Made by a program: the position numbers and the translations under genes | Part shown: piece after piece, positions 1 through 64,000 of the stretch | Layout: each line of letters opens with the position of its first letter | How positions within the stretch are numbered: position 1 is the stretch's first letter | Notes under the pieces: generated by a model | Seen by the model: only the letters and a program-made list of their open reading frames with translations | Database searches by the model: none | Told to the model about the DNA's origin: nothing | From: Hormiphora californensis | Lineage: Eukaryota; Animalia; Ctenophora | Length of the DNA: 64,000 nucleotides | NCBI GenBank assembly: GCA_020137815.1 | Contig: CM035351.1 | Span: 1,550,001 to 1,614,000, forward strand | Direction: 5' to 3'

Positions 1-489
1 CCTATATTTTCTCTCGTTCCCAGCTCATGTCTGACAGGAGATCTCATTCCCTCCCTCTCTCACTATCTTTCACTCTGTCTCTCTCACTTTCCCTCTCTTT
101 CACTCTCTCTGTCTGTCACACTCTCTCTTTTTCGACTCTCTCCCTCTCTTTATGTCTCTCTCTATCATTATTTTACCTGACACTCCAAGAAGAAAATGTA
201 CGTCAATCAATATATGATCGGAATGTAAGAGTCGTCCGAGAGGTTGCGTAGCATACCAACACCCTGCACCGCACTAAAAGGGCAGTAATTATAATAAAAA
301 GGAGTACAGATATAGGAAATGGGAAACATGATAATAGAGAAATATAAAATAGGAAATTAGTTGGGCACATAGAAACTTGGGAAGCTGGATCTGTCGAGAT
401 AGAGTGAGAACTGAGACACACACACACATACATTCATAATTGTGATATGCAATTATGTAATTAAAACATGGATCTATTTATCATGTACA

Positions 490-1040
490 TAAAGTCGAAT
501 TTTTTAATCAAGGGACAGGGGGCCGCACATTTACAAAAGTCGATTTGCGTGTGCTAAACGTTTTCGCTCATATCTCCTGTTCCTGATAAGATAAAGACTT
601 GATTTTGGTTGCGTTGAAAAGGTCTTAAAATCATCTTTCCAAAGCATCCAGATTCAAGTCTTAAAGTGAGAGAGAACACTAAAACTTTAGTGAAAACCGC
701 ATGTCTCTAGCATGTTTTTGAAAATCGAGCTAACACATGCGAGACGCACCATAATGGGCCCATTATGGGCGTACACTATGAATTTACGCCCATTATGGGC
801 CCATTATGGTGCGTCTCGCATGTGTTAGCTCGATTTTCAAAAACATGCTAGAGACATGCGGTTTTCACTAAAGTTTTAGTTAGCCATCAAGGAGTATCCA
901 GATAACTTTTTGTGAAAATCCCTGCTGTTCTCACTCACTTTAAGATTGCCAGGAACTTGATCTCGATTGTCACACGCAAATATAACGCCGCGCGACCTCT
1001 CCGAATGCGCGGCCCCCGTCGATTAAAAAATTCGACTTTA
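490..1040. mobile_element. MITE with TIR AAGTCGAATTTTTTAATC; second family copy at ~34901-35172 in opposite orientation
   Basis: Terminal inverted repeats TAAAGTCGAATTTTTTAATC / GATTAAAAAATTCGACTTTA; homologous element at 34.9-35.2 kb is absent from the duplicated site at ~5825 (TGGCATATCTG), consistent with TA duplication. Confidence 0.8.
665..939. mobile_element. Nested non-autonomous Kolobok-like DNA transposon (TTAA TSD, AG..CT termini) with internal ~95-bp-arm palindrome (678-880)
   Basis: TTAA at 661-664 and 940-943; termini AGTGAGAGAGAACA / TGTTCTCACTCACT; empty site CAAGTCTTAAGATTG visible in the sister MITE at ~35000. Confidence 0.65.
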
Positions 1041-2320
1041 TATGTCGTATGATGATTTGTGTTATTCACTTCAGAAAACTCAATACACACATTTTTTGAC
1101 ACCAAATTTGAACTTTTAGCATAATTTATTAAAGATGTCATTTCTCAACGACCAACGTCATGACCCCCTCCCCCCATGCCTCTATTGTTTCTCTATTTAA
1201 CTATATTCTCCCTCCCTCCTCTCTCCCTCCCTCTCTCTCTCATCGTTATATTACGTCACACAAATGCAATATCCGTGGTTGGTGGGCGGTGTGGGTGTGA
1301 CGCATATAATACACATGACAAAAGTGTTATGAAACATTCCAAAACAAGGAAACTTTTGAAAAGAAATCAACTATGATCATTTCCTGACAAATGTCAATGA
1401 TAGCGATCAACGTCATTATTACATGTTTCACCGCGCCCCCGCAGATGGAAAGGAGTGCTAGAACGAGTTTAAAATTATTTACATCACCCCAGTTATTTTC
1501 CTTGAGGCACCTGGCTACTCGACCCACTTTACACCAATATATTGCCCCGATCCAATCTATAACAATCACTGATCGTGTCAGTGGTGTCACACTGAAAACA
1601 CTAGGTGTGCAGTTAATCAGAAGTAGGGGGAGAGACAAGATGCAACAAGAGGGGTGGCAGTGCAGGGAGAAAAAGTGAGAGAGAAATCCGATCACAGGTG
1701 GGATCGCTCTCAGTAGAATTATAGGGACTATACAATACAATTATATACATTGAGCCCTTAACTCCATCTGTTATAAGGTAACACACACACACTTCCAAAC
1801 ACGCACACAATCTGTGCTGGCAAGGGCGATATGTTTTTAACATGTGGATTTGACTTGAAAATTCGACACGGGTGGTGTTAGGCTTGTTTTTAGTAAGACA
1901 CAAGTCAAGACCCGCCTTTACAAATAGTCACACACATTCAAACATTTTAACTACTTAACGACTTTTATAAGGATGGAGGGAGGTACTGAGAGAGGGAGAG
2001 AGAGAGGGGATAGAAAGATAGAGAGATAGATAGAGAGAGAGAGAGAGAGAGAGCGTAATAGATAGCGAGAAAGGAAGGACCATATGGAGAGTATATATCG
2101 TGCTTTAAAACAAGGACGTAAAGCCTAAAGGAGGAGCGAGAGAGACTAAGTGAGAGAGAATTGAATGTAGTTAGATTATATGAAAATTATATGAAGAATG
2201 ATAAAAAATGATCTTTTGTCTAACAGATCTTGACATTACGTATTCACACATTTAAGACTAAGTGCGTGTGTGACGTGTGTAGATGATAGACAGTAGACGA
2301 AGGGCACATATCATATAGTA

Positions 2321-2992
2321 CAGTCGGACCCCGATTTACCGGAACCCCGATTTACCGGGAGAATACATTTCTCCCGATCTAGGAAATTAGGTGTGCGGAC
2401 TCTAGTGCTACACTCTAAGTCTACAGAGGACTCTATATCTAAATTTAGATTTAGATAAAGAGTCCAAATAAGTCTAAACTCTAGGAGGACTCTATGTCTA
2501 AAAAGTCTACAAAGGGCGGACTCTATATCTAAAAAGTCTAAAAAAAGTGGACTCTATATCTACATAAATCTAAATTAGATATAGAGTCCGCCTTTCGCCG
2601 CGAACTCGAGATTTCGGCCGTTAGGCCGGAAACGAGAGTTTGCTCTACCCCTATACTAATTTAGAAGTGTTAGGGCCGTTATTTGGGTTCGAGGTTAGGG
2701 TTAGGGTTAGTGTTAGGGTTAGGTTTTGGGTTGGGTTAGGATTTTAGACATAGAGTCCGGGTTGGAGGATTTGGCGCCAAAATGTACTAGAGGACTCTAT
2801 ATCTAAAAATTCTACACAGGGCGGACTCTTTATCTAAAAAGTCTACACAGGGAGGACTCTTTATCTAAACTTTTTTCAAAATCTAACTGTAGATAAAGAG
2901 TCCGTTTTTAGATATAGAGTCCGCCTTGGATTTAGATAAAGAGTCCGTTAGCACTAGAGTCCGCCCACCCCCGGTAAATCGGGGTCCGACTG
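2321..2992. mobile_element. Tc1/pogo-type MITE (TA TSD) containing a nested MITE (2390-2969) with GGACTCTATATCTAAA subrepeats and a TTAGGG-like run
   Basis: TA|CAGTCGGACCCCGATTTACCGG ... CCGGTAAATCGGGGTCCGACTG|TA; inner TIR GGTG(T/G)GCGGACTCTAGTGCTA. Confidence 0.8.
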
Positions 2993-3329
2993 TATAATAT
3001 ACTGTATGTAAACGACAGATGATGATCCTTCTACATAATCGTGATATTATTATCATCATTATACACGATCCTTCTTTACACGATACACCCTCACTTTAGG
3101 ACACCATGTTTAGTATTACTACAGTGAGGATCGTAATAAGACACCCTGTTTAGTGCAATCAAAACAGTGAGATCTCAAGCTCTTTTGCTGTCCCCCAGAC
3201 TTGGATTTGAAGAGAGGGTAGAGACAGTGATCAGTGAGGAAAGTAAAAACTGCCCAATTTTTAGGGGGCTGCGAAAGTGGGAAATCAATTCCTTCTGCGT
3301 AATGTATTTTGTTCAAAAGGTGTAATTAC

Positions 3330-3466
3330 GGCAGATGTATGTAGCTAGTGACTCGTTCCCTGGTAGGCCGTCCAGCGAGTGGGATGACTCCGTCTGACAG
3401 CCTAGTAATTACCTGGACCTAGCGCATGGGAATAGGCGAGTGTACTAGCCACTACACCACCCTGCC
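3330..3466 (-). mobile_element. Possible tRNA-derived SINE head
   Basis: Minus strand begins GGCAGGGTGGTGTAGTGGCTAGTACACTCGCCT (tRNA-like 5' arm with A-box); B-box degenerate. Confidence 0.35.
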
Positions 3467-3677
3467 GACTAGTAATTAGTTAGTAATTAATAATTAGTAA
3501 ATACCTTGTAACGAAACATGACATCCTCAAGATCAATATAAATTACAGAGCAGTGGGATGTTGTGAAATGTCCTCTTTTCCCACACCTCCAAATGTAACC
3601 GTGTATCTGTGTGGGGGACGGTCCTGGAGAAAAAGCGGTTAGCACACAATGAGAGACACCTGGGTCAGCGGGGAGAG

Positions 3678-4130
<453 letters not shown>

Positions 4131-6607
4131 TTATGACAAGGGGGATTGAGAGATGTAATTTAGCAAATCCTGACAGGTGCAGGAAAATGATCAGCTACAC
4201 TGTGTCGTACAAGGGCAAACACTCCTACTATAACGGCCCCCATTAGATCACATAGTAACAGCGAGGGAGCTATAACACTGTAATATTTAATTACCTTCAA
4301 AGTTCGCCGGGTTAAGCTTTCCGCTGACAACTGAGAGAGAGAGAGAGATTGAGAGAATATAAGAGTAGGAAATTTCACAACCATTAAAATAAGTTTTTGC
4401 CATATTAGGAACAAAAAGTGCAAAGAGAAATACATGACCATTATTATATATCCATCATGATAAAAAGAAAAAAAATAAGGTGAGTGGTAGGGAACGAACA
4501 AACTTACTTCGAACGAACAAACTTACTTCGAACGAACAAACTTACTTAGCTTCGAACAAACTTACTTCGAACGCATAAATCTTGCATGTCAAGTGACCGT
4601 GACTACGATGGTTGGAACAACGTGTGACATCAGGATACACTAGGTCAATCAGAATACATTCCTTATAATGAAGATTTAGATTATTAGTTGATCTCGGCGG
4701 GCACCACATACAGTTAGCTGTAACACTAGTACAACTCTCTAACTCCCGCTGCTTCACGCAGACTCGGTGGCGTGCTGCCCACCAGCATTGGTGGCGAGCT
4801 ACCAAGTACTGCACCATTGCAGTAGCCCCCCCCCCCCCCCCCCCGGTAGGTGGATCACTTGTGTTGGTCATTGGCTCGTGTTTTACTATGCGTTTGAAGA
4901 TTAAAATAAACATTTCCTTTACAGTTATGGTCAGCATGTTTAGGAAATATGTTTAACTTGCTATGCACTCTTTTCCAACCATTGCTGAAATCTCATGTGT
5001 GCAGCAAAGGAAAACAACGCCGCTGGGGTAGTGATGTGTGTAGGTGATTGAATTGAGTATTTTACTGAACATTCGGGGACCCGTGCAAGCATCGTCTGGT
5101 CAATCATCTCAATTAATGATCCCCCGACACTCTGCACGCATGCAGTATGTTAATGCAGCCTATAATAATATACTGGCGGCAACTATTAATAATTGAAATG
5201 GCTAATAAATTCTAAGAAATCTTATTACATCATATGTACATAAATGCACCATTGCAAAAATATAGTTAAGAACATGATGCTCAAGCCCCGTCCTGATTAT
5301 AATCTGGGTGCCTTTAAGCCTGTTTTCAGATGTGTGCTACCAAAAAGAGTACCCTTGTACCGCGGATGAAGCAGGGACACATAACCACATGGCTAAGTTG
5401 AGTAAACAGTATCGGATAGATGTTCGATCGCACTTAGTAGTAGTGCGATTGATCATCACTAACCGATGACCCCAAAAATAGCCCTAATCAGACCCAAACA
5501 AGCAGCCCTAACGGCTAACGGCTAACGGCTAACCCGTCTGAACAATTTTCAGATTGAAAAGAAAAAGGAACACGACAAACGTGTGCCACCACCAACAGTC
5601 TATTAATGGTTAGCAGCGTGATGCATCCAGATCTTAACATTAGCCCTCGGGTGCTAACCCGGTAAAAAATCTGGCATATGCTGCAGGTTTTCAGATCCCC
5701 TGAGGAGGTTGGCATACGATGTAACTTGATGAAACTTGGTCCTTGGAAGTTGGAACGTGTTGCCAACTGATGAGGGTATGTCTCACGCAATTATACACGT
5801 GCCAAGTAAAAACTCAAAGTTGGCATATCTGTTATCTAAAACGAGCACACTGCGACCTAGGGGTCTCCCATGCATGCCAATTGCCAGATCAAGTCAAAAT
5901 TTTAAATTGGAAAATGCAGCTTGGATTTTAGTCTTTAGAATTGGCAAACGTTGCTGGGATAAGGGCGCGATTATAATCTGGGTGCCTTGCAGCCTGTTTA
6001 CAGGTGCGCGCTACCAAAAGAGTATACTTAGACCGACTTTTTTCAAACGGCTATAGCCATGGAACCACATGGCCGATTTGAGTAAACTAAACGGTATCAG
6101 TTAGAGAATCGATAGCCCTAACCGATAACCCCAAACCAAACCCTAACCAGACCCTAACGGATAGCCCTAACCCGTCGCGCGCGCCAAAACTACGAATTGT
6201 TAGCAATGAAAGGCACCCAGATTTTAACGTTTTCCCTGGGATAAGGCAGCGCTTTTCAAATTTTAGAAAAGTAAAATCTCTGAATTGAAATGTTATGAAA
6301 AATCTAAAATTTTACGAAAGAGCGATGCATTTGTCCAAAATTTACGTAACGCGCGGTATATTGTTGTCCATTTTGATGCGCGTGACACATATAATAATCA
6401 TGAATAGATAAGAATAAATTTTCGAAAAGTGTTCTTGGGAAAGTTTAAAATCTGAGTTTTTACTTTTTTGAGTGTCAGCAGACAGCAATCACGGTTTTAG
6501 TGTTAAAGTAGGGTTAGGGTTAGGGCTGGGTTTCGGACAAAACGCGGCAGACAATATATTATATTCGGTAGCGAATCTCTTTCACTCTTTACCGCACTGC
6601 TGGCATT

Positions 6608-6646
6608 TCAAACTTTTCAACACTACTTTAAACAAATTAATTTGAG
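6608..6646 (+). other. Ctenophore spliced-leader exon sequence (TCAAACTTTTCAACACTACTTTAAACAAATTAATTTGAG), not followed by GT
   Basis: Matches my recollection of Pleurobrachia-type SL; sits exactly at the 5' end of a TSD-flanked insertion. Confidence 0.8.
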
Positions 6647-6689
6647 CAACATGGCGATGTAACGGCCCCAAAGGGCAGAACGTAAGATA

Positions 6690-7652
6690 ATGGCAGACGA
6701 ACAACGAGAATTGGACTTTGCTGTAAGACGGATTCTGACGCTGGCCAAAAGTGGAGAGAGCTCTGTCGCTGGCAATGTCTTAAGAAAGTGCAGGAGCAGT
6801 CCAGATTTCAACGATGCTGAAATACCGTCATCAGTTAAAATCAGCTCTGTACACACGAAATATGAGCTACAACAACTGATTGAAGAAATGAGCTTCGCAA
6901 CCTTTATTGTTCTAAAACACTTTGAGCGTCATATCTTTGCCGAGAAATCCCCTGAGATGGTACTAAAAGAGGAGCGAGATGAACTCAAAGAGGAGCGAGA
7001 TGAACTGTTGAGAAAATCTGCCGAGTTGCAGGAGCAGGAGGAGAAGTTGAAAGTGGAGTGTGATGATCTTTTGAGAAGGACTGTCAAGTTACAAGAGCAG
7101 GTTATTGAGCTTCAGGGCGAGCAACTGCATCGAGTTACCGAGACGGTACAGAAAGATTTGCGTACTTTCTCTGCAGTCGTCACACAGAATTGTAAGACTG
7201 CGTTTGCATCGAAAAAGATCCAGAAAGCCGTGGAAAAGGTTACGCACAAGCCAGTAGATACCGGCCCAGACAGATCGAAAAATCTGATGGTGTTTGGTCT
7301 ACCGGAATGCGAGGGTGAAACTGAATCTGTGTTAAAGGGTGAAGTGGAAAATGTTTTTGCTGAGCTAGGCGAGAAACCGACCATAGAAGCTAGAAGGGTG
7401 GGTTTGAAACGGGGAGGAAGGGAGAGACCAGTGATTGTGAAGCTACAGAGTAGGGAAATGCTGCTGAGCCTTCTCCAGAAGGCAAAGCAGCTAAAACAGT
7501 TAGAATCGTACTGCGGTGTATATCTTGCAAGGGATATGTCCTTCGCAGAGAGAAGTGAGAGGAGAGAACTCCACCAAACGTTGAAGGAGTTGAGGGACTC
7601 GAATCCTGGAGGCCAATTCCGGGTACGGAGGGGGGTGATAGACTTTTCATAA
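6690..7652 (+). CDS. LINE ORF1-like protein (coiled coil + RRM-like/C-terminal domain), 320 aa, intact
   Basis: Heptad-rich E/K/L segment followed by RSKNLMVFGLPE ... RPVIVKL ... VYLARDMS..ER motifs typical of CR1/L2-type ORF1. Confidence 0.75.
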   Translation: MADEQRELDFAVRRILTLAKSGESSVAGNVLRKCRSSPDFNDAEIPSSVKISSVHTKYELQQLIEEMSFATFIVLKHFERHIFAEKSPEMVLKEERDELKEERDELLRKSAELQEQEEKLKVECDDLLRRTVKLQEQVIELQGEQLHRVTETVQKDLRTFSAVVTQNCKTAFASKKIQKAVEKVTHKPVDTGPDRSKNLMVFGLPECEGETESVLKGEVENVFAELGEKPTIEARRVGLKRGGRERPVIVKLQSREMLLSLLQKAKQLKQLESYCGVYLARDMSFAERSERRELHQTLKELRDSNPGGQFRVRRGVIDFS

Positions 7653-7923
7653 TAGGAATCTTCAATGAACTTTAATATCTATCGGTAACCCGTATTTGCC
7701 CACAAAAAAGGGGCTTATTTATACAATTAAATTGTGTAAATTATATAGATTTAATAATAATAATAATAAAAATGCTGGCATTAGCTGAGCCCTGAGTCTC
7801 TCAGTGAGGTGCCAGAAAGGACAAATGACACCGCGATATGTATTTCAATCAATCAATCAAAATGCTTAATCGGTGGGGCGTGGGCACCAGAGCACTCATA
7901 ACAGTGGTGACGATTTTACCATG

Positions 7924-8455
7924 TAGGATTTTATTATGCCTATAAGTTGTACCTGAAAACTTATAACACGAGACCGAAGGTCGAGTGTTATAAGTGCAAC
8001 AATAATGATCCGAGACCACAGGTCGAGGCAGATTCTTGTACTTTAGTGCACGAGCCTGCGAGTGCCACTAAGTGTAACTACCTCACGAGCCTGCGAGTGA
8101 TGTAGTTTTACTTTTTGACCGAGCCTGCGAGGTCTAAAAGTGTACGAATCTGGGACATTATTGTTGACGTCAGGTACAACGAAAATAGGCATAATAAAAT
8201 TGCATTGTAAAATTTTGAAAACAAGAGTGAGAGACACTTAGAGGGCGTAACAATAGAACGAATTCGTGATTTAAGGTAGCAGGCAGAGAATAGAGATATC
8301 AGTATAAGCATAAGATAACGCCTGAGATATATAATAGGTAAAGAGAGTGAGAGATTAGTGACAGTGAGAGAGATAAAGAATGTGTGGGACGTGGGTCCGG
8401 GAGTTCGTAACTGTTATCTTGATCTCGATGCTGCAACGGCGTGTGAGTGTGACAT

Positions 8456-8496
<41 letters not shown>

Positions 8497-8721
8497 GTAC
8501 ACCCTTATCTTTCTAAGTGTGACAGAAACAGTGGAGTGAGGAGTTCTAAGTGCAGCGGTGTTATAGCACTGGTTGTACAACTTATAACACTGCCCAGTGT
8601 TATAAGTGAAAACTTATAACACTGGGGGGTGTTATAAGTGAAAACTTATAACACTGGGCAGTGTTATAAGTTGTACAAGCAGTGATACCTAAAGATTTAC
8701 AGTATGTCCCAAAATTTTACA
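7924..8721. mobile_element. Non-autonomous insertion with ATG at both junctions, GC hairpins (CGAGACCGAAGGTCGAG) and an internal inverted copy of its joined ends; possibly Crypton/tyrosine-recombinase type
   Basis: Absent from paralogous site at 40121 (TTTTACC-ATG-CAACTTT); 8185-8217 is the reverse complement of right end + left end. Confidence 0.55.
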
Positions 8722-8743
8722 ATGCAACTTTTATCTGTTAGCC

Positions 8744-10898
8744 ATGCGATATAAACTAGCAACTGCTCTGGGTCTACTCTCTACAATTATATACTTTGAT
8801 GTGTGTTCAGACTACTACCACTCGATTGTCGAATACACAGATAAGGTTATCTGGCAACTCGGTCCAGAGGAAATCCTGATTCGAAATTACGACCGCCAAT
8901 TTTACTACCCGACTCCTGTTACTAAAAGTGTTTTCTTGGGATTTAACGGAAACATTGATGTTATATTAGAAGGTAAGATTTAGTAACATACTGCTCATCT
9001 CTAGTAGGCCGGATTAGCTTGTAATCCAGACTCTTGAAATTGTTACAATGTGGGAAAGAAACAAGGGGGATATTTTTGTTAGACTTACCAAGGATACGGT
9101 TTTTCAGGGCCCAAGTTTTTAAATGGTATTTCTTCTGAGGTACTGTCCGGTGAAGAGGATCTGCCCTCAATCAATTCGGTAAACCAGTTAAAGTCTACAT
9201 TCAACTACTTTTTCAAACGGCAAACGGCTGCAGAGAGATCTGTTGGATATCAGCCGGCATGGGAAGAAATTGTTCGACTGATAGAGGCTTTCCCAGAGAA
9301 GAGTTATTTTATTGGTGGTAATGCCGCCCTTATTGCTCGAACTATGAGTAAAAACGATGTTCAGGTATGTGGTTGGCCCAGTCTAAGGGCTTAAAAATGT
9401 ACGGTCCAGATTAGAGGGACGTATTTACATAATTCTATGCATATTACGATAAATGATACTAGGTTAAACTCTTCGTACCGTCTCCTCGATATACACGGCA
9501 CGACCATCGAACGGTTCAAATGATAGGAGAGGTTACCGGCCCGTGCCATCCAACATTCTCCTTTTTCAGATCAAGTTGGCCATTCCCTCGGGCCCAGAAC
9601 TTGTCTCACAGCTAGAAGAACACGGACTAACCGTAATGGAATCCTGCCTGAAAAGTAGGGACGAGTTTCACGTTATCCTAGAGGTGAACTTGAGTCCTAA
9701 CTCCAATAACTGTGTACTGTTGGTTTGTAATTGTTGTATATCAAATTCCCAGCTAATCCTTCTCTTTAACAGTATGGTGTTGGGTCTGTATACGAAGGGC
9801 ACACCAGTACCAGGGCGAACAGATTCATTTTCTCTCGGGATGTGGCTAACAGTGAAATGGATGCCATCAACTGCTTTACTAAAGGTACACTACTATACAG
9901 TCACTCACACACTGGTCTGTGAGGGTTCGGCAGACCAACACTACACAAGGCTGTACAAGCTGTTTATGTTGTTTAGATGGGACATCATTGAGGACAGGGT
10001 GTAACATTATCAAACTATCCAGGTGATTTGAGTGATGTAGATGTAGTGGTTATTGCAGGATTTCATATGTTGGAAAACCAGCCGGAATCAACAAAGCAAC
10101 AGGTAAACTACTATGTACTATGTAGTGATAGTTGAATGATGCTGTACTTATAAGTTAGTCACTAGTGTTGTTATTTACACTGCTCTGTATAATAACAGGT
10201 GTTAGGAAGTGTTCAAGAGAAGGTTCTGGAGCACCGTTTGGTGCACCTGGAGTTGGCCAGTATGACTAGAGCTGACTTCCTCTTAGAACTCTTCAATTCG
10301 CTTGCTGTCAGGTACAAAAAATTAATCACTACTCCCTGCCTCTTTCTATGCCTTTTTACAAGCTGTGTCCGTCGTCCTCGGTCCGGCGGGAGAGCTAATA
10401 AACGTGTAACATGTAGATATCTATCCCAGGGTCCACTCATTGGGGCTGAACGAGGCAGAGCTTGCTTTTCTCTCTGAGGTACTGGGTGGTCCACCTGTTA
10501 CAGAGTCTGTAGAAAGTGTGAAGGAGGCCCTGGTGTTCCTACTATCCAAAGCAACTGGAGGTCAACTATCCAGGATTCATTTTCACTGTCTTACATTCCA
10601 CGTTATAGTAGAGAAAACAGGTAATATGTGTTAGTGTTATTTGTCTTCTCACTCCCCTTCAATTTCTTTATTTCACTCTCTTTATCTCTCATCCTCTCTC
10701 CAGTGTCCCCTCTTTTTCTCTCGCCCTCTCTCCCTCTCTCCCCGTCATTCCTTGATCGTCAGGAAAATGGAAGAATGGTGCCACTGCTGTTGCTATTGGT
10801 ACACTAACAGCTGCAAAGTACGCATGTGACACCCCCAACCTGATACCAGATAACCACGAACTACGGTGGACAGGAGCTGGTTCTAAACCTGTCGTTAG
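8744..10898 (+). CDS. ADPGK: ADP-dependent glucokinase, copy 1 (8 exons; terminal GLGD exon not found, interrupted by Gypsy)
   Basis: N-terminal hydrophobic anchor, FLGFNGNIDVI, IGGNAALIA, HVILE, VHLELAS, SLGLNEAEL, RIHFHCL; GT-AG introns. Confidence 0.85.
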
Positions 10899-11623
10899 GT
10901 ATGTGGTGGGAGCTAGTTCTAAACCTGTCGTTAGGTAGGTGGTGGGAGCTGGTTCTAAACCTGTCGTTAGGTATGTGGTGGGAGCTGGTTCTAAACCTGT
11001 CGTTAGGTAGGTGGTGGGAGCTGGTTCTAAACCTGTCGTTAGGTATGTGTTGGGAGCTAGTTCTAAACCTGTCGTTAGGTAGGTGGTGGGAGCTGGTTCT
11101 AAACCTGTCGTTAGGTAGGTGGTGGGAGCTGGTTCTAAACCTGTCGTTAGGTAGGTGGTGGGAGCTGGTTCTAAACCTGTCGTTAGGTATGTGGTGGGAG
11201 CTGGTTCTAAACCTGTCGTTAGGTAGGTGGTGGGAGCTGGTTCTAAACCTGTCGTTAGGTAGGTGGTGGGAGCTAGTTCTAAACCTGTCGTTAGGTATGT
11301 GGTGGGAGCTGGTTCTAAACCTGTCGTTAGGTAGGTGGTGGGAGCTGGTTCTAAACCTGTCGTTAGGTAGGTGGTGGGAGCTGGTTCTAAACCTGTCGTT
11401 AGGTATGTGGTGGGAGCTGGTTCTAAACCTGTCGTTAGGTATGTGGTGGGAGCTGGTTCTAAACCTGTCGTTAGGTAGGTGGTGGGAGCTGGTTCTAAAC
11501 CTGTCGTTAGGTAGGTGGTGGGAGCTGGTTCTAAACCTGTCGTTAGGTATGTGGTGGGAGCTGGTTCTAAACCTGTCGTTAGGTATGTGGTGGGAGCTGG
11601 TTCTAAACCTGTCGTTAGGTATG
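10873..11623 (+). repeat. 36-bp tandem array (~21 units) = last 25 nt of ADPGK exon 8 + donor + 11 nt intron
   Basis: Unit GAGCT(G/A)GTTCTAAACCTGTCGTTAG|GTA(T/G)GTGGTGG. Confidence 0.95.
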
Positions 11624-11953
11624 GTGTAGTATCGGACGGAGGGCGCGAGATTTGGCAATCTCTGCTGCGCTGCAGCGCCGAGCACTGCAGCGCCGAGCGC
11701 TCCGTTCTGCTATTCCATCCTTTTTCCCAGGATCACGGTTTTAGATTCGGTCTTAGATTCAGTGAGTTTAGCAACAGTTCGGAAAAGGCAATCTAAAAAG
11801 AGTTACGTGTCCATTTATTTCTACATTTCATTCGGCCACGGAACCAAAGTCTTTTTATTCAGCAAAGGAGACGGCGAGGGAAAGAACCATTGGTATTCCC
11901 TCTTCGTCTCAGTTTCGGCTTTACTCTATCTGGTGGCTTCGGTCAAAGGTAGA

Positions 11954-13924
11954 ATGCCCCCAAGGAAGCGGAAGTATGCCGCACCTGTGAGAAAGTCTAA
12001 GCGTATCGCAGCAATGGCGAGTGAAGACATCACCTCACCCCTACGAACACCTCTGTCCGTAGTAGAAGAAGAGCGAGTTTTGGTTAGGGCTAATGTGTAC
12101 TCCAAAACTACCTCTGATTCTACCTCGAGCAAGGGTGATGAGAGAAGAACTACCGAGAAGAACGCAGAAACTATGCCTCTGTCCGTAGTAGAAGAAGAGC
12201 GAGTTTTGGTTAGGGCTAATGTGTACTCCAAAACTACCTCTGATTCTACCTCGAGTAAGGGTGATGAGAGAAGAACTACCGAGGAGAACGCAGAAACTAT
12301 GCCTCAGTCAGATAGCGGAGCGTTCGACTTCTTCTCGTTTATGGACAGTATGCCGGCGGTTCAGCAACCAGCTCCGTCCCACCGTGTTCCTTCGCCAGTC
12401 TACACTCCAGCAGCCAAGGGAGCGTTCCTGGGGGAAGACACCCTGCAGAGAAGTGACTCTTGTCGCGTGAGAGCCTTAAAGAAGGAATCTCGTGTCGAGA
12501 CGCCACTGCCTACAGTAAATTTGAAGGAGGCCGGGAAGTTGTTTGTCAGAGGAGCTACCATACCGTCCCCTCTCAGACCAGTATCAGCAGAAGACAGTGA
12601 AGAGGAAGAGGAACAGTATTGGTACGGCTATGTCGACGGAAGAGGATACCACCCCATGTCCGAGAAACAGGAGCAGACGTACAGAAATTTTCTCGCTCGC
12701 CAGAGGGCTGGTATGCCGTCCCAGATAGACGATCCTCCTCGTCCCGTCATCATTGATCCTAGAGGAGAGCCTATCCGACCTACACCGATTGCTAGGCGAG
12801 ATTGTAATCCGCGTCAGTTGGCTGTAGACAGCGATAGGGAGTCCGTGAGCACCGATACACTGTCTCGTGTACGGAGTGAACACCGTTACAGCAGGTTCCA
12901 GAAGATCAAGACACCGATCTACAAGTCAGGGGACGATTTTGATGTGTTCCTGATGAAGTTCCTGAAGTACCTGAAGCGGAGTAATGTTGCTTGGGTTGAG
13001 CTCGGAGAACATCTACTAGAAAGTATCGAGTGCAAAGACAAGTACAAGAGAGTGAACCGTCTGAAACTCTTGGGACCGGAGCAACGTGATCCTGATCTCT
13101 TGATCTCCGCAGTCCGTAGCGCTATTGTAGATAGTGTGAAGGATGAGGAAGCTGAGAGGAGGAAGCTCATGCAGATGAAGCAGGATACCGAGGAATCTGT
13201 AGAGGAGTTTGCAGATCGTATTCGTGAGGTGGCTGAATATGCCTTCCCTAGTGAAATAGATAGGGTGGTTAATCAGCGCATGATCGAAGCTCTTCAGGAC
13301 GGTCTAATAGACACCCGAGTGAGCGAACTAGTTTGTGATTTGAGGAGCTGCAATCTCAACTTCGACAAAGTAGTTGTACAAGCTGCTAAACGGGCGAAGA
13401 GAAACCAGATGTTCAGAGGGGATGTGTACAGAGATCCCGCTTCTACTTCTCCTCACTCGGACAATGTGTTCCGCATGACATCAAATGTCGTGGAAGACAA
13501 TGCTCCCAGTGCTCCAGCTCGTCAGACATCAGGGAATGCTCCAGCGAGTGTACCTCAGTGTTCCAAGTGCAACCAGAGAGGTCATGACGATGACAATTGT
13601 TGGGCTAGTATGACTTGTCAACTTTGTCGAGCTCATGGACATCCTGCTCACCGATGTGAAAGATTCAGAGGTCGGAATGGCAACTCGCGAGGAGGTAGGA
13701 ACTCGAACCCCACAACGAGGTCCGGAGGTGATCGTTCCAGTTCCTATCGAGGGTGTTATGAGTGTGGTGCTCTAGACCACCGAGTGGCACAGTGTCCAAT
13801 TAGAGCAAGGACTGTTCAATGCTATTCTTGTTACCAGTTTGGGCACCGAGCGGCGGAGTGTCCTCAATTTCAGGGAAACGGCGGGGCGATTGGAGGCTAC
13901 CCAGCAGCAACCGGTCGCCAGTGA
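11954..13924 (+). CDS. gag: Gag with four CCHC zinc knuckles and a 42-aa internal duplication
   Basis: Capsid-like region (Q..DTEESVEEFADRI), CSKC..GH....C, CQLC..HGH...C, CYEC..DH....C, CYSC..GH....C. Confidence 0.9.
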   Translation: MPPRKRKYAAPVRKSKRIAAMASEDITSPLRTPLSVVEEERVLVRANVYSKTTSDSTSSKGDERRTTEKNAETMPLSVVEEERVLVRANVYSKTTSDSTSSKGDERRTTEENAETMPQSDSGAFDFFSFMDSMPAVQQPAPSHRVPSPVYTPAAKGAFLGEDTLQRSDSCRVRALKKESRVETPLPTVNLKEAGKLFVRGATIPSPLRPVSAEDSEEEEEQYWYGYVDGRGYHPMSEKQEQTYRNFLARQRAGMPSQIDDPPRPVIIDPRGEPIRPTPIARRDCNPRQLAVDSDRESVSTDTLSRVRSEHRYSRFQKIKTPIYKSGDDFDVFLMKFLKYLKRSNVAWVELGEHLLESIECKDKYKRVNRLKLLGPEQRDPDLLISAVRSAIVDSVKDEEAERRKLMQMKQDTEESVEEFADRIREVAEYAFPSEIDRVVNQRMIEALQDGLIDTRVSELVCDLRSCNLNFDKVVVQAAKRAKRNQMFRGDVYRDPASTSPHSDNVFRMTSNVVEDNAPSAPARQTSGNAPASVPQCSKCNQRGHDDDNCWASMTCQLCRAHGHPAHRCERFRGRNGNSRGGRNSNPTTRSGGDRSSSYRGCYECGALDHRVAQCPIRARTVQCYSCYQFGHRAAECPQFQGNGGAIGGYPAATGRQ

Positions 13925-16900
13925 ACACTGTTACTAGAACGGATGTGGAGAGTGGAGAGAGGAGGAAGAACATAACAACTGTTTCACCTTCTCGATCCTT
14001 TGCTGCTGTTTGTTCTGAAGAAGTAACACCGCCCCAAGAGGAGAGTGTTGTGAAGAAGGTCGACAGCAGGGAACAGAAAACGTGTCAAGTTGTGATCGAG
14101 GGACAGATGGGAAAACACAGAGTCAGGGCATTTGTCGACTCTGGTTCTTCTATCAGTCTGGTATGTAAGCAGATAGTACAGCGGATGGGCATGCTCGACA
14201 GTATGGTTCCTACCAGTCGGAAGGTATTTGATTTCAGTGGGAATCCTATTTCTCTTCACGGTACTATCGATCTCAACTTCTCCGTGGGCACAAGGGTTAT
14301 TAATCAGTGCTTCGTGGTGTGTGGTTCAATGGATACGGAAGTGTTGCTGGGACATGACTTTCTTTCTGTTAACCATTGTTGTTTGGATTATGGTAGGGAG
14401 TTGTTTCTCCTTCCGGGAGGTGAGAGTGTTTCATTCGCTCCTCGGTTGAAGAATGTTGAGAAGTCGCACCTGATACGCGGGCTGCAGGGACAAGTAGTGC
14501 CACCTGATTCAATAGCCTACATTCAGGGTCGACTTCCACAGCATTTGAAATCGTGTGTGGGAATGATTACACCATTTGGAGCTGTTGGTGAGGATGGGTT
14601 ACTGGTGGCGAGTGCTGTAGCAGAGGGTAGAGATCAGAAGGTGACCCTGAAGGTGATCAACATCTCATGCCATCCAGTGTCTATCCGAAACAAGCAGGTT
14701 TTGGGTAGATTTGGTCCCATTCCAGAGTACAGGCCAATATCAGGAGTACAATGGGCGGACCAGGACAGTGTTGTGAACAAGATCTCAATAGATGTTCATG
14801 AACGCTGGACAAGAGAGGAGCTTTTCGACAGACTTGGTCTGGCTAAACGGCAAGGGCCGGATATGACCGAGGAAGAAGAAGGCCAGCTCAGGGAGATTTT
14901 ATGGAAGTACAGGGATGTTTTCAGTTATGATGAGTATGATATTGGATGTTCCAATATGTACACTGCTGAAATCCGTTTGAAAGAGGGGGCACAACCCTGC
15001 TGGGCAAACCCTTTCCCTGTTCCTTATAAGTTGCGTGACGAGATGGATAGAAACATCGAGAAGATGAAGGAGGCGGGAGTAGTGGAGGAGTTACAGGAGC
15101 CCTCAGACTGGAATTCTCCTATTTTCTTGGTGAAGAAGAAGACAGCAGGATCTTGGAGGTTAGTAGCTGACCTGAGGTGTGTGAACAAGGAGTGTGTGGG
15201 CGATAGCTATCCACTTCCCAACCTGAATCATGTTTTGGATAGTATTGGAGGGGATTCGATATTCTCGAGCTTTGATCTGTCCAAGGGATTCTGGCAAGTC
15301 CCGTACACACAAGAATCGAAAAAGGTAACAGCTTTTCTTCATCGTGGTCGTCAATTATGTTTCGCTAGGATGCTGATGGGACACAAAACATCGAGTTCCA
15401 AGTTCACTAGGATGATGGAGAAATTGTTAGGCACCTTGCCAATTGAACAGGTTATTTATTTTGTGGATGATGTGTTTCTCTCGTCCAAAACTGTGTCCTG
15501 AACATCTAACACGTTTGGATAGACTTTTAAACCGTTTCCAAACAGCTAATCTCAAGATATCTCCCGGGAAGACAGAGTTGTTGAAGAAGGAGGTGGAGTT
15601 TGTGGGGATCTCTATCAGCGGTAAGGGTGTCAGCATCACTGATGATAGAGTTAAATCCCTGACATCTCTCCCAGCTCCAAAGTCGAGGAAGGAAGTAAGT
15701 GAAGTACTAGGTGCGTTCAATTACATTCGAAAGTGGGTAAAAGGGTTCAGTTCAATTACCAAGCCGCTCCATAACATCCTATCAGGACCGAAGAGTCGTC
15801 CCTTTGTGTGGTCTGCTGAGTGTGACAGGGCATACAACCACTTGAAAGAGTTGGTGTGTGAAAAGACCACCCTGTCTATACCCGATCCTGACGACCCTTT
15901 TCAGAGCTATGAGGTGACTGTAGATGCCAGTATGGATGGTTATGGTGCCACTTTATCTCAGGAGTTAATGTGTGATGACGTGAGAGAGCGGAAAATAATC
16001 GCCTTTTATAGCAAGAGTGTTCCCAACTACAAGCGTGCTCGAGGTCAGACGAGGTTGGAGTTTGACGCTATGGTAGCAGCTCTGGAGAATTGGAAAGTAT
16101 ATCTGATGAACACGAAGTTTACTGTGGTAACGGATTGTAAGAGTCTGCTGTCAGCTGAGGACTCTCTGTTTGCCAAGTCGGACCCTACTATCATCCGTAA
16201 GGTTCAGTTACTTGCAAATTATGATTTCGAAATCCGTCATATTGCGGGTGAAACTAACACTCTTGCTGATTTTCTCTCCCGTTTTCCCTTTCGTCGTAGT
16301 AAAACAGATACAGGTACTCAGACAGAGGAGAAGCACACGATTCCTAGAATCGTGCTTCCTTCACCGTGCGATAACCTGGTGCGGGTAGGGTGTAGTGGTT
16401 CATCACTGAGCGCTACATCAGACCCTGCAGATACTCGAGATGGTGTTGGGTGTAGTGGTTCTTCACAGAGCGCTACATCAAACACTGCAGATACTCGAGA
16501 TGGTGTTGGGTGTAGTGGTTCTTCACAGAGCGCTACATCAAACACTGCAGATACTCGAGATGAGATTCCTGTTCTCAGATCGAGTAGTGATGAGGAGGTG
16601 GAGGAGTTGTGTGGGGAAGATCAACCTACACGTGTGCAATCTGACGATATATCAGAGTTGGGGAGTGAGCAGCAGTCGGTCAACAATCTCATCTCACGGG
16701 GTGATGTGACTGACGTTGTTATCAACCAGTTACACGGGGTGCCGGATATCAGGGGAAGTATTTGTGAGGACGAGATTTCTCTCGTTTTGGAAAATCCACA
16801 ATTTCTTACTGATGGTGTTCCCGTTATATTGGAAGATGCAGAGGGAATAAATGTTGGTGAGAAGGGCACTGAGGCGGATGGAGCTTGTGATACAGATCAT

Positions 16901-18385
16901 TTTGGATTTGGTTGGCTCGATTCCTGCAATGAAAGTGAGGTCCATCACCAGACCATTTACCACGTTGAACCTAGTTGTTGGTGTACCGCCAAACCAGCTA
17001 GCACGGTTCCAGAGGTGCTGGAGGTGAATGCGATTTTTGATATTCCTGATGGGGGAGGACAGTTATTAGACTGGAGAGAGTGGGAAACTGCGCAGAAAGA
17101 GGACGATATATTTCTAGTGGTGAGGAATTGGGTGATCCAGGGCTCGCGAGACGTCGTGCAAGCTAACAGGACCCCTACTGAACTGATGTCATTGTGGAAA
17201 CAGTTCAATTTGCTTCGTGTGGAGGACGGAGTACTGCAGAGGAGGTGGAATTTTACATCAACAGGAGAAGACAGGTGGCTGATCCTTGTTCCACCGGATA
17301 AGAGAGAGTTAGTGATGAACAGATGCCATGGTGATCTTTGCGGACATGCCGGAGTGGAAAACACTCAGCTTTGTTTGCGGAGGTGGTACTATTGGCCAGG
17401 GATGGAGAGTGATGTGAAGGAGTTCGTTGCAGCGTGTGTTAACTGTGGGTCCAACAAACAACCCAGGGCCTACGGGAGAGCTCCAATGGCGAGAATGATG
17501 TTCCACCATTTCAATGATGCCATCATTATCGACCACATTGTTCCTCAGAGGAAAGGGAACACACCTCGAAGGAACAATGCAATCCTCACCATCTCAGACG
17601 CCTGGTCCAACTTTGTAATTGCTGTACCGGTGAAATCCCAGACCAGTGAGGAGAACAGAAGAACTATCCTTGAGAGTTGGGTGTACCGTATGGGGTGGCC
17701 ACGTGAGATAATATGCGACAATCACCAGGGGTTCCGAGGCGCCCAGTTTAGAAGATTCTTCGAAATCCATGGTGTTAAGTTAACATATGGAACAGCTTAC
17801 AAGGCGGCCAGTACAGCGAGAGCGGAGATGAACAACAAACGTACCAACACTGTTCTGAGGGCCACACTTCATCAAATGTGTCCTCGAAATTGGGATCTCC
17901 ATCTTGCCAAGGTATCCTTTGTTCTAAACTGTTTGAAAAACAGAAGGACCGGTTACACAGCTAACAGATTGGTGTATGGGCGTGAGTTGAATGTTCCAGA
18001 GATGCTCATGTTGGATAGAGGTGGTGATTCCGAACAGAGTAGTGAGCCGAATTTGTCTGCTGAGATATATAGAAGCTCCAAGGAACTGCGGGATATCTCC
18101 AGGAGGGTGAGGAAGAACATGGACACAGACTGGGGGTATGCCAAGAGATCATACGACAAGAAATGTCATGATCCAGGGTACTCTGCAGGAGATCAGGTGT
18201 TTGTGAGGATAAATTGTCCAGCTCACAAGTTTGGAGCTCGTTGGAATGGCCCATTCTTGGTGAAGAGAGTATTGAACCCTTACCTTTACATGTGCAAAAT
18301 CAGCAACAGAGGACAATGTGATCAATCTCCCCGAAGTGAAGTTTACCGAAAGAAGCAGGCAGGTGAAAACACGGGGGTCAAGTGA
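13873..18385 (+). CDS. pol: Pol (aspartic protease FVDSGS, RT with FVDD, RNase H, HHCC + DDE integrase); -1 frameshift from gag; extra frameshift near 15497
   Basis: ORFs 13819-15501 and 15443-18385; motifs WNSPIFLV, FDLSKGFWQ, VDAS, TDCKSL, LADFLSR, H..GH...C..C, ICDN. Confidence 0.9.
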
Positions 18386-19499
18386 AACCGTGTGATTCTG
18401 TTGATCCTGTTCCTCTCATCGATTTTAGCTACGGGGGAGACCACAAGAGGAAAACTATTGTATAGGCTCCTGTAAGATTGGTGCTGGCAAGTGGGTTTCT
18501 CTTGCCGAGTCTGGTGTGTGGCGATAGATTCCGGTTCCCAGCAGGTGGAATGGGATTTTGTTGTATTGGAGGTCTGAATGTGGGACTATCCAGTAGGGAA
18601 GTAAAGGGATTCTTCAGAGGAGGAGCTAGTGAAACCTTGACAGAGGCTCCGTGTTTGGGGGTTGAATGAATAGAGCACTGATTTGTCGAGAGGACGTCCC
18701 TCCAACTATATTGTATTTTGATTTTGTATTGAAACAGTCTGCGGATCTTCGATATGGACGATGTCAAGACATCATTTGCAGTGAACGAATTTGACTTCGT
18801 TTTCCCTGCTGTAGGTGAGATGATTGTCAGATTGTTCCAATAATCCCGGGGAGTCTGGGTTAGATTGATTGACGTTTGTGTTGAAGGGTGCGGAATAAGG
18901 CCATTGTATTATTTTCGGACAATCATACTGGCTGTGTCGTTAGTTTAGTTTGCACTTTCGAGTTGAGGGTGTTGTTCCCATGTATCGCCATCAGGTCGTG
19001 ACTTATTTTGGGTCAATGTCAATAGGTCAATGGTTACACAGGAAGTCTGTTTCTGTAGATTTTATTTAAACAGGATCGTGTGTTGGTCTTTGGGTCGTAT
19101 TACAGGGCCTTGGAAGTCGAGCTGTGGAATATGCAGGTTCATTCCGGGACGGGGTATCCTGCCCGATATGTCTAATAGGATCCGTCAATGGAATGTTCGC
19201 TGCATGTTCTTTTCCGGCTCAGATATATGTTGCTGAGACGAGGAGTTGTTGCTTTGGGGAGTGGTGTGCTGAAGATGGAGGAGTTGTTGCTTGGGTGGGG
19301 AAGTAATGAATTCAGCGTCAGTTTAGCTTGGGTGGGTGTATCTGCCCCTCAGGGGACTGGTTCGGTGTCTATTAAAAGTGCTATGGGGGAGTACCACTTC
19401 ACTTAACCAGGATAGTAAAGCTGAAGGCCTGGGAGGTAGTACCATGGAAGAAGAAGAATGAGCAGAGTATCGGTTTGAGGGGTTCTCAGGTGTAGGGAT

Positions 19500-21130
19500 C
19501 CGAAGTGGTGGTCCAGGAGAGGAGCCACGGAGAGAGGGAGGGGTTGACCCCAGGCGAGGAACACCGAAAGAGAGCTGGTGTTGGTTGATGTGGGGGTGGA
19601 CCCAGGGAGGAACACCGAAGAGAGCTGGTGGGGTTGAGGGAGGGGTGGAACCAGGAGAGGGAGCACCGGAGGAGAGGGAGGGGTGACCCAGGAGAGGAAC
19701 ACCGAAGAGAGCGGTGTGGTGAGGGAGGGTGACCAAAGCGAGAGGAGCACCGGGAGAGAGCGCTGCTGTGGGAGGGAGGGGGACACAGGAGAGGAGCACC
19801 GGACAGAGAGAAGGTTGTGAGAGGGAAGAGGGGTTGACCCAGGAAAGGAGCACCCCCGGAGAGAGCAGGTGTGGAGATGTGGAGAGGGAGGGGTGACCCA
19901 GGAAAGGAGCACCGGAGAGGAGGTGTGACCCAGGAGAGGAGCCACCGGAGAGAGCTGGTTTGTGGAGGGGAGGGGGGGACACCAGAAAGGAGCCACCGGA
20001 GAGGGAGGGGTGACCCAGGGAGAGGAGCACCCGGGAGAGCAGTGGGGAGAGGGAGGGGGAAAAAGAGAGGAGAAAAGGGAGAGGGAGGGGTGACAAGGAG
20101 AGAGCAAAAGAGAGCGGAAGAGCAGGTTGTGGAGAGGGAGGGGTTGAACCAGGAGAGGAGGCACCGGAGAGAGCTGGGGTGGTGAGGGGGGGTGGCCAAG
20201 GACAGCGAGCAACCGAGAGAGCAGGTGTGGAGAGGAGGGGGGACCTCAGGAAGAGGAACCACCGGAGAGAGCTGGTGTGGAGAGGGAGGGGGGACCCAGG
20301 AGAGGAAACACCGGAGGAGGAAGCAGGTGTGGAGAGGGAGGGGTGACCAGGAGAGGAGCCCCGGGAGAGAAGCTGGCGGTGGTTGAGGGTGGGGGGGGTG
20401 AAAAAGGAGAGGAGCACCGGAGAGAGAGAGCAGGAGGAGAGGCAGGTGTGGAGAGGGAGTGGTGACCCAGGAGAGGGCACCGGAAGAGGGATGGGGTGAC
20501 CCAGGAGGGAGCCCGGAGGAGAGCAGGTGTGGAGAGGGAGGGGTGACAGGAGAGGAGAACCGGAGAGAGCTGGTGCTCATGGTGAGGGTGGGGGTGACCC
20601 AGGACAGGCGCACCGCGAGAGAGCAGGTGTGGTGAGGTGGGGGTGACCCAGGAGAGAAACACCGGAGAGAGCAGGTGTGGAGAGGGATGGGTGACCCCCC
20701 AGGAGAGGAGAACCGGAGAGAGCAGGTGTGGTGAGGGAGGGGTGACCCAGGAGAGGAGCACCGGGAGGGAGGGGTGACCCAGGACAGGAGCCACAGAAGA
20801 GTCAGGTGGAGAGGAGGGGTGACCCAGGCGAGGAACACCGGAGAGAGTGGTGTGGAGAGGAGGGGTGACCAGGAGAGGAAACACCGGAGAGCAGGTGTGG
20901 AGAGGGAGGGGGGACCCCCAGGAGAGGAGCACCGGAGGAGAGCTGGTGTGTGGTGTGGTGAGGGAGGGGTGACCCAGGAGAGGAGAACCGGAGAGAGCTG
21001 GTGGTGGTGAGGGGGGGTGACCCAGGAGAGAGCACCGGAGAGGGAGGGTGTTTGACCCAGGAGAGGAGCCCGGAGAGGAGCTGGGTGTGGTGAGGGAGGG
21101 GTGACCAAAGGAGAGGGGCACCGAAATTGA
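19500..21130. repeat. Degenerate purine-rich minisatellite (GGGGTGACCCAGGAGAGGAGCACCGGAGAGAG...)
   Basis: Recurrent ~45-bp motif with many indels. Confidence 0.8.
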
Positions 21131-22389
21131 AAAGAGCAGGTTATGGCTGAGACATGTGCTTAATGCGAGATATGTTTAGGGTGGCTACCGTGTGAGAGCA
21201 AAAGAAACGATGCAGCAATAGTGTCTGATTGGGAGGAGATGGCAGTGAACATGGGGGGTTGGTTGAGATAAGGGATAGAATAGTGTGTGCGTAAGTACTA
21301 GTACTAGTAGGGTAGGGGTGGGGGGTGGCGGGTAGTGGTACACACTCTTGGATTCTAGATTTATGATACATAATAATGTTCATATGCTGTTCACGTCACA
21401 TTTCCAAAACAACCAGCCAGGTGATACTAGTCCGTAATCGTAATTTAGCATGGTATTATAATATGTAGAATCGCAAAAATTTACATCGCCTCCCGGCGCA
21501 AGTCGTGTATCCCCCACAACGCCGCGCCCAGTCAGAGCAGGGCAGGCAAGATAGCGGCCCGTCCAGGGTTAAGTTTTTTCGAGGGCGTGTAGCTATTTGG
21601 GTTGGTTGTTAAAAACATCTGAATCGCAGAGTTCCCAAACCCATATGTGGCGAAACCGGCAGAGCGACACACATACGGAGCGATGAGGGCAGCGGATCGA
21701 ACCCCGTCATGCCAAGGTTTTTGCCCAGCAGAGAGGAAGTAGGGGCCAATTAGTCGAGAAAGAGAGGGGGTACTAGGCGCTATTGTAGTTTTTGATTAGG
21801 TTACTTTGGGTCAGTGCCAAAGTTGCATCCCAGAGCGAAAAAGGCAGTTACCCAATCCCACAAACCAGCAAAAATCACACAAAACCGACTGGTAGTATAG
21901 AGCAGAGGTTCCTGTTCTTACGGGGATTGTTTTTTTTTTTCGTGGGGTGTTGGTGTCATTTCATACTCGACCGTCATCGTAATCAGGTTGATTGGAAATA
22001 ACGCGGACGGGGAGGGGAGGGGTGAGGGGAGGAGGGGAGGAGGGAGGGGGTGGTTATATGGTAGGACAGGAGAAAGCAGGAGCAGAGAAAGAGAAATTGA
22101 AAAACATCATGAGCGCAAAAACCTACCAGACGGGGGTGGGTTGCTAGGGGGGATGGTTTAGGAGCGGGGGCGGGAGTGGGCGCCACCCTAGCAGCCCGGG
22201 GGGGTCCCTCTTTGCAGTAATGTATAGTAAACAAGTTGTAATAGGTACTTGTCACAGGGTTTTGTCGTTGTGTGCAGGCTGCAGGTATTATCCGGAAGTA
22301 GTATGTACTGGATCAAAGAGCTGGGAAGATGAGCAGAAACCGTAACAACGAGAGAGAGTATATAGGATATATGTGATTCTATTCTTAAT

Positions 22390-22519
22390 TCTAATCCATT
22401 AGAAATGGTGAATCACATATCCTAATCCATAAGGAAGGGTGAATCACATATCCTAATCCATTAGAAAGGGTGAATCACATATCCTAAGACCTAATCCATT
22501 AGAACGGGTGAATCACATA
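22390..22519. repeat. ~30-bp tandem repeat (CTAATCCATTAGAAAGGGTGAATCACATATC), ~4 copies
   Basis: Direct reading. Confidence 0.8.
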
Positions 22520-24793
22520 GGGTAAGCTGGGGTGAACGGTCCGCGGGGGTTTGGTATAAAGTGGCACGATGGGGGCAAAAGTGGCCCTAGTTATTACATG
22601 TGGTCACGTGACTTTTTTTCTCCGCGGAGACCTGATCGTTTGTTCCGAATTTTCGCTTTAAAACTGCTGTCATTTCTGTTTGGGGGTTGGCGATTTAATT
22701 TTGCAAAAAACTGCCAGTTAGCTTATAATTCTCTAAAACGTGGTATAAAATTTTGAAGGAAGAAAGGAAATTGGCCATTTTTGTGTGTCTTAATTGTTCA
22801 ATTTTGTGAAATCGGGCAAATTGGCCCACTCTCCGGGGCGGGCAAAAGTGGGTAAGGTCTGGGGCAAAGTGGCCACCTTAGATCCAATGAAGGGCGCCTG
22901 CAATACCACGTGACATTGGAATGCACAAAAAAATGTAGTCAGACGATAAAATTAGGGGACAAGTGGGCCCATGTTCCGGTGCAGAACATTGGGGCCACTT
23001 GCCCCTAGTTGATCGTTCATCTAAAAAACACCAAGGCACTGATTTTATAATGAAATCGAGGCAATGTGATATTGGATTGGGCCACCACTTTGCCCCGGTG
23101 CAACAAACAAGGAAAAAACTTCCCAATACTAAAAACAACCAAGCCAACACCAAGAAAAAAACAAAAAAGGGTAAGAGAGTGAACGCCCAACAAAAACAAT
23201 ACAAGAAAGCAAAGAAAAGCCAAACACTCAACAACCAAACAAATCTGGCCCAACACAGGAACAAAACACCTATCCCCACGAAGAGTAACTCCTCCACCCA
23301 CAACAACCAACCTCACGAAGAATGAAAATGAGTCGCACAAATGCCCCCCCCCTTCAACCCCTCAGACCATCAATTCACCCTCATCACTCTCTACTACCCC
23401 AACCTATACTTATAAAGCAAACCCCCCCCACCTATCCGCTCCCTCCCACCTGCACCCACCAACCAGACCCCCACAGCACGTCATCAAAACAAAAAACCCA
23501 CTAGCAAATAAGGAAAAAGAGAAGAGAGACGATCACAACCCACCAAAGCCACAACTAACCAAACCCGCACCACACCCCCACACCACTCCCACTCCCGCCC
23601 AAAAACATACTACGCACCCCACTATCTCCACAGTCATTATACTCGCAGCGTTCTCCCCCAAGAGAAGAAGACACACACAAAAGCCCCCCCCCAACCCAGC
23701 CCCACAATACCCCCAAACGACCCAACCGCATCAAGCACACTCCCCGACCACCAACCCAACCCAAACCCCTCAAAACCTTGACCACTACCCCTCCTAGAAC
23801 CCAACCTCCTCCCCCTACCCCGCCATGACACAACAACCCGAAGCGCAAAAGACCCACCCCACCGCACCCCCATAACAACACCCCCAATAGACAACCGCCA
23901 CCCCCCCGACCCCCTCCCCCTCCTCTGCCCCTCTACTGTCACACTCTCTCTTCTCACCCCCTTCTATAATATTCCCCTCCCCCACTACCCACAACCGACG
24001 AGCACGTCACCAAAACCCCGCCCACACCCCACGCCCTCCTCACTACCCAACAACAATAAACGCACCTCCAAACCAGACACCACCCCCCCACCGCATCTCG
24101 CAGCACAACACCACCCCCCTCCCCCCTCCAACTATGCCCAACCCGACATCATCCTCAACTACATCCCCCCTACCTAACCAACCAAACATACTACCCACAC
24201 CACTCCCACTAGCCACCCCACAGACCAATGCTAACCACCACTTGACCTCACCAAACCCCAGCCGCAACCATCCCCCACCAACACACGTCTATAATTCAAA
24301 CTTCCCCGTCCCCATAAAAACCTCACACCCCTTTCACCCCCATAAACCACCACTCCATACGCTCCCTCCCCACCCCCCCCCCCCCCCGTAACCCTGAGCC
24401 GTACCCAGCCCCCCCAACCCCACCAACCTCCCCCCCACACCACGCCCCCCCGAAGTAACACTATGCCAACGAAGAAACAAACCCCCATAAAACCCCCCTC
24501 TCTAAGAGACGCGCTCCCCAAGCACATATGAAAGAGAGAAAAGCAGTCAGACAGAGATAGAATCGCAAGTGCAGGACGAGAAGAATGAGGAAGCAGAAGA
24601 ACATACAGCTACGGCCCAGCGACGAGAGGAGCTGCATGAGAACGAAGAATAGGAGGAGACGAGAAGTAGGAGAAGAAGGAAGAATAGAAGACTAGCAAGA
24701 GAGATGGAGCTTGAGAGAGGAGACGGAGGAGAGAGCAGAGAAGAGAGAGAGAGAGCGAGAGAGAGAGGGAAAGAGAGAGGAAGAGAGAAGAGA

Positions 24794-24853
<60 letters not shown>

Positions 24854-24863
24854 AGAGAGAGAG

Positions 24864-24985
<122 letters not shown>

Positions 24986-25053
24986 GAGAGAGAGAGAGCG
25001 CTCTCTCTATCTCTCATCTTCTCCGTCTCTATCTCTTCTATCTCTTCTCTCTA

Positions 25054-25087
<34 letters not shown>

Positions 25088-25119
25088 AGCTCAACCCCTC
25101 AAGTTCGCAAGCAGATCTA

Positions 25120-25594
25120 CTAGACTTGTGATACGTGATACCTACGAATTACGTCGTCAAACTGACGGATCACGTCGTCACACTGACGGATCACATCGTC
25201 ACACTGACAGATCACGTCGTCACATTGACGGATCACGTCGTCACACTGACGATAGGGTGTCACATTTCCGTGCAAATTTGCATTAGATATAGTTAGATAG
25301 GGACTAGCAAACCCGTTCGCCCTACGGGCGAATTTCGGTGAAATGGTAGCTGGATTAGGGAAACACTGAAATGATCCCTCGCCTTTTTCTCTCTCTCTCT
25401 TTCTCTCTTCTATGTATGTCATTTGACCCCTCAAGTTCTCAGCACTTGTGATACGTGATACCTACGAATCACATCGTCACACTGACGGATCACGTGTCAA
25501 TTAACGGATCACGTCGTCACACTGACGGATCACGTCGTCACATTGGCGATAGGGTGTCACATTTCCGTGCAAATTTGCATTAGATATAGTTAGA
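25120..25594 (-). mobile_element. Two tandem non-autonomous Helitron-like elements (25304-25594 and ~25120-25297) with ~21-bp internal repeats
   Basis: Minus strand starts TCTAACTATATCTAAT and ends with hairpin TTCGCCCgtaGGGCGAA followed by CTAG|T. Confidence 0.6.
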
Positions 25595-26818
25595 TAGTTA
25601 GGATACCCGATAATAGGTAGAGTAACAAAGATTAAACTATGGTAGACACCCAGGCTTGATTTAAAATGGGAAAGTGTTGCGTGTTGACGTGCCTGAGGTC
25701 TGAGGGTCCAGCCAGCAATACGTCTCGCCTCTGGTATTACACGAGATATCTGAGCTGACCATGAACCGTCTGAGGAGAGAAGAACGCAAAGATCTCGAAC
25801 TGCAGTACGGGAAGGGATAATAGCTCTAACGTCTGAGAGATGAAATGAATAATTCTCCGCACGGTGACGCGGTGACTCCCAAACTAACTAATGTGTCAAT
25901 ACACTAATACATTCCAATGAAGCTCTTGTAAATTTCAAATCATTTTACCCATTTGCTGATGACACGTGATCCCCTCAAAAATGCTGGTTGAATTTCGTCT
26001 TTAGACAGTTATAAGACACTCTAAACATTGAGCTAGGACAAAAACCCAGGTGATGCAATGTGATCCCAGCAACTTTGCATTTGTGAATTTTTCAAAACGT
26101 GAACTCCGGTCGGATTTCATGAACACGTAATTTTTACTTTACGATGATATATCTGACGATTGGTAAGACTTGGAAAGTCAATCTTGCAACCAAAATGTTC
26201 GCCAGACAATTCTCTAGAACACTGATTTTTGTTAGAACCATTTTGACCAATTTTTCGATGAGTTTTGGTTAGTTTAGTGGATCCCGGTCATAACCCAAAA
26301 TCGCAGGTGACGCAAAGACAGTGGGACACCCTGTACAGTTGGATCTCCGATGTAAACTGTGTGTATGTGGACAGTGAGTACTGTACAGTGTACCTACTCT
26401 TCACGGTCTATTGACTAGAAAAAGTGTCCCCGTGAGGATTGAGATCGACAGATAGTCACCCTTTCCTAACAATTATCAGCCTGTCAACTGTACTGACAGA
26501 GTAACACGATGAAATGTGGATCCGTAGTCCGTACAATGTATTTTTCCAAGTGGCTCCATGATTCTACTTTGTGGCCCACCCTGTACAAATCTGAACAGCT
26601 GTGTCTGTCCAGACAGACAGGTAAACCCCCTGACCCGGTCGCGATTCAAGATTTTGTAGACTCCTTCGCGCGAGTTGTGAGCCGCGCGTTTGACAACGCC
26701 ACGACACGCGCGGGTGGTTTCCCGCGTAATTTCTCTCGCGCGAAGGAGTCTAGAAAACTGGGCGAGTAGAGGGGGTCTACCTGTTGGTGTGAAGTGTGTG
26801 TATATCATGTATTATATA

Positions 26819-29800
26819 CAGGGTGTGAACTGCATGTCGTGTTTGCTAGTCGCGAGCGCGCTTGCGAGACAAGCAAACACGTCAAGGGCATTAACAAGCA
26901 TGCTGCTCAGTCATTTTAGATTTAATACACAATGTAAGGATACCATGTAAATAGGTGAGACTCTTGCCGTCACCCTCGTTCAAGTCCCGTGAAAAACGGA
27001 GCAGTACACGCAAACTGATGCCCAATGCCATTTCCTTCGCGTGACCCCGATCAGCAGTTTGAGACACAACTCTAGGGGGCCATATCTCAGGAACCAGACA
27101 AAGATAGGAAAAATCGCCGTCTATGAGGCGTAGGTACAGTTTTTAATCTAGTTTACCACTGTACCGGCCGTTTCACTCTCCGACCTAAAACAAAAATCGC
27201 AACCCCACAAAACTTCAAAATAATAATAATAATAATAATAATAACTATGTTTATATTCCGCCCATATCCGACAGGGACAGAGCAGCGAAACTGCTGCTGT
27301 CACTGAAGGATGATCTGGAACGGTTAATATACTGGTAAGACCTCGCCAATTATCCCTAATAGAACAAAAAAAATAATAAAGAAAAATTACACCGGCTCAC
27401 ATTACTATCAAAATAATGAAATTCGCATCTCGCATGTCGTGTTGCATGTCGTGTCATGTTATTGACGCGCTCGCGTTCAACTCCACACAGCAGCTGCAGA
27501 ACGTGGCGGGAAACATCGAGGAGTAGAGAGGGGTCGGTGCCGAATCAAATATTTCTTGATCTTGATCTACCATCTCTCAGCTTCCTACCCCTCATCTACT
27601 CCATCTTCAGCTACCCTACCCCTCATCTACTCCATCTTTCAGTACCCTACCCTCATCTACTCCATCTTTTAGCTACCCTACCCCATCTAGTCATCTCTCA
27701 GCTACCCTACTCCTAATCACTCAATCTTCAGCTTCCTTAGGGAAGCATAGAGATGGAAACGATTTGGGATAGGGATCCTATCATAATCGTTTCCATCTCT
27801 ATGCTTCCTAGCCCTCATTCAACTCCATCTTTCAGCTACCCTACCCCTAATCTAGTCCATCTCTCCGCTACCCTACTCTCATCTACTCCATCTCTCAGCT
27901 ACCCTACCTCCCATTTACTCCATCTCTCAGCTTCCCTACCTCCCATTGACTCCATCTCTCAGCACCACCTGCCATTTACTCCATATCTCAGCTTCCCTAC
28001 CTGCCAATTACTCCATCTCTCAGATACCCTACCTCCCATTTACTCATCTCTCAGCTTACCTACCCCTCCCATTCTACTCCATCTCTCAGCTTCCCTACCT
28101 CCCATTCACTCCATCTCTCAGCTTCCCTACCTCCCATTTACTCCATCTCTCAGCTTCCCTACCTCCCATTTACTCCATCGCTTAGCTTCCCTACCTCCCA
28201 TTTACTCCATCTCTCAGCTCCTACCTCCATTTACTCCATCTCTCAGCTACAACCTCCCATTTACTCCATTTCTCAGCTTCCCTACCTCTCATTTACTCCA
28301 TCTCTCAGCTACCCTACCTCCCATTTACTCCATCGCCAGCTTCCCTACCTCCCATTTACTCCATCTCTAGCTACCTTACCTTCTATTTACTCCATCTCTC
28401 AGCTTCCCTACCTCCCATTTACTTCCATCTCTCAGCTTCCCTACCTCCCATTTACTCCATCCCCAGCTTACCTACCTCCCATTTACTCCATCTCTCAGCT
28501 TACCTACCTCCCATTTACTCCATCCTTGCCTCCCATTTACTCCATCTCTCAGCTACCTACCTCCCATTCCCATCTCTCAACTATCCTACCTCCATTTACT
28601 CATCTCTCAGCTCCCACCTCCATTATCCATCTCTCAGCTTCCCTACCTCCCATTCACTCATCGCTTACCTTCCCTACCTCCCATTTACTCCATCTCTCAG
28701 CTCCTACCTCCATTTACTCCATCTCTTACCTTCCCTACCTCCCATTTACTCCATCTCCCGCTTACCTAAATACTATCTCTCAGCTTCCCTACCTCCCATT
28801 ACTCATCCCTCAGCTACCCTACCTCCCATTTGATCCATCTCTCAGCTTCCCTACCTCCCATTTACTCCATCTCTCATTTATCCTAACATTCCTACCCCTG
28901 AGAGATGGAGTAAATGGGAGGTAGGGAAGCTGAGAGATGAAGTAAATGGGAGGTAGGAAAGCTGAGAGATGGAGTAAATGGGAGGTAGGAAAGCTGAGAG
29001 ATGGAGTAAATGGGTGGTAGGGTAGCTGAGAGATGGAGTAAATGGGAGGCAAGGATGGAGTAAATGGGAGGTAGGGAAGCTGAGGGATGGAGTAAATGGG
29101 AGGTAGGGAAGCTGAGAGATGGAGTAAATGGGAGGTAGGGTAGCTGAGAGATGGAGTGAATGGGAGGTAGGGTAGCTGAGAGATGGAGTAAATGGGAGGG
29201 AGGGAAGTGAGAGATGGAGTGAATGGGAGGTAGGAGGAAGCTGAGAGATGGAGTAAATGGGAGGTAGGTAAGCTGAGAGATGGAGTAAATGGGAGGTAGG
29301 AAGCTGAGAGATGGAGTAAATGGGAGTAGGGTAGCTGAGAGATGGAGTAGATGAGGAGTAGGGTAGCGGAGAGATGGACTAGATTAGGGGTAGGGGAGCT
29401 GAAAGATGGAGTTGATGTGATGGCTAGGGAAGCATAGAGATGGAAACGATTAGGATAGGGATTCCCTACCCAAATCGTTTCCATCTCTATGCTTCCCTAA
29501 TAGGGAAGCGGGAGATTGAGTAGATGAGGAGTAGGGTAGCTGAGAGATGGACTAGATAAGGGGTAGGGTAGCTGAAAGATGGAGTAGATGAGGGGTAGGG
29601 TAGCTGAAAGATGAGTAGATGAGGGTGAGGGGTAGGGTAGCTGAGAGATCGAGTTGATGAGGGGTAGGATAGCTGAGAGATGAGTAGATCAAGATCAAGA
29701 AATATTTGATTCGGCACCGACCCTCTCTCTACTCCTCGATGTTTCCCGCCACGTTCTGCAGCTGCGTGTGAGAGTTGAACGCGAGCGCGTCAATAACATG

Positions 29801-30236
29801 ACACCGACATGCAACACGACATGCGAATGCGAATTTCATTATTTTGAAGTTTTGTGGGGTTGCGATTTTTGTTTTAGGTCGGAGAGTGAAACGGCCGGTA
29901 CAGTGGTAAACTAGAATAAAAACTGTACGCCTCATTAGACGGCGATTTTTCCTACTTGTCTGGTTCCTGAGATATGGCCCCCTAAAGAGTTGGTGTCTCA
30001 AACGCTGAATCGGGGTCACGCGAGAGGAAATGGGCATCAGTTTGCGTGTACTGCTCCGTTTTTCACGGGACTTGAACGAGGGTGACGGCAAGAGTCTCAC
30101 CTATTAAATGGTATCCTTACATTGTGTATTAAATCTAAAATGACTGAGCAGCATGCTTGTTAATGAACCTTGACGTGTTTGCTTGTCTCGCAAGCGCGCT
30201 CGCGACTAGCAAACACGACATGCAGTTCACACCCTG
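26819..30236. mobile_element. Foldback-type element: long inverted arms ending CAGGGTG..CACCCTG with inverted ~32-bp tandem arrays meeting near 28895
   Basis: 26819-27900 is the reverse complement of ~29350-30236; repeat TTCCCTACCTCCCATTTACTCCATCTCTCAGC switches strand at centre. Confidence 0.75.
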
Positions 30237-30613
30237 ATATAGTATGTGCGTGAGAGTCGTGGGAACTCGTATGCAATGTACATTGTACATCCCGCCCAAA
30301 ATAAGCTTCGATTTTAACATTTAGACTCCTAATACCATCTCAGCTGACAGTTAGAGCTTAGATCGGCATCTGTGGGAGGGGGAGCCTGTACCCTATGATT
30401 TTAAATTGAAAACACAGAAGCTGGAGGGGACCACTAACGGTTATAAAAATATCGAACAGAACCTATATCTTCAAAATTCATCATCTCAAATATTATCCTC
30501 TTTCTCTCTGTCAGGCCAATGCTCTGACCACAGTTCTCGCGGGCTCCGTTGAGAGAAACGAGAATGGGTCAGGCCAATGCTCTGACAGCTTTCTCTGGTA
30601 TTCTCTCATTATA

Positions 30614-30830
30614 TAGGGTAGCGACTGGCTATTTGAAATGGCGGCTAATTTTAAACACCTCCTTTACAGGCCAGCAGGTGCCCAAGACTTAGATTTTTAG
30701 ACATCAGTGGGCTTGGCATGAGTTCTGACTAGCCCACTGATGTCTAAAAATCCAAATCTGGTGCACCTGCTGGCCTGTAGAGGGGGTGTTTCAAATTAGC
30801 TGCCATTCCAAATAGCCAGTCACTACCCTA
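30614..30830. mobile_element. Palindromic MITE (~105-bp arms)
   Basis: TAGGGTAGCGACTGGCTATTTG ... CAAATAGCCAGTCACTACCCTA. Confidence 0.8.
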
Positions 30831-31471
30831 TCTTAGGGTATCACACTATCACTCTCACTCCGACTCTCTCTATCTCAAACACATTCTCTCTCTCTAAATC
30901 TCTCCAACTGTAGGACTCTATAACTCTTCAATTCTCTCCGCTCTCATAATCTTACTCTAATATGAAGTTAGTTAGTATGTGGCCACCACTAAATGAAAAG
31001 GACAGGATACGACATAGAAACAGTACGAAACAGACACGATACTATCAAACAACCGACTTCACGAAATACACACAGTGCACATCTGTACTGAACAATTCGA
31101 TACAAGACATACTTTCCGAGAACGAAATATATTATCGACAGTCTTCAGAATAATTTTATAATTCGTCAATAACACTCGTATTAAAGTTTAAAAAATATAC
31201 CCCGCACTTGGGTTTTACGTTTTTCCATTGTTACAGCTCCACCACAAACTGTTGACAAGTAGACAGAAAACTCATTTTATAGATTATCACAGCCAACGTT
31301 TGCCTGAAAGAAAAGAAAAGTGGTAGTAGTAGTGGAGGGAAATTTAAACTGAGACAGACCAAAAATACACTGGGGCAAGGTCATGTGTTTGGATGATAGG
31401 GAGAGGGAGGGGAGAGGGGGAGAAGAAGAGGAAGTGGGTGTCAGGGAGAGCACGGTAAACAAATTGTTTTA

Positions 31472-31726
31472 GGGGCGATTCAAAAAGGACGTCCGTGATT
31501 TTTGATCATTCCCCGCTCCCCTGTCCAGGCCTGTCTGAATCTGCCAGACCCCCTCCCTCCTCCCTGTCGTCCGAGTTTCATCCACTTATATATCTAGTAA
31601 AATCAGTGAAATTTTTCTTCAAAACCTGGGACAGTCCGAATTGCGTTAACCCCCTCCCCCATTGCCCAGAGATATCCGAAATTGGCCCCCTTCCCCTACC
31701 CCTGGCCACCCTTTTTGAATCGCCCC
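31472..31726. mobile_element. PIF/Harbinger (Tourist-like) MITE
   Basis: TTA TSD; TIR GGGGCGATTCAAAAAGG / CCTTTTTGAATCGCCCC. Confidence 0.75.
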
Positions 31727-32417
31727 TTACTTAATGGGCCACAGACGTTGGCTGAGGGCAGAGAATGTGCTGGGAAAGAATTGTTGCTGCACGACATTTT
31801 GGCCCCTTTTTGAGCCTATACAGTATACACCCCGCCCCACAACTAACCCGCCTCGGTCAGAGGAACTGATCCCATTAAAATTCTCGACGCCAAAACTGAA
31901 GAAGAGTACAAGAAACTCGCCAAGACCTACTCAGACAATAAATGGGTTCTCTGCTGCCGGCATCTTCGGAAACAACTAACAAGGAAACCTGGGATGAAGG
32001 CTGAAGCCACTCACAAGTCACAGAAAAGAGAATTGAGGTTTACCACTAAAACGCACCGGAATCTTGCCAAGCTAGACTGCCTTTTGCGTGTCCCGCCTCC
32101 CTTTAAAAATAAATATAACGGGAGGGTTAGAACATAACAACCGGAATCGGGAAAGGAAGAGAGTGTTGGAGGGGGAAACAGGGATATCTTTTTGAATAAT
32201 AGAAAACGGGCACAATTAAGCTCTAAAATATGCACATAACTTACAGTATATCACATGGTTGTTCGAATAGGCACCTGTAGGGTACCAGCTAACGTTTTTC
32301 CATTCGTGTAGAGTAACCTAAGAGGAAAGGGGAATAGGATAAAAATTGAGGAGGGTGAGGTGTTTGTTTGTTTGTTTGTTTGTTTGTGCGTCTGGAGGAT
32401 GACATGCCCGAAAGTAA

Positions 32418-33400
32418 CGGGTGACAACTAAAAATTGTTACTATGTAATTTAAAACAGCAGTAGAATTTTTCCCTTTGAGATACAGCTTCGGGCCAGTGA
32501 TAGAATATTTCAGACAATTTTGAATCAGAATAACATAACATCAAAGACTAAAAAGTTCATTTTCATAGCAATATCGTACCATTTCCTATTGCTCCGGTCG
32601 GATTTCATGAACACGTAATTTTGACTTTACGACGATATATCTGACGATTGGTAAGACTTGGAAAGTCAATCTTGCAACCAACATGTTCGCCAGACAATTC
32701 TCTAGAACACTGGTTTTTGTTAGAACCATTTTGACCAATTTTTCGATCAGTTTTGGTTAGTTTAATGGAGCCCGGTCATGACCCAAAATCGCAGGTGATG
32801 CAAAGACAGTGGGACACCCTGTAGTACGGAGATTTGAAATTTCTATATTATCAGAAACGACCTTCCCGATGAGATAGAATTTTCAAAATTGGAAGTCTTG
32901 TTGTTCATGCCATAACCGACATTTAAACCATAACTGCCAAGTTCGAAGATTTTAGCTCATTGGGAAGTTGGGTTTCCACAGTCTTTAATGTTTGGAGAGA
33001 TCGTCGAAATGGCGATTTCTCAAATAACCTGTAAACTACGCTTTGTTACACAGAAGATTCTGATCAGGAAATTGAGATTTATGAAATTTGAAACAAAGTT
33101 AATTTCGTTCAAAATTGTCTGATAAGTCATTCTATCATTGTCCCAAAGCTGTATCTCGAACAGAACAGGTGCTCCGTGCTAGAGGTGCTAGAACAATGTG
33201 TACTTGTAGATTTCACGTACTATATGCTTTGGTGGGCAAGAGGAAATGATCTGATATCGCAGATCGCTATGAAAATGAACTTTTTAGTCTTTGCCGTTAT
33301 GTTATTCTGAAAAATCGTTATATTACTGGGCCGAAGTTGTATCTCAAAAGAGAAAAATTCTAGAGCTGTTTAAATTAGTAAAATTTTTAGTTATCACCCG
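32418..33400. mobile_element. DNA transposon derivative with long imperfect TIRs; contains segment shared with 26104-26335
   Basis: CGGGTGACAACTAAAAATT ... AATTTTTAGTTATCACCCG. Confidence 0.65.
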
Positions 33401-33791
33401 TTAGTAGAGGTTGAGGTGTTACAAAATCAAATACTCACATCAATAATATCCGGATAATACAGTATGTAATTGAAGTTGACGATTTTTATGTCTTGGAAAC
33501 TGTTATGTACTTAGTCAACTATCTGTATTCGGCCGTCGTCATCACGATCCAGGCTTAACTGGAGGTAGGATGAGAATCTGATACTATCCATGCTAATGGC
33601 CATCAAAAACGCTTTACTACAGCTACAGGGCATAATCATGATAATATGCTGCCGAGAAATACAAGCCAAGTGAGAGGGTGGCAATTAGTAAAACTTATAT
33701 TCGTGGAAGATTTGTCTTGACAAATCTTAACACAAACAATACAGTGTAACACGTTCACGCCCTCGCACCTCCACCTCCCTAACCTTGCCTC

Positions 33792-34435
33792 CTAAACTCT
33801 TATAATCCCAAATGGCCTGCTTGGTGCCGCATGCTTCTTCTCTTTTAGTTCAGCCACCACCTTCTCATCTCCTTTCTCTCCTCGGGTGAACAGACTGGGG
33901 AGATCACACTTCTTTAGACCACTCTTCCAAGACAGATATATCTCGATATTCTCGGCCAGACAGGCACAGCTTAACTGGTTCTTCAGTACCACCCTTGAAC
34001 CTTTCGAGGAACTTCATGCTGTAAACACTAGTAACGTTAAAAAAGTCTCATTCAGAATAGTCGAAAATAGGAAGATCAGTGCTATCGAAACAAATCGCAT
34101 CTTTGTCATCAATTTCTGAATGTTTACTTTCTAAGCTAGCAAAATATTCTTTATCAGATTCAGCAACCCACTGTGCAAAAACTTCATCTACACTCGGTCT
34201 ATTTTTTCAATTCATCATCACATTGCTTTTCGAATGCTTCTAGTTCCTCAATTCCACTAGGTATACGCTTAAGTGCGGGCTCTATCTTAGGGACAGGCTC
34301 AAATGGAACTTTATTTGAAGGTATACACCAATGACTATTTGGGAGAGTGGTAGGCTTGTAAGATAAAATAGTTTTTTTAATAGAAGATGAACTTGAGAGT
34401 TGAGCTATCATATAACAAGCGGCCGTGTTAGACAA
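33792..34435 (-). pseudogene. Possible degraded coding sequence of unknown family
   Basis: Consecutive protein-like minus-strand frames (HWCIPSNKVPFEP..ELEAFEK / VDEVFAQWVAESDKEYF / LPSLFTRGEKGDEK) broken by frameshift and stop. Confidence 0.25.
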
Positions 34436-36269
34436 CGAAGAAGGACAAGAAATTATAAGCCGTCATCAAGTGATCAATCATCACATGAATTGACAGGTCC
34501 TGCAGGACTGATTCAATCACTCCGCAAACAATCGATGAAGTGATATTCATACATCATGAATTCGCGCGCTACTTCGGTTGCGCAGAGCAGTGCACACACA
34601 ATTTCCTCGCGCGTTGATGGTGTTTCCATCTGGTATATTTCCTCGATACCCCCCCTCCGTTAACATGTGATAAACGCGCAAAACAATTCCGCGCACGACT
34701 TTGGGGGGTGAACAGTTGAAAAAATGGAGTATAGCCCTCGAGTGCTAACCCGGTAAATTTTTTTTTCATATGCTGCAGGTTTTCAGATCCCCTGAGGAGG
34801 TTGGCATACGATGTAACTTGATGAAACTTGGTCCTTGGAACGCGTTGCCAACTGATGAGGGTATGCCTCACGTGCCAAGTAAAAACTCAAAGTTGGCATA
34901 AAGTCGAATTTTTTAATCAAGGTACAGGGGGCCGCGCATTCAGAGAGGTCGCGCGGCGTTGTATTTGCGTGTGACAATCGAGATCAAGTTCCTGGCAATC
35001 TTAAGACTTGAACCCGGAAGCGTTGGAAAGATAATTTTAAGACCTTTTCAACGCAACCAAGATCAAGTCTTTATCTTATCAGGAAGAGAAGATATGAGCG
35101 AAAACATTTAGCACGCGCAAAAATACTTTGTAAATGCGCGGCCCCCTGCCCCTTGATTAAAAAATTCGACTATATCTGTTATCTAAAACGAGCACACTGT
35201 GGCCTAGGGGTCTTCCATGCATGCCAATTGCTTGGCCTATGCTACAGGCCCTAGAAGCCGTGGAAAACGCGCGCACTTGGGGTCTGCAGCGCATGCCAAG
35301 CCAATTGCCAGATCAAGTCAAAATTTTAAATTGGAAATTGCAGCTTGGATTTTAGAAAAGTAAAATCTTTGAAATGTTATGAAAAATCTAAAATTTTACG
35401 AAAGAGCGATGCATTTGTCCAAAATATACGTAACGCGCGGTATTATTGTTTCTTTGAGGTCCATTTTGATGCGCGTGAACACATATCATGAATAGAATAA
35501 ATTTTCGAAAAGTGTTTTTGGGAAAGTTAAAAAAGTTTTTACTTTTTTGAGTGTCAGTTGGAATGCGCTGCAGCCCCCTCATGCGCGCACCCCCGCAACG
35601 AGGGGACTGAAGGGAATGCCGCGCGCGCGTTTGGCCTGAGCTCAGGACGGGCCCGGCTGGGTCGAAGATAACTTTGCGAGCGAAAAAACGGCGGTGCTTA
35701 TAACTTTGGCCCCTGAAGTCCGTTTGACTTGATTCTTTCACTAGCTGTTAGATCTGACAATTATCTACCTTGCTGTTTTTGAGAGAAGTAAATTGGACTT
35801 CAGGAAGCTGAGCAATAGCCGTTCAAAGATTGGTTGTTTTCAAAAAGTGACGTCACAGATCCCTGCAGGGACACTTTGTTTCAAATTTGAATTAAAATCT
35901 CGAATTTTTTTATTTTACCGCACTCGATTTTGCGGAGTTTGGTTCATATCTCCTGTTCCTGATAAGATAGAGACCTGAAACCGGTTGCATTTGAAAGCTG
36001 TTATCTTCCTCTTTCCAACGCTACCAAAACGATTTTTGTACCTTAACTGGAACCGGAGATATGATTGATTATGTATTCCCCCCCTAGCGCGGTATTCCCT
36101 CCAGGCCCCTTATATTATATTATAAGGGGCCTGCAACGTATGCCAAGAGTGTCAGCAGCCAGCTATCACGGTTTTAGACTTTAGTGTTAAAGTAGGGTTA
36201 GGGCTGGGTTTCGGACAAAACCCGGCAGACAATGAAATGTAATATATATATATTATATTCGGTAGCGAA

Positions 36270-36886
36270 CCTGCCGTTTTACCCACCGTAAAGTCTGCAG
36301 AAAATTCAAACTGTACGGATCTCACTCACGCCATGGGTGTAAGTTGGGTGCAAAGTGCTCAAAACTGCATCCAAAATTATGTGAGGGCTCACAGCGGAGA
36401 ATGAAGGAGCGGCAGTGCCTAAACCCTGATTGCCCACATCTCCACCTCAAGGGTACACGAAGGAAAGTGGAAAACCCTGAAAGGAGAGAACGTCAGGAAG
36501 TTGTTAGGACAACACAGCAACCTAACACTCACGCCACTGACCACAGAGAGAGAGTGCAGGATGAACAACTCCCTCTTAGCGGCTCACCATTGCGACCAGT
36601 TTCGCAGCAAAACCCTGGACACTTACAATCGGGTTTTCTGAGCATTGTTTTGAAGGAGGTCAGGAATGCCAGAGAAGAATCACTGAGGCAAGCGGACAGA
36701 ATGGAAGAAATTCTCTCCCAGCTTGGTCCAACCCACAACGAGTCGATGCTGCACAACCAGCTGGCCCACCACTTACAAGCACACCCGCCAGTACAGTACA
36801 CTCTACCCACAGGAATATCAATGACTCAAGGAGTACATCGGCAACTACCGACCCAAATACTGCCCTCTCAAAGATTATCCTACTAA
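36270..36886 (+). CDS. LINE ORF1 C-terminal part with CCCH-type zinc fingers
   Basis: CRKFKLYG...GCKLGAKCSKLHPKLC...CLNPDCPHLH. Confidence 0.7.
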
Positions 36887-39876
36887 ACGGGAGAAGTATT
36901 TCACCGGCCGCTGGGGGGAACACTCGGTGGAAACTCCCCTTCATCGAGGCTGTTTTGCTCAACAACCCAAACTCACCGCCGACAGTTGCCCTTGCAATAA
37001 CTGAGTCATGGTTGAAAAACTACATTGCAGACGCCCAAATCAAAATGCAGGGATACAGCACCTTCCGTTCTGACCGTCCTGATCGGAAAGGAGGAGGTTG
37101 TGTGTTATACATTCGTGAAGACATCCCAATCAGCTATGCATACTCATTCAGTGACCGGGAATGCAGTCTGGTATTGGCTTTTAGTAAAGCTAAAAACATG
37201 TTGTTTTCATGTATCTACCGTCCCCCCGAATCATCTGACCAGTCCTTCATCACAGTTATGAACGATCTCCAAGATAAAATTGATCTCCTGTCCAATGAAA
37301 GGAGCCCTGAAATGTTTATCATGGGCGATCTAAACTTGCCGTTGTTCAACTGGAAAGAAGAATCCCTACCGTCAGCTGCTGCTAACATAGCAGCTTATCA
37401 ACGAACGGTGAACTTCATCGAGGAAAACTTCCTGACTCAGGTCGTTGACAAACCAACCAGGGGCAATAATATTCTGGATGTTATAATGACCAACTCACCA
37501 CAATACGTATCAACTGTGACAACTGAAGAGACAAAGATCTCTGACCACAGAATAGTTGACTGTACCCTGGTGATAAACCCCCTTATGAAGACAGCAGATA
37601 CCATCAAAAAGTGGGACCACATGAGTTTTCGAGGATTGGACATTCCAAAAGCCAATTTTGAAGAAATGAATGTGGACATTGCTTCTGTTGACTGGGACAA
37701 ACTGCAGACATTATGTGAAGAGTCTGGAGACCCTGTTGGTGACAAATTCAAAGAACTTTTCATTCTAACTGTTCTGCAAATCACCATCAAGCACACCCCT
37801 CAGAAGATTCAGCGGAGAAAATTCAGCCCCCTGGAACCACTGAGAAGGAGAAGGCGGAAGTTAAAAGCAAGACTTGGAGCAATTTCCTCTGTCAACGTTA
37901 ACATCTCAAAAACTGAAGAACTCCAAGACGAACTCACAGCACTTGAGGACAAGATACAGAACGCTGTAGATGAATCAATCGAAAAGAAGGAACACAGCGC
38001 CATTAAGACGATCAAGGCGAACCCACGATATTTCTTCTCCTACGCTAAACGACTTTCAAAAGTTAAATCTAACATCGCCCCCCTCAAACGTGATGACGGA
38101 ACACTCACCACGGACAATACTGAAAAAGCGGAACTCCTGCAAAAGCAGTACTGCCGTGCCTTCAGTGATCCAGACGGGGGAGACTTGCTGAAAAGTCTCT
38201 CTTGGGTAGAGGATAGCAATACGATTTTAGAGGATTTCATTTTTACATCAGAGGACATCAAAGGAGCTCTCTCTGAGCTTGATCCTGCTTCTGCCGGACC
38301 AGATGGTGACATCCCTGCTAAAATTCTCAGTGCTTGTAAAACCACCCTCGCTGTACCACTCTTTCTTCTTTGGGAGCGGTCTTTCGAGGAAGGAATAACA
38401 CCCCCTAACCTGAAAAAACAATACATCACACCAATCTTCAAGCGTGGTGATAAAACTCTGGCTGTTAACTACCGCCCTGTTTCGCTGACTTCTAACTTGC
38501 TAAAAACGTTTGAGCGAGTTGTACGAAATAAGTTAGTGGAACACCTGGAAAGTAACAATCTCCTACCAGACAGCCAACATGGATTTAGGAAGCAACGGAG
38601 CTGTCTCACACAACTACTCGATCACATGGATGGAATTTTTCGAGAGTTAAACAGTGGAAATGAAGTCGATGTTATCTATTTGGACTATTCCAAAGCCTTC
38701 GACCGTGTCAACCACACCATTCTCATTGCCAAGCTGGAAAAGCTAGGTATTAGAGGGAAAGTACTAAAGTGGATAAAAGACTTCCTTACTGGCCGGTATC
38801 AAACAGTAACCGTCGACGGAGAAAAATCGAACTTTGAGCTTGTCAAAAGTGGGGTACCTCAAGGAACCGTACTTGGACCAATCCTCTTTATCATCTACGT
38901 AGCTGATCTCCAGAGCCAAGTGATCCACAGCAAAATCAGAACCTTTGCGGATGACACCAAGCTCCAGAAGAGCGTCGACTCGGAAGAATCAGGAGCAGAA
39001 ATGCAAGAGGATCTTCAGCGTGTGGTGGAGTGGTCTGCAGCCAATTGTATGACACTCCATGAGGACAAGTTCGAGGTCATCCACTACACTCTGAACAGAA
39101 CGTCCCTTCTCAGAGAACTCCCTTTCACTCATGAGTTAAGCTTATATGTGACTCCAGGTGATAACGAAATACAGCCAAAGGATACAGTGAAAGACCTTGG
39201 CATCACCCTCTCAAACAATGGCTCCTGGACAGACCATGTAATGAGGATTTCATCAGAAGCACGACGGATGGCCGCCTGGGCACTGAGAGCTTTTAAGGAT
39301 AGGTCAGTAACCACTATGCTGACACTCTACAAGTCACTAATAAGGTGCAAAGTAGAGTACTGCTCACCTCTGTGGTCGCCCTACAAGATTGGTGACATTC
39401 AGGCTCTGGAAAGCATCCAGAGACAGTTTACACGACGGATCGAAGACATGGCACAACTTGACTATTGGGAGCGGCTGAAAAAGCTAAGACTTATGTCATT
39501 ACAACGTCGGCGGGAGCGATATTCGATAATACAAATGTGGAAAATCTATAATGGTGCAGCACCTAATAGCACGAATACCCGGTTTTACCATCATCAACGG
39601 CTCGGCGTCCGAGCCGAAGTACCTACTCTTTACAGTGGAGCACAGAAGTCATTCTCAACAAAATACTTCCATTCATTTGCTGTAAGGGCCGCTCGGCTAT
39701 GGAACACATTGCCGAAAGAGGTTAACACAGCAGCGACCTTAGATACGTTCAAGATCCTGCTGGGCCGTTGGCTGGACCACTTCCCTGACAATCCACCTGT
39801 GAAGGGTTATTCTACCCGGAACAACAATTCTATCATGGACTGGGTTTTGGAGGTTCGAGCTAAAGGGGGATGCTGA
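36565..39876 (+). CDS. LINE ORF2: APE endonuclease + reverse transcriptase
   Basis: LLNGRSI, AITESWL, GGGC, IYRPP, GDLN, SDH; YLDYSKAFD, GVPQG, FADD; frame open from 36565. Confidence 0.92.
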
Positions 39877-40142
39877 AAAGACTGACACCGTTTACGATTC
39901 TGTAATGAAGTTTATTTATCAAGTTTATCAAGTTTATCAAGAATCTCTTTCACTCTTTACCGCGCTGCTAGCATTAGCTGAGCCCTGAGTCTCTCAGTGA
40001 CTAGTGAGATGTCAGAAAGGACAAATGACACCGTGATATGTATTTCAATCAATCAATTAACATGCTTAATCGGTGGGGCGTGGGCACCAGAGCACTCATA
40101 ACAGTGGTGACGATTTTACCATGCAACTTTTATCTGTTAGCC

Positions 40143-44719
<4,577 letters not shown>

Positions 44720-44764
44720 GAGAAAGATGATATACAGGGATATCAACGCAGATAGACATATCTG

Positions 44765-44807
44765 GACAGACAGACAGACAGATAGACTGACAGACAGACA
44801 GACAGGC

Positions 44808-44840
<33 letters not shown>

Positions 44841-44859
44841 GGCAGACAGACAGACAGAC

Positions 44860-44939
<80 letters not shown>

Positions 44940-44950
44940 TGACTGACTGA
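44765..44950. repeat. (GACA)n microsatellite
   Basis: Direct reading. Confidence 0.95.
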
Positions 44951-45096
44951 AACTGAAACAGTGCATGGGGTGATATTATATGATTGTTGGAAAATGTTTA
45001 TTGTTAATGTCTGAGAGTTTTATGATTATATTTCTTTTGTGAGAACAGTATTTATTTCCAATGATCCTCATCTCATTACCCCCATGGAATAGTGAC

Positions 45097-48000
45097 ATGG
45101 CAGGTGCTGGATTTAGAGCACTGTGTGATGAATATGTCAGGAAACTGGGAAGTTCCACTACCAGGACCCTGGCGGATGTGAACTCTCTGATGACGGGGAG
45201 CAAAGGAACAGATCAGGAGAAGAAGACATGTCTTGATGTTGCTCTGAGAAAGGCTGTCTTCAAGAAGGTACAAAAACATACACTAACGAAGTTTAGTTTT
45301 TCTCTGTCCGACTGGACAAGGTGAGACTGGTTTTGTTGTATAATGACATCAGAACAGTATCAGAACAATCATTTATACAACAATGTATATGTAACTGCCC
45401 CCACCCTGTAACTACCCCCCCCCCCCCGGCACCAGGTTGAGGGAAGTGACGAGGAGGTAAAGAGTTATATTGACCTGTCCTTCCAATGCACCAGATCTGG
45501 CTGTGCCTCAGCAACTACACCCTTCTTTGTGCTAGCTGATGTATTCGACTGTCTAACTCTAGAGAGATGTGCCAATGTGTTCTGGTGAGTTACCTATATA
45601 CTTCACAACAATCCGGGGATGGGGTAGAACTTGGTTAAAACATTGTGCTGTATGTCACCAGCATCCGGCATCCCTTATCAAACTAAGCACTTGAAGATTC
45701 AAAAGTAGAAAAAGTGTAAATTATACCAGTCTACACAGAAGACTATAATATCACAAATCACACAAATAGGTTCGTCCTAGTTTACAGAGACCCTTGGCTA
45801 TCCATCACCCGATCTCCAGAGTTCCTTCTCTCCATGCTCACAGTACCCTTACATGCTCTTGTGTATCCACATTAGGACGAGTAAAGGTCAACCTCTCGTA
45901 AATTGGTTCTTCGTAGCTGTCCAATGGAGGAAGTTCCACCCTCTCAATGGGAATGACAGGGGGTGATCTGGATCTGTATCGCACCAGATAGTTAATAACA
46001 GAGAGTAGGGCGAGCACAACCAACACGGCCGATAGTATACCAAACACGTAGAATCCCATTCTTTGGGATGTTTCATCATCATCATCATTTTCCACCTCAA
46101 TTTGTCCCGGAGGGGGTTCTTCTTCAGGTTCTTCCAAGATGATGACTTGGGTTGTTTCCTTTCCAGTTACAGTGTTAGTTGCTGTTATCATAACTTGTTT
46201 GGTGGTGTTCAGATCCACAGTGATAGTCGTGTTTTGTTGGTAACCAGCTTCCACTGTTCCGTTCTTTATCTCAGTGCCGTCTGCAAACCAGGATACTTTA
46301 ACTGGGTCCAGGGATGTTATCGCAGCTGTCACGTTGTTCTCAGTCTGTTTTAGTCGGTCAAGTCTTGGTGTGTCACAGCTGTGTTCACATATTGCTAGGT
46401 AGGAACACCCTGCACTAACTGTTAGGGACCAGTCGCTCTTTAGAAACAATTCTCGATCTGTGTTGGAAACGTCTTTAGGAAAGGGTAACATTTCAGGCTT
46501 GGTATCACCTCGGTATACTATACCAAATGTGTTTCCGACTCCAAAACATTCTAATTCCAATGACACCTGATCCTGTCACATTGATCAAATGGCGGCTCAT
46601 ATGAGACCCATGGAAGAGACGCGGTTTCAAATTGGAATACACAAGTTGAGCTAAACGTTGGTTCAAGTTAAACTGAAGAGATTGCAATGAGTTTGTAATG
46701 TTTTTGAGGGTGACGGTACACCATCCACCCACAGGTATCAGTACAGTTCCATTGGTTAGGGATCCTGTCCGTAGTAGTTGTCCTGGTGATGTCACTTTAC
46801 TACACCCATCAAGGTCACACAACCCTGTAGCTAAGCTGGTGTGTACCTGGTAAGAAAAGACAAGATACGAAGAACACAGGAACAGCAACATGAGCACTGG
46901 GAGAGAAAGGGGGAGAGAGAGAGTGTGTGTGAGAGAGAGAGCACTTCCCTGTTACTCAGCTGTCGATACCATGATATATTGTTTTACAAGTTTTTCTTTG
47001 AGTAGAGAAAAACTAAAGTTTAGAAAAGACAAAATATAAAATCAAGATCAATCACATGCGTCACATTATATCACCAAAAAAAACTCAAAAAGCATAACCT
47101 ACTCAAAATGTTTTTCGCAGTCTCTAAAAGTCAAAAGATGGCCAAGGAACTCTCGTATAGGGGTTCCTCAGAGTCCAGGTGGACAGGTGTAAACTCTTTG
47201 GGTGGCCGGTATGTCCGGAACCCAGGTCTCACCACCGTTCTGTCCAGCTGGTCGTACACCCCATCAGGTTTCTGTCGAGGTGAGGTTCGGACCACGAGAT
47301 CAGCGTACACGGGATCCTCCTCATCAGGGTTGGGGTGGGAGGTAGTGGGGATGCTCTCTACTGGTGGGGGCGAGGGAGGGTGAGTCACTCGTGGGATCTT
47401 CCTGATGGCTTTGTGGTAGAGGGTGACTAACAGGATACCACCTACCACCAGGATCACCAGAATACAGGATCCGATAATGTACCATACACGACTTGACTGG
47501 TCCTCTATAACGCTATCATCATCTGGGTCCTCATCTGGATCGTCCTTCGTGGTCAGGTCGATTAATTGGGTTGTTTCCTTTCCAGTTACAGTGTTAGTTA
47601 CTGTTATCATAACTTGTTGTGTGGTATTCAGATCCACAGTGATAGTCGTGTTTTGTTGGTAACCAGGTTCCACTGTTCCGTTCTTTATCTCAGTGCCGTC
47701 TGCAAACCAGGATACCTTAACTGGGTCCAGGGATGATATCACAGCTGTGACGTTGTTCCCAGTCTTCTGTAGAGGTTCAAGTCCTGGTGTGTCACAGGAA
47801 CATATCGCTAGATAGGAACACCCTGCAATTTCAGAGAGGGACCATTCGCTCTCTAGAAACGTTTCTCTATCAGCTTTGGAAATAATATTTGGAAATGTTA
47901 GTTTTTTAGGAATGGTGTCTTTTTCATAGACAAAACCAAACAATTTTCCACTCCAAACCATTCTAATTCCAGGCAAATTTAATCCTGTCACATTGGTAGT

Positions 48001-51000
48001 ATCAAGATGGTTCTTCAAATTCACTGTATTAGAGTCATGCACCAGTTGAGCTAAACTTCTATTTAAGTTTAACTGGAGTAGTACGTTGGATTCTGTCACA
48101 TTCTCTAGCGAGATGCTGCAGTTATCGCCCACAGGTATCAGCACAGTTCCATTGGTGAGATGTAGTAGTTGTCCAGGTGTGTCCACATGACTGCATTCAT
48201 CGATATCACACACTTTCGTAGCATTCAGATCCGTGTACGTGTATACACCTTTTAGAAGAATAAAATAAAACCAAAACAGCAGCAACATGATGAGTGTATC
48301 ATGAGGCCAATGTATTATGTTCCTGTTGTTTTCATCATCTCAATGTCAAGTTTTGTATTCCCCTATTATATATTTGGTTCGTGATTCGTCACGTGCTCCA
48401 TCATCATCATCATTATATAATCATGATGATAATACGCTTCTTATAAAATGGGTTTTACATTTGTGTGGGTGTTTTGTTAGAAACGATCTCAATAAGAATA
48501 AATCACGATCGTCCTCCCAAACAATAGTCTCGAGCTGAAAGGGAGATCTGACCCCCTTTATTCTAGCTACAGTCGGACCCCGATTTACCGGGCCCCGATT
48601 TACTGGAACCCCGATTTACCGGGAGGATAAACTTCCCCCGATATAAGAAATTGACGATATTTTGCCCCGATATACCGGGCACCCCGATTTACCGGGCAAA
48701 CCCCTTTCCCCCGAGCATCCCGGTAAATCGGGGTCCGACTAATGTATAATAGGGGGAACGTGAGAGATTGTGATCTAACCCCCTCTATTTCAGCTATGTA
48801 GAGGAGAAAAGTGGGCAGTTCGTCAAAGAACCGACTGGAAACAGGAATATGATCCTACGATTATGTAATGACCTAATAAGAAGATGCAGCAAATCAATAA
48901 ACAACCTCTTCTGTGGTCGCATCCAAATAATCCTTGCTAAGATATTCCCTATTACTGAGAGGTGAGATTTTGAAGAATGTGTTCCTTATGTCGCGGCTGT
49001 TGGTTACGAAATAAACCATCGTCTTTCGAGCACTGGCAAGGGCCTTGTCGCAAGGGAGGGGTAACCTCGTTACCAAGCTATATTTATCAATATCTCTCCA
49101 GGTCTGGTTTGAATCTGCAGTCCCAGTTCAACCTAGAGAATGTAACTGAGTACAGTAACACACATGATGAAGATGTTACCATGGAAACTGAAACTAAAGA
49201 GGTAAAGTTACCTGATCAGTTACATAATTAGCTACACTATCAATTATATAATCAGTTACATAGTTAGTTGTACTATCAGTTACATAGTTAGTTGCACTAT
49301 CAGTTACGTTGTTTATCTTTTCCAGATTTCGTTTATGTTTTACAAGACGCTCTGGTCAATGCAGGACTACTTCAGAAATCCCAACCAAATATCAAACGAT
49401 GCAAACTGGAAGAAAATGGAAGGTATCTTTATAGACCTCTATACTGCAGGAATTTGTTGTGCATTCTACAGTTTCCAGTATGGGTAATTAACATAAATAT
49501 TATTCCTTCAGATACCGTAAATGAGATCTGTCGGATCTTTGAAAATTACAAGCATGAGGGGAGTGAGCAAGTTTCGAAGGATGAGGCATACTTTGCTAAG
49601 TTCCTCACCAGTGAGAGACTCCTTACTCTCCAGATCATGGACTCCAACTTCCGTCGTCACATCCTGGTCCAGATCCTCACCCTGTTTCACTACCTTACTG
49701 GAGATGTCAAGTTCAGACCTAACAAACTGGTACGCGCGAGTTGTTCCATACAGCCCTCTCCGCGCCATTCCCTCTCATACGCGCGGCTCAGTCTTCAATT
49801 GTTCAGTTGCAGAATGTGATGTGAAGATGTGAACACGGACCACAGTTCTAAAAGATCAAGCATGGCTCTTTCTAGACTCTATCTCTAAATTTCTAACGAT
49901 GATGACTAGTTTCTTCGGTGAAACTTCACCATAGAAGCATTGGAGAGATCTCAAAAACCCTCCATCCCCCAGATATTGTCTGAGCCCCGGAAGTTTTGGA
50001 TACGAGACACCACCAACAACATCTACTCCATCTTGTCCGAAACACCCCCTGATGGCCCACAATTTGTTAAACATATCAAATCTGTTCTGAGGTACGAGGA
50101 GAAATGGAGCAAATGGAAGAATGAGGGATGTCCCTCCCTCTCTAAACCTGCAGAAAAGGTTTGTTTAGTAGTATGGGTATATTCCATTATTCTCTTTTAT
50201 ACAGGGGTATGTGATGCTTACAGAGGCATGTAATAACTCCTGTCAGCAATAATACAGAGATATTTAGTTTTGTATACCAAATCGTTCCCTATTTATACCA
50301 CCTGTGCGCTGGATCGTCTCTTTAAGAATTTCTCGACACACACCTGGTGAAACTAACACTACTGTCCAAATCATGCAACACCCATACGTTAAAGCATGCA
50401 TCTCATGACTCATGTCCTATTCAAATCTTAAGATTAAAGTAATATCTCCTGTTCAGACAAAACAGCAACAAAAGGGTGTACGAAGAACGGTTCGAGCGAT
50501 GGATTTGAATTCCGAGAAGTTTGATCTTGGTAACCCGACCCTGAATGAACTGTGGAACATCTGCCCGGATAACCTGGCGGCCTGCCAAGATTCTAACAGG
50601 AACTTCACCCCTGATGTAGGTGTTTGCGGTAGAAATGGTCTGATAGAAATCAATTTCCGGTAGTCACACCGCCAAATTATAATTGTTTTTTTTGGCCATG
50701 ATCTCTACCAATTCCGTCTCCCACACTTTCTTTCGCTATAATTCAAGATATCTCTCCAATATCACCGGCCATCCCTCGCATCTTTCCCTTCATGAATCTC
50801 TAACCAGTAACCATCCCTCCCCTCTCTCCCTTACTTTATTACCGACCATCCCTTCTTTCCCAGACGTACAAGTTCTTTGAGGAATGTATCGAGCAGTTAG
50901 AGCCGGACTCTGGAGTTGAGAAGCAGTACTACCTGACCAATGACACGGCATTTGTTTGGCGCAGTCTGCGTCTCCTGGCACAACAATCTCACCCTTACTT

Positions 51001-51112
51001 CCAGCACATTCAGAACACTAAAAACCTGACCCTTACTGACAATCTGCAGAACATAGTAACAATTATCGGGAAAGAATACAAGAAAGAAAATGGGGTCATG
51101 GAGTGTAACTAG
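45097..51112 (+). CDS. THOC1: THO complex subunit 1 (multi-exon; exon 2 boundaries uncertain)
   Basis: EKKTCLD, TPFFVLADVFDCL, LRLCNDLIRR, FCGRIQ, SGLNLQSQFNLENVT, WSMQDYFRNP, YFAKFLTS, WSKWKNEGCP, WRSLRLLA. Confidence 0.92.
45838..46891 (-). pseudogene. Nested intronless type I membrane Ig-like protein paralogue with 1-bp frameshift (~46537)
   Basis: ORFs 46505-46897 and 45838-46566 together align to 47131-48288; extra base in TGG AGT C GGA. Confidence 0.75.
47131..48288 (-). CDS. Nested intronless type I membrane protein (signal peptide, Cys-containing N-domain, Ig-like domain, TM, Tyr-motif tail), 385 aa
   Basis: Hydrophobic N-terminus; VKVSWFADG..I...T..ATN..G Ig/PKD-like strands; TM WYIIGSCILVILVVGGILLVTLY; EDPVYADL, GVYDQL, EEPLYE. 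Confidence 0.8.
   Translation of the reverse strand: MLLLFWFYFILLKGVYTYTDLNATKVCDIDECSHVDTPGQLLHLTNGTVLIPVGDNCSISLENVTESNVLLQLNLNRSLAQLVHDSNTVNLKNHLDTTNVTGLNLPGIRMVWSGKLFGFVYEKDTIPKKLTFPNIISKADRETFLESEWSLSEIAGCSYLAICSCDTPGLEPLQKTGNNVTAVISSLDPVKVSWFADGTEIKNGTVEPGYQQNTTITVDLNTTQQVMITVTNTVTGKETTQLIDLTTKDDPDEDPDDDSVIEDQSSRVWYIIGSCILVILVVGGILLVTLYHKAIRKIPRVTHPPSPPPVESIPTTSHPNPDEEDPVYADLVVRTSPRQKPDGVYDQLDRTVVRPGFRTYRPPKEFTPVHLDSEEPLYESSLAIF
48570..48740. mobile_element. Tc1/pogo-type MITE, same family as 2321-2992
   Basis: CAGTCGGACCCCGATTTACCGG ... CCGGTAAATCGGGGTCCGACT. Confidence 0.8.
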
Positions 51113-51348
51113 GTAGACCCCTCCCGACAAATATATTATTATCTAGAGAGGACGTTGGTAGAACCTTGTATACATCGAGGAGGGCTGCATGTGGTATTGT
51201 TCGCTTGTAACGGAGCGTGTGCCTTTGTCACCATATGTTCTCTCATCTTTTTACCCCAGCCCAAAGAGACGCGTGATATTTCTCGTATAGTATGCAACGG
51301 AGGGATGGTATGCTGGTGCGATTCAGGAAGAGCGAGCGCACACTCGAG

Positions 51349-51431
<83 letters not shown>

Positions 51432-51729
51432 ATAGAGAAAGAGGGAGACATGGAGATTATGTTCTTCCTTCCATACCGAACTTCCCTCTCTTCCATTTTC
51501 TCTCCTCTCTCTTCCAAAGATTGGAGAATGCCCACTTGGCGGTGCTGTTCAAGAGCACATGATATTCGCAGCTCCCTCCTCCTACATCTGATTGTATCGA
51601 ATGCTCTGTTATCATGTCATTCATCTAGTATCTCATACCGCCTTTCTTCATCATAGAGTGATCTCTATTGTTGGTGGTTGACCCTCTAAAGATCCTTATT
51701 CTATCTCTCTTTTATATGCCATTCCGGCT

Positions 51730-51807
<78 letters not shown>

Positions 51808-52465
51808 CGTATCAACATCCAACTCTCCAGCCCACATATCCGCTCATTCAAAAGTACCTGCACCTACAATGCCTCCCTGTAAACACTGCATCTCTATTCC
51901 TTGTGGGCCCAAGGCACACCGTTTAGATGATTAAACCACCACGCTTTCATGATGCAGTTATTAAGACAACAGTGTCACTGGCCCATTTAATTACACCACC
52001 CCACCCCCCTATTCAGTTTTGTTACAACTCTTTTGTGAGTCATGCTGCGCCGAGCGACTCACAAAAGAGTTAAATTAATGTGTGTCCCTTTTCCCTAAAA
52101 ACTATACCCCTGGCTGTATGTGATATTAGTTGTCCCCGCTGTTTCGAGTAACAACTATTCCCACTTTCCTCTCTTTGTCAATACCCCACGGCGGCTACAT
52201 CACTGGTCTATATCACATATATATGCCGGCAGCATTTAATGTAGAAAATACACATGTTCTCTGCGTTTAGCCACTCCTTTTCCTCTTCAGTCCCTCCTTT
52301 CCAGTCGCCCCACGTCTCTGCTACTCAAACCGTGGCGGCGCTGTCAAATTGTAGCATATTTATGCACGCACAGTAATTATGAATAAGAGATTGTATGTTA
52401 GCAGTGCACCTTTCTTCTTGGGCCTCCATGCATCTCTGCAGGATCTCTCATGATTTATCTCTCTT

Positions 52466-52546
<81 letters not shown>

Positions 52547-52708
52547 CCCCTCGCACTCGCTTACTCCTACCTATATATGTTATATGCTATATGCTAATCT
52601 TTCTGTGTCTGGATTTTAGCTAGGTGACCTAGTACTATGATAGTATACTAGTGGCTTAGGTCTCCAATCTCGCCGTCTTTGATCCTGTCCTTCTCTCTCT
52701 CTCTCTCA

Positions 52709-52808
<100 letters not shown>

Positions 52809-53032
52809 CCTGATCATCAGGGGCACGTGTACCATGATAGTCGCCTCCTCCCTGTGGTTTGTCAGTGATTGTGGGCGGTGTTTGTTGTTTTACTACACAG
52901 CGTCACTGCATGGCAATTGCGGGTAAAAATAGGCGACCATCGGCCAGATAGTTTGACACCTTTTTCAGTCGATATTCTAACAACAATTAACACGTCCCCG
53001 TTTTCTAGTCAGCTACTACTACTTTTTTGAAA

Positions 53033-54991
53033 ATGAGGTGTCTCCTGCTGTTAGCCTGCTTTATCCTTCCAGGTTCGTGTTTTATCCTTACCGAGATAAT
53101 ATCCCATATATCAGATATATCTTCGTTGCATTATTTTCCACATGTGGTTTTGAAAACAATGTCGGGGTGTTACTGTTATTACACCCTTGCGAGTCCCGAT
53201 AGGACCAATGACCAAGATCAAACCCACCGATTCACACTTTTGTTCCCCAACTCCATGTGATAATATCTCTGCAATATATTGTCCCGGATATATTGAATTT
53301 GAACAATGAACATCTTGGGGTGTGTCACAGGTCCAGTTTACACGTGCATTCACGTCCCTGTGCTGGCTTGATGACTTGTTGAATAACAAGTGATATGGCA
53401 CTTATCCATGTGTCCACCCAGCCCCGTGTAAACCGGGTGTAAACCACGTGTTAACCTATCTATAATTGGACCCCTTGGCCCCTCTGACTAACGATCTGTC
53501 CTCTCCCCCTCTATCTCTCACCTAAACCACCGTATAACCTACTGAATCTCTCCCTATCACACCGTATATCTCTCACTGCCCATGTTTTTTTACTCCTCTC
53601 TCAGCTCTCTCTCACTCCCCCATGTTCCTCTCAGGAGTGTTAAGTATTTCCTGTTACCAATGTGGCAACTTCGCTGTGTCTGATAAATGTGAGCTGAAGA
53701 AGGTACGTAGTAAAGTTCATTCCACTGTCAGTGTGATGTCATGAGAATTGGGATTTTAATAACTGCTTGTACCCTATTTTCGTTTTTAAAGTTCTGATCA
53801 AGGATTAATTCATTCACCTGAATTGGTGTTGAATAGTTAACCGTTACTACCTCTCTCTCCCCAGACATGCAGCAGATCAGCTGAGGACTCTTGTTATGTG
53901 GCTATTCAGTATCACGATGATGGATCCAAATATTACCAGGCAGGTACTATTTATATTATTACACCACTAAAACATAACCATGGGTGTTGTTTTGGGTGAT
54001 GGGATAGGAAACTCAGACTCACACCGAACTGTGTGCCACAGTGTGGTCGAGGGAGCCACCAGCTTCGACTTGTTAGTTGTATGTCAATGACCATGAGAGC
54101 TCATGGTGCGTTACGATCCAGGTATGTACCTGTCTTCTAACCTCTGGTATTCTGGGCGACTTATAATTGCTGGCTATATTTCTTCTCCCATGCACGACCC
54201 CTAATTCTCCATCTTTCTGCTTTCTTTCTCTCTCATTCCTATCCTATGTATTCCTTCACTCTCTCTTCATTGTCCTATTCTGAACTCTCTCTCTCTCCTA
54301 TCCTGGCCATGTCTCCAATAATTTCCATAATCATTGGGGTGTATCATCTGGTGATTGGTATTCAGTAGATTCCATTGTTCTGTCGTCCCCAATTGGCAGA
54401 CCCAAACCGTCTGTATTACTTCTCAATGTACTAGATCAAAAAGAAATACATGACTATAAAATATTAGTTTACGATACTATCAGATCATTGGCCTGACCCT
54501 ATTCTCAAGAACAGCGGTCAGAGCATTGGCCTCACAGTTACGATAGGAATTAGGAAATCCCTGAAACAAATCATGCCCGTCTCTTCAGGTTGTGCCATTG
54601 CCGATGTAGGAACTTGTACCTGTGCCCAAAATGGATGTCAAGACACCACCAAAGATAGTGAAATGCAGTGTTGCTCCGGAGACAACTGCAATGAGTTCTA
54701 CAAACTGCCGTGAGTGGGGTTTTTTAGGTAGCAATCATCACATTTATTTATCAATATCATTTGGAGTGAGTTTCCTATTTACTGACACTTCTCTTAGCTT
54801 CGTCCTCCCAATTCAGAAACGACGACAGTAAGAAACCTCCCTACAACAACGGTACTAAGCCTGATGATGGAGGTGATGGAGGACAGCAGGAAGAAGTAAA
54901 GGATAATGATGATACGGATAACAAAAGTAGCACAGTTTCAAGGACTCTACATGGTCTGTTTGTGGTGCTTCTAGTCAAGTTATTAGTGTAA
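53033..54991 (+). CDS. Secreted/GPI-anchored Ly6/uPAR (three-finger) domain protein, 5 exons
   Basis: MRCLLLLACFILP|GVLSISCYQC...C|TC...SCY...|GC...CCSGDNCN|acidic linker, hydrophobic C-terminus LFVVLLVKLLV. Confidence 0.8.
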
Positions 54992-55639
54992 TTTGAGGGG
55001 ATCGTTTGGAAGTTTTATAGACATTTTTGACAAATAATTAGAGAAGAAGATTGTTGAGTGTGGACAGAAGTTCTTTAAATAGAACGTAATTCTAATTAAA
55101 GTTAATCTGGTAGACTTAAACAAGCTTGCCGCTATTTTACCATTTAATTGTCATTTGTTTTCATTTCCTAATGTTCTTGTTTAATTATTGGTTGGTAAGG
55201 AGGTGAAAACATTTGATAATAAAAGTCTTATGAAGGCACTTGTCAGCGCACTAAAAAGTCGGCGCGCAAATAATTTGAGCGCGTTTTACAACTTAGCGGC
55301 GCGCGCGCACCTAAAAATTGGCATGAAATTCGATTCATAAAAATTCGAATTTTTTAAATTTCGATTTTAATTTTTTACTTTTCTGGTTGGGATGCGCTGC
55401 AGACCCCAAGTGCGCGCGTTTTCCACGGCTTCTTTAGGTTGGAATGCGCTGCAGCCCCCTCATGCTGCAACGTATGCCAAGACTTTAGGGCCTGTAGCAT
55501 AGGCCAACTTTTCTGGCGTCCGTCTGGCGCCATCCAGTTGTGCAAACTGGAACAATTCCCCATGAAAACCTCCCTCTGTCCGAGAACGTTCTGTAGATGG
55601 AGATAAACTTTTGCTTGAAATCCCCCATCCAAATTACAA

Positions 55640-55780
55640 GACAACTGATCGTGCATTCAGCGTATCGGGACCTCGACTATGGAACAAACTGCCAAGAGAA
55701 TTGCGTGAATCAGAGACTCTAAAACGTTTTAAAGTGGATCTAAAGACGTTTTTGTTCTGTAGGGCTTTTGGTGTGTAAGG
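55640..55780 (+). mobile_element. L2/CR1-type LINE ORF2 C-terminal fragment
   Basis: RAFSVSGPRLWNKLPRELRESETLKRFKVDLKTFLF. Confidence 0.7.
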
Positions 55781-56115
55781 AGCTGAAATGTCCATTGTGA
55801 AAATAGGAATCCGTTGAATTTCTAGAGTTAGTAGGAGCCAGGAGATATAGAGGAGGTTGTTTGTGTGTCTGGTGGTCAGTTGTATACTTATTATTGTGTG
55901 TGTTCTAGGAAGTGGAGATTTGGGAGTTGATTGGTTTCTTTTATGTGACGGATCCCCAGAACTCGGTAAAAAAAGAGCCTGGGTTAAAAAATCAAAAAAG
56001 CAAAGAAAAAAAAATTAAAAAAAAAAGAAAAAAAAAATCAAAAAATCAAAAAAAAAAAAAATCAAAAAATCAAAAAATCAAAAAGAGGCAATAATAAAAA
56101 GAAAAATTAAAATAA

Positions 56116-56148
<33 letters not shown>

Positions 56149-56184
56149 AGCCCACCCTTCTTTCTCTCAACCTCTTTTCTTCTA

Positions 56185-56223
<39 letters not shown>

Positions 56224-56981
56224 TGTATGTCTGTGTGTGCGTGTGTGTGTATGTTTGTATGTATGTGTGTGTTTGTTCTCTTTCTCGAGCGGTTAAGGGA
56301 ACAGGATCTTCACTTCATCTGGACCTTATTTGGCATGGTTCTAAGAAGTTTCACTCTATCACGGCCATGGGCCAAACTGGATATCACATCACAATGTTGC
56401 CAAAAGGGATTTGAAGTCTTATCGTTCACTATCATACTCTGCAAGACACGAGTAAACCATTTTTCAAGACCAAGCTCAACATTAAACCTGATTAAGACCT
56501 CATCTTTTACATGACGTGCACACCTTATTGAGACTGGTGTAGTAATTTTTTACGTTGAGATCTATGGCCTCTGTTGCGCTATATTTTTCTAGACTTTTGT
56601 ATGATTCTATCTTATGCTGTTTTGATTAACTTATTAACTATTTATTAACTATTTATTAATTATATGTGACAGTTTATGCTGTTTTTTAATTAACTTATTA
56701 TGTATGTATTTAATTATATGACAACGAGGACTTTCGGAAGGACATTGATACGAAGATGCGCTTTAGAAAGCGAGTTTTGATCGAAAGGACGCTTTAGTAT
56801 AAGTCGATCGAGATAAACACTTTTCGCTCAAAAGCGATTTATAAATGTTAAATGTTATTGTTGTTGTTGTTATTGTATCCAGTCAAGTGTAGAAATATCG
56901 TTCTGTAGAGTATATCACGATATGGGAATTTTGAAAATTCAATTTTCCAGCGGCTGGAGTCCAGCCATTTCCTATAATCTT

Positions 56982-58307
56982 CTTTAAACAAACAAACAAA
57001 TTAATTTGAGTTTCAGCAACATGGCGATGTAACGGCCCCAAAGGGCAGAACGTAAGATAATGGCAGACGAACAACGAGAATTGGACTTTGCTGTAAGACG
57101 GATTCTGACGCTGGCCAAAAGTGGAGAGAGCTCTGTCGCTGGCAATGTCTTAAAAAAGTGCAGGAGCAGTCCAGATTTCAACGATGCTGAAATACCGTCA
57201 TCAGTTAAAATCAACTCTGTACACACGAAATATGAGCTAAAGCAACTGATTGAAGAAATGAGCTTTGCAACGTTTATTGTTCTAAAACACTTTGAGCGTC
57301 ATATCTTTGCCGAGAAATCCCCTGAGATGGTACTCAAAGAGGAGCGAGATGAACTCAAAGAGGAGCGAGATGAACTGTTGAGAAAATCTCTCGAGTTGCA
57401 GGAGCAGGAGGAGAAGTTGAAAGTGGAGTGTGATGATCTTTTGAGAAGAACTGTCAAGTTACAAGAGCAGGTTATTGAGCTTCAGGGCGAGCAACTGAAT
57501 CGAGTTACCGAGACGGTACAGAAAGATTTGCGTACTTTCTCTGCAGTCGTCACACAGAATTGTAAGACTGCGTTTGCATCGAAAAAGATCCAGAAAGCCG
57601 TGGAAAAGGTCACGCACAAGCCAGTTGATACCGGCCCAGACAGATCGAAAAATCTGATGGTGTTTGGTCTACCGGAATGTGAGGATGAAACTGAATCTGT
57701 GTTAAAGGGTGAAGTGGAAAATGTTTTTGCTGAGCTAGGCGAGAAACCGACCATAGAAGCTAGAAGGGTGGGTTTGAAACGGGGAGGAAGGGAGAGACCA
57801 GTGATTGTGAAGCTACAGTCTACATATCCCTTGCAAGATATACACCGCAGTACGATTCTAACTGTTTTAGCTGCTTTGCCTTCTGGAGAAGGCTCAGCAG
57901 CATTTCCCTACTCTGAGAGTAGGGAAATGCTTGTATTGTTCATACTATTATTTTTTTAATAAGGGCGCGGGGGAGGTGCAACAGCACAAGGAAATGCTGC
58001 TGAGCCTTCTCCAGAAGGCAAAGCAGCTAAAACAGTTAGAATCGTACTGCGGTGTATATCTTGCAAGGGATATGTCCTTCGCAGAGAGAAGTGAGAGGAG
58101 AGAACTCCACCAAACGTTGAAGGAGTTGAGGGACTCGAATCCTGGAGGCCAATTCCGGGTACGGAGGGGGGTGATAGACTTTTCATAATGGGTATCTTCA
58201 ATGAACTTTAATATCTATCGGTAACCCGTATTTGCCCACAAAAAAGGGGCTTATTTATACAATCAAATTGTGTAAATTATATAGATTTAATAATAATATA
58301 AAAAAAA
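56982..58307 (+). mobile_element. SL-capped ORF1-only retroelement, copy 2 (ORF disrupted at ~57819-57990)
   Basis: High identity to 6608-7772; starts with CTTTAAAC(AAAC)2AAATTAATTTGAG then TTTCAG; A-rich tail. Confidence 0.85.
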
Positions 58308-58681
58308 CAAGGCCAGGCAATCAACTGAGTTTAGCCTTTAGGTTACCTGGACGAGTTGCTCTACCAGCGAAGGTGACTTTATTTTGTTGCAACCGACGTT
58401 TGGACTTTGGCCCAAGCGGCAAACCCCAAAACTCAACGAAGACGGAGGCTGGATGGATATGTAGCGTATGCCAATAATTTACTGATTTCTGACTCATTAG
58501 AGCGGCTGGACCCCACTTATTTACTTTCGATGTACGGTCTCGAGCTTTCATAACCTCTTTTAAAATCGTGAAGATTTCAGATTCTTTAGAATGAAGTTAT
58601 CAGTCATGCACTACTGCAAACTATCAGTAAATTCCAGCCACCTTTAGCTTTGAAAATATGACAATGCTTACCTGATAAGAT

Positions 58682-60153
58682 ATGAATACTATCGGAAATA
58701 GTTTGGAATCTTTATCTAATGAGCTGTATTTATTGTGCATTAGCGGATCTGTTCCTGTAAAAACGATCAAGAAACCCGAAACGCCCGCTGAGATTTCTTC
58801 CTTTTACAGGAAATACGTTTCAAAGAATATTCCCGTGAAGCTTACAGGTTTGTCATTCGTCAGTATCAGCATCAAATGGTGTGGTTAAATCAGGTTTTAC
58901 AGGTTGTGTTGATGACTGGGACGCACTAAAGAAATGGGAGGACGGGTACCTGCTGGACAGGATAGGTGACTGTAATGTAACTGTTGCTGTAACTCCCAAT
59001 GGATTAGCGGATGCTATCCACAAGAGACAGTTTACACTACCATATGAAACGTTAGTGAGTCTACGTAACTTAAACTTGGATTAGCAAACATCATCATAGT
59101 CCTGATTTATTCCAGGTCTATGATGTTTAAAGATTTTCTGGCTGAGTTAAGAAATCCACGGAAAGATCGAGTGCTCTACCTCCAGAAACAGAACGATAGT
59201 TTCAACTCAGAATTTGTAACTCTTCTTCTGGACATTGAGAGTGATCCCGCCTGGGCTAGGAAGGTATTTCAGATGTAAGTAATGTCTTGTCTGGTACCTT
59301 GCAGACTATAACCTCTCCCTCTCCATTATAGGTCCCCTGATGCAGTTAACTTTTGGATGGGAGATAAACGAGCCATTTCATCAAGTAAGTGTGCAGCCTC
59401 GTTATTTCACAAACCTATTCTATGACCGTGGGAAATTTCACAAAACCGAAGTGAGGGTCTTTTTAGTTTGTGTTTTACTTACTAAGAGGATTAGTCCCGC
59501 TGACTTTCAACCCATTTCAGTGCACAAGGATCCATATGAAAATGTGTATAGTGTTATCAGGGGGAAGAAACGGTTTACTTTATTTCCTCCAACTGACAGG
59601 CCCCTCATTCCATATCGCACCTTCCCTGTTTCTAAATACACTGAGGATGGCACTCTTCTATCAGAGGTAGGGAGTTGGGAGTGCATGCTGTTTCTCCATT
59701 AAACCGTCTTTCTGTCTACACTAGGGTACAGATAAGGTCCAGTGGATAGATTTAGATCAGCGGGACCCGATCAGGAATGCACCTCCCCAATGTCACCCTG
59801 TTATCGTGGAAGTGGAGGAGGGTGAGACCCTCTATCTTCCCTCCATGTGGTTCCATCACGTCCAACAAACACATGGAACTATAGGTAATTTGATCCTGTT
59901 CCTTATTCTTGTGTCGGGTGTCCCATACAATTGGATCGAGTCCTTTTAATTCCTATTTTATTGTCTCATTGATACAATTGGATCAAGTCCTATTTGGTTG
60001 TCCCACACAATCTGTTTCAACAACATTCCCCTCTCAGCGGTGAACCACTGGTACGATATCGACTATGGACCATCCTATGGTCTGTTCGAGGTCCTGGATA
60101 CACTAACAAGGGAACACGTTGAAATTCCACATGATGGCGAAGAATTATGTTAG
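58682..60153 (+). CDS. JMJD7: JmjC domain protein JMJD7 (multi-exon)
   Basis: VTVAVTPNGLADA, YLQKQND, NFWMGD, HKDPYENVY, GETLYLPSMWFHHV, AVNHWYD. Confidence 0.92.
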
Positions 60154-60256
60154 TTTTATAAAGAAGTTTTAGGGATCAATTGAACTGATTGAAATTAATT
60201 TATATTTGATTACCAACCATGTGATTTGTGTTAGCATGTGATATAGCAGCAGAGAG

Positions 60257-61029
60257 ATGGGTAACTGTATGTGTTTCTATGTTCCCAAGGATGAAGAAGA
60301 GGATGGCTTTGTAGACAAAACAGCAAGCTCCCGATCCCAACCAACACAGGTACTAGTTTGTGTGAGTCACACTGTGAGTGTTCAGGTAATACTGAGACGG
60401 TGAAGTAATGAGTATCTACTGAGAAGTTCTGGGACAGAGAATAATACAATCAGTGGTTGTACGTAAGACTGCTGACATTTCAATAACAACTACCCTTCCT
60501 AGGAGGAGCGACGAAGGGCAGCAGCTGAGGCGGCAGATCGGCGAGCAGCAGAGTCAAATAACAGGGGGATTAAGGACCCTGGTAGTGTAAGAAGGTTGGA
60601 AGAGAAGAGAGAACAAATAGAGCAGAGACAACAAGCTGGAGATAATCTTGATAATGCTCCTCTGAAGGTAACAACTAGTTGTTATATCATGCTGTGTGTT
60701 AGAAGTGTGGGTATTATTATTTATTAGTCCCTACCGCCCCTTGGTAGTACTTTATGACCGGGCAAAGTAACCAAACGGCCCCTCTATCAGTGGTCATCCG
60801 ACGTGGGATTCGACGTGGAATTCGAACAGATGAGAGAGGCGCGCCACGCTAAGCAAATGTTGCCACGCTTCAATTCTCTCTCGTTAGTCTTTACGTCTCT
60901 CTCACTACGAATGCGCGGCGCATCCCACGTCGAATTTCTCGTCGAATTTCACGTTATAGGTCGAGATATGGCAATTATGTCGGATGACCACTGTAACTTG
61001 TTGTTTCTTTCCAGTGGACTGCAGGATAA
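60257..61029 (+). CDS. SVIP: Small VCP-interacting protein (3 exons)
   Basis: MGNCMC myristoyl/palmitoyl N-terminus; VIM-like EERRRAAAEAADRR; RGIKDP; terminal LK|WTAG*. Confidence 0.85.
60788..60993. mobile_element. Intronic MITE in SVIP intron 2
   Basis: TIR CAGTGGTCATCCGAC / GTCGGATGACCACTG. Confidence 0.75.
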
Positions 61030-61362
61030 CGCAGTTTAAATAACAACTTGGGTAATAACAAGTCAACTGGAACTGCCTCTTTGAGTGTACCAACTATCAG
61101 GTCTACAAGATGACTCGCAACTATTTGTTATGTCTTCTTTGAAAGTTTGTCAGAAATCAGATATATATTTATCAGGGATTTAGTGTGTTGTTTTTCTGTA
61201 TAATTTGAGTTTGTAGTTTGTATTAACCAGATTTAGTTTAGAAATATTGTCTGGATCTGTTTCTATTTCCTCATTTATCATGCCTCAACTTTCCCTCCCT
61301 CGTTCTCTCTCACTTTGACTTCTCTCTCACTTTGATCTCTCCCACCTCTCTCTCTTCTCTTT

Positions 61363-62048
61363 ATGGGTAACGTGTGTTGTTTGTGTTGTTACTCTCCTAT
61401 CGGGGGACTCTCATCACCAGAACCACCCACCATTCAACCACCTGTAAGTTTCCTGATACTACTCAGTGACAACTAGACAGTAGTTGGTAATGAAATAAGA
61501 AATTATCCCTCCGCACAAGCTCACTGATACAATGGGGATACAATTTTCAGTGACAATTATAACAGAAGATAATAGATATGGCAGTAGATAATCATTATAT
61601 ATAATCACCTATCCTAATATCGTGAACCATCCCCCCTCAGCTGCCACCCTCCCAGTGTATATCCACCCAGACCCCGGTAGTTGCCTCCCGAGATCCAGAA
61701 AAGTACAGGACACTCAGTGCCCCTGCCCTGGTAGTCAGTCACCATGACGACATTATGGAGGATCAGGTTGCCAGGCAACCACTTATAGATGAAGAGGAGG
61801 AGGAAGATGGTGTTTCTGAGATAGGGAAATCTGAAGTGTTGGGTGGAGAGGAAGGGAGGACATCACGGGGCCAGCAGACCTCAGAAGGCAGCACTTCTCG
61901 ACCGTCATCTGTCCGGTCTTCTCCCATTCCTAGTACGCGAGATAACTTTGCTCAGGCGTATCTGGTTCACAAGGGATTGCGGTTGTTAGGTGGTGGGCTT
62001 AGTCCCAAGTCAGCTCGTAAACAACATCACAGAAATTTGTCACGATAA
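61363..62048 (+). CDS. Uncharacterised ~160-aa putative myristoylated/palmitoylated protein (exons 61363-61443, 61641-62048)
   Basis: MGNVCCLCC start, GTAAG donor, CCCCTCAG acceptor, phase-0 join gives continuous frame. Confidence 0.6.
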
Positions 62049-62251
62049 TATTATGAACTTGTAGTTTTAATCAACTCATTCCCCTCCCTCACACTATATT
62101 GTACTTTTTGTAAACCTCGTCCCCATCCCCGACACCAATAACTAACTTCTTCACCTATTATAGCTAACTCCCTCCCCTAGCAAGGCGCCTCTATGAAACC
62201 AGCCCCCCACCACACCCCCTAACTCCCTCCCCTATATTGTATAGCGCCTCT

Positions 62252-64000
62252 ATGAACCCAGCCGGTAGACGGGATCCAGGGGAGAGACCACCCGATGGTA
62301 GAGGTATCCCAATGTCAGGACGCCTAACTGAGTTCCCCATTCCTACCACACATGTGGCGGGAAGTGTGCTCCCATCATCCATCATCCGGCCTGACTACCA
62401 GTAAGCCCCCTCTCTCTTTCTAAGTTCTCTAACATTTAACTCCACTTACAATATATTTAGGTGGCTGTTCACATCTCTCTCTTTCCAACACATATCTTTT
62501 TGTCCACACTCTAACCCCCTAACCCCATTCTCAGTAGTACAACAAGGGGGGTACATGGTGGAGGGGTACCCCAAGCCCAGGCAGGGGTGCAGCGAGGTGG
62601 TGCAGCGGGGGCAGCAGGAGCAGGGGCTGGCGGTGAGGGGCAGTATCAGAGATTACGTGTTGACGATGCTTTGTGGTACTTGGACCAGGTTAAAGCCCAG
62701 TTTGGGGATCAACCTCACGTGTACAATCAGTTCCTGGATATAATGAAGGAATTCAAGTCACAAAGGTAGATCTAACAAATCACAACAGTATGATATTTAG
62801 AAGATGTTTCCCTTGTCTTCCATTATGTATTCTACTGTAACAACACCCTGATCTCCCAATATAGTATCGATACACCTGGTGTTATTACCCGCGTAACACT
62901 CCCACCCTCTAGTATTCATACGCCTGGTGTTATTACCCGTGTAACACCCTCCCCTCACCTCTAGTATTGATACGCCTGGTGTTATAACCCGTGTAACACC
63001 CCCCTCACCCTCTAGTATTGATACGCCTGGTGTTATAACCCGTGTAACACCCTCACCCTCTAGTATTGATACGCCTGGTGTTATTACCCGTGTAACACCC
63101 TCACCCTCTAGTATTGATACGCCCGGTGTTATTACCCGTGTAACACCCTCACCCTCTAGTATTGATACGCCTGGTGTTATAACCCGTGTAACACCACCCT
63201 CACCCTCTAGTATTGATACGCCTGGTGTTATTACCCGTGTAACACCCTCCCCTCACCTCTAGTATTGATACGCCTGGTGTTATAACCCGTGTAACACCCT
63301 CCCCTCACCTCTAGTATTGATACGCCTGGTGTTATTACCCGTGTAACACCCTCCCCTCACCTCTAGTATTGATACGCCTGGTGTTATTACCCGTGTAACA
63401 CCCTCCCCTCACCTCTAGTATTGATACGCCTGGTGTTATAACCCGTGTAACACCCTCCCCTCACCTCTAGTATTGATACGCCTGGTGTTATTACCCGTGT
63501 AACACCACCCTCACCCTCTAGTATCGATACGCCGGGTGTTATTACCCGTGTAACACCCTCCCTCCCCTCACCTCTAGTATTGATACGCCTGGTGTTATTA
63601 CCCGTGTAACACCACCCTCACCCTCTAGTATTGATACGCCTGGTGTTATTACCCGTGTAACACCCCCACCCTCTAGTATTGATACGCCTGGTGTTATTAC
63701 CCGTGTAACTCACCCCCCCCCCCCACTCCCATCCTCTAGTATTGATACGCCTGGTGTTATTACCCGTGTAACACCCTCCTCTCACCTCTAGTATTGATAC
63801 GCCTGGTGTTATAACCCGTGTAACACCCTCCCCTCACCTCTAGTATTGATACGCCTGGTGTTATTACCCGTGTAACACCCTCCCCTCACCTCTAGTATCG
63901 ATACGCCTGGTGTTATTACCCGTGTAACACCCTCCCCTCACCTCTAGTATTGATACGCCTGGTGTTATTACCCGTGTAACACCCTCCCCTCACCTCTAGT
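62252..64000 (+). CDS. SIN3: SIN3 transcriptional corepressor, 5' part (exons 62252-62400, 62535-62765; continues beyond window)
   Basis: PAH1: [39 protein letters not shown](S)[10 protein letters not shown]. Confidence 0.92.
62863..64000 (+). repeat. ~48-63-bp tandem array (>=22 units) = polypyrimidine tract + AG acceptor + first ~33 nt of next SIN3 exon
   Basis: Unit CCCTCCCCTCACCTCTAG|TATTGATACGCCTGGTGTTATTACCCGTGTAACA encodes (S)[11 protein letters not shown]. Confidence 0.95.

Follow-up and report, generated by a model that had tools for sequence, protein, structure and literature searches.

The window, a 64,000-nt stretch of DNA from the ctenophore Hormiphora californensis, was found to carry two copies (A and B) of an element with a spliced-leader (SL) head, both in sense orientation and shortly upstream of host coding starts. 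Copy A is an insert of ~1.2 kb. The features of the two copies and of the corresponding empty site are as follows:

6598..6607, plus strand: left target site duplication (TSD) of copy A, 10 bp, the final two bases of which (TT) are also the first two of the 41 SL nucleotides (microhomology)
6606..6646, plus strand: SL head of copy A, the last 41 of the 44 nt of the published ctenophore SL, ending on the final AG of the SL exon with no GT next
6647..6689, plus strand: 5' UTR with a three-codon uORF (6651–6662) in frame with ORF1; uORF start and stop are kept in copy B and in the diverged copy L001
6690..7652, plus strand: ORF1, 320 aa, with N-terminal helices, coiled coil (88–170), RRM (198–281) and C-terminal domain in the predicted fold; under purifying selection
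7653..7751, plus strand: 3' UTR with two hairpins (7698–7714, 7717–7741) predicted by folding and compared across three copies
7752..7772, plus strand: tail, (TAA)6 followed by AAA
7773..7782, plus strand: right TSD, identical to the left 10-mer
39966..39975, plus strand: empty target site in a paralogous segment; the ADP-glucokinase ATG (40143) lies 168 bp downstream of it
56994..58307, plus strand: copy B, with the last 17 nt of the SL (56994–57010), TTTCAG (57011–57016), the same body as copy A and a 171-bp rearrangement

A preliminary description had proposed a 1.17-kb insertion with a perfect 10-bp TSD, a (TAA)n/A tail and an empty site at ~39966, and all three hold. The TSD 10-mers are identical, and the stop codon is followed by 120 nt of UTR and tail (six TAA units, then AAA) and then by the right TSD. 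The left flank (6573–6607) differs from the paralogue (39941–39975) at 2 of 35 positions, and the right flank (7783–7923) agrees with the continuation of the paralogue match at 136 positions and differs at 5. The paralogue, which is an insert-free part of a duplicated ADP-glucokinase region and not an allele of copy A, has the target 10-mer as a single copy with 1 mismatch. The SL of copy A lies inside the TSD-bounded insert and is absent from the empty paralogue. Elements of the NeSL, SLACS and CRE type, which also adjoin SL sequence in the genome, encode a reverse transcriptase (RT) and an endonuclease (restriction-like in NeSL and SLACS) and insert into SL RNA genes. Such an element is ruled out at this locus by the lack of an RT or restriction-like endonuclease and by a target without SL sequence, in keeping with the distinction drawn earlier from NeSL/SLACS.

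The head of copy A was matched by eye to the 44-nt leader printed in PMC8527503. As had been claimed, its 39-mer (6608–6646) is identical to the published Hormiphora leader and is not followed by GT. The 39-mer occurs once in the window and in 0 of 100 shuffles; as the claim would require, unrelated contigs of RNA run X11 (oligo-dT) also carry it at an end. An SL RNA gene is ruled out by the missing GT donor, the incomplete exon and the 1.1-kb coding body behind the SL; an Rfam search of the window gave no match. In H. californensis, at least 56% of Iso-Seq reads bear the SL (PMC8527503), and 718 genomic SL copies have been reported.

Copy B went unnoticed in the earlier reading. It is 97.5–98.4% identical to copy A and ends 375 bp upstream of the ATG (58682) of a JmjC gene on the same strand; its ORF1 is broken by the rearrangement (57819–57989), which is mostly an inverted duplicate. 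A diverged copy with flanks unlike those of A and B was identified on a metagenome contig (L001). Copy B and L001 share an SL remnant, TTTCAG, a short uORF, ORF1, a 3' hairpin and a TAA-rich tail. The TSD is clear at one of the three copies (A); copy B has a possible 6-bp TSD, ambiguous within an AAAC repeat, and at L001 no candidate repeat exceeds 5 bases and none is in register. The three loci differ in their flanks and tails.

The SL remnants are free of mismatches (41/41 nt in copy A, 17/17 in copy B and 38/38 in L001) within unrelated flanks. All three heads begin within the SL, with no shared sequence beyond its 5' end; continuation of copies into shared upstream sequence, which would have spoken against the proposal, was looked for and is not seen in copy B or L001. 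The bases after the SL are CA in copy A and TT in copy B and L001, a GT donor being present in none. The acceptor-like hexamer TTTCAG follows the SL in copy B and L001 and is absent between SL and 5' UTR in copy A. As this hexamer difference ends in AG, the two junction types fit the use of alternative acceptors. Slip between near-tandem hexamers could also account for the hexamer difference.

Between copy A and L001 the SL shows 0 changes in 38 positions, against a base difference of 17% in the ORFs and 12.5% in the adjacent 5' UTR (chance of no change 9e-4 and 6e-3, respectively). The 3'-terminal 50 nt are nearly as conserved, so that constraint at the DNA level could also explain the unchanged SL. 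This bears on the possibility that the SL was captured once and now acts as a DNA-encoded, SINE-style internal promoter, the element copying its own SL without re-splicing in each cycle. A promoter role has been proposed, in the part of the source compared, for the SL relics of dinoflagellate retrogenes (PMC6050394), snRNA-derived heads are described in the pertinent part of the SINEU study (PMC4494074), and conservation is also seen in non-coding regions of the element outside the SL. However, all three heads are clipped at the 5' end (3 nt lost in A, 6 nt in L001 and ~27 nt in B), a loss by which a self-copied head would be eroded, and the junction exists in two AG-bounded variants. A single capture is accordingly considered unlikely.

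ORF1 of copy A is intact. Searches of Pfam with this ORF, 14 aligned members and 25 further hits found no ORF1 family, and a sequence search of the PDB with ORF1 found nothing, so that the identity of ORF1 rests on its fold. When the predicted structure was compared using Foldseek, the top 11 matches were all human LINE-1 ORF1p (best E 2.3e-6), and the product is predicted on this basis to be LINE-1 ORF1p-like. Every one of the Atlas matches of ORF1 was below 0.9. The comparison of dN/dS across copies, as envisaged in the preliminary description, gave 0.25 for A versus B (8 synonymous and 7 non-synonymous changes, p 0.008; synonymous distance 3.8%) and 0.27 for A versus L001 (dS 0.48). Judged from these substitutions, ORF1 is under purifying selection.

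No ORF2 (EN/RT) was found behind ORF1 in copy A, copy B or L001, and the longest stop-free run in any plus-strand frame of 7653–8500 of the window is 64 codons. Together with the 320-aa ORF and its predicted fold, this bears out the claim of an intact LINE-ORF1-like ORF without RT. Sense-strand EN/RT was likewise not found downstream of the ORF at any of 14 loci; for 8 of these, which represent 4 distinct sites, the downstream sequence is at least 650 bp long. Contigs of close relatives (n = 39), the lengths of which are biased by assembly and by the requirement for a whole ORF, have a median of 1237 nt, with 27 of the 39 within 1.0–1.5 kb and the longest at 3122 nt. The copies could in principle be processed RNA of an autonomous LINE from which ORF2 was spliced out, with a full LINE of the same ORF1 and 3' end as the source. 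Selection on ORF1 and the LINE-type 3' end would both be accounted for in this way, but the close-relative contigs do not extend past ~3.1 kb, EN/RT is missing behind the ORF at the 14 loci and no longer fused protein was found among 7995 candidates (a weak search). This explanation is thought very unlikely.

The 11-bp stem of the second 3' hairpin (7717–7741) is invariant, and one loop base is different in all three copies. Compared with shuffles the 3' hairpins are not significant (z −1.8), no compensatory change was seen in the conserved stem across the three copies, and a search of viral contigs with the 3'-end motif gave 0 matches. A LINE in the window (36266–39941, APE+RT) was set aside as an obvious partner, having another ORF1, another tail and no 3' UTR similarity; no partner LINE was found in the window or at the 14 loci.

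The relatives of ORF1 fall into 11 protein clusters with 55–98% identity; the ORF1 tree was built rapidly and served solely to display the subfamilies. The SL was absent from 13 of 14 metagenome loci, namely the distant ones (31–36% identity). In Pleurobrachia bachei, four gene models were found to belong to the SL-headed ORF1-only family or its wider kin, two of them fused ahead of unrelated genes (a Par6-type PB1/PDZ gene and PSF3).

At the RNA level, no contig of X11, the RNA run covered, connects SL and element body; the body is represented there by just two 151-nt pieces at a depth of 2. Read mapping covered the copy A region. In run X3, a single contig spans 6670–6723; its first base is at SL position 6626, and like copy B it contains an extra 6 nt. 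In X1, X3 and X5 the body depth is far above the flank depth, although summed depth is not a copy number and library types are unrecorded. Neither junction of copy A is bridged among the contigs listed, and X5 has no depth at 7750–7857 among the rows listed, as might be expected if a cDNA had been built into the genome assembly. Such an artefact is scarcely credible in view of the TSD, the empty paralogue, copy B with a rearrangement of its own and an independent metagenome contig with other flanks.

X1, X3 and X5 also contain sequences that begin with the SL, have no GT after it and are unrelated to the element, and retrocopying in general may be common. The copies might be dead-end retrocopies, their parents being a small family of host genes that arose by domestication of a LINE ORF1 (L1TD1-like), with an SL present because most ctenophore mRNAs have one. 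The high share of SL-bearing Iso-Seq reads, a dN/dS below 1, which fits host genes as well, and an A–B synonymous distance near the published heterozygosity of 2–3% are all compatible with this. It is nonetheless judged improbable, as the copies end in a TAA-repeat tail with a conserved 3' hairpin instead of plain poly(A), many subfamilies share one layout and insertions occur at several unrelated loci, two of them within 51 kb.

It is probable, in our assessment, that these sequences represent a family of SL-headed, ORF1-only, non-autonomous non-LTR elements in a pleurobrachiid comb jelly, likely re-capped with the SL in each cycle and likely supplied with RT in trans by a LINE. A copy would first be transcribed, probably from a host promoter whose transcripts read through it, because each of the two window copies has a host coding start shortly downstream in the same orientation. 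As the junctions suggest, the SL would then be spliced onto an AG at the front of the element (the final AG of the old remnant or TTTCAG 6 nt on), which would restore a complete capped 5' end even for a copy with a clipped head. ORF1p is predicted to be made and to coat the element RNA, and the ORF2p of the partner LINE would recognize the hairpin and the TAA tail at the 3' end and prime reverse transcription at a nick. Integration would produce the TSD and cost the head between a few and 27 nt of the SL, as is seen in the anatomy of the copies. The element may need no promoter of its own. It is conceivable, though on balance doubtful, that it is a promoterless element dependent on SL trans-splicing, which lands in outrons immediately upstream of host genes and is then the leading cistron of an operon-like transcript, from which it is cut out and SL-capped, its own acceptor being carried along since the final AG motif of the SL resembles an acceptor. 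If so, trans-splicing would be the counterpart of the L1 internal promoter or of the R2/L1Tc self-cleaving ribozyme, and the downstream host gene would be spared.

To our knowledge, a problem that all non-LTR elements have to solve is how to restore a complete 5' end, the known solutions being internal promoters and ribozymes. Host trans-splicing, likely used by the SL-headed family, would be a third. The family bears on the repeated origin of SL trans-splicing and on whether trans-splicing helps selfish elements, and may account for part of the 718 genomic SL copies. Selection on ORF1 without ORF2 raises the question of a role of ORF1p for its own RNA in cis. In practical terms, the P. bachei fusions to Par6-type and PSF3 genes are corrupted gene models.

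Among known systems, SINEU elements also have spliceosomal small-RNA heads (U1/U2 snRNA) that were repeatedly added; as far as the pertinent part of the source goes, they are non-coding, with variable junctions and heads credited to template switching, whereas the ctenophore junction lies at the SL exon end (PMC4494074). A SINE with a small-RNA head was rejected as a classification, the body here being an intact ORF under purifying selection. In dinoflagellates a 5' SL remnant similarly marks retroposed trans-spliced mRNA, but the retrogenes treated in the part compared are host genes with relics that can stack in tandem, while in the ctenophore element relics are not stacked, and what is carried is an ORF1 and a 3' end of LINE type (PMC6050394). 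Use of the host SL machinery by TE RNAs, as proposed here, is described for Hydra, in which ~30% of TE Iso-Seq reads are SL trans-spliced (PMC12220107), and for Cer1 transcripts of C. elegans (PMC3315495). Both cases, in the sections compared, concern the RNA level only, and trans-splicing at the site concerned does not occur in the full-length 8-kb Cer1 RNA, which leaves the SL outside the element (PMC3315495). In flatworms, 597 loci have a partial leader adjoining LTR/LINE elements (PMC12582326) and six SL exons are merged to TEs (PMC5832876), with the same proposed origin by reintegration of trans-spliced retrotransposon RNA. The passages concerned mention such loci in passing: they give no TSDs, empty sites or tests of selection and do not describe the anatomy of a family, and in one of the two papers chimeric assembly is considered possible (PMC12582326, PMC5832876). 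The novelty of the general idea is lowered by these passing suggestions, and the SL-headed family is a defined, testable case of what was merely remarked on in flatworms and Hydra. No description of the SL-headed, ORF1-only combination was found in the literature; the supplements of PMC8527503 and Derelle et al. (2010), which lay outside the comparison, may bear on this point. ORF1-only LINEs and SLs on TE transcripts or loci have each been published, and their combination appears new.

HAL1 (half-L1) of mammals retains the promoter UTR of L1 along with poly(A), and the tail of L1 is poly(A), unlike the TAA tail of the present family. HAL1 resembles the ctenophore element in coding for an ORF1p-type protein alone, in the lack of RT, in TSD with tail and in multiple copies; it differs, according to the part of the source compared, in being derived from L1, whereas the ctenophore element has an SL head, a 5' UTR of 43–49 nt and a TAA tail (PMC5753468). 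No candidate for an L1-clade parent with shared termini was found in the window or at the 14 loci. The single ORF1p-type ORF, the absence of ORF2 and interspersed copies with marks of retroposition, by which a HAL1-type element is recognized, are all found in the ctenophore element, which works like HAL1 but is not filed as HAL1.

The ORF1-only insertion headed by the spliced leader (SL), termed copy A, was found to consist of the following parts:

6608-7772, plus strand: copy A insert, flanked by identical 10-mers
6598-6607 and 7773-7782: the two 10-mers, identical, forming the TSD
6690-7652, plus strand: ORF1, 320 aa, intact

Downstream of the ORF stop lie a 99-nt UTR and a tail of six TAA units plus AAA, and the element is 1167 nt in length in this copy. 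The preliminary description of a TSD-bounded insertion with an intact ORF and no RT holds throughout: the 10-bp repeats are identical, the ORF is unbroken and no ORF2 lies behind it, every plus-strand frame in 7653-8500 being open for at most 64 codons. The empty site which it had placed in the paralogous locus is also present, as the target 10-mer occurs there once (39966-39975, one mismatch), with the empty and filled paralogues sharing 33 of 35 bases upstream and 136 of 141 aligned bases downstream. In sequencing run X5, one contig stops exactly at 6607 and depth is zero over 7750-7857. A three-codon uORF (6651-6662), in frame with ORF1, retains its start and stop in a copy at dS 0.48 and may dampen ORF1 translation.

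The SL of Hormiphora californensis is 44 nt long, with 56% of Iso-Seq reads carrying it and 718 genomic occurrences, according to PMC8527503. Window positions 6606-6646 are, by eye, identical to the last 41 nt of this published leader (PMC8527503), confirming a match that had been proposed; the first two of these bases are also the last bases of the left TSD. The 39-mer of the head is present at a single position in the window, and none of 100 shuffles contained it. It is directly followed by CA and not GT, and is therefore not an SL RNA gene, as had been argued. The SL also stands at the ends of unrelated RNA contigs, with at least five contigs (317-414 nt) of the oligo-dT RNA run X11 carrying it no more than 2 nt from an end, followed by unrelated sequence. 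All four runs compared (X1, X3, X5, and X11, of 24) have a depth spike in the SL bin. For X1, X3, and X5, with library type unrecorded, GT-initial sequence is the commonest continuation after the SL, as expected for SL RNA genes, and the SL is followed by C into mixed sequence in 15, 5, and 9 contigs, respectively. These three runs, guessed to be DNA, have the SL at 6606-6647 followed by unrelated non-GT sequence; should they be DNA, the genome may commonly contain SL-headed retrocopies of other transcripts.

Evidence for a family was drawn from the window and from protein collections, as well as from contigs of metagenomes and sequencing runs. The second window copy, copy B, has two features:

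56994-58307: copy B, with the last 17 nt of the SL, TTTCAG and the same body as copy A
57819-57989: internal 171-bp rearrangement, comprising a 94-bp perfect inverted duplicate of adjacent ORF and about 60 bp of other sequence

Copy B is 97.5–98.4% identical to copy A, and its rearrangement resembles the product of a template switch. Scanning of metagenome contigs yielded 14 loci, of which only L001 is close (76% amino-acid identity). Its head has 38 of 38 SL bases and then TTTCAG. Its body retains the uORF start and stop of copy A, the ORF is complete, the 3′ end is that of the other copies and the tail has eight TAA units; its flanks are unrelated to those of copies A and B. These three copies belong to one family. 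As anticipated, the heads of copy B (17 nt) and L001 (38 nt) also begin within the SL and run to its final base. ORF1 is under selection, with dN/dS of 0.25 between copies A and B (319 codons; 8 synonymous and 7 non-synonymous changes; p 0.008) and 0.27 between copy A and L001 (83% identical, dS 0.48, dN 0.13; 313 codons). In run X3, the sole contig spanning 6670-6723 begins inside the SL at 6626, has six inserted letters and shares with copy B a substitution at 6784, from which we infer the SL-TTTCAG form.

A protein search returned 13 clusters, 11 at 55–98% identity, and close homologues are found among Pleurobrachia bachei gene models, which points to a pleurobrachiid ctenophore as host. 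Contigs of 10 of the 13 clusters (leaving out two contig-less rows and 12 rows of two distant clusters) numbered 39, with an assembly-biased median of 1237 nt, near the 1167-nt element length; 27 of the 39 are 1.0–1.5 kb and the longest is 3122 nt. The 13 other metagenome loci (31–36% identity; five representing one site) have no match to the Hormiphora SL, and sense-strand EN/RT was found downstream at 0 of 14 loci with the window LINE ORF2 as query, room of at least 650 bp existing at eight (four distinct sites). The ORF1-only layout may therefore have a broader distribution than the SL head, and such elements may be widespread in the lineage. Eight loci (L004-L008, L010, L013, and L014) hold ORF1 relatives at 31–36% identity with neither sense ORF2 downstream nor Hormiphora SL; at L004 and L006-L008, ORF1 and an RT fragment are arranged head to head.

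The ORF protein of copy A had no match in Pfam, nor in PDB by sequence. An AlphaFold model built on a 14-sequence alignment (mean pLDDT 77.5, pTM 0.36) predicts a coiled coil (88-170), an RRM pattern (198-281) and a C-terminal helix and hairpin. In Foldseek, human LINE-1 ORF1p entries take all of the top 11 places, with a best E of 2.3e-6, and the first generic RRMs appear at E 1.5e-3. By predicted fold the protein is thus a LINE ORF1p, in support of the LINE-ORF1-like assignment made earlier. Atlas matches, all below 0.9, are leads only; 260 representatives with E up to 1e-30 were retrieved by profile search, and among the matches listed most span about 200–340 aa.

The surroundings of the two window copies are as follows:

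5641-10700 and 34732-42090: segmental duplication with an ADP-dependent glucokinase gene, about 96% identical
10873-11626 and 42478-44491: 36/72-bp tandem arrays, one after each duplicate segment
7924-8713: about 790 bp made up of palindromic repeats, in the filled paralogue only, between copy A and the glucokinase ATG; very high depth in X1, X3, and X5
36266-39941, plus strand: near full-length LINE with APE and RT domains, a Cys/His-rich ORF1 remnant and a 9-bp repeat tail
11630-18382, plus strand: LTR retrotransposon with zinc knuckle, protease, RT, RNase H and integrase in three long frames
45841-48339, minus strand: two related ORFs in tandem (245 and 402 codons), 75% DNA identity, no Pfam match
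48774-62766, plus strand: THOC1, JmjC/Cupin_8, SVIP and a weak PAH match, copy B lying within

The last is a possible operon-like cluster, and the repeats at 7924-8713 are probably nested MITE-like elements. The window LINE does not qualify as an obvious partner, as its ORF1 and tail differ and no 3′ UTR is shared. It was inserted into the paralogue with the empty site, about 25 bp 5′ of the position that copy A fills in the other, the two being independent retro-insertions into one short region upstream of ADP-glucokinase. The empty site is 168 bp upstream of the glucokinase ATG, which lies immediately 3′ of a pyrimidine-rich AG, and 375 bp separate the end of copy B from the JmjC-gene ATG downstream, both on the same strand as the gene. 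Sense placement upstream of host genes, with these two unbiased cases, is a lead and not a result. No host gene was found in the short flanks of L001. Two P. bachei gene models have an ORF of the family or its wider kin fused ahead of PB1/PDZ (Par6-type) and PSF3 domains, a biased sample because gene fusions reveal sense insertions only.

The element would be transcribed by read-through and its RNA SL trans-spliced, a partner LINE supplying EN/RT and recognizing the 3′ hairpin and TAA tail. What speaks most strongly for re-splicing in each cycle is that the SL is unchanged across dS 0.48 (0 of 38 changes between copy A and L001; chance 9e-4 if the SL diverged as the ORF did, 6e-3 if as the 5′ UTR did) and that heads are clipped in all three copies. 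The 3′ UTR is conserved nearly as well over its final 50 nt, so constraint at the DNA level is a possible reason for the unchanged SL. Under re-splicing, the AG of an old SL remnant and TTTCAG would be alternative acceptors, copy A having used TTTCAG; this hexamer difference could also have arisen by slippage. In run X11, no RNA contig linked SL to element body, and the body itself was represented by just two pieces at depth 2. Comparison of the 3′ hairpins with shuffles gives z -1.8, the conserved stem lacks a compensatory pair, and the TSD is clear in only one of three copies. That the element is promoterless, living in outrons and dependent on trans-splicing, is a tentative suggestion which we consider somewhat improbable.

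The observation is real and now has stronger support than sequence alone could give. Neither an SL-headed ORF1-only family nor the present ctenophore element was described in the literature covered, outside which lay Repbase and, largely, subscription papers. TE transcripts are reported to acquire SLs in Hydra (PMC12220107), as are Cer1 transcripts in C. elegans (PMC3315495), and genomic SL-TE junctions with the same proposed origin are noted in flatworms (PMC12582326, PMC5832876). SINEs with snRNA heads exist (PMC4494074), and a ribozyme parallel for retroelement 5′ ends is drawn (PMC4035085). ORF1-only LINE derivatives are known, such as HAL1 (PMC5753468); the element works alike, yet is not classed as a HAL1 member as defined. 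Likewise, dinoflagellates are well known to have SL-relic retrogenes, for which a promoter role of the relic has been proposed (PMC6050394), and the element arises alike, yet is not classed as one of them as defined.

Follow-up and report, generated by a model that had tools for sequence, protein, structure and literature searches.

SIN3 and its neighbours in the window

The window, by which the whole stretch of 64,000 nucleotides that was analysed is meant, ends within a gene that similarity identifies as a ctenophore SIN3 with its PAH1 domain. A 55-aa query taken from the PAH1 exon exhibited 98% identity over 78% to SIN3 of Mnemiopsis leidyi (P0002), which was second by E-value and had the highest identity among the 120 matches listed, and the same exon gave a Pfam PAH match (E 1e-4). 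The features of the locus are collected in Table 1. The upstream SIN3 exon is spanned from 62253 to 62399 by the X1 contig with 0 differing letters in 147. This contig originates from a seawater run whose RNA nature is guessed (share 0.06); it has 754 bases at a depth of 4.7, spans 62543-62765 and then joins unit sequence of the array across a GT..AG intron. In the PAH1 exon, 5 of its 223 bases depart from the window sequence, all of them silent third positions (codons read by eye). No run recorded as RNA was listed by the run search, and X2, another guessed RNA run, gave no contig, which counts neither for nor against. X1 represents another individual or a sister species, may lack the array and does not show splicing of the window allele, and its joint was placed on unit 1, the sole unit in the compared stretch, which says nothing on the unit used. 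At 62150-62245, in the SIN3 intron before the upstream exon, a partial duplicate of that exon's own acceptor and start was seen by eye at about 62150-62200, and it is possibly a two-copy mirage minisatellite (a tandem repeat of a gene's own splice junction).

Two arrays of the donor type are located in another gene, a stretch of which is present twice (8714-11623 and 40113-43228, about 96.5-96.6% identity), either as a segmental duplication or as an uncollapsed haplotype. In one of three fragments tested, this gene gave a weak Pfam match to ADP-dependent kinase (E 0.003, below the curated cut-off), and it might be an ADP-dependent glucokinase-like gene. Within the donor array of the first copy, at about 11627, the gene is interrupted by an LTR-retrotransposon-like sequence with gag/pol-like frames recognised by eye. 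Elsewhere in the window, a long inverted repeat (26813-30241, 419 bases at 94%) resembles a palindromic foldback element and encloses a 32-base minisatellite whose two tracts (27570-28876 and 28898-29689) run in opposite directions. Two 98% identical copies (6641-7772 and 57011-58307) are present of an element that by eye resembles LINE ORF1, and at about 36400-39870 there is a longer reverse-transcriptase-like frame. A degenerate 48-base purine-rich array (19534-21078) and a noisy C/A-rich stretch (23000-24700) look like low-accuracy consensus. On the minus strand, two related ORF-like segments stand in tandem at 46100-48290 and seem to lie nested within an intron of a gene on the other strand, which we take to be THOC1-like. 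Nested genes are described as common in ctenophores (PMC8527503).

Table 1. Features of the SIN3 locus, variants of the array units and donor-type arrays of the window
Feature	Position	Strand	Remarks
SIN3 exon upstream of PAH1	62245..62402	+	limits by eye; tblastn match of M. leidyi SIN3 residues 1-49 at 62252-62383
SIN3 exon with first part of PAH1	62536..62765	+	5' limit by eye; closes in phase 2 of a Ser codon
Donor and unique intron part up to first acceptor (99 nt)	62766..62864	+	GT..AG joint in the X1 contig
Unit 1, edge copy	62865..62912	+	3 silent differences from array consensus; own diverged acceptor tract upstream
Units 2-22	62913..63999	+	30 exon-derived nt and 18-33 nt C-rich intron end with AG; acceptors presumably unused
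Unit 23, first base	64000..64000	+	authentic exon (into VSMLFRGRP) expected beyond the window
Silent variant ATC	units 1, 14, 21		
Silent variant ACA	unit 1		
Silent variant CCC	unit 6		
Silent variant CCG	unit 14		
Silent variant CGC	unit 1		
Silent variant ATA	units 3, 4, 7, 9, 12, 19		
Replacement GAT>CAT	unit 2		
Donor-type mirage, first gene copy	10873-11626		36-nt unit, ~21 copies
Donor-type mirage, second gene copy	42478-44462		36-nt unit (26 exon nt and donor), ~55 copies

The array and the end of the copied exon

The SIN3 array in the window is genuine. It consists of 22 complete units (62865-63999), a 23rd being opened at 64000 and cut by the window end, which bears out the at least 22 tandem copies of the SIN3 3' splice site and exon start reported in the earlier note; TRF agrees (period 52, 22.1 copies, 90% matches, score 1743), far above chance. 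Unit lengths range from 48 to 63 nt, with 52 nt in 11 units, 48 in five, 51 in four, and 56 and 63 in one each. After the AG, every unit carries the last base of a Ser codon, the codons for IDTPGVITR and two bases of a Val codon, 30 exon-derived nt in all, and the remainder is a C-rich intron end of 18-33 nt closing with AG. It is this head-to-tail repetition of units of minisatellite size, each straddling the intron-exon boundary of SIN3 itself, from the intron 3' end through AG to the exon start, that characterises an acceptor-type mirage. The boundary was assigned by the match of the 30 exon nt to RNA contig X1 and of the spacer to the intron end of P0130, a genomic record discussed below. 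Two further readings of the earlier note were upheld, namely that length differences are confined to the C-rich (pyrimidine) part and that the units continue PAH1 in the correct phase, their phase-2 Ser carrying on from the exon ending at 62765. The single AG of each visible unit is the acceptor itself, followed by TA, and unit lengths are divisible by three in 10 of 22 cases, without sign of selection for frame. Variation is discrete and recurring, with 7 exon haplotypes and 9 spacer types: 11 of the 22 units are identical across the 30 exon nt and six more share one variant. Three differences fall in unit 1 and the sole replacement in unit 2, giving a homogenised interior and a diverged edge, of which the 5' one is in view.

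The 11-letter peptide that had been read from each unit as SIN3 code held for all letters except the final T, where Ser stands in the X1 contig and in ctenophore proteins; the copied piece of exon is therefore 30 nt long, and the first two bases of the Val codon are its last. The X1 contig contains these 30 nt and their peptide once, and departs from the unit after 30 bases into VSMLFRGRP. Its 30-nt haplotype is found in no unit: it lies 1 change from the consensus and 2 from unit 1, with which it has ACA in common. In all five genomic ORFs assigned to ctenophores, that is the query P0125 and four close ctenophore-like ORFs from genomic DNA among 11 matches (P0127-P0130), the exon is unbroken at R|V, so that an intron would normally not be expected at the supposed end of a micro-exon. 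The motif VSMLFRG is common to P0130 and the X1 contig. A scan of metagenome DNA returned four loci (L001-L004), fungal- or insect-looking and none of them a ctenophore SIN3 locus, and in 4/4 the exon is likewise unbroken at R|V. The continuation of the exon was sought in the window by tblastn of P0130 residues 30-96, with nothing but a chance match (E 0.45) on the other strand.

P0130 is a close ctenophore-like record with a single copy of the junction and no array directly upstream of the exon, and it carries 16 codons of translated intron. Compared by minimal back-translation, that is from protein alone, its last 21 intron nt differ by 2 changes from the spacers preceding units 4, 8, 14 and 16 and by 6 from the flank of unit 1, the best of 5000 random window places giving 3 changes. 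Over 36 nt the unique flank fits best with 9 differences (random minimum 9, 1% point 13). The array spacer looks like the ancestral acceptor tract, and P0130 looks like a single-copy version of the junction.

The unique intron part holds a branch-point-like motif at 62848-62852 and, at 62837-62842, the same donor-like hexamer that is found at the end of the exon-derived part of unit 1 (62893-62898). The base before the flank hexamer completes a 3-base match with exon bases 28-30. Presence of the hexamer in the unique flank together with this match marks it as the seam of a duplication reaching from the intron tract into the exon, and the proposal of the earlier note that CGT|GTAACA serves as a micro-exon donor was abandoned on this ground. 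Donor positions -1 and +5 compensate for each other. The seam hexamer lacks G at both and would be a poor donor; G at -1 or +5 was found in 30 of 30 donors read by eye in the window's genes, a list chosen by appearance, biased to good-looking donors and with one of them RNA-verified, so that its support is weak.

In the 30 exon-derived nt, 7 distinct changes were counted, 6 silent and 1 replacement, just as the earlier note had listed them. Against an expectation of 27-31% silent changes this gives P 0.002-0.005, or 0.011-0.018 when conditioned on the mutated base. After removal of the two changes private to unit 1, 4 of 5 are silent; the simple null then gives P 0.02-0.04, and stricter nulls give 0.10-0.12. 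The near-purely synonymous variation claimed previously is hence present as a bias (6/7), weaker than claimed (P about 0.1 by the stricter nulls without the private changes of unit 1), and this suggestive bias rests largely on unit 1. It likely reflects copying from working alleles: units would be copied from, and recombine into, working exon alleles that differ silently in the animal, and replacements would be filtered out. Heterozygosity is reported to be high in one ctenophore, at about 2% SNP (PMC8527503). In the 36-nt donor array the exon part has a single common variant, which changes Gly to Ser. It was counted in 13 of 54 and 3 of 21 parsed units and is missing in the first unit; silent bias is therefore not general within the window, although one variant says little.

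Which acceptor serves the gene

From each of the 22 visible acceptors a stop is read within 17-99 codons, which makes the last copy the likely working one; its acceptor lies at least 1234 bases from the donor at 62766. Since there is one AG per unit, a transcript that took one unit as a small exon and then entered a later one would contain the 28 nt twice and be thrown out of frame. In the visible anatomy, the sole productive route would lead from donor 62766 to the last acceptor. The gene likely uses the last copy, outside the window, as its exon and removes the 22 visible copies together with the intron. Taken as a whole, the locus can with good confidence be considered an acceptor-type mirage minisatellite of the SIN3 intron end and 30 exon nt, whose last copy works while the visible copies are removed. 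The view of the visible acceptors as decoys refreshed from the real exon, put forward in the earlier note, fits with the stop behind each of them and with the unbroken exon in other ctenophore records.

The first duplicate could have arisen by a slip or an unequal cross-over at the 3-base match between intron 62836-62838 and exon bases 28-30, perhaps between two alleles, and amplification would have followed by ordinary minisatellite turnover. The choice of site may be governed by exon definition, a full exon and a real donor presumably following the last acceptor only, and mis-spliced products would meet a premature stop. In experiments with duplicated acceptors, the proximal copy was used in one classic globin study and the opposite was obtained by another group, as cited in PMC1557585. 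Frame-preserving exon skipping is described in M. leidyi (PMC6142364), in passages which do not address the SIN3 case.

Unit 1 deserves separate attention. Its acceptor is close to the donor (99 nt) and has a branch-point-like motif, and its exon part bears silent changes only beside a tract diverged at about 6 of 21 nt, which is not what plain neutral decay predicts. Two accounts suit this pattern: unit 1 may derive from a second allele, or it may really be in use. Real use is the basis of an unlikely explanation, intron gain in progress, in which unit 1 would be a 28-nt exon, the seam hexamer its donor, the array the body of a new intron, and a new acceptor would lie just before the Val codon of the last copy; a model for such gain is given in Fig. 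7 of PMC3087553. Unit 1 has the nearest acceptor and its 3/3 differences are silent, and the same hexamer acts as donor in a neighbouring gene at 60669 (by eye), however with a G at -1 that the seam hexamer lacks. No visible unit has AG at the required place and two changes would create one; moreover P0130, the closest record, has no intron there, and silent variants occur in internal units too. If true, intron gain would mean the mirage model caught in the act in an essential ctenophore gene, with intron-less alleles persisting in close animals.

It is quite improbable that the array allele is mis-spliced at its proximal acceptors and is weak or null, tolerated alongside a normal allele or located on a redundant haplotig. 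Such an allele would agree with the stops behind all visible acceptors, with the single-copy acceptor that P0130 shows for a close animal, and with the other gene present twice in the window at 96.6% identity, one copy of which is cut by an LTR-type element. Yet the upstream SIN3 exons are intact with only silent differences from X1, lancelet mirages are described as splicing normally (PMC3087553, PMC3902484), and a long array with mostly silent variants is a better fit to a persistent working allele.

Multiplication of a single-copy junction by the assembler is very doubtful. Noisy-looking parts do exist in the window (about 19500-24700), P0130 has no array directly upstream of the exon, and a protein search with the translated array, covering proteins of 53-172 residues, yielded two weak matches among 4879 candidates (P0130, not an array, and P0138, E 8.5) and no array-bearing ORF, which is weak evidence. 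Against stutter stand the discrete recurring variants (7 exon haplotypes, 9 spacer types) and a second splice-site array that is carried, with about 21 units in one and 55 in the other, by two diverged gene copies. The occurrence of both mirage types within 64 kb argues for a general property of the genome rather than stutter; nevertheless the exact copy number of the SIN3 array may be off.

Scarcely credible is the idea of interchangeable, redundant micro-exons, raised in the earlier note, in which any unit could enter the mRNA and all would be under purifying selection: 6/7 silent variants suit it, but it requires a separate downstream exon starting at Val, seen in no ctenophore record examined (5/5 unbroken), the hexamer is a seam, each additional 28-nt unit would shift the frame if the last exon is continuous, and every intron read by eye in the window is longer (about 55 nt or more) than the spacers of 20-35 nt.

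Other candidates were considered as well. In-frame repeat expansion of SIN3 was ruled out by the stops behind 22/22 acceptors and by lengths without bias to multiples of three. Recursive splicing, or tandem-duplication intron gain from within units, was ruled out by the lack of AG|GT in the visible units. The seam hexamer was rejected as a natural micro-exon donor, and a unit as a whole exon with a working donor was not supported, the exon being unbroken at R|V in 5/5 ORFs.

Known mirages and what the array means

The closest system is that of lancelet BflGb6, where the 3' end of intron B12.2 and the 5' portion of exon 2 are repeated in tandem; RT-PCR suggests normal splicing, copy number differs by haplotype, and edge units escape homogenisation (PMC3087553). 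Further amphioxus mirages are reported in Adh3, BflGb9, troponin C and PGBD5 (PMC3087553, PMC3902484). The SIN3 array resembles them in the tandem repetition of the gene's own intron end and exon start, in the spare AG signals and in the diverged edge against a homogenised interior. The size of its unit falls in the range of amphioxus Adh3, 10-72 bp, and the amphioxus genome, like the window, has both acceptor and donor types. The differences are of number and host, at least 22 units in a ctenophore against 3-6 in BflGb6 of a lancelet. Normal splicing and haplotype copy-number variation are reported for BflGb6, whereas the SIN3 array is known here from the window sequence. The passages on amphioxus mirages in PMC3087553 and PMC3902484 make no mention of silent bias, of which the SIN3 array has a suggestive one.

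In man, donor-spanning minisatellites are described in F7 (the 37-bp VNTR of IVS7), CBS intron 13, interferon-inducible 6-16, LMNB2 and PDGF (PMC1557585), and a VNTR in ABCA7 intron 18 (PMC5954066). As in mirages, an authentic splice site recurs in many copies, most of the additional sites being silent; the 36-bp donor array of the window (42478-44462) is of this type. In the human donor VNTRs the first donor wins by 5'-to-3' scanning, whereas SIN3 must use its last acceptor, an outcome not explained by scanning from the donor. Intron gain from tandem duplication (the Rogers model, with internal tandem repeats at exon-intron boundaries, PMC2812944) shares with the SIN3 array an intragenic tandem duplication with splice signals. 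It differs in that AG|GT proto-splice sites are missing from the visible SIN3 units; a seamless new intron could therefore not be cut out of them, and the existing one is lengthened.

Searches of open-licence papers listed no ctenophore mirage case, and in some of them PMC3087553 was the sole paper listed on an acceptor array. The SIN3 array looks like an example of a repeat type already known from lancelets, now in a ctenophore, and no new system is implied by it. If the locus is read correctly, mirage minisatellites extend to ctenophores, and a natural test of splice-site choice is provided, in which an animal with short introns skips at least 22 near-identical proximal acceptors for the last one, pointing to exon definition. 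The silent variants are barcodes that would name the unit used in cDNA.
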